Shown: positions 1 to 64,000 of the stretch, piece after piece
Layout: the number at the start of each line of letters is the position of its first letter
How positions within the stretch are numbered: the first letter of the stretch is position 1
Assembly (NCBI GenBank): GCA_002269645.1
Contig: NIVC01001908.1
Coordinates: 62,001 to 126,000 of the forward strand
Length of the DNA stretch: 64,000 bases
DNA from: Macrostomum lignano
Lineage: Eukaryota
Direction of reading: 5' to 3'
Position numbers and translations under genes: made by a program
The notes under the pieces: model-generated
What the model saw: the letters and a program-made list of their open reading frames with translations, nothing else
Told to the model about the DNA's origin: nothing
The model's database searches: none

Positions 1-49
1 TTAACCCTGGAATGTAGCTCGTTGAAAATTTCCAAGTTCGTCAAAATTC

Positions 50-328
50 CCTGGATCCCTGGATTCCCATTCTGACACCTGGATTCCCGTTCTGGTAACT
101 GGATTCCCGTTCTGGTACCTGGATTCCCGTTCTGACTCCTGGATTCCCGTTCTGGTACCTGGATTCCCGTTCTGACTCCTGGATTCCCGTTCTGGTACCT
201 GGATTCCTACTCTGGTACCTGGATTCCTACTTTGGTACCTGGATTCCTACTTTGGTACCTGGATTCCTACTTTGGTACCTGGATTCCCGATCTGGAACGT
301 GGATCCCCGTTCTGGCACCTGGATTCCC
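50..328. repeat. 20-bp minisatellite (GGATTCCCGTTCTGGTACCT) in the last intron of the MAP1 gene
   Basis: About 13 near-identical units seen directly, ending just before the TTTCAG acceptor at 344. Confidence 0.95.
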
Positions 329-344
329 GCTGCATGAATTTCAG

Positions 345-716
345 CAGCAGCAACAGCCAGCCGGTTTCGTACGCCCTGTGTGGCTGGATCTGGCCTACCT
401 GCCCAGCGGCCAGTCCGCCATCGGTGCAGAATTTTTCCATCGCGTCCGGGCGGCCCGCTACGTCCTGCCCGGCCGGCTGGCTGACCCGGACACTCTGGAC
501 GCTCTGCTGGCCGCCAAGGAGGCCGCCTGGCCGGACCAGCCGTCCGTGCTGGTACCGGCCCGACCCGACTGTCCGCGACTGGCCGCCTGGCTGTCCGGCA
601 ATTCGGACAGGGCGCGAAAGGCCCACCTGACTGTGGCGACGGCGGCGGAGGCTTCGGCCGGGATCAGCAGGGTGCGCATCGGGTCCGGTCGAGAGGCCTG
701 GTGCATCGAGCTCTGA
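345..716 (+). CDS. MAP1: Terminal exon of a microtubule-associated protein 1 (MAP1A/B/S, Futsch) gene, encoding the conserved light-chain C-terminal domain
   Basis: Translation PVWLDLAYLP...EFFHRVRAARYVL...LDALLAAK...WCIEL* matches the recognised MAP1 C-terminus (PVYLDLAYIP...FFRRVRA..YV...LDALLEGK...CKIEF). AG acceptor at 343-344, TGA at 714-716. Confidence 0.9.
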   Translation, partial: QQQQPAGFVRPVWLDLAYLPSGQSAIGAEFFHRVRAARYVLPGRLADPDTLDALLAAKEAAWPDQPSVLVPARPDCPRLAAWLSGNSDRARKAHLTVATAAEASAGISRVRIGSGREAWCIEL

Positions 717-1975
717 GCAAAAACGAGTTCGACCGTAACCAGTAAATTAACGAATTTCAACTGAGGTTTTGACCCGTTGCTACAAGACCGGTAATTGGCA
801 AACTGTGCTGCAGTTCTAGGCGAAAGTAATCTCTAGAAACAGTTTTGGTACAATTGTAGGGACAGCGGTGAACACGTCCGACTCTCTCGCCACGACCCTC
901 TGGCTCGATTCCGCGCGCTGCGTACATTCAACCCCCCCCCCAAGGCACAGAGAATGTACATGCCTGACGATTAAAAATTCTTGGGCCTGCGTACAGTACC
1001 CGTGCGCTTTTATGTGCCAGCAGTCGGTGGAATGGGCAGAAAGAATATATATTTTTAAAGGCCCGCTAAAACGGTCGTCCTTCGACTGGGAGAATAATAT
1101 TTTTTGATGTAATGATCACGATTTTTGCTTCTGCTGTTCGAGAGGTAAACACATTGCTTTTTAGTTGCTGCGACCTATAGTTGGTACATAGCTAGTCATA
1201 ATAATAATTATATGCACAGCTATGAATTATTTTATAAGCGTCATATTATGCTTATTTTTCGCACATTCAGTGTAGCCCCAGCTTTTCTATTATAGATAGC
1301 TAATTTTAGAACTGGGAAAACACCCACTTGACGTGGGATTTCCGTAGCAGGCCAGATTCGTTTTATCTTAATTGGCTGTCTGGCTCAGTTTGACCTTGGG
1401 AAGATGAGAAAACTATATATAAAATCAGTCACGCACTGATAGCGTGATGTAAAAGGTCAAATTTAGCTTCCAGCCAATAAAATGCAGTCTGGTCCCGTTT
1501 TTTATCCACAATTTTATTGAGCAATCAGCCTTCGGTAGAAAATCCCCGTTTTTCTTTCACATTCACTCTGTTGTAACTTTAATTTTTATGCTTTCAATTT
1601 TTAGTTCACATTTTCCTACTCAACACTTTCATATCAGTCGTTTTTTTTAGAAATAATCGTACTGTAATTCCCCCCCGCGCCTGCCGGATGATGTAGCTTA
1701 AATTAGGCTGCAAAAAGTTATTAGTTAAATTCTATATGCTCCATTATTATGCTTAGCTTCGCTTTTTCAATTCCAAAAGCATTAAATGATAAATTTGCAA
1801 CATAGTTTCAATTTCAATTTTTACAAAACGTACTTTTTTCTCGCTTTCATTAGAAGCAAGAATTAAAATAAATCTGAAAAATTTTCAACTGGTCACTTCA
1901 CTTCGCTTCAAGCGTTGATTCGCTTAAACAAAAGATAATTACAGAAAAATGAAACTGACTTTTTATTTTATCAAT

Positions 1976-2112
1976 CAGTCATTGAATCTGCCTCTCTCCT
2001 CTCCCTCAGTCATTGAATCTGCCTCTCTCCTCTCCCTCAGTCATTGAATCTGCCTCTCTCCTCTCTCTCAGTCATTGAATCTGCCTCTCTCCTCTCTCTC
2101 AGTCATTGAATC
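1976..2112. repeat. 31-bp tandem repeat, about 4.5 units
   Basis: CAGTCATTGAATCTGCCTCTCTCCTCTCCCT repeated. Confidence 0.9.
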
Positions 2113-2917
2113 TAGTTCTCCACTTCTTTACAGATTTCCGAAGAGTTCAGTCTCATAAATGATTACAATTACACACAACACTGTCTTTTTAGATAGTTTC
2201 AAAGCTACCGTAAAAATATTTGAAATAGTCGAATACGGCAAAGACCGCAAAGTCATTTTATTCTTGGAAAATAAAATAAAATTTTTTCTAACAGGCGTGT
2301 GTTTTAATATCCGCAATCTTATTTAAGAATAAGATTTGTACTCAGAAGAAAAAACAGGCATGAAAGCTTAAGAAGTCAGTTTAAATTAGCTCATTAATAT
2401 TCTAAAAGTATGGTAGGTCTCGCGTGCACCATTAATGTACGTTGTGAACGAAAGTACATCTAATGTACTTTTGCAGAGGTATGCAATCATATCTAAATAA
2501 AGCATCACTGAGAAATGAAACACAGAGAAGTTATCTAATACAAAAAAGTAAATTACAGAATTCCGAACACTAATATTAATAATAATTTACACGCTTTTTA
2601 AACCTGAAATATTTTTCTTTTTATAATTGGTTTTTGCAGATTGACTGACAGAACAGCTTGAATTCACACTACAGTCAGCAACACGCTAAACCAGGGGCCA
2701 ACAAGGGGCCTCCGCGGCGCAAATTGCATCATGCACACAATAAATATTTATCTACCTGCATAGCAGCTTATTAACGTACTTTAAAAAATCTGCACACCAC
2801 TTACTAAAGTTTTCATTACAATTTTACGAGTACAATATTCATCAATTTTGATAACTTAGTAGCTTCGAAGGTACAGCATCCTTTGTGAGAATTCTTTCAA
2901 ATTTAAAAGCTACTAAA

Positions 2918-3220
2918 GGGTTTTAGCCTAGGGTGTTGGAGCGTCGGACTGACGACTCACGTTAGAGCGGTCGGACGTTCGATTCCCGATCCCACAGGGG
3001 CAATTTGTGTCCTTAAGCAAGACACATTGAGCCTTGCTTCAGTTCACCCCAGCTGTAAAATGGGTGCCAGCATTAGCTGGGGTAATTGAGGCTGTGTGTG
3101 GCGACCCCCGGCCCAGTCCTTGGACTGAACAGCCGTACGCAGCCTTCAGATGCGCCGCGCAATAGCTGCTGCACATCTGGCCCAATTGGGGCAGGTGTAA
3201 TCAATTATTATTATTATTAG
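2918..3220 (+). mobile_element. tRNA-derived SINE with CORE-like central domain and (ATT)n tail
   Basis: tRNA-like head with A/B-box-like motifs (TTGGAGCGTCGG; GTTCGATTCCC). Central TGTGTCCTTAAGCAAGACAC...CAGCTGTAAAATGGG resembles the CORE-SINE domain. ATT tail present; second copy at 38061-38377. Confidence 0.85.
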
Positions 3221-3297
3221 TTTAATACGTATTATTTCCTTTAATGCTGATATCTGGCAATATTAAATTTCCCCAGCAAATATGAATTTCAGTCTGT

Positions 3298-16389
<13,092 letters not shown>

Positions 16390-18803
16390 CCAGTCGCCAT
16401 GAAGAAAAAAATTGTTATTATTTAATTTTACCACAAATTAGTTATGATTATGTATATATAAGGATACAAAATTTGAATAATAATAGTTGTCTTAAACAAA
16501 AACTTCAATTCTAAACTAGCAAAGCAGCAATACAATAATGCTTTATTAACTAAAATTATTAACTTAAAAATCCATTAACTAGCACATAAAAGCAAAAAAT
16601 ATATAAAGGCAAAGTTACACATGAAGATCCCAACTTAACATAGACATATATTTAAAATATATTATACATTTTTTAATTCTAATAATTTTCTAGAAATAAA
16701 CAAGAAATTTTCTGAAAATTCAGACTAGACCATTTGGATGTAGGCTAAGATCATTCCAGTCCAACCAGGCTGTAGCCTACTAGTATATCTGGCCTTAACC
16801 TATTATTTAGTATTTTGCTAAAAAATAATGTAGAAATTTCAAATTTTATTGTCTGTCTACCTAAGAAAACTAGTGATTTGCAAAATTAAATATTTAATTT
16901 TGAAACAAAAAGTTGTTCTTATATTTCTCTAGCAGTAAAAATACTAAAAGCCAAATAAAATGCAAAAAATTAACAGATATCATGCCTGCGAAAAAAACAG
17001 TAATTGGGAACTGGTGAATTGAATTGAGCTGAACTGAACTGAACTTCATTGAACTGAATTGAATTTTCGATGTTTCAAAAAACTTGAAGAAAAGTGCTGA
17101 TAATTACTCTCAAACGATTATCGGCGTTTGGGCTACAGCCTACAGTTCGTTTTTGCATAGGTGGCCTCTCTTGGCTCGAACTCGAATGGATCTCAGCGAT
17201 CATCATGAAAAGCCTCATTGAATAGGCGGGATGATATATTTGGTTGACAACAATCTTTTGTATATTAAGAGCAAAAATTTGCTTTTCTGTAAATTTATTA
17301 TGTAAAACTAATACATATCTGGCGAAGGCATATGTATATCAGCGTTTTTCATTAAACTTAGGAGAAAACTTGTTTTAATAGTTAACAGTTTATTGTAATT
17401 TAAATTATAAATAGAACGCAAAACGAAACTCACCTTTGTGGCAAAGTCTAAAAATGTCTTTTGCTTACTTCTGGATTTGCTTCATATAAAGCTTGCTCCT
17501 CGCGAAGCTTTTTGGATTAAAATAGTATCATGCAAAGGCTCAGTCGAAATTGTGACGCGAAAGACCCAATTTTTTAGCCTGCAAACAACTAGTTTTCTTG
17601 TCCCCCTCGACATATCACACAGTTGCGCCCAAAAATGGACGAAATAGCGTTGTGTTGAGCGATACATATACATGTAAAACAATGTTTTACTCGCCTATAT
17701 TCACAAGTCGGTGTCCAGCTTGCCAAAACTATGTATGTTCAAATGTGATCAATGTTCACATGTGCACATGTGTGCAGTACACAGTACCCAAATACACAGT
17801 AGCCTACATGTATAGTATGAAACCAAGCTCCCTTTCTCCAAAAAATGCTTTTTCTGGACATATTTTCTGATATAAGGTAAACCTATAGATTTGAAGATAT
17901 AGAAATGTATACTTTTACGCTCGCGCGTATTATAAATTTGGAATTGAAGGTACATGTATTATGTACATGTACAAACACTGCGGTCTCTACTGACTTTGGA
18001 GGAGCCGCCATTTTGCCTTTGCTTTTTAGCTCGTATAATTTGCAAAGGGAACGCGTGTCTCCGTCTTCGAGTTGAACGGCAGTGGGCTTTTGGACTCCAT
18101 TGCTCAGTGGAGTCCATGCACAGTTCTCCTTCACTTGTTCCAATTTTCGGACTTCATGTACGAGCTAAACATGTATGATATTTCGGGTTTATGATGGCCC
18201 CTTTTATTATTTTGGCTATGAATAAATCGAGCTCTTGGGCTTCTAAGTAAAAAACTGTTCAGGGTAAATAAACATAAACCCAACGGTTGAAATTGAACAA
18301 GGACAAAAAAGTGTCTGCACAATGTTACGCGCTCGTACATCTTCGCGGTTTATCAGCGGGAAGAGGGAGAGCTGGAGAAGGAATATTGACGATTAGAGAG
18401 CAGCACATTGCACGAAGAGAACTGAAGAAACGCTGCAAATATTCTAAACACTTCACTACAGCTCAGGCGGACTTGGCCAACGCAGCCTAGCTCAGATCAG
18501 CTTAACGCTTAAGAGAATACCAACACCCGTCCCCCATTGCCACGATTGTATGGTCTTTATCTCCTTTTCTATCCCTGTCGCTCCCGTCCTCTCTCGCTTT
18601 CTCACATGTTTCTCTCTGTCAGTTTGTTTCTCAAAGTTTCCATGGAAACATTAGCCAGGCCCCAAGACGATAGACTTTCCTACTAAAGCAGAGTTTGACT
18701 GCATCGGCTCTGCGCCACTTCCCCAGTTTGTTGAGATTCTCAAGCTCACAGCCTCTCACTCAGTGCTGCCTTCTCATTCCTACTTACTCGACGGCCTTCC
18801 AAA

Positions 18804-21800
18804 ATGTCCTTATCGAGCATTGCCGTCATCGTGGCCATCTGGAGCTCTCGAGCTGCCGGTGAGACCTTCGTCTTCGACAAGAGGCCGGACCTGTGCTTCG
18901 CGGAGGCGGCCCCGGCTGCTGGCGACCAGCGCAAAGTGCTCGGAGTTGTTGACTCTCGAGTGTGCGCGGTTGAGTGCGCGGTCAACACCAGCGTGTGCTC
19001 CGTCTACTAATACCTGCCTGGCAACAAATCCTGCGTCCTTGGCAACAGCTGCGACCTGCTGCTGAAGTGGCAGAGCACTGGCGGGCCAGCGTGCGACACG
19101 CAGACGCTTCGAGATCGGGCAGCGTGCGGGTCCACGAGCGACACTGCAGCCACAACTGCAGCCTCGACTGGAGCAGTTGCTACTACAACTACAACACCAA
19201 CTACAACTACAACACCAACTACAACTACAACACCAACTACAACACCAACTACAACTACAACACCAACTACAACTACAATGCCAAGTACAACTACAACACC
19301 AACTACAACACCCACTACAACACCAACTACAACACCCACTACAACTACAACTACAACACCAACTACAACATCCACTACAACTACAACTACAACACCCACT
19401 ACAACACCAACTACAACACCCACTACAACTACAACTACAACACCAACTACAACATCCACTACAACTACAACTACAACACCCACTACAACTACAACTACAA
19501 CACCAACTACAACTACAACTACAACACCAACTACAACACCCACTACAACACCAACTACAACACCCACTACAACTACAACTACAACACCAACTACAACATC
19601 CACTACAACTACAACTACAACACCCACTACAACTACAACTACAACACCAACTACAACACCCACTACAACACCAACTACAACACCCACTACAACTACAACT
19701 ACAACACCAACTACAACATCCACTACAACTACAACTACAACACCCACTACAACTACAACTACAACACCAACTACAACTACAACTACAACACCAACTACAA
19801 CACCCACTACAACACCAACTACAACACCCACTACAACTACAACTACAACACCAACTACAACATCCACTACAACTACAACTACAACACCCACTACAACTAC
19901 AACTACAACACCAACTACAACACCCACTACAACACCAACTACAACACCCACTACAACTACAACTACAACACCAACTACAACATCCACTACAACTACAACT
20001 ACAACACCCACTACAACTACAACTACAACACCAACTACAACACCCACTACAACACCAACTACAACACCCACTACAACTACAACTACAACACCAACTACAA
20101 CATCCACTACAACTACAACTACAACACCCACTACAACTACAACTACAACACCAACTACAACTACAACTACAACACCCACTACAACTACAACTACAACACC
20201 AACTACAACTACAACTACAACACCCACTACAACTACAACTACAACACCCACTACAACTACAACTACAACACCCACTACAACTACAACACCAACTACAACT
20301 ACAACACCAACTACAACTACAACACCAACTACCAGGGGTACAACTACAGCACCAGCTACAACACTCAGTGCGCCATCTGCATTCAATGGTAAGTGCGCAT
20401 GAGAATTAAAAAACCAAATGTCGGGTTCTGGATGCTATTATAGATAACAGTGTAACAGTTTATAGCGATATCTATTTATTTTATGTCAGCAAATTATGTC
20501 AGCAACAACTTGAAGGTGAACTGCAGAAAGGCAGGTATAAAGTCGAAAGTCGAACCACTGTAGTATAACAAGACGTAGAACTCATCTTTTGGAGGCCAAT
20601 TTACTAAAAGAACACTGCGAAAAATTATTTCATCATCACAAAAGCAATGCTGGCATTTGATCTGGGGCAGTAAAAATTACTTATTCGTATAATCACAAAC
20701 AAGCACAACATATGTTACTCTGTTGTATTTTATACAGTTGTGTAGTGAAAGTTTCATATTGTTTTCTTTTTAATTGAGAAGCCCAAGGTTGTAAACACTC
20801 ATAAGTGGCACTATATCTGAAATTTTTGTTTTGCTCCTTCTCAAATCAAATATATTTGTAATAAAAATGTGGCAAGCAGGTACTCTAGGTACTCTAAGCC
20901 AATATTGTAGGTATAATGATCCATTTCAATGCATATTAGTTCCTAGATACATACATACATGCATACACAGTTTGTGCATACAACTTTGGGCTTATTAAAT
21001 GAAAAAAGACAATATAAAAATGAAACTTTCTCTACACAGGTATATCATACAATAGAGTAACCAAGGACTACTAAAGTAACATATATATAGAACGCAACAC
21101 TCGAAATCTATGGTAAATGTTTTGAAGGCAACTTTTCGCCGAAAAATACACTACAGAGATAGGAAATTTCACGATTTTCAACACTAAAACAGTGATTGGG
21201 TCTCTTAACAGTGTCAGAGAAAGTTCTAATCACACAATTTTGTGCTTCACATGCTGCTCTAACGACGCATTAATCGATCCATTATTTTAAACGTTTTTTT
21301 CAAGTGACAGACCAATTAAACATGAAAAACGATTAATGCGTCGTTAGAGCAGCATGTGAGGCACAAAATTGTGTGATTAGAACTTTCTCTGACACTGTTA
21401 AGAGACCCAATCACTGTTTTAGTGTTGAAAATCGTGAAATGTCCTACCTCCGTAGTGTATTTTTCCGGTGAAACCTGCCTTTAAAACTATTTCTGAACGA
21501 AAAGCTTTATGAATATTGATAGAGCAATAAGAAAGGCACAACATATCAAAAGATGAACACTGGATCTGCCTCCTATCGAAAGCAATAGCAATTTTTGTGC
21601 TGAAAAAATTAAAACCTCCTATCTCTGTAGTGTATTTTTCGGCGGCAAGTTGCCTTCCATTTACTTAGATTTCGAGTGTAGCGTCCTTCTACTTAAGTTG
21701 TCCTTGAGAGTAACATGCTGTGCATGCTAAATTAAAAGAATGGTAATCATCACTGCCCCAGAGCTGGCATCGATGCAACGAAATTCAATTTATTATTTGA

Positions 21801-23682
21801 TGAAAAAATGTTTTCTTCCATCTTCTAACCCGAGTAAATTAGCCGGTCTCTGACTGTTTTTACCATGGCTGCCTTCTGGCGGCATTTCTCGGGTTGTGGG
21901 CAATCCAATTGACCTACCCTTAAGGTAGCTCAATCCTAAAGTGTCCTCACGGGAGGTAGATGTGCATTCCAAAAATAACTTCTCTAAGTTTCTGCCCTGC
22001 CTTGGTTTAGGGGGGGGGGGTTGTACCTGGAGTGATTGTGACTCTGGACTGCAGTGTGGCTGAGCCCCCGGGTCGTAGTACCCACCCTGCAGGAAAGACG
22101 ATCATTCACAAAAGTGTACGGTAGAGCCCAGTCGATGCCAGCCCTGAGGCTGAGCCCCTAGTGATCCTCCTCCATTATTGCTTTTATCCCTGTCTTTGTG
22201 CTTTGTGTTTTATCCCTTGCTTTTAGCTTTTGGTCCATGGACAACTAGAGTAGTCTACTCTAGTTGTCCATGTTTTGGTCATGATCGAGCCAACCCAAAA
22301 TTTAGGAGCTAAGATCTCGCCTCTGTGAATTCCATCGGCTCCCTCGGCCCAGCTGCTGTCTCCTCTGGCTGTCTCCCTGCTTATTGTGTCTCGGCTATTA
22401 TCACTTGTGGATTGGTGTCCTGGGGAATGAGTTCGTCCCGAATCGGGGAATACCGGCTGAGTCCGGTGTCCCTTTGCTCTGTGCTGCTCCTCTCCAACCC
22501 CTGAGCTTGGGCTTATTAGAGCTGGGTGGTGAAAAAGCCTTGTGGCTTGCAGCCCTATTGGAGGTTTTATCCTGGAGGCCTGCCTGATAGGAGACTTGCC
22601 GCTGGTAAATAAGCTGCTCACACTCTTTCCCCACAAGCTAGTAGCAGCTAAGCTAGGGTAAGTCCCCGGCCTCCAATACTGGCGTCTCGGGCTTATGCTC
22701 CTAGTAGTGTCGCCCTACAAAATCCCTGCGGCAGAGCCCTTCCCTGGACTGATCCGCGCTAGGCTAAGCTTAGCACCTCGTTTAACAACAACAACAAAAT
22801 TAACCTTCTAAATAATTACACGTTCTCAGAGTTTTACACCAGCTGTTGTACGACAATGGTCCTTGCAATAAAAACTCAAATTCCATCGAACTCCCTCCAG
22901 CTCCTCCGTCGGACTCGAGCAACCAAACTGGATCGGTGCAGACTTTCACTCCGCCGAACGACGGCTGCTATCAAATCTCGGCTTGGGGCGCCAGAGGCGG
23001 CAAGTCATCCGCTAACGCGAACGGCGGCAGAGGCGCATTCAAGAGCGCCAATTTCATGCTGACCACGTCGCAAACTCTCACGCTTGTTGTTGGCAAGCCG
23101 GGAAACAGCGGCAGCAGCGGCGGAGGAGGCGGAGGAGGCGGCAGCTTTGTGTACACAACCGGCCCCAGCACGCTGCTGCTGGTGGCCGGTGGCGGAGGAG
23201 GCGGCGGCGCCGCATCTTCTTCGACGATCGGTAAGGACGGAACAAGCAGCACCGGAGGCTCTTGCAGCACATCAGACGGACAAGGCGGTGACGGTGAAAG
23301 CTTTAGAAACTCTGGCGCGGGCGGAGCTGGTTGGAGCTCAGATGGAACAGCCCTGGCCACTGACAAAAACGGAGGCCACGGTGGAAGAAGCATCGGCGGC
23401 AACTGGGCCGGAGGCAACGGAGGGCCGGGCAGCAACGGCTTCGGCGGCTACGGTGGAGGCGGCGGAGGCGGCAACAACAATGATGAAGATGGAGGCGGCG
23501 GCGGAGGAGGCGGCTACTCTGGCGGCTGCGGAGGACCCGGCGACAGCAGTGACGGCTACGGAGGCGGCGGTGGCAGCTACGCGAGCTCATCCGGCAAGCA
23601 GGCCACGGGAACGACAGGCGGCAACGGTGAAGTCTTCGGCAAGGTGAGCATCGCTCAGGTGGACGGCTCTCTGTGCAGTTAA
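18804..23682 (+). CDS. Secreted PAN/Apple + Thr/Pro mucin stalk + ALK/LTK-type glycine-rich domain protein; interrupted by an in-frame TAA (possible null allele, pseudogene or sequence error)
   Basis: Exon 1 (18804-20388): hydrophobic signal MSLSSIAVIVAIWSSRAAG, PAN-like CAVECAVNTSVCSVY*YLPGNKSC, then ~380 aa of T/P repeats in the same frame; GTAAGT donor at 20389. Exon 2 (~22832-23682): YQISAWGARGG, LTLVVGKPG, GGGGGSFVY, LLVAGGGGGG, typical of the ALK/LTK glycine-rich domain. Joining the two exons is inferred. Confidence 0.7.
19180..20330 (+). repeat. Coding ACT/ACA/CCA trinucleotide-derived repeat (poly-Thr with interspersed Pro), mucin domain
   Basis: In frame with the upstream signal peptide and the downstream donor site. 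Confidence 0.85.
21062..21706. mobile_element. Non-autonomous foldback DNA transposon (CAAGG...CCTTG termini, 8-bp TSD), P-element-superfamily-like
   Basis: TSD AGAGTAAC at 21054-21061 and 21707-21714. Internal 111-bp inverted arms at 21166-21276 / 21330-21440. Right part matches the element at 49410-50106. Confidence 0.85.
22022..22700 (+). mobile_element. Possible LTR-like segment in the mucin gene intron
   Basis: G-run (PPT-like) at ~22010-22020 followed by TGTACC; TGGCGTC (PBS-like) at ~22680. No second copy or internal ORF. Confidence 0.25.
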
Positions 23683-24167
23683 CATGAGCAAAATATTTCA
23701 AAGAATATTCATACGTATGCTATATAAATTACATTATTGAGTGTAACGATAGCTACCTTAAGCATAGCTAGGACATAATGTTAATAAGACTCTTGGTTTT
23801 TTATTTGCAGTGATCGTAAGTTTGAAATAAATATTTTTGTAGCAATGCAATTGATTTAAATTTTTTACTGTTCAAATTATTTTTAACAAAATTTAGAAAA
23901 CATAACTCCTCTGGATGCCCGCAGGTAATAGGTTTTCTTCTAATGTTTCAAATTTTAAATGATAATTTCTGAACAAATATACTAAGAACTCATCATCCCT
24001 TTAAACAAATAGGATTTCTGTGAAAGCCAATTACAACACCTTAGCATTTTTTTTAGTCTTTTTGAGATTGAGTTAAAACATAAGCACTCTAGTCAAGAGT
24101 AATCAAAGAAAGGGAATGAGTTACGACTAAATCATGGCCGTCAGCTGTCAATATTTTACACTTCTCT

Positions 24168-24557
24168 GTCCACGACCTCCTGTCCACGACCTCCTGTCCA
24201 CGATCTCTTGTCCACGACCTCCTGTCCACGACCTCCTGTCCACGACCTCCTGTCCACGACCTCCTGTCCATGACCTCCTGTCCATGACCTCCTGTCCACG
24301 ACCTCCTGTCCACGACCTCCTGTCCACGACCTCCTGTCCACGACCTCCTGTTCACGACCTCCTGTCCACGACCTCCTGTCCACGACCTCCTGTCCACGAC
24401 CTCCTGTCCACGACCTCCTGTCCACGACCTCCTGTCCACGACCTCCTGTCCACGACCTCCTGTCCACGACCTCCTGTCCACGACCTCCTGTCCACGACCT
24501 CCTGTCCACGACCTCCTGTCCACGACCTCCTGTCCACGACCTCCTGTCCACGACCTC
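24168..24557. repeat. 14-bp minisatellite
   Basis: GTCCACGACCTCCT, about 27 units. Confidence 0.97.
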
Positions 24558-25284
24558 CACGCGCTCGTAAAAACGAGTTATGAAAATCGATGTGTTGTGG
24601 AAGTCTGGAGACTGAAATTTGGTGATAGTGGAGTCTCGGGATTGTTCAAGTTTGCAGATTGTGAAGTTTGAGAATTGGGAAGTTCGGGGATTGTGAAGCT
24701 TGAGAATTGAAAAGTTTGGGGATCGTGAAGATGCATGCGCCATCGCTTCATTTGCGCAGCTAAGTTTAGCTCTCTGAACTTCTTCCATCCGGCATCCAAA
24801 CCAGATCCTCATGCGCACTGTCAACTCAAGCAGTGCCTATAGCAGGTCTCTAGCGTGTTTGTCTCTCAGACTCAAGTAGAAAACTTGCAGAAACTCTCAA
24901 CTTTCTCTTTTGTAAGTTCTCCTCATTCCACTTCAAGGCTGTTCTTTTTAGTTGGTCCTTGCATAATAATTTTTTTCACGTCTCCAGCACTGCATGGACG
25001 TCTTCCCTGCCCTGCGCATCTGCACTTCATGAAACAGCTTACGATGCATCCGCTGACGTACATGTATGGCCCCAACACGTGATGATGGACTTGCTCCCCA
25101 TGACCTTGCCGCAGCCTCCTCAAGGCCACTTTTCTCTCTCCCGTCTCCCCGGCTCTTTGCATGCTGGATCCAGTTCTTTCTGCACTTGATCTTCTGTCTT
25201 TTGTCTTTTGTCAACCCCCCCTCGGTAATTTGCTCCATTGTTGTTTTACACCCTATTTGAAGCGCCCTTGGCAGTTGCTCCAAG

Positions 25285-26215
25285 GATTCTTGAGGATTGT
25301 GAAGCTTGAGGATTGTGAAGCTTGAGGATTGTAAAGCTTGAGGATTGTGAAGCCTGGGGATTGTGAAGCTTGGGGATTGTGAAGCTTGAGGATTGTGAAG
25401 CTTGAGGATTGTGAAGCTTGGGGATTGTGAAGCTTGGGGATTGTGAAGCTTGAGGATTGTGAAGCCTGGGGATTGTGAAGCTTGAGGATTGGGAAGCTTG
25501 ATGATTGTGAAGCTTGGGGATTGTGAAGCTTGGGGATTGTGAAGCTTGAGGATTGTGAAGCCTGGGGATTGTGAAGCTTGAGGATTGGGAAGCTTGAGGA
25601 TTGTGAAGCTTGGGGATTGTGAAGCTTGGGGATTGTGAAGCTTGGGGATTGTGAAGCTTGGGGATTGTGAAGCTTGGGGATTGTGAAGCTTGGGGATTGT
25701 GAAGCTTGAGGATTGTGAAGCCTGGGGATTGTGAAGCTTGAGGATTGTGAAGCTTGAGGATTGTGAAGCTTGGGGATTGTGAAGCTTGGGGATTGTGAAG
25801 CTTGGGGATTGTGAAGCTTGGGGATTGTGAAGCTTGGGGATTGTGAAGCTTGGGGATTGTGAAGCTTGGGGATTGTGAAGCTTGGGGATTGTGAAGCTTG
25901 GGGATTGTGAAGCTTGAGGATTGTGAAGCTTGAGGATTGGGAAGCTTGAGGATTGTGAAGCTTGGGGATTGTGAAGCTTGGGGATTGTGAAGCTTGAGGA
26001 TTGTGAAGCTTGAAGATTGTGAAGCTTGAGGATTGTGAAGCTTGAGGATTGGGAAGCTTGAGGATTGTGAAGCTTGAGGATTGTGAAGCTTGAAGATTGT
26101 GAAGCTTGAGGATTGTGAAGCTTGAAGATTGTGAAGCTTGAGGATTGTGAAGCTTGAGGATTGTGAAGCTTGAGGATTGTGACGTTTTTGGATTGTGAAG
26201 CTTGGCGATTGTGAA
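25285..26215. repeat. 16-bp satellite flanked by a 56-bp direct duplication
   Basis: GAGGATTGTGAAGCTT / GGGGATTGTGAAGCTT units. Duplicated flank at 25236-25291 and 26225-26280. Confidence 0.95.
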
Positions 26216-26481
26216 GTTGTTTTACATTGTTGTTTTACACCCTATTTAAGGCGCCCTTGGCAGTTGCTCCAAGGATTCTTCCAATAAGAGCTACACGTAC
26301 ATCCAGTACAAGCCCAGGGCTGGCAATTTTGCCCATAGTCTTAGGCAATTTTCTCAATACGGGCGTACTGGGACGATACTTTCTAGGAGAATTGGAGCGA
26401 TTCTTATGTATGATCGGTGTGACTTTGAAGGTGAATGAGGGTGATTCTCTTTCGGACTTGCAAGTTATCAATGTATAGGTT

Positions 26482-26950
26482 TACACAATGTATTAAAAAG
26501 TCACTCTGAATTTCTCTTGATCTCTAGTTTCACTGATCAAGCCTCGATAGGACATGGTTGAAACTGTTTTCGCATTTGCCTTATACAATCTTATACCACT
26601 TTTGTCTATACTTAGGCATACATTTTAAAAAAGCCTATAATATTAACACGGCATCAAAAAACAATATTGAGTACCTTTACTTGCGTAGTTATTTTGGAAA
26701 CTTTTTGTCTCAGCTCGTCTTTTGACTCTATTTACAGTATCTGATACGATGGGCGCAGAACGAGTGGCATCTATACCTGTACGTCTGCGATAGGTTTTTC
26801 GTATGACCTGGTCAAAGGTCCGCTCCACAGTGACTATGAACAACTTGTACCGAAGCATCGTTTTAAAGTAAGTGCCGGCCATATCAAAAAGAAGAGCCAT
26901 ATTTTGTGCCATACATGTAAATGTCGCATTTCGAAACTCACCAGACAAAA
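26482..26950 (-). mobile_element. Possible highly decayed Tc1/mariner-type right end
   Basis: TA followed by a TIR-like CACAATGTATTAAAAAGTCAC; only weak transposase-like remnants; no matching second TIR. Confidence 0.3.
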
Positions 26951-27189
26951 CTACGAGCTAGTCGTTTTCGACGCATGAAACTAATTTCTAAGATTTCTGC
27001 TCCATGTAAAATCATACATTACAAATCTTACATAAATGAGGACTAAATTATGTGCATCCTGTGAAAAAACTACACTTCGGCGAGTTTCTGGAGCCGGGCC
27101 GCATAAAATTGAATAATCAGCCTCCAAAAAAATTGCACGTTTTGTGCGTGTCGCCGTCTTTTACTTATAAGTGCATGTAGCCCGTGATA

Positions 27190-28451
27190 CCATTTTTAGC
27201 GAAGTGGTATTCAAGGAGCACCAGGCCAAGGTATCAGGAGAGCATTCCAAAATTGATCAAAAGGAGATACTACTTTTTAGAACGCAGATACTACTAATCA
27301 GAAACCAACGCATCAGGACGCAGACAGAACCAACGAACTCAAAGCGATTCCGACGAAAACGAAAATCGAGAAGGCAATGTCAGCAATGAAAGACACAGCG
27401 CCGAGCGAAGATAAAATGCGCCTGAGACACCTGAAACATGCTCCATCATCGATAAAAGAGGAGACATACAACAGAGTCCGCTTCCTGTTTACGCAACTCG
27501 CAAACGACTGGAAGGACTCAGAAAAAAACGGACTCACATACCGCTATTCAAAAGAGGCGACCGGCGAGACCCACACAACACCCGCATCCTGGCCAACATA
27601 GCTCGTAATTCGAAACTGGGTTGAAGCGCTGTCGCTGTTTGACGATAACCAATGCGGGTTTTGTCGAAACAGATCCACTGCAGACAGCGCACAGACATTC
27701 GTGAGACTACATTCGAGGACCTAGAAGAGTACCTCACCGTGAACAAGCGGCACGCTAATCAGAACATGGAACACTACTTCGCCATCCTGCTAGATCCACC
27801 AGAAAGCATACCTGCGTGTCTGCAAACCGCTACTGTGGAAATTGCTACGATGCTATGGCATTCCAGAAGAGACTATCGAGAAGCTGCAAGACCTCCGTGA
27901 ATTCACGGCCTGCAGAGTACAAGGCGAAAAAGCAGCGAGCGACAAATGGTACCCTGAACGTGGACTTCGGTAAGGGTGCCCTACGTCACCCGCCCTCTTC
28001 AACATCTACCAACAAGCCAGCATACGGAGAGCCGAGCAAAAGAGAAAGCAAAAAGCGGAAGAAAGGCAACTGACGTGCGGAATAGAATGGGCGTGCCTGA
28101 AGGGACAAGCGAGCAAACGAATTCAACTCTGAGATGCGAACAAACTGCTTCCAAACATCCCTGTTTGCCGACGGCACGACACTCATAGGCAACACTCACA
28201 CGACACGACACTTCGCAGCGAACTAGAAGGCGTTTTGGAGGTGGTCAAGAATCTGCAATGTGCATGGCAGATTCTGAAGAAAGACAAGCGACAACAAAGA
28301 AGGGGAGATGAAAATTGGCACCATCGAGGGAGGGAATGTCAGAACACTAGGAAGCTGGACAGGGAGGAAAACGGACATGCGCAACCGCATCCAAAGAGCG
28401 ACGAAAAGCTGGCTATTTAAATCCGAAAGACACAATCCAAAGTCGTCGTGG
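27190..28451 (+). pseudogene. RTE-type LINE reverse transcriptase relic, 5' part
   Basis: Frameshifted motifs KAMSAMKDTAP, IPLFKRGDRRDP, DDNQCGFCRNRSTAD, LWKLLRCYGIP, GLR*GCPTSPALFNIY, LFADG (catalytic DD degraded). Confidence 0.85.
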
Positions 28452-30456
28452 TGTAGAGATCTCCAAACATTGTAGACTACTAGAAGTAGTAAGATAAAAT
28501 TACGAATATAATTTTAAATAGCATGCGTCATACTCTATTTTTAGTAATATCAGTAATATCACAAAAACAGTGAGTGATCATTCTATAGTTCGAAAAACCG
28601 GTTTTCAGCATCTATTTCCAAATATGGTAAATGTTAACCCGAATGCGACCCAAGTCTCACTCTTTTCTATTCAAAAACCCCACCTGTCAAAGGATAAAAT
28701 TCCTTTCTTGACCTCATAAAAAACCGGTTTGGGCTCAAAGGTCGACTTAAATTGTCTATAAATACAAGCGAAAAATTTGAGCTGAAATCTCAGACTCGGA
28801 GTGACCTCAAAAGATCTTGGGCTTTGCCAGAGCAGCCAAATGAGGCCACATCTCCGGGAGAGACAAATGCCAATTGCAGGTAAGCCTTTGTCAGAGTCTT
28901 TGTTATTTGATTATTGAGAGCTGTGTTATTGCCGGCCGATACTGATCAGTTGATTTTATTGAGTTATTGAATTTGAGGCCTCCCTATTCCTGAGGGATTG
29001 GATAGGATCTGCGGACCGATTCCGATACTCTTAGACAATTATTAACTGATTGATTTTGGTACCCTAGAGTAACCGATAGGGGCACACGACTCCGATTCCG
29101 TTATTTCTAGAAGAAGACGCCCTTTCTTGAGGACCTCGTTATTGTTATAGAGTTCACTTTGTTATTAGGGCGCATCTCTGATTCTGATTTCTGAACTCGA
29201 GGAATACATTGACGTCGACGGATTAAATTGTTACGCTCTCATACTCGGCCGACTTTAGAGTTCAAGAAAGGGAACTCCGGAGGAACACTACGTTGAGGAG
29301 ACGAGCTCTACCGACCTGCCCGACAAATTGAAGAGTTGATTCGGGAGGTGATCAGTCCCCCGAAAACTCCCACTTCCAGACACTTAAGCCTGGGAACAAA
29401 ATCAGTGATCACTTACTGTTGCGGGCTCCTCTTCTTTGTCGCGCGTGTCTGTAGAGCTCGTCTCCTTAGAGCTGTTCCTCCCGGGGTAGTCTTCTTGAAG
29501 TCTAGAGTCGGCCGAAAGTGAGAGCGTAACAATTAAATCGACGTCGCAGTATTTCTTCAAGTGCAGATATCAATGTATTCCTCGAGTGCCGAAATCAATG
29601 TCAACGATGCGCCCTAATAACAAAATCAACTTCAATACGAGGTCCTCCAGAAAGGGCGTTTTCTTCTAGAACTAACGGAATCGGAGTCGTGTGCTCCTAT
29701 CGGTTAATCTAGGATAACCAAAATCAATCAAATCAATAATCCTCTAAGGGTATCGGAATCGGTCCGCAGATCCTGTCCAATCCCTTAGGAAAAGGGAGGC
29801 GTCAAACTCAATAGACTCAATAAAATCACTGAACAGTAACGGCCGGCAATAACAATCGCTCTCAATAATCAAAATAACGAAGACTTGAACAAAGCTTACC
29901 AATTGGTGTTTATCTCTTCCTCAGAGATATAGCCTCGTTGGCTGCTCTTGCAAAGCCCAAGATCTTTGGAGGCTGCTCCGAGTCTGAGATTTCAGCTCGG
30001 ATTTTTCGTTTATATTTATACACAATTTGTCGGCCTTGAGTCGACCTTGAGCTCAAAACCGGTTTTTTTGATGAGTTCACGAAAGGAATTTTATTATTTG
30101 ACAGGTGGGGTTTTTGAATAGAAAGGGGTGAGACTTGGGTTACATTCAGGTTAACATTTACCATATTTGGAAGTTCTAAAAATAGATGTCGAGAACCGGT
30201 TTTTTCGAACAATAGCATAGCCACTCGCTGTTTGCGTGATATGACTGGTATTACTAAAAATAGAGTATGACACATAGCTATTTTTTAATTTGTATTCATA
30301 ACTTTATGTTACTACTTTTAGTAGGCTACTGTGTTTGAAGATCTCTACAAAATAAGAGGAGCCCGCAATAGTAAGTGATCACTAAATTCTGTTCCCAGGC
30401 TTGCGGTCTGGAAGTGGGAGTTTTCGAGTGACTGATCACCACTCGTAAACTCTTCA
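28452..30456. mobile_element. 2005-bp inverted-repeat insertion with A-B-A'-B' architecture, TG...CA termini and probable 4-bp TSD
   Basis: A 28452-29311 is the diverged reverse complement of A' 29450-30349. B ~29329-29437 is the reverse complement of B' 30350-30456. Flanks are GTGG/GAGG. LINE reading KVV|EACIES resumes across the insertion. Confidence 0.8.
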
Positions 30457-30750
30457 GAGGCATGCATCGAGAGTGTGCTACAACTCCACACGCCAACGTC
30501 CGCCCATTCAACAGGTCGGAGATCAAAGCACTGCAGCGTGTACTTGACCGCATTTACCGACACATATGGAGCTCCAAGATTATGGAGCCGCTTCGTGAGA
30601 TGGAAAGCACATACAAGACGTCAGATCAAAACTGCAAGTCCAATAAGTCAAGATAGAAAAGCCCACACCCCCCCCCCTGATCCGAATCGGGCACCTCCGA
30701 ATCAGGCAACGCATCATCCGCAAGGATCACTGGGACCAACAGCCATGTAA
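30457..30750 (+). pseudogene. RTE-type LINE relic, 3' continuation of 27190-28451
   Basis: EACIES...VRPFNRSEIKALQRVLDRIYRHIWS resembles the post-RT region of RTE-like LINEs. Confidence 0.7.
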
Positions 30751-31029
30751 GGCAATAAGACTTGGGGCCCGATCATAACGAGAAAGCAATCACTTAATTC
30801 TGAGACTGTGAGACTACACATTAATTCACATTACACATTAATTCGCTTACTTTTGGATCTCCCAATGAACTGGGAAATATATAAGCCAGAATTATCGTTC
30901 AGCAGGTCTTTTATTTGCTCAAAACTTGGTTCGCTGGAGATTCCCGTTTAAATTGCGTGTCTTCATTCGCAAATCAGAAATCAAACATCTCAATCAAATC
31001 TGCCCCCTTCAAAGTACTTCTCCCGGAGC

Positions 31030-31551
31030 CGAACAACAACAACGACAACAACAGAGTACGCTGCCAGTTCGCAAAAGCAGCGTCAGATGGCGCGCTTCGA
31101 AGCTTGGGCGCGAACAAAGGCCGCACCGCCGGCAGAGTCCGGGGCGCCGGCGTCAGCCAGCAGACAGTCGACGTAGCGCCGAGTCCTCGCCTGTCCCCGC
31201 CGGTAGGGTGCCTGCAACGTAAGTAGCAGCACCTCCTGCACCGGCTCCGGACAGTAGGCCTCGGCGCGGATGACGTGGCCTGCCAGCTGGAGTCGCCGAC
31301 GGCGCAGCAGATCGCTAGGACGGGCCAGGCCGGCGCGATGACAGAGCGCCGTGTTGGTGACTCGCTCGTTGCCGATCTTGAAGGTGGCGCGCAGCAGGCC
31401 AGCGTGCGCCGTGTCGACTTGAGCCTCGAGCGAGTCTATCAGCGTCCAGGTCTCGGCGTTGTATAACAGGACGGTCTCGATCACCGCCTGGAACAGCGCC
31501 GCCCTCTGGCGGTCCGGTAGGGCCTCGGACTGCAGGACTGACCTTATAGAC
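31030..31551 (-). mobile_element. 5'-truncated RTE-clade LINE 3' end with (GTT)n tail
   Basis: LFQAVIETVLLYNAETWTL...LRRRRLQLAGHVIR...RRGQARTRRYVD* is a typical RTE C-terminus; TGTTGTTGTCGTTGTTGTTG tail on the minus strand. Confidence 0.85.
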
Positions 31552-31571
31552 CTCCGTCCTGCAGGACGGAG

Positions 31572-32200
31572 CCGAACGCACTCGTCCATTCTTCTGCGCC
31601 AGGCCTCCATGCAGCCCTCGAAGGCTTTTTTGGGAATACCTACTAGCAGTTTCGTCGTCGTGGCCCTTCTGAAGGTATCAACATCAGGAAATTGAGTTTG
31701 AGCTTGGGAACCTCCTTGAGCTTGGGAAATAGGAAAAAATCGCACGGAACTAGATTGGAAGAATATCGAAGCTGGTCTAGCACTGTGACATTCCTATTCG
31801 CGAGATACTCCCTGACACTTGGAGCATTGTGAGCTGGCTCATTGTCCTGATGAAGGAACCACGAGGTTGCTTCCCACAAATCGTGTCTCTTGTCTCGCAC
31901 TGGGGGAAGCAGTTGCTGCAGGATCCCTTTGTACACATGCTGATTGATGGTTTGACCTTGGCGCAGAAACTCCATGTAGATAATGCCTCTGACATCTGAC
32001 ATTGAAGGTCTTCCACTCCTGGAGTCGTCCTCGACCTCCTCCCGCCCTCCTTAAATCGTTTGTGCCACTCAAAACTCGGGAGCGAGACATAGCATTAACT
32101 CCATACACTTTCCGCAACAGTGCAAGTGCTTCCGAGGGCGATTTATTGAATCGGACCAAAAACTTTAGATTGGTTCGTTGCTTGGTGCTCATTGGCACGA
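31572..32200 (-). pseudogene. Internally deleted mariner (DD34D) transposase relic
   Basis: MSTKQRTNLKFLVRFNKSPSEAL (HTH N-terminus), DDSRSGRP, WFLHQDNEPAH and YSSNLVPCDFFLFPKLK (degenerate DNAPAH and YSPDLAPCD motifs), with frameshifts. Confidence 0.9.
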
Positions 32201-33817
32201 CGATTGTTAAAAACTTACTGGACGTTACTAATAGCACATATTGGCACAAAAGTGATGATCAGCTGAAATTGCAGGACAGAGCTCCTGTTATATGCTGCTA
32301 CAGCCTGCAACATGTCGCAAATTGATAGTGCATACAGAAGCTGCGCTGTAGGCACAGTCCTGGAACTTTTCTGACGCATTTGCACCACTTCAACAACGAG
32401 AGCGACATGTCGCGAGAGCGACCATACAAGCACGGAAACATGTGCGAATCATGATGATAATGATGATGCTGATGATGATGATGATGAACTAGTTAAGTAG
32501 ATTACCTGACACATAAACAGGGTTTACATTGGCAAGTGTCCCGATTTGAGCTCAGAGTGGTCTCACAGTCGGTCGAGAGTTCCAAAGCACTCAACCTGTC
32601 CTCGAATTAAGCCCATGCAGCCCGCATACTCGAGCATTTTTGCACACTTCAACTATTCCTGCAACGGCATTTAGCGAGCGGCTTCTCAAAGCTTTCTGAG
32701 GGGGGGATCGGATTATTTAAGAATATCCCACGGGACTCTCCGCTTGATGCTTGCGAGCTGAAATCAAAACCGATTGTTGCAAATCTCTCTCGTATCCTCC
32801 ATCAGCTGGGATTTCATATTTCAGCTATAGAAAATTTTCCAGCAGTTTCAGTTCCACATGCCCAGGCTAGAAAAGATAGTTTAAAAAATTGAAATTCGCT
32901 CGCTTTTCAAATGTTTTGTTCAAAAAAGCGCCTCCAGGACTTACCATGCCAACAGCCAGCGATTCTCTCCAGCAAAATAGCAGCTGAATGCCTCATAGAA
33001 ACAGAACAACAGAAGCTGGCTTTCAAGGATTGAATAGTCTCAGTGCCTGCAGTCGACTCCACATTAAAATAATACTTCAATATTTAGATCGGCGGGGCTG
33101 ATTGTGGCGTGCAGCCTCTATTCAACGGTTGCGTGCGTCATACAGGCAAATTTGCATACAGAAAAGCAGAGATCAATTGCCGTCAATTTTGCCTGGCTTT
33201 CAGTTACCTATTCAGCTTTGTGCATTTTTTTTCATCTGCGCTCGCAGTTACGCCTCATCGCTATAATTAAAAGGAATGAATGATAGCTCAACTAAAATAC
33301 AACATCTCGCTCGGCTATTACTCTCTCCTAATCGCTGGCTTCAAAATATTGCTTCAAAGCTAAACGTTTCTTCAAAAATTGTATTTTTCAAATCGTCACT
33401 TAATTGATCCGATAATTGGCGAGAAAGCCTTTGAGATGACAGGGTCTTCATCCCACAGCATTTTTTTGTCAATGGGCTTCAAAATGATACTAAATTTTCG
33501 TACGTTATAGCCCGTATCTCATAAAAAACTTGGCGAAAATCAGTGCTGTGCATTGCAGACTAAATAAAGCTGGAAAACTTAACTGCACACTTTTAAACTT
33601 GGAGGTAAAAGCTGTTATCGGTAAAGATCAAGAAAATTAATTTGTACCGACGAATGCAAGCTGCGTTTACTAATGTGCACCGACTAAAACAGCCGTCGGG
33701 ACTGCACAGACCTCTGCATAAAAGTATATTTTCGTCACATTTGATTGATGATTGACAGAGAGCGGCCAATAAGACTCTAACAGTTTAACTTCGCAAAAAG
33801 GTGTTATCTGAGTTAAT

Positions 33818-34377
33818 TCAGTCATTCTCGACCTCACCATCCAGTATTGGCGACCTTTTGCCCCAACGAAATACTCCACTTTGCCGCTTGCCCCAACGGA
33901 ATACACCACTGGGCCGCTTGCCCCAACGGAATACTCCACTGGGCCGCTTGCCCCAACGGAATACTCCACTGGGCCGCTTACCCCAACGGAATACTCCACT
34001 GGGCCGCTTGCCCCAACGGAATACTCCACTGGGCCGCTTTCCCCAACGGAATACACCACTTTGCCGCTTGCCCCAACGGAATGTAGTACCCCGTTTGGCG
34101 GTTGAACTCGGCAAAAACGTGTCCTCCTCCATTGAGCCGTCGCGAGCCGTGCTCAACAGATCCGCAACGTCGTCATCGTCTGCAATTACAAATCAGCGAT
34201 TAAGACGTCTTTGTCAAATTAGCATCGAAGAGCTGGAATAGATTCTAAGGCCTGTCAGATTGGCACAACGCACGAGAGCTTAGACCTACCGATCTCAGAC
34301 TCGGCTTGAACAATGGCAGTTGAACAGAAGAGCAGCGCGAGAAGCGCAAGCTGCATCAGCGGGCTTCGGTTTGACAT
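33818..34377 (-). CDS. Neuropeptide precursor (149 aa) encoding eight C-terminally amidated FRWamide peptides
   Basis: Exon 1 (34290-34377): MSNRSPLMQLALLALLFCSTAIVQAESEI signal peptide, phase-1 GT donor. Exon 2 (33818-34179): acidic spacer, then KR-GTTFRWG-KR, QSGVFRWG x2 and PSGVFRWG x5, each flanked by KR. Confidence 0.93.
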
Positions 34378-35889
34378 CTCAAGGCGGTAGTTCGATGCAA
34401 GTTCGCACACAGTATTGGACACGCGCTTGTACCTAAGTGAGGGCGATAAAGTGACAAGAAGTTACATGCCAATTCTTTCGATACCAGCAAAAAATAACAT
34501 CACTGAAAAACGACTTAAAATGTACCTGGTTCTTCAAAAGCAGGCGCTCAAGTCCTCAAGACACTTAAATATGCCTAAGATACCTCAAGAAACTTACGGA
34601 TCTAAACAATTATAATACGAGCTAGTTATTCAAATGCCTGGTGCGAGAGCAAACGCTACAAGGGAAAAAGCGTGATTGCCTTTTAAGGTTGAACAAATCG
34701 TCGACCATTTCTGGCCACAGCGGGTTGGGGCGCGCTCGAGGCTGGTTGGATGGCCAGCCAACCGAAAGCTGTGCTCTTGCTATCTCCATCCCTTTCTCTC
34801 TTTTTGTGTGCATTTATTCCCTAAAAATATCGTCCTCCAATAGTAGATCGGAAGGCTGGTAATTGTACTCGTAATTGGAAACCTTTTGCCAACTGGCCAT
34901 AGACGGCGAGAGTTTCGTGTCCATGCGCGCTCACGCACACACACACACACACACACAACAGACACTACAAGTAATTGTCCTACACTCGCGAATAACAAGC
35001 TACATGTATTAGCTGGCGTTCAAGAGTGGTCTGTTCCAAAGCTCTAGCTGCTTCCTTCCTGATTGGCGATTAGAGTGGAGTCCGGACAGCCCATGCATCC
35101 TCACTCAGTGATTTTTGCTGTCGGACTTTTATAAGTTTATAAATCGCATAAGCATCAGAGAGAGGGACATCCCGGGCTTGTCAATCAAAGCTTTTTGACG
35201 CCTAATTCGACAACAATGAGACTAGTAGCAAATTTTTTGTAAGAGCCGTGGATTAATGTGGCCGCATGGGACTCTACTCAGCTGGAAAGCTTCGGATCAA
35301 GCATGAGAAGTGACGTCTCATTTTTAACTGTAGCTAACTTTTTGCAGCCAATTTACTTTAAAATTTTTTTGAATTCTGAAGCCGAAAAATCGAACTCATA
35401 CAGGGAAATTCTGTCACGGGGTTCACGCTGACCTCAAGCAATTGCTTCATTCTTCGACGTACAGGAAGTTCGCTTCTTCATCGGCAGTTTCAAAACTTGT
35501 CAGGGTAACGTCTTCAGACGATGCACTGGAGACGCTCCTGTAACAGATTAGTAGTTGTCATGAGAGGCTTTCAGGATAAAATTTTCTACAGCCTTAATAA
35601 TCTTATTAATTACATATTCATTATTCAGCAACATCTTTAAAACGTGTCAACTTACTACTTTTTCCTTACCCATTTTCGATACGCATTATTTAAAACTCAT
35701 TCAATTAATTCGCTGACCAAAACAAGATCCCAGCAACTTTCGACCGACTTAAAGAAATATACAAACTTAAAGTGTGCAGCGATACTACTCGTAGTTGTAT
35801 ACGAAAAAATTAACTATAATGGCTTATATCGTTAATCGCGGTTGTAGAAAGTTTAAATGAAGATTTATTAATTAATGAGCTATCCTCAG

Positions 35890-37622
35890 ATCGGCAACAC
35901 TTAAAACAGAAAGTGAACTTCACTTTCTACCCCCGCATGGAACTTTGAGCAGGTCCTGTTCTCGTAAGGGATCTTTGGTCTCGCAGTCCTTGAGTCGCAG
36001 GCCAGTTTATGGTTTGCTAATCTAATTTGTGACGGGGCGCGCTTTAATTCTGGATGAAAAATTTCTAAGTCGTATTTTCAGTTGAGCATGCAGTACCATT
36101 TGAAGCTGTAGTAAAAGTGACTCACCTTCGCAGAGTTAACTGCAATGCCAATTTCACCGTAAACTGGGTCTTCGACTAGTGTCAAGATGATGGATTACTG
36201 AGCGATTTGCTAGTGAGGCCCGGCACTGGCACAATACGAGCATAATTCTTTTTTGGATGTTTTGTATAATAAAGCCAGTCCTGCCTACCGGTAGCTCTGA
36301 GCAGGCTCAATTACTGGCAGTATTTCATGACTAACTTTGAGAATCAGGCAGTAATTATTGGCAAAGAAGTACGAGTATAATATCAAATATCTCGCTTGTC
36401 TTTAGCCACTTCATGTTATACCGGAGCAGCATCACCTCTGAATGTCTGGTTGCGCCAAAGATGTTTATCGAGCTGGGTTTCACCAGCGATTCGTCCCACG
36501 ATTTTCCAGCATATTGCAAATCCGCTTCATCAGGCGACTTGAAAGGGCGGGCAGTTTCGGTGGACAACGGGGGAGTGCGAAGTGGCTGGCTGAAGTCAGC
36601 TCTCTCGGCGCCTCCCGAAACTACTTGGCATCAGCAGGTGAAGTCTCGTCTTATAGCAACTAGAAGCCGTTACAAGGGCTGTTGAACACAGAAGAGCACG
36701 AAGGCCGCATGGCCAGAGGAATCACTTTAACTTGGAAGAGATCAACTTCAAGCCGCTTTTACGCTAGCCAACAGTCCTGATGATCCGCGGCAGACCTGGA
36801 CGAACCTGTCTGAGGCCTCGTCGCCCAGTTAATTCTGCGTTTTTAAAATCTTCTTTCAACCTTCAATTTAGGGATGGACTGATTGATGTAAATGGCATCA
36901 GTTTCTCTCTTGCGTGCACTTGGGCATTTCATGCTCAGTGTACATTGGCTAGCGTGCATCGCAGTATCAAATATTAAATTTCTCGCTTGGCTTTTTCGGA
37001 CTAAGAGTAGCTCAAACCTCGCATTCTAGTTTACAATATTCAATATATTCGGCAAATCTAAAGGTAAATAATCAGGCAGAGAGCAGAGGGTCATCTACGA
37101 TGCGGCAATACACTTGTATTTTATTTTGATAAAAAAAATTAATTAAGGCTTCATCATATCATCAGCTGCAGGATTTGAGTATAAATTTGAGTCCACACAG
37201 TGACCTCTCGGTGCTGCTCTACCTCGGCAAACCGAAGTTTTAGGTTTCCGTGTATGAAACAAGCAATTTGGTAAAGCTATTGCGATAGATATAATTCCAC
37301 TAAAACATGGTCGGCATTGACAGACAGTCTGCCTGTCAATCAAGAGATGCAGAGCCATAGCGTGCCCGAGCTACTAAAATTAGATGAAGAAACATTACCG
37401 CTGCATGCAGGCCCTGATGGAGTAAGAGTATCAGATTTCGTAAGGGAGATGTTCACATGCAGATCTGCAGCATCTGGTTGTGAGGAAAATATCTCTAAAA
37501 GACTAGTTTGGCAGCAATTTTTTGTCCGAGAGCCATATATACAGTTAGCTCGACTAAACTCGTCCAACAATGCATGCAACTGTGAGCGCCCAGCAGCCTA
37601 CTCCATGCTTCACTGGTTTTGA
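35890..37622 (+). other. Possible exons or decayed coding sequence of an unidentified gene
   Basis: Several GC-richer open stretches with AG/GT sites (e.g. ~36404-36636, ~37324-37622). Could not be joined into one stop-free model; no recognised domain. Confidence 0.2.
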
Positions 37623-38060
37623 CCGTGACAATTTGTATAAAATTCTACAAAAATTCTGAAATTTACACAGCAGCCGGAAATTTTCGTGCCAAAAACGCAT
37701 CGTTTTTTTGTTAGAATTGTAAATAATTCCTCATACAGGTGTCCCTCCTATACCTTGCATTTTTTAGCTAATGCATCTGGGCAAGTCAGTCCAAAGATTC
37801 ACTTAGCCGCACAGCACAGATGAGATTGCAATAACAATCCCTCCATGCTGTATTGAGCGCACAAGGTTTGTGCTTTTTCCATTAGCAGATGTTTCTCATC
37901 CAGTTTTAAATTTATCGGCACCTAAAAGTACAAAAATTATACGAAACGAGCTTTCATTTGTACAAAAACAACTCCAAAGATAAGGCTAGATCATGAAAAA
38001 GAATCGAAATCGAAAATGGAGTCCACCTTGTTTTGAGATTGGGAATCACTTGGCGTTTTG

Positions 38061-38377
38061 ATAATAATAATAATGGCATAAATTTAATACACCTACCCTA
38101 ATGTGCAGATCAGCAACCCACAGCTCAGCCGCAGCTATTTGCGCGGCGCATCTGAAGGCTGCGTACGGCTGTTCAGTCGAGGACTGGGGGGTCGCCACAA
38201 ACAGCCTCAATTACCCCAGCTAATGCTGGCACCCATTTTACAGCTGGGTGAACTGAAGCAATGCAGAGTAAAGTGTCTTGCTCAAGGACACAAATTGTTA
38301 CAAGTAGTATTGGGAATCAAACCTTCGAGACCTTCAAGTAGTGAGTCTGACGCTCTAACCACTGGGCTACAACCCTC
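38061..38377 (-). mobile_element. Second copy of the tRNA-derived CORE-like SINE
   Basis: Reverse complement closely matches 2918-3220 in the body; tRNA-like head TAGCCCAGTGGTTAGAGCGTCAGACT...GGTTTGATTCCC; ATT tail. Confidence 0.88.
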
Positions 38378-38379
38378 TT

Positions 38380-39172
38380 GAGATTTTAGACGTGGAAAAT
38401 GAGTCCCATAAGTTTTGAGACGTGGAAAATGAGTCCCATAAGTTTTGAGACGTTGAAAATGAGTCCCATAAGTTTTGAGACGTGGAAAATGAGTCCCATA
38501 AGTTTTGAGACGTTGAAAATGAGTCCCATAAGTTTTGAGACGTGGAAAATGAGTCCCAACTACAATAGTTTTGAGATGTGGAAATGAGTCCCATCAGTTT
38601 TGAGATGTGGAAATGAGTCCCATCAGTTTTGAGATGTGGAAATGAGTCCCATCAGTTTTGAGATGTGGAAATGAGTCCCATCAGTTTTGAGATGTGGAAA
38701 TGAGTCAATAAGTTTTGAGTGGAAAATGAGTCCCAACTACAATAGTTTTGAGATGTGGAAAATGAGTTCCATCAGTTTTGAGATGTGGAAAATGAGTCCC
38801 ATCAGTTTTGAGACGTGGAAAATGAGTCAATAAGTTTTGAGTGGAAAATGAGTCCCAACTACAATAGTTTTGAGATGTGGAAAATGAGTTCCATCAGTTT
38901 TGAGATGTGGAAAATGAGTTCCATCAGTTTTGAGATGTGGAAATGAGTTCCATCAGTTTTGAGATGTGGAAAATGAGTCCCATCAGTTTTGAGACGTGGA
39001 AAATGAGTCAATAAGTTTTGAGTGGAAAATGAGTCCCAACTACAATAGTTTTGAGATGTGGAAAATGAGTTCCATCAGTTTTGAGATGTGGAAAATGAGT
39101 TCCATCAGTTTTGAGATGTGGAAAATGGGTTTTATCAGTTTTGAGATGTGGAAAATGAGTTCCATCTCAGTT
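38380..39172. repeat. 29-30-bp minisatellite
   Basis: GA(C/T)GTGGAAAATGAGTCCCATAAGTTTTGA and variants. Confidence 0.95.
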
Positions 39173-39749
39173 CCATGAATGAGTTCAGCTGCCTTAAGTC
39201 TTCTAAAAGCACATCTACTATTATTAATCTCACAGGCGTGGCCGCATCAACTATTTCCGTTCGCATTGCATATCTAGATAAATATGAATATTAATGTAAA
39301 TCGAAACTCAAAAATTTAAGCTCTAAAGAGATTATAACCATATCAAAGCCAAAGTGGCAGCCATAAAAAATAATTAGAAGGCATTTTAAATGAAAGTTCA
39401 AAATACCCTCTCTGATCTCTGCCTCATACACGAAAAAAGTATTTGCTACCCCCAAATTATGATTATGAAAACTGAAAGCCAAAGGCTCCAGGGACACTAA
39501 ATCATTTCCCAACAACCCCCCCCCGCCCCCAACTGGTTGCCTGCACTCGGAAATATGAACTTCATCAGCATATATCTAAAACTTATTCAGAATCTCGTAG
39601 CTATATACTCGTAGGATATATAAGACTGCGGTTAAGTGCAGAGAGTGAGATTAGGCACAGCTGTTAAGGGACTAACAAGAACAGGGGCTTTTAAAGTAAC
39701 AAACACAGAGACACTCGCTAATCCCCTCTAGTGAGGTTATGCGACACCT

Positions 39750-42330
39750 ATCTAATGTAGATCTGTTGCTAACTGATAGAAGCGATGCGTGATTAGATCC
39801 ACGAGTAGATCTGTTGCTAATTGATAGAAGCGTGATTAGATCCATGAGTAGATCTGTTGCTAATTGATAGAAGCGTGATTAGATCCACGAGTAGATCTGT
39901 TGCTAATTGATAGAAGCGTGATTAGATCAATGAGTAGATCTGTTGCTAATTGATAGAAGCGTGATTAGATCAATGAGTAGATCTGTTGCTAATTGATAGA
40001 TGCGTGATTAGATCCATGAGTAGATCTGTTGCTAATTGATAGAAGCGTGATTAGATCCATGAGTACATCTGTTGCTAATTGATAGATGCGTGATTAGATC
40101 CATGAGTACATCTGTTGCTAATTGATAGAAGCGTGATTAGATCCATGAGTAGATCTGTTGCTAATTGATAGATGCGTGATTAGATCCATGAGTACATCTG
40201 TTGCTAATTGATAGATGCGTGATTAGATCCATGAGTAGATCTGTTGCTAATTGATAGATGCGTGATTAGATCCATGAGTAGATCTGTTGCTAATTGATAG
40301 ATGCGTGATTAGATCCATGATTAGATCTGTTGCTAATTGATAGATGCGTGATTAGATCCATGAGTAGATCTGTTGCTAACTGATAGAAGCGTGATTAGAT
40401 CCACGAGTAGATCTGTTGCTAACTGATAGATGCGTGATTAGATCCACGAGTAGATCTGTTGCTAACTGATAGATGCGTGATTAGATCCACGAGTAGATCT
40501 GTTGCTAACTGATAGAAGCGATGCGTGATTAGATCCATGAGTAGATACTTGAGTAGATCTGTTGCTAACTGATAGAAGCGTGTTTAGATCCACGAGTAGA
40601 TACTTGAGTAGATCTGTTGCTAACTGATAGAAGCGTGATTAGATCCACGAGTAGATCTGTTGCTAACTGATAGATGCGTGATTAGATCCATGAGTAGATA
40701 CTTGAGTAGATCTGTTGCTAACTGATAGAAGCGTGATTAGATCCATGAGTATATACTTGAGTAGATCTGTTGCTAACTGATAGATCCATGATTAGATCCA
40801 TAAATAGATCTGTTGCTAATTGATAGATCCATGATTAGACCCATGAGTAGATACTTGAGTAGATCTGTTGCTAATTGATAGATGCATGATTAGATCCATG
40901 AGTAGATACTTGAGTAGATCTGTTGCTAATTGATAGAAGTGTACCGATTAGATCAATTATTAGATCTGTTGCTAATTGATAGATCCATGATTAGACCCAT
41001 GAGTAGATACTTGAGTAGATCTGTTGCTAATTGATAGATCCATGATTAGACCCATGAGTAGATACTTGAGTAGATCTGTTGCTAATTGATAGATGCATGA
41101 TTAGACCCATGATTAGATCCATAAATAGATCTGTTGCTAATTGATAGAAGCGTGATTAGATCCATGATTAGATCCATAAATAGATCTGTTGCTAATTGAT
41201 AGAAGTGTACCGATTAGATCAATTATTAGATCTGTTGCTAATTGATAGATCCATGATTAGATCCATGAGTAGATACTTGAGTAGATTTGTTGCTAATTGA
41301 TAGATGCATGATTAGATCCATAAATAGATCTGTTGCTAATTGATAGATCCATGATTAGACCCATGAGTAGATACTTGAGTAGATCTGTTGCTAATTGATA
41401 GATGCATGATTAGATCCATGAGTAGATACTTGGGTAGATCTGTTGCTAACTGATAGAAGCGTGATTAGATCCATGATTAGATCCATAAATAGATCTGTTG
41501 CTAATTGATAGAAGTGTACCGATTAGATCAATTATTAGATCTGTTGCTAATTGATAGATCCATGATTAGTTCCATGAGTAGATACTTGAGTAGATCTGTT
41601 GCTAATTGATAGATGCGTGATTAGATCCATGATTAGATCTGTTGCTAATTGATAGATGCGTGATTAGATCCATGAGTAGATCTGTTGCTAACTGATAGAT
41701 GCGTGATTAGATCCATGAGTAGATACTTGAGTAGATCTGTTGCTAATTGATAGATGCGTGATTAGATATATGAGTAGATCTGTTGCTAATTGATAGATGC
41801 GTGATTAGATCCATGAGTAGATCTGTTGCTAACTGATAGATCCATGATTAGACCCATGAGTAGATACTTGAGTAGATCTGTTGCTAATTGATAGATGCAT
41901 GATTAGATCCATGAGTAGATACTTGAGTAGATCTGTTGCTAATTGATAGAAGTGTACCGATTAGATCAATTATTAGATCTGTTGCTAATTGATAGATCCA
42001 TGATTAGACCCATGAGTAGATACTTGAGTAGATCTGTTGCTAATTGATAGATGCGTGATTAGATATATGAGTAGATCTGTTGCTAATTGATAGATGTGTG
42101 ATTAGATCCATGAGTAGATCTGTTGCTAACTGATAGATGCGTGATTAGATCCATAATTAGATCTGTTGCTAATTGATAGATGCGTGATTAGATCCATGAG
42201 TAGATCTGTTGCTAATTGATAGATGCGTGATTAGATCCATAATTAGATCTGTTGCTAACTGATAGATGCGTGATTAGACCCATAAGTAGAACTGTTGCTA
42301 TCTAGATAATTAACTGAAGCGTGATTAGAT
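39750..42330. repeat. 43-bp GATC-rich satellite with 55-bp variant units
   Basis: GATCCATGAGTAGATCTGTTGCTAATTGATAGATGCGTGATTA; the central region carries a 12-bp ATACTTGAGTAG insertion variant. Confidence 0.97.
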
Positions 42331-42864
42331 TCTAGATGGATTTACCATGGATGATAAATATGACGCTTAACTTTACACCAACAGGGTAGGTAAATATGTG
42401 GGTAAGTACATGTAACTGTGTTAAAAAATTACTTAAATTAAAAGCATTGTCGTGAAAAAATTGCTTGTCATTGTCTAAAAGTTGTACTAAACAGAATGCT
42501 AGATAGTGGATGCTTAAAAACTTTTTTACTTGAAGTAAATCATTGTTCAATACAATTTAGAAATAAATACAAACACAATAGAGCTTAAGGGGCATTGACT
42601 AAGCAGAAAAGACTACAAGCTACAAGTACACAATAACTATGGGAGCAATTCTTAGACTTGGCCAAAATAGTTTTTTCAATCAGAAAATGCTGTACCTAGT
42701 AAAGACAAAGCCAGTAACAGTTCAAGTCAATAGTGGAAACAGTAACTGTTTAGACAATTTTAAAAATGCTTAACAAAAACAAACAAAAAATTTACGCCAT
42801 TCAAACATGGGTTTTCCCATGGGTCAGGCCTCACACAGAGGCCGTGTTGGGACCGGGACTTACA

Positions 42865-43338
42865 GAGGTCATGTGGGGTCAGGATTCTCAGACACAGGTC
42901 ATGTGGGGTCAGGATTCTCAGACACAGGTCATGTGGGGTCAGGATTCTGAGACACAGGTCATGTGGGGTCAGGATTCTCAGACACAGGTCATGTGGGGTC
43001 AGGATTTTCAGACACAGGTCATGTGGGGTCAGGATTCTCAGACACAGGTCATGTGGGGTCAGGATTCTCAGACACAGGTCATGTGGGGTCAGGATTCTCA
43101 GACACAGGTCATGTGGGGTCAGGATTCTCAGACACAGGTCATGTGGGGTCAGGATTCTCAGACACAGGTCATGTGGGGTCAGGATTCTCAGACACAGGTC
43201 ATGTGGGGTCAGGATTCTCAGACACAGGTCATGCGGGGTCAGGATTCTCAGACACAGGTCATGTGGGGTCAGGATTCTCAGACACAGGTCATGTGGGGTC
43301 AGGATTCTCAGACACAGGTCATGCGGGGTCAGGATTCT
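42865..43338. repeat. 30-bp minisatellite immediately downstream of the Tudor gene stop
   Basis: CAGGTCATGTGGGGTCAGGATTCTCAGACA, about 15 units. Confidence 0.97.
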
Positions 43339-43368
43339 TAGACGGCACCCCACAGCAAACATTCTCCA

Positions 43369-46300
43369 TCATACTACAAGCGGCTTAGCCAGTCTCCGTG
43401 ACACTAGCAAATCGGAGCACATCACCCCGTCCAGGTGAGGCCGCTGTCCAGACTTCAAACGAAAATTGACTCGCCTGATCCCATCAGGATCCGCCGCAGT
43501 GGAAGCCGAAGCGGCCGGCGCCACAAACACCTCCAGTGGAGTGTCAATAAATGCGTCTTTCAAACAGCCGATCGCCGCCTCGGACCAGAGCTCGGCGCTG
43601 TCCATAATCTGAGCCAGACGGACTGGCACGACGAGAGGCGGCAGCGAGGCGAAGTCGATGCCGTCATTAGCAGCAGCAGCAGCAGCGGTCGACATGTCGA
43701 ACGGGACAAACCGGTTAGTGCAGTCTAGGGCCAAGGTGTCGCCGCGATCCGGCAGGTAAACAATGGCGCCTTCCAGACAGACGCCGCGCAACAGGCGGCC
43801 GGTTTTAGAAGACTGCAACAGCAGGGAAGTGCCGGCCTGCGGCAGTTGAGTCAAACGGCTCGACTGCGGCAGCTTGACACGGGATAGCCGGTCTGGAATT
43901 ATTTAAAGTAATAAACAAATTATAGCGGGACCGATTGACTACTGTTAAGTAGGAAGGGAAGATTATTTATCATAGTGTAAATAAAAACTTAAGTAATGAG
44001 CGCATTTAATAATTAATAAATCGACCTAATGGGCCCCATTTTATGGGGGCTGTCGCATCCATGTCTCCAGTGCCACAACTACACTATCACCTGCTACTGT
44101 AACTGCAACTACTTCTCTTATTTCTACTCGTACTAGTAGTTAATAAGTACTGCTACCACTACTACTACTACTACTACTTACTACTACTACCACTAATACT
44201 ACTTACTAAATAAAGCACACCTAAAGACCTCACAAACCTTCCAGCTGTTGCACTTTAGACTGTCCAGCGGGCCCAATTTCGGTCACGTGTAACAGCCGCC
44301 TATTAGTTGTTATCCCGCACAGCTGACCATCAAAAGCGCCCGGCAGGCTGGCTAGGAGCTTTGATTGGCCAGTTATTCGCAGCAACTCTGCAGTAGTCAG
44401 CGAATTTGAAGCTTTCAACGCCATAGAAGCTCGACTCGGCGCCTGGGTCGGTGCTCGAGTCTGTTGCTGATTCGGTGCCTGAGTCGGTGCTCGAGTCGGT
44501 GTCTGACTCGGTGCTCGAGTCGGTGCCAGAGTCGGTGCCTGATTCGGTGCCTGAGTCGGTGAGTGAGTCGGCGCCTGAGTCGGCGCCTTTGATGCCTGAA
44601 TCGACGGCGTCGGCTGCAGAGATTTGCCAGTGACAGATGGGGATTCCTGATCGGCCTCGAGCACGTCCACAGGGATAAGCATGAATCCGTCGCAGGCGCG
44701 ACTTTTGCCGCAGCGACGAATAGTTAATAAGCCATTGTGCAGTTCGGCAAGCCGGAGCAGCTGGGCTGTGGCATCGGCCAAGCCAGGATCGTCATCCTTC
44801 AGGCCACGGAATGACACCTGTCATGGGGGGGGAGGGCGAACCGGTGAGATTAAGAGATTTACGAGCTATTACACACATCCTCAAAACCCATTATCAATCC
44901 CAGATCCTCCAATGATGCCTTAATCAATCCCAGATCCCAAAATCCCCTAATCAATCCCAGATCCCAAAATCCCCTAATCAATCCCAGATCCCAAAATCCC
45001 CTAATCAATCCCAGATCCCAAAATCCCCTAATCAATCCCAGATCCTCAAATCCCCTAGTTAATCCCAAATCCTCAAATCCCCTAATCAATCCCAGATCCC
45101 AAAATCCTCTAATCAATCCTAGATCTCCAAATCCCAGATCCTCAAATACCCTAATCAACCACAAATCTTCAAATCTCCTTCCAATTTTATATTCTCAAAA
45201 AATCCCAACCCTTAAAAAATCGTTATATTAATTTCATTCCCACAAGCAGCCTCAGTTACCATAGCAACTATAAATTCTCACTTGCAAGGCCCGGCACGGT
45301 GGCACGGCCAGACTAGCTGGCAGCGACCTCAATTCCGCTGCCTCTACCCGCCTTTCGACGCCAATGTCGACTAGAAATGCCCGAAACAGATTGACGCTGA
45401 GCGACTCAATGAGTTGAACTCGGCAAGCCAAACCATCGATGCATGCTATCAGGCCGCCGCTAGTACCAACGTTGTCCCTGGCAACCGATGCAGATATTTT
45501 CGATGCCGGATTAGACGCCCACGAGTCCAGTTCGGTCTGAAAATCCGGCTCGCCCGGGTTACTAGGCGGGAGTGCGCTAACCCAGAATTTGGCTGCACTG
45601 CGAAACTGCTTGGCGTCCAAATAAATACTTAGCATGGCCGTTTGGTCCAGCCTCAGCCAGTCTAACCGCCTGCGCCTGAAATTTTTAGCATTGCGGTTAC
45701 AGGCAGTGACGTAAGGCCTCCACCCGCTGCTATGATCTTCGCTCCCTCCTCACACCCGCTGCTTCTATGACCTTCGCTCCCTTCTCACCCCTGCTCCTTC
45801 TATGACCTTCGCTCCCTCTATGACCTTCGCTCCCTCCTCACACCCGCTGCTTCTTTGACCTTCGCTCCCTCCTCACAGCCGCAGCTTCTATGACCTTCGC
45901 TCACTTCTCACACCCGCTGCTTCTATGACCTTCGCTCACTTCTCACACCCGCTCCTTCTATGACCTTCGCTCACTTCTCACACCCGCTGCTTCTATGACC
46001 TTCGCTGACTTCTCACACCCGCTCCTTCTATGACCTTCGCTCCCTTCTCACACCCGCTCCTTCTATGACCTTCGCTCACTTCTCACACCCGCTGCTTCTA
46101 TGACCTTCGCTGACTTCTCACACCCGCTCCTTCTATGACCTTCGCTCACTTCTCACACCCGCTCCTTCTATGATCTTCGCTGACTTCTCACACCCGCTCC
46201 TTCTATGACCTTCGCTGACTTCTCACACCCGCTCCTTCTATGACCTTCGCTGACTTCTCACACCCGCTCCTTCTATGACCTTCGCTCACTTCTCACACCC

Positions 46301-47168
46301 GCTCCTTCTATGATCTTCGCTCCCTCCTCACACCCGCTGCTTCTTTGACCTTCGCTCCCTTCTCACACCCGCTCTTTCTATGACCTTCGCTCACTTCTCA
46401 CACCCGCTGCTTCTATGACCTTCGCTCACTTCTCACACCCGCTGCTTCTATGACCTTCGCTCACTTCTCACACCCGCTCCTTCTATGACCTTCGGGCTTC
46501 GCTGACTTCTCACACCCGCTCCTTCTATGACCTTCGCTCCCTTCTCACACCCGCTCCTTCTATGACCTTCGCTGACTTCTCACACCCGCTCCTTCTATGA
46601 CCTTCGCTCCCTTCTCACACCCGCTCCTATACTCCTGCTGCCAGCTTACACAGCAGCGGGCGGCGAACTGCAGGGAACATTGTTATGCAACGGTTGTGGC
46701 GGCGGTGGCACAGCGGCGGCGGCACCAGCGGTAGGTGCCGGCAGAGACGACAACAGTGGCAAAATTGGCAAACTGTCGTTGGAAGCAATCGACGATCTAG
46801 CTGGTTGGCTAAGACTATCATTCGAACTACGGTTTGCCGTGTTATTATTGCGCTGATTATAACTATTTCGATTAGTCTTGTGCCGTACAGTTAGTTTAAC
46901 ATTGGGCTCGACAGCATAGCCATTGAACTGATTGACAGCCTGCTCTGCTCCAGACCAATCGCGCATGTTCACAAAGCCTTGCAGAGTGCCATTGTCGAAG
47001 TGCTGTTTAATGAAAACTGATTCCACAGGTCCACAGGTCTCAAACATGCTCCATATTCTCCCCTACAGAGGTTGCATTTTTAATGGTTAGAGCAATATTG
47101 AAGCATAACAGTTAAAGTGAAGAAGTTCTAGTTAGTAATTACCTCTGCATAGTAGCTGGGCATCCCCG
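43369..47168 (-). CDS. RRM + two extended-Tudor-domain protein (TDRD10-like architecture); 5' end not resolved
   Basis: Exons 47143-47168, 46650-47062, 45282-45675, 44238-44817, 43369-43892 with consistent phases. RRM: GMPSYYAEGRIWSMFETCGPVESVF...QGFVNM...AEQAVNQFNG. Tudor: FWV...CRVQLIE...AFLVDIG...LRSLPASLAVPPCRAL. Second degenerate Tudor: VYLPDRGD...FASLPPLVVPVRLA...WSEAA. Confidence 0.8.
44870..45170. repeat. 27-bp intronic minisatellite
   Basis: CTAATCAATCCCAGATCCCAAAATCCC units. Confidence 0.9.
45725..46628. repeat. 35-bp intronic minisatellite
   Basis: TCTCACACCCGCTCCTTCTATGACCTTCGCTCACT, about 25 units. Confidence 0.97.
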
Positions 47169-47299
47169 CTAAGTAGAGTGAGTAAAAACTCATTCTTAGC
47201 TGAAAATTCATTAACGATACTTTCCATTAATATGCTTTTTAGCTTTAAGACAATTTCTGCTAAAAGCTTACCTTGTTAGTTTTTTTCTAGGGAATACCA

Positions 47300-47770
47300 A
47301 AGTCATAAAAACTCAAAATAGGGAATTTCAAAATCATGAAGACTCAGAATAGGGAATTTCAAAGTCATGAAGACTCAGAATAGGGAATTTTGAAATCATG
47401 AAGACTCAGAATAGGGAATTTCAAAATCATGAAGACTCAGAATAGGGAATTTCGAAATCATCAAGACTCACTCAGAAAAGGGAATTTCAAAATCATGAAG
47501 ACTTAGAATAAGGAATTTTGAAATCATGAAGACTCAGAATAGGGAATTTTGAAATCATGAAAACTTAAAATAGGGAATTTTAAAATCATGAAAACTCAGA
47601 ATAGGGAATTTTAAAGTCATGAAGACTCAGAATAGGGAATTTTGAAATCATGAAGACTCAGAATAGAGAATAGGCCTACCAAAGTTGTAATACTCAGAAT
47701 AGGGAATACTAAGGTTGTAAAGAATCAGAAAAGGGAATACCAAAGTTGTGAAAACTTAGAATAAGGAATA
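47300..47770. repeat. 31-bp degenerate minisatellite
   Basis: AATAGGGAATTTCAAAATCATGAAGACTCAG units. Confidence 0.9.
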
Positions 47771-48364
47771 ACAAATTTGTATAGACTTAGGTAGGGAGAT
47801 TAAATCCATGGAGGCAGAGATTTGGCACTAGGAATTAGGCATTAGCTGAGAGGCATTAAGATAAAGAAACTAGGCCCCTATGAATGTGTCAATAGATTAA
47901 GAGTCTATTACTAAACATCTTTGGTCCTAGGAAATGCTATAACTTTCTAGACTTAATTAAATATAGTATCTTGCCACTTACATATTGATTTAAACAAGAA
48001 AGATTTTAAGAAAAGGAATAGATCTAGAGACTAAATAATGAATAGAACCAAAAGAGCTAGAACAATATAGTATTATTACTCATTACTAGGGATAGACAAA
48101 CTATATACATTTGTAATACAAATAAAAAATTAAAAATATACTTTATTCAGCTTTAAAAATTAGATACTCAAAATTTATAATAAAAACCAATAAATTATTA
48201 ATATTTGCTAAAGCTTTTTGCCAAAATGACTTTTCACTAAAATATATTTTGCCAAAATGACTTTCCACTAAAATATCTTTTGCCAAAATGACTTTTCATT
48301 GAAATGGCTTAAACCTATGTATTGTGCCCTTTTTATTCTCTTATATGCAATGGCTTTCTTCATA

Positions 48365-48532
48365 CATGGGCAACCTTGGGATTTACTTGGCTGTTTCTAT
48401 TGGCAACACACACATGTAAGTCGCTATTGGCTGAGAGCAGTCACATGACTACTATTCTGTCCAATAGCGACTTACATGTGTATATTGCCAATAGAAATGG
48501 CCGAGTGATTCCAAGGTTGTGCCCAAGCATGG
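48365..48532. mobile_element. ~165-bp hairpin MITE
   Basis: Near-palindrome centred on CAGTCACATGACTAC; related inverted copy at ~57050-57200. Confidence 0.75.
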
Positions 48533-49409
48533 CTTTTTTACTTTAATGCCTATATTCTAGAAAATATTATTCTTTCGAGAACTTTTTAATATGCATTTCG
48601 CTTGGTAAACATCAAATGTTCTATGTCTATAAGAATAAAAAACCAACTATCAACATTTTAAAGTTGATGCATTTTGCACTCCGTGGTGTATCTTCAGGTT
48701 TATTTTATTAGAACAAACAAAAAACGGAGGCTAACAATAATAAATATTTGTGTGAGGCAAAAAAAGAATTTTTTAAATGCATTGCATCAGAGTAGGCCTA
48801 CAAAATTTGTCAACTTACAAATGTTGATAGTTGGCTTTTTATTCTTATTATTTACAAAGCAAGCAACTTTATCTGATTTCTATGTCTATGCATTAAGTTC
48901 TGATATGTTTTTTATACAAAATCTTTAAAATATTGATCCACAAAATAATACTCTACTCTACCTACTTAAGGTTATATCATATATCCATGCCTTGATTTGA
49001 GAAATAGCTCCTATAGGCCTAAACCTATCTCTACCTAGCTTATTAGCTTTTATCAATATGTTTCTTTGTATTGTAGGCCTATTTATTGAAATATTGATAC
49101 AATGTTTAGGCTATTCTCAAGAATAACTAAATATATAGGATCATAGCCCTAATTCTAAAAATTATGCAATATGCAGTCAATGCAGATACCTGTTAAGCAT
49201 CAAGCAAAAATATCCCAAGGGGTCAGTCTCTAATAATACATAGGCCAGTCAACCTTACAAAAAAAACTGCCATGTATGCTACAGGGTCATTTTGAAAATG
49301 CGCTGGATAGCTATTCACTATTTAGCTAGTAACTTTTTCCAATATGGAATAAGGGAGGCTATTGCTTCGTTTGTGTTCCTTCTTAACTGGGTTCTTATAT
49401 TGTGTTCCT

Positions 49410-50106
49410 CAAGGACGACTTAAGTAGGACGGGAAACCTCGTTTCTTAGAAAAGTTTTGAAGGCACTTTCTCCCGAAAAAATACACTACGGAGATAGGAA
49501 GTTTTCATATTTTCAGCACAAAAATTGTTATTGCGTTTGATAGGAGGCAGATCCAGTGTTCATCTTTTGATATGTTGTGCCTTTTTTTATTGCTCTATCG
49601 GTATTTATAAAGCTTTTCGTTCAGAAAATTAGGATTCTATGTTAATTTTTTATTCTACGCATATTTTTTGCGTGTCCTGTGCTTGAAATACATTAGAATG
49701 CCACAGCTCGGCTCTTTGGTTTCATGAGTCTATTTTATCATTCTTACCCGACTGTGTAGCAAATATTTGTAACAGAGATGATAAAATAGGTTCATAAAAC
49801 CAAATATTGGAGCTGTGTCATGCATTTTTGTGATTTTTAGATACAGGAAATATACGTAGAATAAAAAATTAACATAGAATCCTAATTTTCTGAACGAAAA
49901 GCTTTATAAATACCGATAGAGCAATAAAAAAGGCACAACATATCAAAAGATGAACACTGGATCTGCCTCCTATCAAACGCAATAACAATTTTTGTGCTGA
50001 AAAAATGAAAACTTCCTATCTCCGTAGTGTATTTTTTCGGGAAAAAGTGCCTTCAAAACTTTTCTAAGAAACGAGGTTTCCCGTCCTTCTACTTAAGTCG
50101 TCCTTG
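49410..50106. mobile_element. Foldback MITE with ~250-300-bp TIRs, CAAGG termini and 8-bp TSD (P-element-superfamily-like)
   Basis: TSD GTGTTCCT at 49402-49409 and 50107-50114. Arms are near-perfect reverse complements. Confidence 0.9.
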
Positions 50107-50139
50107 GTGTTCCTCTCTAGACTAGGCCTAGGCCTAGGG

Positions 50140-51023
50140 GGTGCAAGTTGTTTCGTCTGCTGATAGTTCGTCTGCTGAGCAGACGAAAAGTTTTCTCTTT
50201 TTAAAACTGTTCGTCTGCCGGGAAATGGGGGTGGGGCCGGGTGATGTGGAGTGGGGTGGGGAGCTGCGCAACCCACAACCTCTTTATTAACTTTGTTAAA
50301 TTGCTGTAGGAACGGATTGGTCTTTTCAAAATGAATCTTCAAAATATGTCATCCGTGCATAGAACGAAATGCAAGTTCATCGTTCATCAAATGCAAGGAT
50401 TTGCATTTTCAATCGTTACACACAATTAGCCAAGTCATAAATACCTGGGCTAAATAACTGACTGGCTTGTATTGTGATAAAAATCTATTTAAAACAGCTC
50501 ACCTCAAAAGTCACATATCGTTATCTTTTTCTGTAATCTTTTTCAGTTCCAACTTTTAGCCTATTGCTAGGGTTTGTATAGCGATAACTACGTACGTAGC
50601 ACGTAAATAACTCACTATAATTACTTAGCTTGTAAATTAGATTCAATATATTCAGCAACATTGAAAATTCGTCATCACAGAAGATTCCGAGAGTGCAGGT
50701 AAAGTCTCTCAATCTTTGTGAGTGACGCAACTTAGCTATGCCGCGGCAGACTTGAGTTGAAGAATGATCGAAGTGGGGGGAGCTGTGTGCGAGCTAGGGT
50801 TCGACGGATTGAACTATCCCACGCTCTCACATTCTCTCACTCGCTCAAACTCTCAAAATCTCATTCATTCACTCCCTCATTTATTCACACTCTCACTTAT
50901 TCTCTCCCTCTCTCACTCACTCACTCACTCACTCACTCACTCATGCACTCACTCACTCACTCACTCACTCACTCACTCACTCACTCACTCATGCACTCAC
51001 TCACTCACTCACTCACTCACTCA

Positions 51024-51078
<55 letters not shown>

Positions 51079-53440
51079 GATCTCTCTCTCTCTCTTTCTC
51101 TCTCTCTCAGATGAGTGAGAAGATGAGCTAGAGAGAGAAGAGAGGAGAGAAGAAAGGGGAGAGAGGAGTGGAGGGGAGATTAGAGGAGAGAGGTGAGGAG
51201 ATGAAAGGAGAGAGAGGAGATGAGAAGAGGGGAGAGGAGAGATGAGAGGAGAGTGAGCTGAGAGTGGAGATTGGAGAGAGGCTGACAGTGGAGAGAGACT
51301 GAGAGTGAGCTGAGAGTGGAGATTGATGGAGAGGCTGAGAGTGGCCGAGAGAGGCTGAGAGTGAGCTGAGAGTGGAGATTGGAGAGAGGCTGAGAGTGGA
51401 GAGAGGCTGAGAGTGGAGATTGGAGAGAGGCTGAGAGTGGAGATTGGAGAGAGGCTGAGAGTGGAGATTGGAGAGAGGCTGAGAGTGGAGAGAGGCTGAG
51501 AGTGGAGAGAGGCTGAGAGTGGAGATTGGAGAGAGGCTGACAGTGGAGAGAGACTGAGAGTGAGCTGAGAGTGGAGATTGATGGAGAGGCTGAGAGTGGC
51601 CGAGAGAGGCTGAGAGTGAGCTGAGAGTGGAGATTGGAGAGAGGCTGAGAGTGGAGAGAGGCTGAGAGTGGAGATTGGAGAGAGGCTGAGAGTGGAGATT
51701 GGAGAGAGGCTGAGAGTGGAGATTGGAGAGAGGCTGAGAGTGGAGAGAGGCTGAGAGTGGAGAGAGGCTGAGAGTGGAGATTGGAGAGAGGCTGAGAGTG
51801 AGCTGAGAGTAGAGATTGGAGAGAAAGTGAATTGAGTGGCTGGGTGAAAGTGAATTAAGTGGTTGAGTGGCTGGGTGAAAGTGAATTAAGTGGTTGAGTG
51901 GCTGGGTGAAAGTGAATTAAGTGGTTGAGTGGCTGGGTGAGATCAGTGAATTAAGTGGTTGAGTGGCTGGGTGAAAGTGAATTAAGTGGGTGAGTGGCTG
52001 GGTGAAAGTGAATTAAGTGGTTGAGTGGCTGGGTGAAAGTGAATTAAGTGGGTGAGTGGCTGGGTGAAAGTGAATTAAGTGGGTGAGTGGCTGGGTGAAA
52101 GAAAAACTTCCAGCTCGAAATCTATTCGCATTTCTGGCCAGCTGCTCAGCAGTTTGAGGATTTACTCCTAAAAATCATCGCGCAGAGAGTCGGCAATCAA
52201 AGCACCTTCAGCTATTTCTGCTGCTGGCTCGAATCGGCATCGCTTCGCCTCGTTTTTTACTTCCCAATGCATCTCTCTTAATTCCAGCTGCTTTGTCAGA
52301 TCTGTGTGGCCGGCTCACATGGAAAACACCATCAGCAGTCTGCCTCACTGAGCCATTGCACTTCAAGTCTTCATTGCGGACGATGCACTTCCAATAATTG
52401 CAGCCAGCTTTGCCTCCGTTCCGCCCTAGAAGATATCCAAACGAGGATACAAGGAGATCACCACCGCGTTTACTAATACCGCGTTTCAGCTCAAAATGTT
52501 CTTGCTGCGACTCAAGCTGCACTTCAACGAGTGGCGTCGGATCCTGTAGTCCATCGTAATTTCGATCCGCGGCAGCACCGGCGTGGACAGCTGCAGGTGG
52601 ATCGGCGGCAGCACCGGCGTGGACAGCTGCAGGTTGGATCGGCGGCAGCACCGGCGTGGACAGCTGCAGGTGGATCGGCGGCAGCACCGGCGTGGACAGC
52701 TGCAGGTGGATCGGCGGCAGCACCGGCGTGCATGGACTGCTGGTAGATGCATGGGCGGCGGCTGTCGGCACCTACCAAGTTTGGTATCATGTATTTCATT
52801 TCGACAATTTTTTCACTGACATACACATACACTGCATACATATGCCTTTTCTTAAAAAGGGATAGAAAAACGATAATGTGATCAATTACTTTGCATAACT
52901 TTTCTCATTTACAGCGGGAGCAAATCCAGATAAATGAAGCGTCGTCTTCTAGAATCTGACGATACTCCTTTTGGCTTATGCCTGAACCACATATTTGGTG
53001 CTGCCATTGACTGCAATCATCACATTGCAAAGCTTGCTGTCGAGTGCTCACACACTTTCTACAAATGACAACAGATGTCTTGCATCAGAGAAATTTTGAA
53101 TGAGAATAACTATTCGCCGTTTTTTTCTTTATCAAATTTTTAACAGCTTCCGTTCCATGCCACTGTTTTTAGTTAAGCTTTCTCATTTTAGGTGTATATT
53201 GTAAAATAGTTTGTTAAAATGATGAAAGACCCATATACATGCAGCGCTTTATTATAACAAATGTTAACGGACAGAGAAGTTGTCCATACAGAGGCAGCTC
53301 CCCAGTCCCCCAGCTCCCTAGTCCCCACCCCACTCCTCATCCCCACCCCATTTCCCAGCAGACGAACAGTTTTAGAAGGAAAGGGCGTTTCGTCTACTCA
53401 GCAGACGAACTGTCGGCAGACGAATGAACTGCAGGAAACC
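50140..53440 (-). mobile_element. Mutator/MULE-like DNA transposon relic with FLYWCH zinc-finger ORF
   Basis: ~150-bp inverted termini (50140-50300 / 53270-53440). Imperfect 9-bp TSD GGCCTAGGG/GGCCTCGGT. ORF SKRGGDLLVSSFGY...YWKC..R....C...V...H followed, after a frameshift, by LARNANRFR. Confidence 0.7.
50900..52100. repeat. Composite microsatellite/minisatellite block: (TCAC)n, (CA)n, GA-rich 16/24-bp units, 31-bp units
   Basis: Seen directly inside the MULE relic. Confidence 0.95.
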
Positions 53441-55677
53441 GGCCTCGGTAGGCATACTAAATCAGTAAATGTATACTAAACTATATATAGTATACTAAAC
53501 AACGTCAACTGCCTCACGGACACGGTATCGTCCAACTCTTTAGTTGGCGTCGGCGATAGTGACAGCTCGTGGTCTCGTGACGGGCGGATGGCCGTGCACT
53601 TTTAGGGGGCCACATTTTTAAATACTTTTTTACTGCAACAGACGTTTTATTATCTCTTTTTAGGGTGTTTGCAGTCAAAAAATTTTAGAACGTTACAGAA
53701 AGTTTTGTAGATTAAATCACACATTTTTGGATTAAAAGCAAAACATGTGTTAAAAATAGACTGGAAACAGTGTAAATTTAAATATACGATTACAATGTTC
53801 AAGCTAGCTATAATCTATATATCCGATCGATCGAATTGCGTTCAAGTTACAAGTTACAAAGTTGTTTGTTACCACCCTACCGTGATCGACTAGAAGGGAT
53901 AATATGTACTCTACCGCTCTTCTCTAAGGCATCTAGTGCATCATTCAATGCGCTTTACAAAAACGGCAATTTAAATTCTCTTTCTTTTTGTCTTTGGACT
54001 GTTTTTATTGACATTTTCAATGTGATCAATCAGACATTAGAACTTAGAAATTGAAAATGTTTTAAGGTTTTTTTCTTGAATCAGCTATTCATGAGAGTGT
54101 AATGGTTTGATAGTGTATGAATAGCTCTTCATTTATATTATAGGCGGCATAGGCCTTAATCCCTTCCCTATTAAGTATTAAGTTTCAATCTAGGCCCTAG
54201 TTTAACCATTCCATTGTGAGTTAACTCAAATATCATAGACCCAGGCGTAGGCCTAGTCAATGAAGATTTTTTTTCAAATGCCTTTTCTAAGCCTATAGCC
54301 TAGGGTTAGGCCTATATTAGGCCTTACCTTAGGGTTTGTAGCTTCAACCTTCAATAGGCCTAATAAATAACATTTTTGCAATTTTATAATAAAGGACCTT
54401 TTGGATGCCACGCCAATAGCATTTTGCATACAAAAACTTTGTTTATGTGTCACAAGTAAAATTCCTAAAAATTTTCAAATACATCATGATAACTTCCAGT
54501 TTTTTCATTATATAAGTCATAAGATTCTTTCTTATAAAAAGTCTACACAATTATAGATTATACTTGTTTATTAACAATATGTGCCCCATAGTCCAGATGG
54601 TGTAATGTGGTACGCCGGAAGGAAAAAGGATTCCCAAGTGGTATGCCAGTGGTACGCCAAAAGAATATATATTGATATATAATTGTATGTTAATGTTAGT
54701 ACGAAAGAAATAATAAACATTTCGACTTTGAAAATGGTAAAAATATGGCAGACAAACTTTAACAATTATTAAAAAATAACAGATATAATCAGCGCTCATA
54801 AATTTATTTACCAATAATACTAGGCTAAATTATTTTATTAATTTATTTATATATTTATAAAATGATTAATCAAGTTATACAATGCAGGAAAAAATATATG
54901 CAATTTTTTACGTAAAATACATTGTTGTGTGATGTAGTCGTATCTTGTATGTCGTAATTTACGCAAAATTACAAAAAGTTTTTACTCTGGCAACAATTTT
55001 TTTGCCTGGTGGTGCCAATGGTACGCTAAAAGTGGTACGCCAATTCAACTTCAGCTTGGTGGTATGCCAAAGGTGGTACGCCAAATGCTTTTTCAAATCG
55101 GTGGTACGCCAATAGTGGTATGCCATTTTTTGGAAAACTCATTTGGTACGCCGGAAATCTCCAACACTCTGCAACATCTCTGCAACACTGGCAGAGTTTT
55201 AAGAATGCATGTGCACTCAAATTTTTTTCAGCATGCACTTGCAACTATTGATTTTTGTTCAGGCGTGCACCCAGCATGATCTAGATGATGAAAATATACA
55301 AGTTTTTTTAAATATGCACAAAATGCATCTAAGATTTTATATAAAATTATAACCAATTTATTTGTTAATCAATAAGCCTAGCATTACCTTTGAGTAGCAG
55401 CATTATACTTTGGATAGTAAGCATTAAACAAATTAGTATATATTGAATTCAATATTAGAAAATCTAAATGACAATCTATATCTAGATAATGCTGAGTGCA
55501 CGCCCAAACAAAAATTGAATAATTACATTTGCATACCAAAAAAATTGAGTGCATGCCCAGTCCTAAAACTTTGCTAGTGTTGCCTCAATAAATGACCTTT
55601 TTAAATTGCATAATAAACCCTTTTTGCAAAATAATAATTTAATGAGCTTTACTACTCTACTTTAAAAGCATCTAGAC

Positions 55678-55678
<1 letters not shown>

Positions 55679-55732
<54 letters not shown>

Positions 55733-55745
55733 TATATATATATAA
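55679..55745. repeat. (TA)n microsatellite
   Basis: Seen directly. Confidence 0.95.
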
Positions 55746-57049
55746 TGATTAATATAATACTTTCTAATTTGTACTTTCAATTATTATATAAAGAGTATGA
55801 GAAAATGGAATTACTTGTATATCAGTTTGTTATTATTCATTATATTTATAGTTACTTGATTTATTATAATAACATGAAAATAGGCACTTTTTATTATTTG
55901 TATTGAAATTTAAGTGGTTAATAAATATAATATATTTGATTCAAAGCTTTAATCAATCATAGATAGACCTAGGTTTGATTAGCCTAACTAGATCTAGATT
56001 AGACCTAGGTATAGAAAGGTAGACCTAAGTTATCTAACTCATTGATTATTATTAATCTATTAAATTGTATAGGTAGTAGGCCTACAATACTTAGCCTGAT
56101 CCTATATATTAAGGTCTTTAGTGTCAGTGAGGGTGACTTTACTTTAGTGATTTCCTAATATATGTGTGGCAAAGGCCTTATAAAAAGCTAAATTAAATAA
56201 AAATAGTTTATTTACAAATAATTAACAATGATGCAATGATGAAAATGGTTGCCAATAGCAACTTAAATCTAAAAATCAATCTTGATATTTTACTTTAGAT
56301 GCAAAATTGTACCCAACTTTTGACAATCATTTATTGCACCTTGTATATAAGAATTAAACATGAGCCACAATGCACAAGTGAATCAAAGTTTTATAAGCAT
56401 TTCTTAGAATAAGTTTTCTAGCTGATTACTGTAAAATGATGTTTTTTTAGATGGATTGTTGTTAAAAAAATATAATTAGCAAACAAAAGTGCTTTATTAA
56501 CTACTTGGTATTTTGTATAATGCCCATAAGCATAGAATGAATTCACAGCTAGTCTAACACATTCAGCTGATGATGCACTCAACACAAGCTTGCAGATGGC
56601 TACCTATTTTATAGGCTAGATTATAGATAATGAGTACATCCCAGGCAACTGGCTGGCACCTAAGATAGAATTTTAGACAAGATTTTATATAATTATAAAT
56701 AAAGTGTTCACTGCTTCTAGATATCTAATGCATGCACTAATATAATTATGCTAGCAGTTAATAGTAAAGAAACCATATACAATTTGAATAGGCTCTATCA
56801 GTATTGGTTTCAGATATCCTTAATGCACTTTGTGGTTTATTAGGAATGTCAGAATGTGAACAAATTGGCTAGGTAGGACAACTTGTTCAGGTATTTTACA
56901 ATTGGTAAGCTTATGTCAAAGGCTAAAAATCCTGTCAGCAGCAACAATGGTTGGACAGTCTATTTAGATTTCTAGGAACAAAGGAGGAAAAAAAACAAAT
57001 TTTTTTCAAGAGTAAGTGATTGAGTTAGATTAGGCTTTTTCAATATCAC

Positions 57050-57200
57050 CATGCTTGGGCACAACCTAGGAATTCACTCAACTGTTTATATTGGCAACAC
57101 ACACACATAAGTCGCTATTAGATAGAATAGTAGTCACATGACTGCTCTCAGCCATGTGTGTGTTGCCAATAGAAATGGCTGAGTGATTCCTAAGGTTGCA
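57050..57200. mobile_element. Partially deleted copy of the hairpin MITE at 48365-48532
   Basis: CCATGCTTGGGCACAACC...GTCACATGACTGCTCTCAGCC...TTGCCAATAGAAATGGCTGAGTGATTCC. Confidence 0.7.
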
Positions 57201-58397
57201 CTTGTATGAATATCACAATATATAAATATGTTTACTTCTGGTAGAATGTTTCTTTATATGATTTTTATTGAACACCTGTGTCTCTAAGAAAGGAGCTAGA
57301 AAGAGATATAGTAAACACCAATTTCATATTTTATTAAAATACTCCAATCCCAATGTGTGTGTAGTAGTGTCAAAATTTTCTGTCTTTTGTTGCTTGAATC
57401 CCAAATTCTAAGGACTTAAGAGCTCCCTTCACATTGAAAATGAAAACATTCATCTTAACATTAGCCCCTACCCCTCACCACCCAACCACAATGTGCATGT
57501 GGCATCAGAGCTCCCCTTAAAATGTGAAAACATTCATCTTAACTATCAACTCCAGCTCCTTTTACTCAACCATAATGTGGACATGGCATTGGCTATCTAT
57601 GTTGATGCTTGAGTCCTAAATTCCAGAGAATTTGAAATTGGCAACATTCATTTATTTCTACTACCCTAACCCCATCAAATCAACAGCTCCAATGGTCTTT
57701 CAAGAGTGGTATTACTAGATATGGGAAGTATATGTTTCCATAACTATATCTATATGCTTGGCCCAAAACCTCCATATCTGTCCCTATAGTGGAATTCCAT
57801 ATTTTAATTACTCAAAGTTCGCATTAGGCAAATTAACTCCAGAAAGCCCAAACTAGTACTTACAGCATGCAGCCAGATTAGGCAAATGTTAGGTCATAGT
57901 GTGCTATCTAGAAGAAGATGGCAGTAACAATTAAGTGTGCCATGTCAGTAACAATACAGCAATAGTAGGTCTTGTTTTGCTAGCATAGCTGCTGCAGTGC
58001 AGTTTATGGAGCTCTATGAAGTCAAGGCAAGTGGGATACAAAATAGCTTTCAATCGCATGGTGCTTTACTTCTAGCTGTTTCAAAGCATGGCGCTAGCTA
58101 AAGGTCCATAAGTTACGCCTGGATCTCATATGGTGACAGAGAGTGATAGGCTTTCATACCTAAGGCAGTTTTGTTCATTACAGGAATTTAATTTAACAAA
58201 TACAGACAGAAAATACTGTAAAACTGACAAAAAGAAAGCCTAAATGTTTCTCAGGTGTCATTAAAAGTACATGACCTGCATTTTAATCATTATTGTTTCA
58301 AAGTACAATCTGTTAATTTTTTTAAATGGAGTTCCATCCTGCTAATTATCAGTAAATCAAAAAGATTTCAGCTCAGATTATCAATTACTAAAGCAAC

Positions 58398-58553
58398 ATG
58401 CCGTCGCACAAGACTTTCCGCATGAAAACTAAGCTGGCCCGAAAGCAGAAGGTGAATCGGCCAGTGCCGCAATGGGTTCGCATGCGCAATGGCAACACGG
58501 TGCGGTACAATGCCAAAAGGCGGCACTGGCGCCGTACTAAGCTGAGGTTGTAA
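58398..58553 (+). CDS. RPL39: 60S ribosomal protein L39 (eL39), 51 aa, intronless CDS (missed by the ORF track)
   Basis: [51 protein letters not shown]; AATAAA at 58648-58653. Confidence 0.97.
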
Positions 58554-58647
58554 TATGGATTGATTGTTTCGTGACGTCAGATTGATGTAGCATAAGTGGA
58601 ATCGTTTGAGCTGACTGCTGACATTTTGCTTAAGTCTGTTTGAAGCA

Positions 58648-58731
58648 AATAAAAACAATTTATTGCTGACGGAATCTGATTTGGAATTTCGGTTTTCTCT
58701 TATTTCTTTTTTCTAGGCACAGCTGCTTACT
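58648..58731 (+). promoter_or_regulatory. rpl39 poly(A) signal followed by a U-rich tract, AG acceptor (58716) and a 15-nt non-coding exon
   Basis: AATAAA 58648; TTTTCTCTTATTTCTTTTTTCTAG|GCACAGCTGCTTACT|GTAAGA. Confidence 0.5.
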
Positions 58732-58769
58732 GTAAGAAGAATGTGCTCTTAATTAGACTGGGATTAATC

Positions 58770-60180
58770 CATTCCCACCTGCTATAATTCTCTACCTGAC
58801 CCATTCCTACCTGCTAATATTCTCCACCTGACCCATTCCTACCTGCTAATATTCTCCACCTGACCCATTCCTACCTGCTAATATTCTCTACCTGACCCAT
58901 TCCTACCTGCTAATATTCTCTACCTGACCCATTCCTACCTGCTAATATTCTCCACCTGACCCATTCCTACCTGCTAATATTCTCCACCTGACCCATTCCC
59001 ACCTGCTATAATTCTCCACCTGACCCATTCCTACCTGCTAATATTCTCCACCTGACCCATTCCTACCTGCTAATATTCTCCACCTGACCCATTCCTACCT
59101 GCTAATATTCTCTACCTGACCCATTCCTACCTGCTAATATTCTCTACCTGACCCATTCCTACCTGCTAATATTCTCCACCTGACCCATTCCTACCTGCTA
59201 ATATTCTCCATCTGACCCATTCCTCCTACCTGCTAATATTCTCCACCTGACCCATTCCTACCTGCTAATATTCTCCACCTGACCCATTCCTACCTGCTAA
59301 TATTCTCCATCTGACCCATTCCTCCTACCTGCTAATATTCTCCACCTGACCCATTCCTACCTGCTAATATTCTCCACCTGACCCATTCCTACCTGCTATT
59401 ATTCTCCACCTGACCCATTCCTACCTGCTAATATTCTCTACCTGACCCATTCCTACCTGCTAATATTCTCTACCTGACCCATTCCTACCTGCTAATATTC
59501 TCCACCTGACCCATTCCTACCTGCTAATATTCTCCACCTGACCCATTCCTACCTGCTAATATTCTCCACCTGACCCATTCCTACCTGCTAATATTCTCCA
59601 CCTGACCCATTCCTACCTGCTAATATTCTCCACCTGACCCATTCCTACCTGCTAATATTCTCCACCTGACCCATTCCTACCTGCTAATATTCTCCACCTG
59701 ACCCATTCCCACCTGCTAATATTCTCCTCCTGACCCATTCCTACCTGCTAATATTCTCCACCTGACCCATTCCTACCTGCTAATATTCTCCACCTGACCC
59801 ATTCCTACCTGCTAATATTCTCCACCTGACCCATTACTACCTGCTAATATTCTCCACCTGACCCATTCCTACCTGCTAATATTCTCCACCTGACCCATTC
59901 CTACCTGCTAATATTCTCCACCTGACCCATTCCTACCTGCTAATATTCTCCACCTGACCCATTCCTACCTGCTAATATTCTCTACCTGACCCATTCCTAC
60001 CTGCTAATATTCTCTACCTGACCCATTCCTACCTGCTAATATTCTCCACCTGACCCATTCATACCTGCTAATATTCTCCACCTGACCCATTCCTACCTGC
60101 TAATATTCTCCACCTGACCCATTCATACCTGCTAATATTCTCCACCTGACCCATTCCTACCTGCTAATATTCTCCACCTG
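58770..60180. repeat. 32-bp minisatellite between rpl39 and coq10
   Basis: ACCTGACCCATTCCTACCTGCTAATATTCTCC, about 43 units. Confidence 0.97.
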
Positions 60181-60271
60181 AGCTACGCAACCTTTTTCAG
60201 CACTCTACTGCTGTCGCTGCCTAACCTTTTTTACCGGCCTCCTCTGCGGTCCCAAGAGGTCGACTATTAAG

Positions 60272-60913
60272 ATGAACAAGATAAAGGCGAATCTTTTGTT
60301 GCTGCGCCAGCGTCGCAGTTTGTCAACTTCAATGAAATCGCCGACTTCAACTCCGGTGGCTACAATGCGCTACGCTGAGCGTCGCCTTCTCGGCTTCAGT
60401 CGGGAGCAGATGTTTGCGGTAGTGTCCGGAGTTGAGCACTATCACAGATTCGTGCCCTGGTGCACAGGTAGCCAAGTTGAAGATCGCCGTCAGCTTGTTG
60501 ATGTTGCTAATTTTGGCCTACCCGGCGCTGCCGGTGTCAGCGGGCCAGGCGAACAATTCACTGGCCGGCTAAGCATCGGGTTCCCGCCCTTGTTGCAGCA
60601 GAGCTACAGCTCCGTAGTCACGTGCTGCCGGCCTCAGCTTGTTCATTCGCGTTGTACAGACGCAAATCTGTTTCGTCTCCTAGATACAACTTGGCGATTT
60701 CATCCCGGCTTGAGTGGCCGGCCAGCCACTTGCATACTCGATTTCGGCGTTGAATTCGCTTTTCAAAGCAGTTTGCACACCTCCTTAGCAGATCTGTTCT
60801 TTGATCGGGTGGTCACCGCCATGGTGTCTGCGTTCCTGCGCGAGGCCGGGCGGCGTTACGGGCCGGAGAGTGTAGGGCCGCAGCGGCCTACTGTTCTGGT
60901 GTACAAGAGATGA
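60272..60913 (+). CDS. COQ10: Coenzyme Q-binding protein COQ10 (START domain), mitochondrial
   Basis: YAERRLLGFSREQMFAVVSGVEHYHRFVPWC...LSIGFPP...YSSVV...LFRLLDTTWRF...FEF-like FAFQSSLH..LADLFFD. Arg/Ser-rich N-terminal presequence; AATAAA at 61481. Confidence 0.95.
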   Translation: MNKIKANLLLLRQRRSLSTSMKSPTSTPVATMRYAERRLLGFSREQMFAVVSGVEHYHRFVPWCTGSQVEDRRQLVDVANFGLPGAAGVSGPGEQFTGRLSIGFPPLLQQSYSSVVTCCRPQLVHSRCTDANLFRLLDTTWRFHPGLSGRPATCILDFGVEFAFQSSLHTSLADLFFDRVVTAMVSAFLREAGRRYGPESVGPQRPTVLVYKR

Positions 60914-61699
60914 TGGCATCGGCAATCTGGCCTGAATCGGAAGTTAATTGTTCTTTCAAAAGAAGTGACGACATGATATACAATAGTAGAGATTCGCAGG
61001 CTGAGGCAATTCTGCCCGTTCCACTGACTCCTGAACGCACACGCTCACACAGGGTGTACAGCAGCCCTGACTCAAATCCTCAGGGGTCATCGGAATAGGC
61101 ATGACTGTTGGCCTCATCTCTCTGACTGCATATCAACTGTTCTATTGGCGTATTTCAAGGACAGTTACAACTATCTTTCGTCTCGGGCATGAGCTTTACT
61201 GTCACCGATGCTCAGTCTGGTGCTGCTCAATCATTTCTTTATTAATATGCTGTAGTAATTGTACAGCTCCTGTGATACAATACAAATAGTTGAAATGACC
61301 TGTATGCTTTATGCGTTTATTGATAGACAAGGTTATATTGCTGTCTAATCAACTATTGTATTGTGAATTTGTGTATTGTGTAGTCAGTGCAGCACGTCTT
61401 TGATGCAAACATGCAGGGTTTTGTGTCCTACTTGCCCATACCACTGCGTCCTGGGCTTGTGTCTGCCTTTTATTTGTAGTAATAAAACAAAAAATTATTT
61501 AATTTCGACATAGAGTCGTTCGCGTGGAAGTTACAAGGTTGTGAGTTTCTTCTTACATTGAGCTAAATAGGTTGGGAATGGGTAGGAATCTATGTGGGGG
61601 CTTTAGAGGTATCACAATAGAGGGGGTTTATTTAAAGTATGGAAATTCCCTTTTATAATCAAAAGAGTATGGTAATTCACCCCGCCCCCCCCCCCCCGA

Positions 61700-62310
61700 G
61701 AATTAACAGTAAGTTAATTCCCCCTTAAGAATCAACAGAGTAAGTGAATGCCCCTGAGAATCAGTCGAGTATGAGAATTCCCCCTTGAGAATCAGCAAAG
61801 TATGGGGGGAATTCCCCTCTTGAGAATAAACAAAGTATAGGAATACCCCTGAGAATCAACAGTAAGTGAATTTTCCCTTGAGAATCAACAAAGTATCGGA
61901 ATTCCCCCTTGGGGATCAGCAGAGTATGGGAATTCCCCCTTGAGAATCAGAAAAGTATGCGGGGAATTCCCCCCTTGAGAATAAAAAAAGTATGGGAATA
62001 CCCCTGAGAATCAACAGTAATTGAATTTCCCTTTGAGAATCAACAGAGTATGAGAATTCCCCTTTAAGAAGTATAGGAATACCCCTGAGAATCAACAGTA
62101 AGTGAATTTTCCCTTGAGAATCAAAAAAGTATCGGAATTCCCCTTGGGAATCAGCAGAGTATGGGAATTCCCCCTTGAGAATTAGAAAAGTATGCGGGGA
62201 ATTCCCCCTTGAGAATCAGCACAGTATGGGAATTCCCCCTTGAGAATCAGCACAGCATGGGAATTCCCCCTTGAGAATCAGCAGAGTATGGGAATTCCTT
62301 TCTCGATAAT
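61700..62310. repeat. ~31-bp minisatellite with higher-order repeats
   Basis: GAGAATCAGCAGAGTATGGGAATTCCCCCTT and variants; a multi-unit block recurs. Confidence 0.9.
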
Positions 62311-62383
62311 CAGCAGAGCATCAAGAACAGATTGATTGAGTTCCAATGTTTGCATCGCAGAAATTTTAATATTCAAATTTCAG

Positions 62384-63444
62384 GCCGAAGGTCACTCCGT
62401 GTTTCGCGCAACGCCTCAACAGCTGCAGGCTTACAGCCGGTTCTGCAGCTACACGGAAGAGGAAGTCAACCAAGTGCTGGCCAAGTACCGCCAATTGGAT
62501 AGGAGCAGAAACCACACTGCCGGTGTGTGGTACGAAGATCTGGCTGGAAAATGCACTGAAATGCAGGTGCGCTTTAAATATTCGCTGGGTGTCTGACATT
62601 CCGTCTCCACTCTGATATGCTTTTGTTGACTCCCCTTGAGATACTTAATGGCTCATTTTGAGATCCCCTTTTACTGACTCATACTGATCCTATCTCATTC
62701 CTAAGATCCTGTCTCATTCCTAAGATCCTGTCTCATACCTAAGATCCTATCTCACCCTAAGATCCTGTCTAAACTTTAAGATCCTGTCTCATACCTAAGA
62801 CTCTATCTTATTCCTAAGATCCTGTCTCATACCTAAAATCCTATGTCACCCTAAGATCCTGTCTCACCTTTAAGATCCTGTCTCACGCATATAGATCCTG
62901 TCTCACGCATATAGATCCTGTCTCATCCCTAAGATCCTATCTCACCCTAGAGATAGTGTCTTAACCCCAAGATGCTATCTCTTCACTGAGAAATCTTGAG
63001 ACTTCACTGAAGTCCTATCACACTATGTCACCATCCCTTGATATCCCTTGCCATCTGCCGCAGGGCAATCGCTTGCTTACGCTCGCTGCCAAGGCCGTCG
63101 CCGGCTCCACCAGCCGCCTCGATGTTGACCGATTCGTCAGGTTAGTCTGGCTGCTATCCAGCCGGGCCAGCGTGCAGGAGAAACGCGACCTGCTCTGGCG
63201 CGTGCTGGACCCCCACCAGACTGGTCGAGTGCGGCGGGCCGGCCTGTTTAGATTCCTATCCGCCACCGTGGGCGGCAACCTTTCAGATGATCAGCTGCTT
63301 GACCTAGTTGAATCGGCTCTGGCCGCCGCCGATCCGAAACCGGCCGGCCTGGAGCCCGAGCTCACTAGGGAGTATTTCTTCTCGGCTATGGTTAGCGATT
63401 TGTTGGTTTTTCAAAAACTAACCGCCGATTTGCACTATAACTAG
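62384..63444 (+). CDS. Divergent calcineurin-B/CHP/CIB-family EF-hand protein with degenerate loops; start exon not resolved
   Basis: Exons 62384-62566 and 63064-63444, phase 0. YTEEEVNQVLAKYRQLD, EMQ|GNRLL, SSRASVQEKRDLLWRVLD and FLSATVGGNLSDDQLLDLVESALAAAD align by eye with CnB. Confidence 0.75.
62690..62970. repeat. 20-bp intronic minisatellite
   Basis: CTAAGATCCTGTCTCATTCC variants. Confidence 0.9.
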
Positions 63445-63671
63445 TAGTTATGCGATAGTAGTATCTACTGCGGGCGTGATGTTTGATTTTCAGTGACTTT
63501 CTTAGATAATCTGCTCAAATTTTGATAAAACTGTGATTCAACTTTGATACAGTTAACTTGTGCATTCCATTATTATTGTGATCATGTCCTTTCAATAAAA
63601 AATCTCTGATTTATTTATTCCTATAGTACTTTGTTCTCAATGAACAGCTTTACTAGATAAAAAATAAACTG

Positions 63672-63692
63672 GATAGATAGATGGATAGATAG

Positions 63693-63767
<75 letters not shown>

Positions 63768-63768
63768 C

Positions 63769-63851
<83 letters not shown>

Positions 63852-63880
63852 CAGATAGATAGATAGATAGATAGATAGAC

Positions 63881-63932
<52 letters not shown>
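63672..63932. repeat. (GATA)n microsatellite
   Basis: Seen directly. Confidence 0.97.
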
Positions 63933-63934
<2 letters not shown>

Positions 63935-64000
63935 CCCTTCCCCCTGCACCCACCCAGCTACACAGCAGTCGCCGCTGCACAATTCCAGCCTACCTAAGCA

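Follow-up and report, generated by a model that had tools for sequence, protein, structure and literature searches.

A candidate inactivated member of an Apple/PAN and glycine-rich domain family in Macrostomum lignano, with a minisatellite-expanded Thr/Pro linker

To our knowledge, the only animal glycine-rich domains (GRDs) that have been studied are the ligand-binding domains of the receptors ALK and LTK. Secreted, kinase-less GRD proteins are numerous in some invertebrates; those of a flatworm family and of a large family in corals are uncharacterised in function. In a 64-kb stretch of Macrostomum lignano DNA, hereafter the window, a sequence-only reading had joined a signal peptide, a PAN/Apple cysteine pattern, a Thr/Pro stalk of about 380 aa and a terminal GRD exon into a single two-exon gene of unrecognised architecture, whose product was regarded as a mucus or adhesive component or a soluble decoy for a receptor ligand. 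This raises the question of whether these elements constitute one gene, whether that gene can be translated as assembled, and to which group of proteins it belongs. The features on which the answer depends are the following:

18804-18860, plus strand: start codon and predicted signal peptide MSLSSIAVIVAIWSSRAAG, with putative cleavage after AAG
18894-19127, plus strand: PAN/Apple-like domain from C31 to C108 that contains a stop, assigned by Pfam PAN_1 and by alignment to the Apple domain of paralogue P0140 (A0A267H149)
19008-19010, plus strand: in-frame TAA within the PAN domain (CSVY-stop-YLPGNKSC), aligned with the Q of TVYQL in the intact paralogue P0140
19182-20387, plus strand: Thr/Pro tandem-repeat (mucin-like PTS) region of 402 codons, in frame with PAN, from TRF
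20389-22831, plus strand: putative phase-1 intron of 2443 nt with donor AATG/GTAAGT, mostly transposon debris
22828-22831, plus strand: tandem acceptor cAG/AG (ctcAGAG), of which the first AG shifts the frame and the second leads into the GRD frame
22832-23682, plus strand: terminal exon with a short linker, an ALK/LTK-type GRD (structured core about 22933-23661) and a TAA stop
22859-22900, plus strand: in-frame GT...AG segment of 42 nt at the position of the paralogue intron
23826-23831, plus strand: AATAAA polyadenylation signal, 144 nt past the stop

Of the N-terminal elements of the proposed gene, a probable signal peptide and a PAN-like cysteine pattern were recovered. The ATG at 18804 is the first one past a stop in the same frame, and the residues that follow resemble a signal peptide: MSLSSIAVIVAIWSSRAAG, followed by E, holds the highest Kyte-Doolittle 19-residue windows of the protein (1.44 from residue 6 and 1.32 from residue 1), and aligns with MSLSLIAAILLSTLAQDASG of P0140, with a similar start and an AxG motif in both. 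The cysteine pattern from C31 to C108 is present and lines up with the domain that UniProt calls Apple in P0140, a protein that itself has no Pfam PAN match at E<0.1. Against a cut-off of 21.4 bits, Pfam PAN_1 (PF00024) scored 20.7 bits on the window domain with the stop given as X, and 22.9 bits once the stop was replaced by the paralogue residue Q.

Conversely, the intact secreted product of about 810 aa that had been proposed is not encoded as assembled, owing to the TAA in the PAN domain and to the non-canonical gAG acceptor that the downstream join requires. This TAA leaves an ORF of 68 codons from the ATG at 18804, versus about 810. Since the Cys spacing is kept on both sides, the TAA represents a point nonsense change and neither a frameshift nor an intron. 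A small intron excising it was considered and rejected, as the upstream GT sites would cost conserved cysteines or the frame, and the paralogue is intronless there. A non-standard genetic code was rejected as well, given that TAA, TAG and TGA all end other ORFs of the window, and that TAA ends the ORF of the GRD.

The identification of the terminal exon as a GRD was confirmed by profile, sequence and structure comparisons. PF12810 scored 33.2 bits on exon-2 residues 25-150, the N-terminal half, and 12.6 bits on the whole exon after composition correction (cut-off 24.5), and the exon matched LTK (7nx0) with E=1.1e-9. The AF2 model (pLDDT 83.8, pTM 0.85) shows strands at either end, with Gly-rich segments that are not helical, and the predicted structure corresponds to the PF12810 fold, a TNF-like beta sandwich with polyglycine-II helices; in Foldseek searches against the PDB, its top 21 matches were all LTK/ALK GRDs (E 2e-12 to 2e-6, TM 0.46-0.65). 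The ORF ends at TAA 23680-82, about 7 codons past the GRD core, and the predicted protein contains no hydrophobic 19-residue window above that of the signal peptide and no transmembrane segment. A motif scan of every frame of the 64 kb found no HRD, DFG..APE or GxGxxG, except for one match inside a tandem repeat; neither a transmembrane segment nor a kinase motif was found in the window. The first in-frame ATG of the GRD ORF, at 23056, lies within the domain. The antisense frames of this exon are likewise open, and the intactness of the GRD ORF says little either way, because G-rich ORFs remain open by chance.

The combination of PAN and GRD, which had been taken as an unrecognised architecture, already exists in databases in two uncharacterised proteins. 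One of them is an intact M. lignano paralogue, BOX15_Mlig019850g1/g2 (PAA61162.1, PAA91998.1; UniProt A0A267H149, 'Apple domain-containing protein', 403 aa; P0140), present as two copies 97.5% identical to each other and accompanied by the family fragments A0A1I8J935, A0A1I8HUE3, A0A1I8IMV6 and A0A1I8GWL7. Like the window copy, Mlig019850 has a similar style of signal peptide, one PAN/Apple and one GRD, with 35% identity across both domains (E=7e-19), and consists of two exons separated by a phase-1 intron (AATG/GTGAGA), with the GRD and the stop in a single terminal exon. In contrast, its linker comprises about 40 aa with no Thr/Pro array, it has no in-frame stop, and its intron, of 744 nt, sits 9 codons further downstream relative to the start of the window exon 2. 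The second protein is ABFA07_017308 of the coral Porites harrisoni (P0081, 450 aa), kinase-less and secreted, with PAN_1 (31.9 bits) upstream of a GRD (34.3 bits) that is also located in one terminal exon behind a phase-1 intron; it differs in an additional 50-aa exon, with a weak COLFI-like match, between PAN and GRD. Other scleractinian GRD proteins of about 300 aa (Acropora cervicornis P5673_032583; the A. millepora 'glycine-rich cell wall structural protein 1.8-like') are secreted and kinase-less too, but the GRD identity of coral proteins is 33-40%, and PAN is absent from most of them and a mucin-like array from all. The window copy shares with the Apple/PAN-GRD family the signal peptide, the order of PAN and GRD, and two exons with a phase-1 intron (via the second AG), and departs from it in that its reading frame is interrupted by the TAA in PAN and by a canonical cAG acceptor that is out of frame. 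In the literature, we found no paper mentioning Mlig019850, nor any on glycine-rich or PAN secretory proteins of M. lignano or on the coral GRD family; PF12810 was discussed once, as a fungal domain of unknown function.

Among more distant relatives, the ALK/LTK receptor GRD ('TG' domain; PDB 7nx1, 7nx0, 7lrz, 7mzy, 7n00) shares the fold, the N-terminal strand motifs and the Gly runs, whereas identity amounts to 19-31% (24-31% to vertebrate entries), and the window protein lacks an EGF-like module, a TM helix and a kinase and pairs its GRD with PAN instead of MAM/LDLa. Matches to LTK/ALK had E-values of 1e-9 to 1e-4 (in a small PDB set), and those to stand-alone coral and metagenomic GRD proteins reached 4.5e-20 (among 5.8 billion sequences), with 8e-56 for multi-GRD proteins. 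GRDs also occur widely in bacterial surface proteins, among which PEP-CTERM and T9SS sorting tags are found. Immediately below ALK/LTK in the structural search came phage fibre tips (Bxb1 tail tip 9d93 and cyanophage Pam3 fibre 7ypx), which are likewise glycine-rich extracellular binding modules, although at E 4e-3 to 0.2 and TM about 0.25 these weak matches indicate resemblance and not membership. Glycine-rich receptor-binding tips are also known from the gp38 adhesins of T-even phage tail fibres (PMC9608196, PMC12892980). The proposal that the window protein is a kinase-less derivative of an ALK/LTK receptor and sequesters an ALK ligand as a soluble decoy has the shared GRD fold as its sole point in favour. 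The sequence of the window GRD is nearer to the stand-alone coral and metagenomic proteins than to ALK/LTK, no EGF-like module follows the GRD and neither a TM nor a kinase is present, PAN accompanies the GRD just as in the non-receptor family, and GRDs are common on bacterial surfaces; we regard the decoy reading as highly improbable.

The Thr/Pro region is composed of 80% T, 15% P and 2.5% S, encoded by ACA, ACT, CCA and CCC codons, with a tandem period of 24/60 nt (87-88% matches, TRF). The array is open in all six frames, and about 35 further minisatellites occur in the window; the notion of a "stalk" therefore rests on frame continuity with PAN and not on ORF length. Two other array frames were rejected by reasoning as routes from PAN to GRD: the YN frame ('YNYN..') meets a TGA via the cAG acceptor and an early stop via gAG, and the LQ frame ('LQLQ..') is unconnected to PAN or to the signal peptide. 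Paralogue models in the D/Y frame exist, a caveat on dismissing these frames. As in mucin PTS domains, T, P and S account for 97.5% of 402 tandemly repeated residues, and the protein begins with a predicted signal peptide; unlike mucins, the window protein has no flanking VWD, SEA or CysD. Neutral expansion of a minisatellite may account for the array. The mucin-like insert is what is particular to the window copy, the PAN and GRD combination being already in databases.

The two-exon model was sustained in part. A PAN exon, a phase-1 intron and a single terminal GRD exon also occur in the M. lignano paralogue and in the coral protein, which supports the link between exons 1 and 2, but an in-frame join is achieved solely via the second AG. 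From the phase-1 donor at 20388/20389, joining to the canonical cAG (exon 2 from 22830) yields a frameshifted NEFYTSCC... with a stop 79 codons beyond the junction, and joining to the second AG (exon 2 from 22832) reads NVLHQLLYDNGPC... into the GRD. A gAG two bases past a cAG is a very weak acceptor. The join would be restored if splicing used the gAG, or if the tttt run at 22832-35 had been miscounted by 1 nt. The putative intron harbours a MITE-like palindrome (21115-21492) with relatives at 49.4-50.1 kb, and an element with a terminal (AAC)n tail and CTTCTAA flanks at 21822 and 22805. Annotated M. lignano introns average 1.1-1.4 kb (PMC5730564). Within exon 2, 'QLLYDN+G' is aligned to the last residues of P0140 exon 1 (QLDAVYEN+G, followed by gt). 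The 42-nt GT...AG segment at 22859-22900, where the paralogue models P0160 and P0168 have residues, is probably coding in the window subfamily, judging from these alignments.

No gene model or protein derived from the locus was found in the protein collections searched, including exhaustive phmmer searches, or among 15 billion predicted proteins including run assemblies; exact-product look-ups with five window ORFs (COQ10, GRD from its internal Met, Thr/Pro, the 68-aa ORF and the upstream TPR) gave no record, and a word-indexed search with the PAN N-terminus gave no match. The GenBank annotation set left out repeat-overlapping and non-coding transcripts (PMC5730564), and the absence of annotation at this locus is uninformative for this reason. 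In the same window, the COQ10 ORF is 100% identical to BOX15_Mlig000057g2, which identifies the window as M. lignano DNA. Within the window, tblastn with GRD and PAN queries revealed no paralogues, the remaining matches being low-complexity repeats. The homeologous contig NIVC01001607.1 is 92-97% identical to the window and begins too far downstream of the PAN-GRD locus to contain a copy. An older assembly (P0249) contains a copy of the GRD piece with about 95% identity, together with an identical 5' end of exon 1. Tandem repeats make up 15% of the M. lignano genome, and blocks at least 95% identical total 180 Mb (PMC5730564).

With moderate confidence, we favour as a joint claim that the locus is an unannotated paralogue of the PAN-GRD family with a minisatellite-expanded linker, and most likely a pseudogene or null allele that was inactivated recently. 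The TAA in PAN and the out-of-frame canonical AG point to inactivation; the intact GRD, the perfect GTAAGT donor and the conserved phase indicate that inactivation would be recent, or that the lesions are assembly errors or polymorphisms. The latter leads to the reading of a functional gene, in which the TAA reflects either a sequencing error or a null allele segregating at one copy, the gAG is used or the T run miscounted, and a secreted PAN-mucin-GRD glycoprotein of about 810 aa is made in gland or epidermal cells. The donor and its phase, a GRD predicted to fold confidently, and the start and signal peptide conserved with P0140 all agree with such a gene, as do the resemblances to P0249, and a pipeline that drops repeat-overlapping transcripts would explain the missing model. 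However, the TAA is of a substitution type, unusual as an error in a polished assembly, the acceptor is very weak, and the protein is absent among the 15 billion predicted ones; we thus hold a functional gene to be unlikely, although it is the alternative to be taken most seriously.

A different view is that the PAN-Thr/Pro ORF, whose unspliced end is FNGKCA and a stop at 20402, and the GRD ORF are separate relics and do not form one transcript, the splice sites being coincidental, and that the array and the 2.4-kb transposon-rich segment represent a disruptive insertion into a formerly contiguous linker. The first residues of the window exon 2, LHQLLYDN+G, correspond by homology to those that close P0140 exon 1, and therefore the array and the 2443-nt segment lie inside a stretch that is contiguously coding in the paralogue; the MITE- and retroposon-like pieces that build this segment, the canonical cAG being out of frame, and the comparable minisatellites throughout the window fit the same view. 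Against it, the GRD ORF lacks its own start codon and signal peptide, GTAAGT lies exactly 4 codons ahead of the ORF end and in the conserved phase of the family, and P0160 and P0168 have the same kind of Thr-rich-coding DNA in the same linker; we regard separate relics as improbable.

Under the favoured reading of an inactivated paralogue, the family consists of small, probably secreted proteins with a signal peptide, one PAN/Apple and one ALK/LTK-type GRD, encoded by two exons with a phase-1 intron. In the window copy, a 24/60-nt ACA/ACT/CCA minisatellite would have expanded the short linker after PAN to about 400 Thr/Pro codons, a transposon-filled 2.4-kb segment would have come to part the array from the GRD exon, and the copy, one among several near-identical ones in the genome of this hidden polyploid, would have been inactivated. 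If intact, the gene would encode an extracellular protein that is secreted and heavily O-glycosylated, in which PAN and a rigid GRD may act as binding modules at opposite ends of a mucin-like stalk, and thus a matrix, mucus or surface-binding protein, neither a signalling receptor nor a receptor decoy. The analysis establishes the organism, the identities of the domains, the predicted fold, membership of the family, the stop and the phases of the splice sites; from these we infer secretion, glycosylation, the binding role and the pseudogene status of the window copy, and a predicted mucus or adhesive role is plausible. More speculatively, and in our view improbably, intact alleles or copies expressed in gland or epidermis would constitute a flatworm-specific mucin with a terminal GRD as its carbohydrate- or surface-binding head.

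Some caution applies to this locus, as the copy is interrupted and the PAN and GRD combination was already in databases; effort is better spent on the family, with the intact Mlig019850 as its best representative, than on this copy. The PAN-mucin-GRD form would suggest that the GRD works outside the cell as a binding head carried by a glycosylated stalk, by analogy with glycine-rich phage fibre tips. If intact copies are indeed expressed, the locus would exemplify a gene remodelled by a coding minisatellite and a new, transposon-derived intron, and would offer an initial way into the function of kinase-less GRD proteins in animals, a large class represented in flatworms and corals.

The frame opening at the ATG at 18804 (MSLSSIAVIVAIWSSRAAG|ETFVF...) begins with the segment that holds the top hydrophobic 19-residue windows of the whole protein, a plausible signal peptide as judged from its sequence, and continues into a PAN-like cysteine framework (C31...C108). 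The PAN/Apple cysteine pattern proposed in the sequence-only reading is present, but that reading missed an in-frame TAA (19008-19010) in the middle of the domain (CSVY*YLPGNKSC), and the ORF starting at this ATG has 68 codons only. Conserved cysteine spacing flanks the stop on both sides, and its position aligns with a Gln of P0140, an intact M. lignano paralogue; on these grounds the TAA is a point nonsense change, and both a frameshift and a small intron are ruled out. The Pfam PAN_1 profile, for which the cut-off is 21.4, gave 20.7 bits when the stop was entered as X and 22.9 bits with the paralogue's residue substituted.

The terminal exon (22832-23682, stop TAA at 23680-82, AATAAA at 23826) encodes a 283-residue product whose sequence matches LTK (7nx0, E=1.1e-9) and ALK (7lrz etc., about 4e-4). 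The ALK/LTK-type glycine-rich domain (GRD) profile PF12810 scored 33.2 bits on the N-terminal half, and only 12.6 bits on the whole exon after bias correction. In a Foldseek search against the PDB, the AlphaFold2 model (49-sequence alignment; pLDDT 83.8, pTM 0.85) retrieved LTK/ALK GRDs ('TG domain') as its top 21 matches (E 2e-12 to 2e-6, TM 0.46-0.65), with phage tail-fibre tips as weak matches ranked after these. Sequence, Pfam and predicted fold thus bear out the proposed terminal GRD. Also as proposed, transmembrane and kinase segments are absent: no hydrophobic segment was found in the protein besides the N-terminus, and no kinase signature in a six-frame motif scan of the whole 64 kb. 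Three further long ORFs in this exon are by-products of its GGN-rich coding sequence:

22971-23435, minus strand, antisense ORF
23084-23647, plus strand, alternative-frame ORF
23303-23701, minus strand, antisense ORF

Ab initio predictors took up such ORFs, as in P0249 (UniParc UPI0007A34941), a chimeric model on a ~95% identical copy of the locus, in which a piece of the GRD read in sense is joined to ORFs antisense to the GRD exon and to the 5' end of exon 1.

Between both domains, the PAN reading frame continues through a 402-codon array (19182-20387; 80% Thr, 15% Pro, 2.5% Ser; TRF periods of 24 and 60 nt) and closes at a consensus donor, AATG|GTAAGT (20388/20389). The array is open in all six frames, so its ORF length proves nothing; the Thr/Pro reading is argued from its sharing the PAN frame and from the donor at its end. 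In P0160 (A0A1I8J935) and P0168 (A0A1I8GWL7), older UniProt models of closer paralogues, the linker is read as DYDSDYDFDYD..., an alternative frame of TTTPTTTSTT-coding DNA, and P0168 is frameshifted (SAWRQRR being the +1 frame of SAWGARGG). These models are unreliable, and for every family member the translated frame of the repeat is a prediction.

The GRD ORF lacks its own start, the first in-frame ATG (23056) lying within the domain. The splice donor (20389) lies in phase 1, and two AGs are available in the acceptor sequence acgttctcAG|AG|tttt. Of these, the upstream one, a canonical cAG (exon 2 from 22830), causes a frameshift with a stop 79 codons beyond the junction, and the second, a weak gAG (exon 2 from 22832), is the sole route to ...SAFN-VLHQLLYDNGPC...GRD. 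In the P0140 gene, exon 1 (signal peptide, PAN and linker) ends AATG|GTGAGA in phase 1 and is followed by a 744-nt intron and one terminal exon holding GRD and stop; in the gene of P0081, a PAN...GRD protein of the coral Porites harrisoni (ABFA07_017308), the terminal GRD exon is likewise entered via a phase-1 intron. This shared arrangement favours the PAN and GRD exons belonging to one gene. One alignment complicates this picture: exon 2 at the locus begins with nine codons (LHQLLYDN+G) that match the exon 1 end of P0140 (QLDAVYEN+G|gt), so that the array and the 2443-nt segment between it and the GRD exon fall within a stretch that the paralogue carries as uninterrupted coding sequence. This segment, which is either an intron of recent gain or an insertion that disrupts the gene, is largely transposon debris:

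21115-21492, MITE-like palindrome, arms 86% complementary, inside the putative intron
49408-49627 and 49887-50106, both orientations, relatives of the palindrome about 28 kb downstream
21829-22804, putative retroposon fragment between CTTCTAA direct repeats (21822 and 22805), its (AAC)n-A tail lying shortly before the acceptor of the GRD exon

A 42-nt GT...AG segment (22859-22900) at P0140's intron position probably belongs to the exon, since it keeps the frame and residues occur there in the paralogue models.

An exhaustive search with phmmer, covering 1.84 billion representatives and followed by cluster look-up, returned several M. lignano PAN-GRD paralogues. P0140 (PAA61162.1/PAA91998.1, BOX15_Mlig019850g1/g2; UniProt A0A267H149, 'Apple domain-containing protein', 403 aa) comprises signal peptide, PAN, ~40-aa linker and GRD, aligns across PAN and GRD with the window protein at 35% identity (E=7e-19), and exists as two intact copies 97.5% identical to each other. 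Public models of the family are poor: A0A1I8J935, A0A1I8HUE3 and A0A1I8IMV6 are GRD fragments without kinase auto-named 'receptor protein-tyrosine kinase', and A0A1I8GWL7 is a fragment named 'Loricrin'. No protein near-identical to the GRD or PAN exon was found in the protein collections, and look-ups of the exact products of the locus gave no match; since the GenBank annotation deliberately left out non-coding transcripts and those overlapping repeat annotations (PMC5730564), a missing gene model is not evidence of silence.

Outside flatworms, secreted GRD proteins of ~300 aa form a large family in scleractinian corals. Among the top-scoring GRD matches, many are giant multi-GRD proteins from metagenomes, and others bear bacterial sorting tags (PEP-CTERM, T9SS); by this distribution, the GRD is a widespread extracellular module and not an ALK speciality. 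The architecture had been put forward as unrecognised among described proteins, a claim that does not hold, as PAN and GRD are already united in P0140 and in one Porites harrisoni protein (PAN_1 + GRD). What sets the window copy apart is its Thr/Pro array, and the novelty goes no further than a mucin-like variant within a family that already exists, though uncharacterised.

Regarding the genomic setting, a single-exon COQ10 ORF (60272-60913) is 100% identical to NCBI BOX15_Mlig000057g2, which assigns the window to the free-living flatworm Macrostomum lignano. NIVC01001607.1:9791-30498 and window positions 53683-63819 both carry RPL39, COQ10, a 184-aa gene and VMA21; as their identity is only 92-97%, the region appears to be a homeologous or allelic copy in a hidden-polyploid genome, or to stem from another assembly. 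This agrees with the published description of the genome, in which non-repetitive blocks totalling 180 Mb share at least 95% identity owing to extra chromosomes (PMC5730564). Simple and tandem repeats make up 15% of this genome (PMC5730564). Minisatellite density across the window (1-64000) is extraordinary, with about 35 arrays of 11-255 nt periods (e.g., 12165-13932, 39757-42300, 58769-60181), including a 27-nt x65 array that lies within a minus-strand ORF and keeps its frame (13150-14337, 'GVMEARGSS' repeats) and a 32-nt x44 array immediately upstream of COQ10. Other apparent coding features, the first two judged by eye, are:

31083-31745 or adjoining 31839-32249, minus strand, LINE reverse transcriptase C-terminal part (one of the two ORFs)
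the second ORF of that pair, minus strand, mariner/HTH-like N-terminus
15946-16434, minus strand, TPR-like protein, 2.4 kb upstream of the PAN-GRD locus
46646-47047, minus strand, RRM-like protein
63025-63444, plus strand, EF-hand-like protein

Exact products of the last three were absent from the record for the forms tried.

Taken together, the locus most likely represents a PAN-GRD family member in a recently inactivated copy or as a null allele. Its linker would have been expanded by a coding minisatellite, and transposons would next have invaded the adjoining sequence; such a loss costs a partly duplicated genome little. The domains and the lack of transmembrane or kinase segments noted in the sequence-only reading stand, but a TAA interrupts the frame and the canonical acceptor is out of frame, so that the observation is partly confirmed; the window copy is probably broken, and it is unlikely that the locus itself is functional. 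The sequence-only interpretation as a whole is partly supported. A decoy receptor for an ALK-type ligand finds no support, as the window GRD resembles the stand-alone GRDs of corals and microbes more than those of ALK/LTK, and the protein has no EGF-like module. If intact copies exist, they would encode a secreted protein in which a stalk dense with O-glycans accompanies a PAN domain and a rigid GRD head. Our best guess is that such a protein would serve in matrix, in mucus or in surface binding, by analogy with the roles of PAN and PTS domains and of GRD-like tips in other proteins.

What the first reader, a model, noticed from the sequence alone, without database searches (positions are those of the whole stretch)
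28452..30456. A-B-A'-B' foldback insertion of unclear class splitting a LINE reverse transcriptase
Seen: ~860-900-bp arms A and A' are visibly diverged inverted copies, each bounded by TGTAGAG...CTCTAC(A). The ~110-bp spacer B is repeated in inverted form outside the right arm (B'). The whole unit runs TG...CA with GTGG/GAGG flanks and the LINE frame resumes exactly. A contains a TATA box (~28758) and a GTAAG donor (~28879). Established: DIRS1 retroelements have inverted terminal repeats plus an internal region complementary to the right-end extension; Ginger transposons have TGT ends and 4-bp TSDs; solo LTRs are TG...CA. No single class fits all features. Inference: a non-autonomous element with a distinct replication intermediate, or two head-to-head LTRs with rearrangement; it would give ~0.9-kb dsRNA if transcribed.
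Basis: partly seen in the sequence, partly recalled or inferred. Interest (0 to 1): 0.72.

Follow-up and report, generated by a model that had tools for sequence, protein, structure and literature searches.

The report
One LTR-like repeat nested in another
The odd "A-B-A'-B' foldback" is two copies of one ordinary ~1-kb LTR-like repeat in the flatworm Macrostomum lignano, where one copy landed backwards inside the other and the pair sits in a dead LINE, so it is a routine nested transposon insertion and not a new kind of element.

Summary
The repeat layout is real. A (28452-29327) and A' (29435-30349) are inverted copies at 83% identity. B (29329-37) and B' (30350-30456) are inverted copies at about 88%.

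The layout resolves into a plain nested insertion. An inner element, 29329-30349, reads TGAAGAG...CTCTACA and is flanked by a perfect 4-bp direct repeat, AAAT/AAAT. Removing it plus one AAAT leaves a 980-nt outer element, TGTAGAG...CTCTTCA. That outer element aligns end to end with the reverse complement of the inner one (84% identity) and runs seamlessly across the junction.

The outer element is flanked by GTGG/GAGG. Nineteen LINE relatives show that exactly 4 extra bases sit at the site, so this is a second 4-bp target-site duplication.

Both copies therefore belong to one non-coding ~1-kb family with TG...CA ends and a conserved TATA box. The head and tail share no repeat beyond 7 nt. The family is most likely a solo LTR of a Ty3/Mdg4-type retrotransposon, which are abundant in this genome.

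"B'" is the 3' end of the outer copy. DIRS1-like, Ginger and fold-back-cDNA readings are not needed and fail specific tests.

The window is Mlig_3_7 contig NIVC01001908.1. The finding is ordinary and of low interest.

The parts
27281..28447 (+). Left part of the host: a decayed LINE ORF2 (reverse transcriptase and conserved C-terminal region) ending ...KTQSKVV.
   Evidence: RVT_1 hit. It aligns at 34% with P0001. Full-length relatives have APE plus RT.
28448..28451 (.). Outer target-site duplication, left copy (GTGG).
   Evidence: Nineteen LINE relatives have no length variation here. The window has exactly 4 extra nt, and removing them restores KVVEACIES.
28452..29328 (+). The last 4 nt (AAAT, 29325-29328) are the target of the inner insertion.
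   Evidence: Colinear with rc(inner copy) positions 1 to about 921.
28757..28764 (+). TATAAATA box of the outer copy, with TCAGAC about 30 nt downstream.
   Evidence: At position 306 of E_out. The same motif is at position 330 of the inner copy on its own strand. It lies next to a conserved 23-nt block.
29329..30349 (-). Inner element copy (E_in), 1021 nt, in reverse orientation. On the + strand it reads TGAAGAG...CTCTACA.
   Evidence: Flanked by perfect AAAT/AAAT. Its reverse complement aligns end to end with the reconstituted outer copy at 84%.
30350..30353 (.). Inner target-site duplication, right copy (AAAT). The left copy is 29325-29328.
   Evidence: The inner copy has a single AAAG at the homologous position, while the outer copy has AAAT on both sides of the insert.
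30354..30456 (+). Outer element copy (E_out), 3' 103 nt, ending ...CTCTTCA.
   Evidence: It continues the alignment with rc(E_in) seamlessly across the junction.
30457..30460 (.). Outer target-site duplication, right copy (GAGG).
   Evidence: It matches the left copy GTGG at 3 of 4 positions.
30461..30656 (+). Right part of the host LINE ORF2 (...EACIESVLQLH / ANVRPFNRSEIKALQRVLDRIYRHIW...), with a 2-nt frameshift about 30 nt after the insertion.

Best explanation
The 2,005-bp block is not one element. It is two copies of a single ~1-kb non-coding repeat family, here called E. In its own orientation E reads 5'-TGTAGAG...CTCTTCA-3'. Shown: copy 1 (E_out) inserted into the C-terminal coding region of a LINE ORF2 and duplicated 4 bp of target (GAGG, with the left copy now GTGG). 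Copy 2 (E_in) later inserted in the opposite orientation into copy 1, 103 nt from its 3' end, and duplicated 4 bp (AAAT). Its 3' end (B) ends up in the middle, and the displaced 3' end of copy 1 (B') ends up outside. That gives A-B-A'-B'. Inferred: TG...CA ends with 4-bp staggered duplications are the signature of a retroviral-type DDE integrase. E has a conserved TATA box, no coding capacity and no terminal direct or inverted repeats of its own beyond 7 nt. E is therefore most likely a solo LTR left after LTR-LTR recombination removed the body of a Ty3/Mdg4-type retrotransposon. On that reading, two full elements inserted and each later collapsed to a solo LTR. I put nesting of two copies of one family at about 0.95, and E being a solo LTR at about 0.7.
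For: (1) A perfect 4-bp direct repeat AAAT flanks 29329-30349, whose ends are TG...CA. (2) Joining 28452-29328 to 30354-30456 gives a 980-nt sequence that aligns colinearly, end to end, with rc(29329-30349) (1021 nt): 812 matches, 155 mismatches, 84% identity. The alignment runs straight across the join, CGACAAAT|AAGAGGAGCCCGC against CGACAAAGAAGAGGAGCCCGC. This is an empty-site reconstruction validated by the second copy. (3) The outer copy has TG...CA ends and GTGG/GAGG flanks. Nineteen LINE relatives with no length variation across the site show exactly 4 extra nt, and removing them restores the family motif VVEAC(I/V)ES with correct spacing to R, W/F and EIK. (4) All five TGWAGAG sites in the block fall at positions the model accounts for: the four element ends plus one internal motif of the inner copy at 29450 (the corresponding site in the outer copy has decayed to TGGTAGAG). 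(5) There is no Pfam hit in any of the six frames and no Rfam family. Head against tail of E shows no direct or inverted repeat above shuffles. TATAAATA is conserved at position 306/330 of both copies. The 5' end TGTAG fits the TGTNR pattern of Gypsy LTRs (PMC2836005). (6) The host is M. lignano. LTR retrotransposons make up 21% of that genome and are mostly Ty3/Mdg4 (PMC5730564; PMC12801592). (7) The suggestive compensatory changes between B and B' (p about 0.02) fit two diverged family members better than two arms copied from each other at insertion.
Against: Only these two copies of E could be examined. No other copy is in the window or in the other M. lignano locus (L002) that could be searched. 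The tools gave no way to search the rest of the genome. E has therefore never been seen here as a pair of direct LTRs around gag-pol with a PBS and PPT, and 'solo LTR' stays an inference. The outer duplication is imperfect (3 of 4). The 3' end is ...TTCA rather than the commoner ...ACA. No polyadenylation signal is conserved in both copies.
Confidence: 0.88

Rival explanations
1. The two nested copies are real, but E is a self-contained ~1-kb non-autonomous element mobilised as such by an integrase-like DDE enzyme. It could be a Ginger-like cut-and-paste element or an LTR-only parasite. It would not be a solo LTR left by recombination.
For: Both copies are 'solo', both have 4-bp TSDs and TG...CA ends, and the start is TGTAG. 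The 3' 107 nt form two hairpins with suggestive compensatory changes between copies, which could be a cis-acting signal.
Against: Ginger elements have 40-270-bp TIRs and CCGG/CCGT or RTATAY targets (PMC2836005). E has only a 6-of-7 terminal match and nothing above shuffles beyond that, and its targets are AAAT and GAGG. Solo LTRs are the common fate of LTR elements, and this genome is 21% LTR retrotransposon.
Confidence: 0.1
2. The block is one internally deleted DIRS1-like (tyrosine-recombinase) retroelement. A would be the left ITR, B the internal complementary region, A' the right ITR and B' the right extension.
For: The topology resembles lITR-ICR-rITR-rE as described in PMC3266345. B begins exactly with the complement of the block's right terminus.
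Against: DIRS1-like elements make no target-site duplication and have NTT-type termini. Their left ICR is 36-110 nt and fully complementary to the left end, and it overlaps the right ICR by 3 nt. Their ITRs are at most 316 bp and the right extension at most 75 bp. Here there are two nested 4-bp duplications and TG...CA ends. Only 7 nt are complementary to the left end, and they are separated from B by 17 nt. The arms are about 875 bp and the extension is 107 bp. The AAAT duplication and the colinearity of the reconstituted outer copy have no explanation in this model. No YR, RT or MT remnant is present. No flatworm appears in the DIRS1 survey text.
Confidence: 0.02
3. The whole block arose in one step as an aberrant, self-primed (fold-back) cDNA of a small LTR-like element and was then integrated as a unit.
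For: The ends of B can pair, and there is a TTT/AAA microhomology at the B/A' transition. The block as a whole has TG...CA ends and a 4-bp TSD.
Against: This model needs several ad hoc steps and a canonical PBS and PPT that are absent in either orientation. It predicts arms that were identical at birth. It cannot explain the duplicated AAAT, or why the 'loop plus arm' is itself a complete TG...CA copy of the same element.
Confidence: 0.02
4. The inverted layout is an assembly artefact of the repeat-rich Mlig_3_7 assembly.
For: The genome is highly repetitive and the assembly is redundant.
Against: The two copies differ by 16% with many indels, so they are not a collapsed or duplicated read. 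Both junctions carry intact target-site duplications, and the LINE flanks join correctly.
Confidence: 0.01

Closest known systems
Nested solo LTRs of Ty3/Mdg4 (Gypsy)-type LTR retrotransposons
   Same: The ends are TG...CA with a TGTNR start. Each of the two insertions has a 4-bp target-site duplication. The element is non-coding, about 1 kb long and has a TATA box. One copy inserted into another copy of the same family. The host genome is rich in such elements.
   Different: No full-length partner with gag-pol, PBS and PPT has been seen. The 3' end is TTCA rather than the usual ACA. The outer duplication has one mismatch.
DIRS1-like tyrosine-recombinase retrotransposons (lITR - ICR - rITR - rE)
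   Same: There is a superficial topology of long inverted repeats, with an internal segment complementary to an extension beyond the right repeat.
   Different: Target-site duplications are present. The termini are TG...CA. There is no real left ICR and no 3-bp circular junction. The arms are about three times longer than any listed ITR. No YR, RT or MT remnants are present. The layout is fully explained by nesting.
Ginger1 / Ginger2 DNA transposons
   Same: The duplication is 4 bp and the 5' end follows TGTNR.
   Different: There are no 40-270-bp terminal inverted repeats, the targets are not CCGG/CCGT or RTATAY, and there is no transposase remnant.

Membership tests
Nested transposon insertion (one copy inside another) | The inner segment has complete element ends and is flanked by a target-site duplication. 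| tested here: met
   29329-30349 reads TGAAGAG...CTCTACA and is flanked by AAAT (29325-29328) and AAAT (30350-30353).
Nested transposon insertion (one copy inside another) | Removing the inner segment plus one duplication copy restores an uninterrupted outer element. | tested here: met
   The joined 980-nt sequence aligns end to end with the inner copy at 84% and is seamless across the join.
Solo LTR of an LTR retrotransposon (Ty3/Mdg4-type) | 5'-TG...CA-3' ends, with the Gypsy pattern TGTNR. | tested here: met
   Both copies read TGTAG...TTCA. The pattern is taken from PMC2836005. The 3' end deviates by one base from YNACA.
Solo LTR of an LTR retrotransposon (Ty3/Mdg4-type) | A short (4-6 bp) target-site duplication. 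| tested here: met
   AAAT/AAAT is perfect. GTGG/GAGG is supported by the 4 extra nt seen against 19 LINE relatives.
Solo LTR of an LTR retrotransposon (Ty3/Mdg4-type) | Non-coding, with promoter signals (U3 TATA box). | tested here: met
   No Pfam hit in six frames. TATAAATA is conserved at position 306/330. A polyadenylation signal is not conserved in both copies.
Solo LTR of an LTR retrotransposon (Ty3/Mdg4-type) | The same sequence occurs elsewhere as two direct repeats flanking PBS - gag/pol - PPT. | not testable with these tools
   No search of M. lignano genomic DNA was available. There is no other copy in the window or in L002. The protein and metagenome routes were empty.
DIRS1-like retrotransposon | Integration without target-site duplication, with NTT-type terminal trinucleotides that match a 3-bp circular junction in the ICR. 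| tested here: not met
   A 4-bp duplication and TG...CA ends are present. Seventeen nt lie between the would-be left and right ICR.
DIRS1-like retrotransposon | A left ICR fully complementary to the start of the left terminus. | tested here: not met
   Only TGTAGAG/CTCTAC (7 nt) is complementary. Both arms agree that the inner and outer sequences differ beyond that.
DIRS1-like retrotransposon | [quoted passage not shown] | tested here: inconclusive
   B is complementary to B', but this follows automatically from the nesting.
DIRS1-like retrotransposon | Tyrosine recombinase and RT/RH/MT genes, or remnants of them. | tested here: not met
   No Pfam hit in six frames of the block.
Ginger DNA transposon | Terminal inverted repeats of 40-270 bp. 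| tested here: not met
   The head against rc(tail) local score is not above shuffles. Only 6 of 7 terminal nt match.
Ginger DNA transposon | A 4-bp TSD at CCGG/CCGT (Ginger1) or RTATAY targets (Ginger2). | tested here: not met
   The length is 4 bp, but the targets are AAAT and GAGG.

The most novel reading that the evidence does not exclude
E may not be a recombination remnant. It could be a free-standing ~1-kb 'LTR-only' non-autonomous element that a Ty3/Mdg4 integrase and reverse transcriptase mobilise as a single unit. Its conserved 3' double hairpin (two compensatory pairs between the copies) would act as the cis signal, and it would tend to insert into its own relatives.
Probability: 0.08. 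Interest if true: 0.4.

Novelty: already known. Interest (0 to 1): 0.07.

Why it matters
It matters little biologically. Nested LTR insertions are routine in repeat-rich genomes.

The practical lesson is for annotation. An inverted self-nested insertion near one end of an element mimics the DIRS1 "ITR - ICR - ITR - extension" layout. It can be told apart by looking for an internal target-site duplication and by rebuilding the outer copy.

The pair could still act locally as a source of hairpin RNA and small RNAs if transcribed, as any inverted repeat pair can.

Tried and rejected
(1) DIRS1-like reading. I compared the block feature by feature with PMC3266345 and PMC7192593. It fails on TSD, termini, left ICR, sizes and coding remnants.

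(2) Fold-back or self-primed cDNA, twin priming, rolling circle with strand switch, and autointegration. I worked through these on paper. All needed ad hoc steps and none explains the duplicated AAAT, so I dropped them once one search showed the nesting.

(3) Canonical PBS (TGG...) or PPT next to A in either orientation: none found. This is moot for solo LTRs. A tRNA-Leu-like stretch in B was recalled from memory only, and neither ARAGORN nor Rfam supports it.

(4) Hammerhead or other ribozymes, as for Penelope-like elements or retrozymes: no Rfam hit at E <= 10 other than one chance match.

(5) Looking for more copies:
- the ORF in A' against 5.8 billion proteins gave no hit;
- ten ORFs looked up exactly were not in the collection;
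- 24-mer and 21-mer scans of the metagenome contigs gave 0 hits;

(6) Walking to the paralogous contigs NIVC01000598.1 and NIVC01001607.1 to see the homologous site. This was not feasible. Flanks are limited to 10 kb, no annotated single-exon gene lies close enough, and NIVC01001607.1 starts only 19.8 kb upstream of COQ10.

(7) Supplementary LTR consensus sequences of PMC12801592 are not held.

(8) Covariation in B. The built-in shuffle control is uninformative with two sequences. My own simulation gives p of about 0.02, which is suggestive only.

Full report
**Where the window comes from.** An ORF at 60182-60913 encodes a COQ10 homologue. It is identical to M. lignano proteins P0007 and P0008 and differs by one residue from PAA65904.1. 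Locus L003 is contig NIVC01001908.1 of GCA_002269645.1 (Mlig_3_7), and it is 100% identical to window 50203-64000. Record position therefore equals window position plus 62,000, and the block is at record 90,452-92,456. Two paralogous contigs are about 92-97% identical. That fits the known redundancy of this assembly (PMC5730564). The window is full of minisatellites and transposon debris.

**Checking the observation.** The block 28452-30456 matches its own reverse complement over 1.9 kb.
- A (28452-29327) against rc(A') (29435-30349): 720 matches, 144 mismatches and 63 gap columns, which is 83%.
- B (29329-29437) against rc(B') (30350-30456): 11 substitutions and 4 gap columns.
- The ends are TGTAGAG... 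and ...CTCTTCA, with flanks GTGG and GAGG.
- The TATA box and the GTAAG site exist and are conserved in both arms.
- The host is a decayed LINE. It has an RVT_1 hit, is 34% identical to P0001, and its full-length relatives carry an APE endonuclease plus RT.

**The outer junction.** Plain excision of the block keeps an open frame, but it is the wrong one. P0001 reads ...AKVVEACIESTMIFNASVRPF... across the site. I collected relatives of P0001 and aligned twenty of them. Nineteen cover the site, and they show no length variation there. The window fits them only if four more bases (one GWGG) are removed, which gives KVVEACIES. A separate 2-nt frameshift 30 nt downstream must also be allowed. The spacing to the conserved R, W/F and EIK is then exact. 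The insertion therefore added the block plus 4 nt, a 4-bp target-site duplication whose left copy has since mutated (GTGG against GAGG).

**The key result.** For a long time I treated the block as one element. I tried to derive A-B-A'-B' from DIRS1 replication, fold-back cDNA synthesis, twin priming and similar schemes. While tabulating the flanks of each module I found that 29329-30349 (B plus 12 nt plus A') is bounded by TG...CA and flanked by a perfect direct repeat. AAAT lies at 29325-29328 and again at 30350-30353.

Removing that segment and one AAAT joins 28452-29328 to 30354-30456. The resulting 980-nt sequence aligns colinearly, from first to last base, with the reverse complement of the removed 1021-nt segment. 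There are 812 matches and 155 mismatches, or 84% identity. The alignment runs straight through the join: CGACAAAT|AAGAGGAGCCCGC in the outer copy against CGACAAAGAAGAGGAGCCCGC in the inner copy. The inner copy has one AAAG where the outer copy has AAAT on both sides of the insert.

This is the classical proof of a nested insertion. The "12-nt gap" between B and A' noted earlier is simply part of the inner copy. The extra 16 nt of arm homology beyond CTCTAC is explained in the same way.

**What the repeated unit is.** Both copies belong to one family, E, of about 1 kb. Its features are:
- It reads 5'-TGTAGAG...CTCTTCA-3' and made a 4-bp duplication in two independent insertions.
- It has no detectable coding remnant in six frames and no Rfam family.
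- It has no direct or inverted similarity between head and tail above shuffles, apart from the 6-of-7 terminal match.
- TATAAATA is conserved at position 306/330, followed by a well-conserved block.

TG...CA ends with a TGTNR start and short duplications are the mark of retroviral-type integrases and of Gypsy LTRs in particular (PMC2836005). Ginger elements share the TGTNR start and the 4-bp duplication. They also need 40-270-bp TIRs and specific targets, and E has neither. M. lignano is 21% LTR retrotransposon, overwhelmingly Ty3/Mdg4.

The most economical reading is that E is a solo LTR. Two elements of one family inserted, one into the LTR of the other, and each later lost its body by LTR-LTR recombination. 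The order of collapse is unknown. This last step is inference, because I could not search the genome for paired copies.

**The DIRS1 resemblance.** The published anatomy is lITR - internal - lICR/rICR overlapping by 3 nt - rITR - rE. There is no target-site duplication and the termini are NTT-type. ITRs are 66-316 bp and extensions 9-75 bp. The block fails on duplication, termini, left ICR, circular junction, sizes and coding remnants. The one feature it "meets", B complementary to B', is a by-product of inserting an inverted copy near the 3' end of its relative. No flatworm is mentioned in that survey's text.

**A side observation.** The 3' 107 nt of E (B and B') fold into two hairpins. Two predicted pairs changed on both sides between the copies while staying paired. 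A third pair went from A.C to T-A. In 2,000 simulated neutral divergences, two or more such pairs arose in about 2% of cases. That is only suggestive. It fits two family members that diverged while active better than two arms copied from each other.

**What could not be done.** No further copy of E was reachable. The paralogous sites could not be reached with 10-kb flanks.

**Verdict.** The block is an ordinary nested pair of LTR-like repeats inside a dead LINE. Interest is low.

Noticed in passing
window 49410-50106; related copies 21089-21708: There is a 697-bp near-perfect palindromic (foldback) element with TIRs starting CAAGGACGACTTAAGTAG. It is flanked by an 8-bp direct repeat GTGTTCCT, which looks like a hAT-type MITE. 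Three arm copies of the same family lie at 21.1-21.7 kb.
   Followed up: partly
window 29329-29437 and 30350-30456: The 3' 107 nt of the LTR-like element fold into two hairpins, one with a GTGATCAGT loop and one around the palindrome AGTGATCACT. Two to three base pairs changed on both sides between the two copies. Simulation gives p of about 0.02.
   Followed up: partly
window 31086-31793 (-) and 31646-32258 (-): A second LINE C-terminal fragment (LLYNAETW...) lies on the minus strand just downstream. A mariner/Mos1-type transposase remnant (Transposase_1, HTH_48) overlaps it. The region is a transposon pile-up.
   Followed up: no
window 50203-64000 = NIVC01001908.1; L002 = NIVC01001607.1; L004 = NIVC01000598.1: Three paralogous copies of the RPL39 - COQ10 - VMA21 neighbourhood exist in Mlig_3_7. 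L002 is about 92-97% identical to the window, with minisatellite length differences. This is consistent with the hidden polyploidy and redundancy of this assembly.
   Followed up: partly
whole window: Minisatellites are unusually dense, with 63 TRF rows and periods of 11-255 nt. Several create long spurious ORFs on both strands, for example at 12165-13932 and 19182-20323.
   Followed up: no
L001 (ENA ERZ25074608 contig ctg184879), 875-4773: The closest database relative of the host LINE RT (P0001) lacks an APE domain in its called ORF. It is preceded by a PIF1-helicase ORF and a small ORF with a weak GIY-YIG hit. This arrangement may just reflect fragmented gene calls.
   Followed up: no
window 22816-23682 (+): A 288-codon open frame encodes a glycine-rich protein (ISAWGARGG...GGGGGGSFVY...). 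It has no start codon of its own, so it is probably an exon of a real gene. It was not identified.
   Followed up: no
window 13153-16437 (-), 44233-47062 (-): Host genes are present: a TPR-repeat protein, and an RRM plus Tudor domain protein. Both are multi-exon and on the minus strand.
   Followed up: no

Follow-up and report, generated by a model that had tools for sequence, protein, structure and literature searches.

A gene of two coding exons in the genome of the flatworm Macrostomum lignano encodes a predicted precursor of eight short peptides, each with an FRW-amide C-terminus. We consider it probable, from the peptide sequences and the layout of the precursor, that this is a functional prohormone gene of the [V/L/I]-F-R-[F/Y/W]-amide group, which includes npp-4 and other sNPF-type precursors. 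Most likely, the gene is the M. lignano counterpart of npp-4, with Trp replacing Phe/Tyr at the end of the peptides. It lies on the minus strand, at positions 33818-34377 of the stretch of DNA analysed here (64 kb in total, hereafter the window). The flatworm origin assigned earlier was correct: the window matches the M. lignano contig NIVC01001908.1 (GCA_002269645.1) with 100% identity over the 20,560 bp compared.

Structure of the gene and of the predicted precursor

Every element of the gene described in the first-pass annotation was recovered at its position (Table 1). Exon 1 encodes MSNRSPLMQLALLALLFCSTAIVQAESEI plus one extra base and ends in phase 1 at the donor ATCG/GTAGGT (...GAGATCG/GTAGGT, the slash marking the boundary). 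The acceptor of the intron is ...TTGTAATTGCAG/AC, and the codon split between the two exons, G/AC, specifies Asp30. The two exons are in frame, as 88 and 362 nt add up to 450 nt, giving a predicted product of 149 aa, and the ATG is preceded, at a distance of some 87 nt, by an in-frame stop. The proposal of a signal-peptide exon joined in phase to one that holds eight peptides was thus borne out by the coordinates, the GT-AG phase-1 intron and the uninterrupted 149-aa frame.

Table 1. Features of the FRWamide gene and of the tandem array that overlaps it, in window coordinates
Feature	Position	Strand	Remarks
Coding exon 1, 88 nt	34290..34377	minus	Start codon 34377-34375, signal peptide, beginning of the acidic spacer
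Predicted signal peptide, residues 1-25, MSNRSPLMQLALLALLFCSTAIVQA	34303..34377	minus	Kyte-Doolittle heuristic
Intron, 110 nt	34180..34289	minus	GT...AG, phase 1
Coding exon 2, 362 nt	33818..34179	minus	Acidic spacer, eight peptide units, acidic tail, TGA at 33820-33818
Acidic spacer, exon-2 part, DDDDVADLLSTARDGSMEEDTFLPSSTA, then first KR cleavage site	34091..34179	minus	
Unit 1, GTTFRW-G-KR	34064..34090	minus	GTTFRW-amide, predicted [M+H]+ 766.400
Unit 2, QSGVFRW-G-KR	34034..34063	minus	(pyroGlu)SGVFRW-amide, predicted [M+H]+ 861.437; uncyclised 878.463
Units 3-7, PSGVFRW-G-KR x5	33884..34033	minus	PSGVFRW-amide, predicted [M+H]+ 847.457
Unit 8, QSGVFRW-G-KR	33854..33883	minus	Three synonymous core changes: TTT, AAA, AGG
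Acidic C-terminal tail, SPILDGEVEND	33821..33853	minus	
30-bp tandem array, 7.5 copies, 93% matches	33858..34082		TRF; the DNA view of the peptide units

The N-terminus of the precursor has the features of a signal peptide, namely Arg4 in the n-region, the hydrophobic core LALLALLFC (9-residue Kyte-Doolittle mean peaking at 3.1) and V-Q-A before a likely cleavage at Glu26, all assessed heuristically. A spacer of 32 residues precedes the eight peptide copies, which follow one another as GTTFRWGKR, QSGVFRWGKR, five PSGVFRWGKR and a final QSGVFRWGKR, before the tail. This is the split of one GTTFRWa, two QSGVFRWa and five PSGVFRWa that had been counted previously. All eight units are preceded by KR and followed by G-KR, as expected of an amidated prohormone, and an FRW-amide C-terminus is predicted for each of them. 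Units 3, 5 and 6 have the same DNA sequence, while units 4 and 7 are each one synonymous base away from it. The whole anatomy of a multi-copy amidated precursor (a signal-like N-terminus, peptide-G-KR repeated eight times and a stop) is therefore present, in agreement with the neuropeptide precursor that the first-pass annotation had claimed.

Relationship to npp-4, LFRFamide and RYamide precursors

An exhaustive HMMER search of 1.8 billion representative proteins retrieved 291 hits. Most of them were precursors of LRLamide, FVRIamide or MIRY/MIRFamide peptides, or unrelated proteins with 10-residue repeats; they match through their periodicity and were thus discarded as evidence of homology. 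The search also returned mollusc LFRFamide precursors (Candidula LFRFamide-1, P0032) and the RYa/sNPF precursor of Platynereis (P0145, AEE25645.1). The precursor matched no family in a Pfam search. Word-indexed protein searches gave 14 candidates with the precursor as the query and nine with Smed-npp-4; their sensitivity to short repeated motifs is too low for the lack of further M. lignano relatives among them to be informative.

In the planarian Schmidtea mediterranea, Smed-npp-4 encodes SSVFRFa, SVAFRFa, RGVAFRFa, GSVFRYa and QSVFRYa, several of them confirmed by mass spectrometry, and its last four peptides lie in direct tandem, parted by G-KR alone (PMC2953531 supplements, Collins et al. 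2010). The statement in the first-pass annotation that peptides of the npp-4 type end in VFRF/Y agrees with this list. In both precursors, which belong to flatworms, an acidic spacer comes after the signal peptide. Both contain peptides of six to seven residues of the form x-S/G-V-F-R-aromatic-amide (QSVFRYa and QSGVFRWa, for instance), some of them with an N-terminal Gln, arranged in direct tandem with G-KR between copies, and both lack a cysteine motif. They differ in the final residue, which is Phe or Tyr in Smed-npp-4 and Trp in eight out of eight M. lignano copies, in the number and diversity of the copies (five diverse versus eight near-identical) and in an additional Gly between Ser and Val in M. 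lignano. Smed-npp-4 also has one peptide right behind its signal peptide and terminates with its last peptide, whereas the M. lignano precursor ends in an acidic tail. FRWG was found in none of 51 S. mediterranea prohormones, indicating that W-ending copies are atypical of flatworm npp-4.

Mollusc LFRFamide and annelid RYamide precursors, regarded as the lophotrochozoan sNPF type (PMC6389622; PMC8557429), are likewise multi-copy, with x-[L/V/I]-F-R-[F/Y/W]-amide peptides of four to seven residues. They include GSLFRFa peptides and the pGlu form QGSLFRFa, and the tandem spacing in molluscs is 9-10 residues. The name sNPF has been given to Platynereis RYamide (PMC8557429), and sNPF-type peptides and receptors have been reported in S. 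mediterranea (PMC7314547). The M. lignano precursor contains what defines the sNPF type, that is, several [L/V/I/M]-F/x-R-[F/Y/W]-amide peptides of 4-8 residues. Some annelid RYamide precursors already hold LFRWamide and IFRWamide copies: P0145 contains both VFRYa and LFRWa, and VFRYa, LFRWa and VFRFa are mixed in annelid members, whose inclusion of LFRWamide is also documented in the literature (PMC6389622). They differ from the M. lignano precursor in these mixed RY/RW/RF ends and in a conserved C-terminal PHVPFRFG peptide. The latter is missing in Smed-npp-4 and molluscs as well as in M. lignano, and is therefore not family-defining across phyla. Several mollusc LFRFamide precursors carry a C-terminal [SG]FHWG motif that is missing in M. 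lignano.

The spacing between units is 10 residues in all seven intervals of the M. lignano precursor, 10 and 9 in Smed-npp-4, and 10, 10, 9, 10 and 10 in LFRFamide-1. The only cysteine of the M. lignano precursor is located within its signal peptide. This strict 10-residue spacing, shared with Smed-npp-4 and LFRFamide, and the lack of a cysteine motif are the reasons for our placement of the gene in the npp-4/sNPF-type group. The basis for the family assignment is four to five shared residues in a peptide of six to seven, together with the precursor layout, which cannot prove orthology. If M. lignano has a separate FRF/FRY-amide gene, the FRWamide gene would be a paralogue rather than the npp-4 orthologue. 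The phase of the intron was dropped as a link to PrRP and sNPF genes, given that the phase-1 intron sits after the signal peptide and not within a peptide; the gene structures of sNPF and PrRP show limited similarity (PMC7314547).

A Trp ending is not new in itself. The first-pass annotation had considered a W-ending flatworm peptide possibly undescribed, but annelids already have LFRWamide (PMC6389622; P0145), and FRWamide is present in Urechis (PMC7737342) and Capitella. With W-ending members known in annelids and the family known in flatworms, the gene is not surprising to a specialist. We found neither the peptide strings, nor the gene identifier, nor a neuropeptide catalogue of M. lignano in the searchable literature; an earlier description may exist outside it.

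Comparison with annelid FRWamide precursors

We regard it as possible, though unlikely, that the gene is instead an orthologue of the annelid FRWamide precursors, which would then form a spiralian FRWamide family apart, distinct from npp-4/sNPF and with a receptor of its own. Precursors of FRWamide only were retrieved with HMMER from Urechis unicinctus (QUP52037.1) and Capitella teleta (ELT90794.1, CAPTEDRAFT_185359), together with at least five further unnamed ones. In Urechis larvae, FRWamide expression at settlement was located to the apical organ and the nerves of the ciliary bands (PMC7737342). FRW-amide terminates nearly every copy of the annelid precursors and, likewise, all copies in M. 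lignano. The best peptide matches to PSGVFRWa are the annelid GKGVFRWa, DSPVFRWa, PSSVFRWa and SPSVFRWa; the first two coincide with it from the C-terminus at five out of seven positions, and SSVFRFa at four out of six comparable ones. The HMMER E-values of the annelid precursors (1e-13 to 1e-9) are similar to those of LFRFamide precursors, and the lack of FRWG among the S. mediterranea prohormones also favours a family apart.

The organisation of the precursors argues against this orthology. Seven out of eight annelid-type FRWamide precursors (P0038, P0040, P0063, P0068, P0090, P0128 and P0151) carry, between the signal peptide and peptide 1, a C-x3-C-x(6-10)-C-x-C motif, a variant of it being present in the N-terminally truncated P0078, and M. 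lignano has none. Their peptides and spacers vary in length, with distances of 9-52 residues between units compared with the strict 10 of M. lignano. As a weaker point, the Capitella CDS is a single exon, whereas the M. lignano gene has a phase-1 intron. A broader version of this hypothesis appears somewhat less probable still: FRWamide would be an old spiralian system, shared by annelids and the early-branching Macrostomum and distinct from sNPF/npp-4, with a receptor of its own and the Trp-amide as a selectivity switch, and its copy number (six versus eight) would vary between alleles or strains by slippage of the 30-bp unit.

Genomic copies and public gene models

A second contig, NIVC01004577.1, contains an identical copy of the 560-bp gene, also with eight units, so that copy number does not vary between these two contigs. 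The DV1 line of M. lignano has duplicated chromosomes (PMC5730564). Identity between the two genomic copies extends for some 2 kb, around the gene and downstream of it, non-coding DNA included, and their comparison therefore tells nothing about selection. Gaps placed by MAFFT inside the array when the two copies were aligned are alignment artefacts.

The best protein match of the precursor is an M. lignano 'hypothetical protein'. Under that name, GenBank holds the models PAA47094.1 and PAA62704.1 (UniProt A0A267ENZ8; BOX15_Mlig026077g1 and g2), which agree with the 149-aa gene in the 560-bp span, the N-terminus, the splice junction (...AESEI/DDDDV... in P0001) and the C-terminus with its stop. 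The GenBank model is 129 aa long and contains six units, two fewer than the genome. The Mlig_3_7 annotation was built exclusively from RNA-seq, de novo transcripts and TransDecoder, with BLAT mapping (PMC5730564). Being derived solely from transcripts, the GenBank models constitute indirect evidence for a spliced transcript. The warning that repeat masking would hide the gene was thus accurate in part: transcript-derived models do exist, but they are unnamed and two units short.

The discrepancy in unit number raises the question of whether the real gene encodes six peptides, either because 60 nt are spliced out of the array or because the eight-unit assembly is erroneous. The sole public protein (P0001) has six units over the same 560-bp span, and the 149-aa eight-unit product was not found among some 15 billion proteins searched. 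We nonetheless hold this to be improbable. None of the 119 possible placements of the 60-nt gap that yields the 129-aa protein has GT-AG, GC-AG or AT-AC ends, from which it follows that the six-unit model represents a collapsed short-read transcript or a shorter allele, not an intron. The same eight units occur on two independent contigs. Besides, de novo assembly of short reads readily drops near-identical 30-nt units, and we infer that the public six-unit model may be such a collapsed transcript.

Two further UniProt entries, A0A1I8J6K9 (P0002) and A0A1I8HF14 (P0155), which we take to come from the older ML2 assembly, have the 5' leader, signal peptide and spacer in common with the FRWamide gene. 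Both have RAASAGREKR in place of the first peptide, and P0155 continues into retrotransposon sequence. To judge from these sequences, they look like a decayed copy, or a model from error-rich sequence. As a separate observation, the FRWamide gene model of Capitella shows damage comparable to that of the public M. lignano model.

The peptide array compared with other minisatellites

Tandem repeats make up about 15% of the genome, and the TRF search of the window gave 27 distinct minisatellite arrays, in 11 of which the period is a multiple of three. In such a background, a minisatellite might happen to contain a reading frame and a sequence resembling a signal peptide, or the gene might be a decaying pseudogene, transcribed but unused. 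Five out of the six frames of the FRWamide array are open, another 30-bp array in the window bears an annotated, implausible 200-aa ORF, and the paralogous locus seems decayed and broken by a retrotransposon. We used the 27 arrays as a control set, translating all of them in six frames and scoring periodic G[KR][KR]. The FRWamide array was alone in having it in an open frame, with seven copies. No G[KR][KR] was found in an open frame of the other 26 arrays, one of which had two occurrences in a frame ridden with stops. At the DNA level, a degenerate FRWG-K-R pattern occurs eight times, compared with 0.02 expected from shuffles. A second 30-nt-periodic tblastn match in the window, at 42829-43308, translates as RILTPHDLCL / QVMWGQDSQT, without G-KR, and was rejected as a second peptide gene.

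The substitutions among the units also argue against a chance reading frame. In the FRWGKR core, five out of five nucleotide substitutions across the eight units are synonymous; 12 out of the 54 possible single changes in the core are synonymous, which gives a rough P of 5e-4. Amino-acid changes are confined to the N-terminal X-S-G-V part (Pro/Gln, plus GTT in unit 1), the usual site of variation in bioactive peptide families. Considering, in addition, that the signal-peptide exon is joined in phase through canonical splice sites, that the transcript-based model has the identical splice and that the peptide resembles a known bioactive family, a non-functional minisatellite or a decaying pseudogene is very unlikely.

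Luqin and NPY/NPF precursors

That the gene encodes a luqin-type (RWamide) precursor is hardly credible: the only likeness is the C-terminal Arg-Trp-amide, as in the luqins of echinoderms and other ambulacrarians (PMC7041311), and eight copies after a 32-residue spacer replace the one, rarely two, peptides that adjoin the signal peptide in that family. Luqin precursors are recognised by one or two peptides, by WRPQ, WRPH or KFMRW and by a C-terminal Cys-x10-Cys pair (PMC7041311). The M. lignano peptides share one or two of their last seven residues with luqins and lack WRPQGRF (spiralian), WRPH (flatworm) and KFMRW (echinoderm); the tail SPILDGEVEND lacks the Cys pair, which is also missing from the luqin precursors of parasitic flatworms (PMC7041311), so that this criterion alone is not decisive. 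The first-pass annotation had hesitated between the luqin and npp-4 families for a W-ending flatworm member. The npp-4 side is the probable one, on peptides and layout, and every luqin precursor feature fails, although the underlying premise agrees with the literature: luqins with an RWamide end are ambulacrarian, and those of protostomes end in RF/RY (PMC7041311). NPY/NPF precursors, which have a single RPRF/RPRY-amide peptide of 36-40 residues and an intron that interrupts the Arg codon of their RF/RY end (PMC7314547), were excluded by the length of the M. lignano peptides (6-7 residues) and by the position of the sole intron, after the signal peptide.

Proposed processing, function and growth of the array

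As a member of the npp-4/sNPF-type group, the precursor would follow the prohormone pathway. The signal peptide would be removed at entry into the secretory pathway, a PC2-type convertase would cleave after each KR, and a carboxypeptidase would trim K and R. Peptidylglycine alpha-amidating monooxygenase would then turn the exposed Gly into a C-terminal amide, and the N-terminal Gln of the two Gln-initial copies would be converted to pyroglutamate. Through these steps, each precursor would yield five PSGVFRW-amide, two pQSGVFRW-amide and one GTTFRW-amide. M. lignano possesses a homologue of pc2, for which an RNAi phenotype has been described (PMC4490696).

The released peptides might act on a GPCR of the sNPF/FLP type in neurons, muscle or ciliated epidermis. 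Their relatives suggest what the function of the M. lignano peptides may be. Flatworm FRF/IRF-amides are myoexcitatory. LFRFamide/sNPF peptides are involved in feeding and energy balance in molluscs (PMC6389622), and RYa changes ciliary beating in Platynereis (PMC7737342).

The array probably expanded recently, the 30-bp unit being multiplied by slippage or by unequal crossing-over while selection retained the FRWGKR core. Units 3-7 are near-identical at the DNA level, which is why the expansion was probably recent, whether by slippage or by unequal exchange.

Implications

Naming the FRWamide gene mends a public record in which it figures as a 'hypothetical protein' with two peptide copies missing. 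More generally, it is a warning that the masking of tandem repeats and the assembly of transcripts from short reads can conceal or shorten multi-copy peptide genes. The gene adds a flatworm data point on the identity of lophotrochozoan sNPF-type ligands and receptors (PMC8557429), and leaves the picture of neuropeptide evolution unchanged. Among its relatives, those of molluscs influence feeding and energy balance, those of flatworms act on muscle, and those of annelids affect the beating of cilia and the settlement of larvae. M. lignano is a flatworm model that can be made transgenic and is able to regenerate. The gene is useful for its neurobiology, since it supplies a candidate promoter specific to neurons, together with a defined peptide for physiological work.

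Tandem repeats and other open reading frames

The window is very densely populated by minisatellites, with 27 arrays counted across its 64 kb, a density that fits the approximately 15% of tandem repeats reported for the M. lignano genome (PMC5730564). One array, the second with a 30-bp period, is spanned by a minus-strand ORF that corresponds to a gene in the GenBank annotation (positions 1016-1618 of the annotated M. lignano sequence L002). Neither a signal peptide nor a cleavage/amidation signature was found in this ORF, which is probably spurious despite its annotation as a gene. Among the large ORFs tested in the window, the sole clear conserved protein domain was Polyketide_cyc, a START-like, COQ10-type lipid-binding domain.

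Tandem arrays and ORFs in the window
Feature	Position	Strand	Details
Example array	12165-13932		27 bp x65
Example array	39757-42300		43/86 bp, 2.5 kb
Second 30-bp minisatellite	42862-43343		16 copies, 98% matches
ORF over second 30-bp minisatellite	42760-43362	-	200 aa, RILTPHDLCL units
ORF with weak FLYWCH zinc finger match	52208-52771	-	17.4 bits, below the cut-off of 23.6
Tandem repeat overlapping the preceding ORF	52564-52730		36 bp
Example array	58769-60181		32 bp x44
Polyketide_cyc ORF	60272-60913	+	213 aa, Pfam PF03364, E 8.7e-17

Related copies in the M. lignano genome

The two genomic copies of the FRWamide precursor gene (window versus L001) are 100% identical from position 34435 downstream for approximately 2 kb (32490-34435), while the 250 bp immediately upstream of the gene (34436-34685) contain 11 mismatches. 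Identity stops sharply at a point about 60-80 bp 5' of the ATG, with the nearest difference at 34459; this boundary may mark where a conversion tract ends. Two M. lignano UniProt proteins, P0002 (A0A1I8J6K9) and P0155 (A0A1I8HF14), which we take to derive from the older ML2 assembly, represent a paralogous locus that shares the 5' leader, signal peptide and spacer of the gene. Their first peptide appears decayed (RAASAGREKR) and is followed, in one of the two models, by retrotransposon (peptidase A2) sequence. The paralogous locus may be a disrupted copy of the gene.

FRWamide precursors beyond Urechis

FRWamide was described as specific to Urechis (PMC7737342). We identified an FRWamide precursor in Capitella teleta, CAPTEDRAFT_185359 (ELT90794.1; positions 3001-3911 of L003, from KB310768.1), publicly named 'hypothetical protein' and labelled in UniRef as a C-type lectin domain protein. 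Its annotated intron is spurious; when the frame is read through it, the stop comes earlier and the precursor gains a sixth copy, SSPAVFRWGRS. FRWamide copies together with an N-terminal C-x3-C...C-x-C motif are common to at least seven precursors beyond Urechis (from the set P0038, P0040, P0063, P0068, P0078, P0090, P0128 and P0151). The FRWamide family is, therefore, wider than Urechis and takes in at least one other annelid, Capitella.
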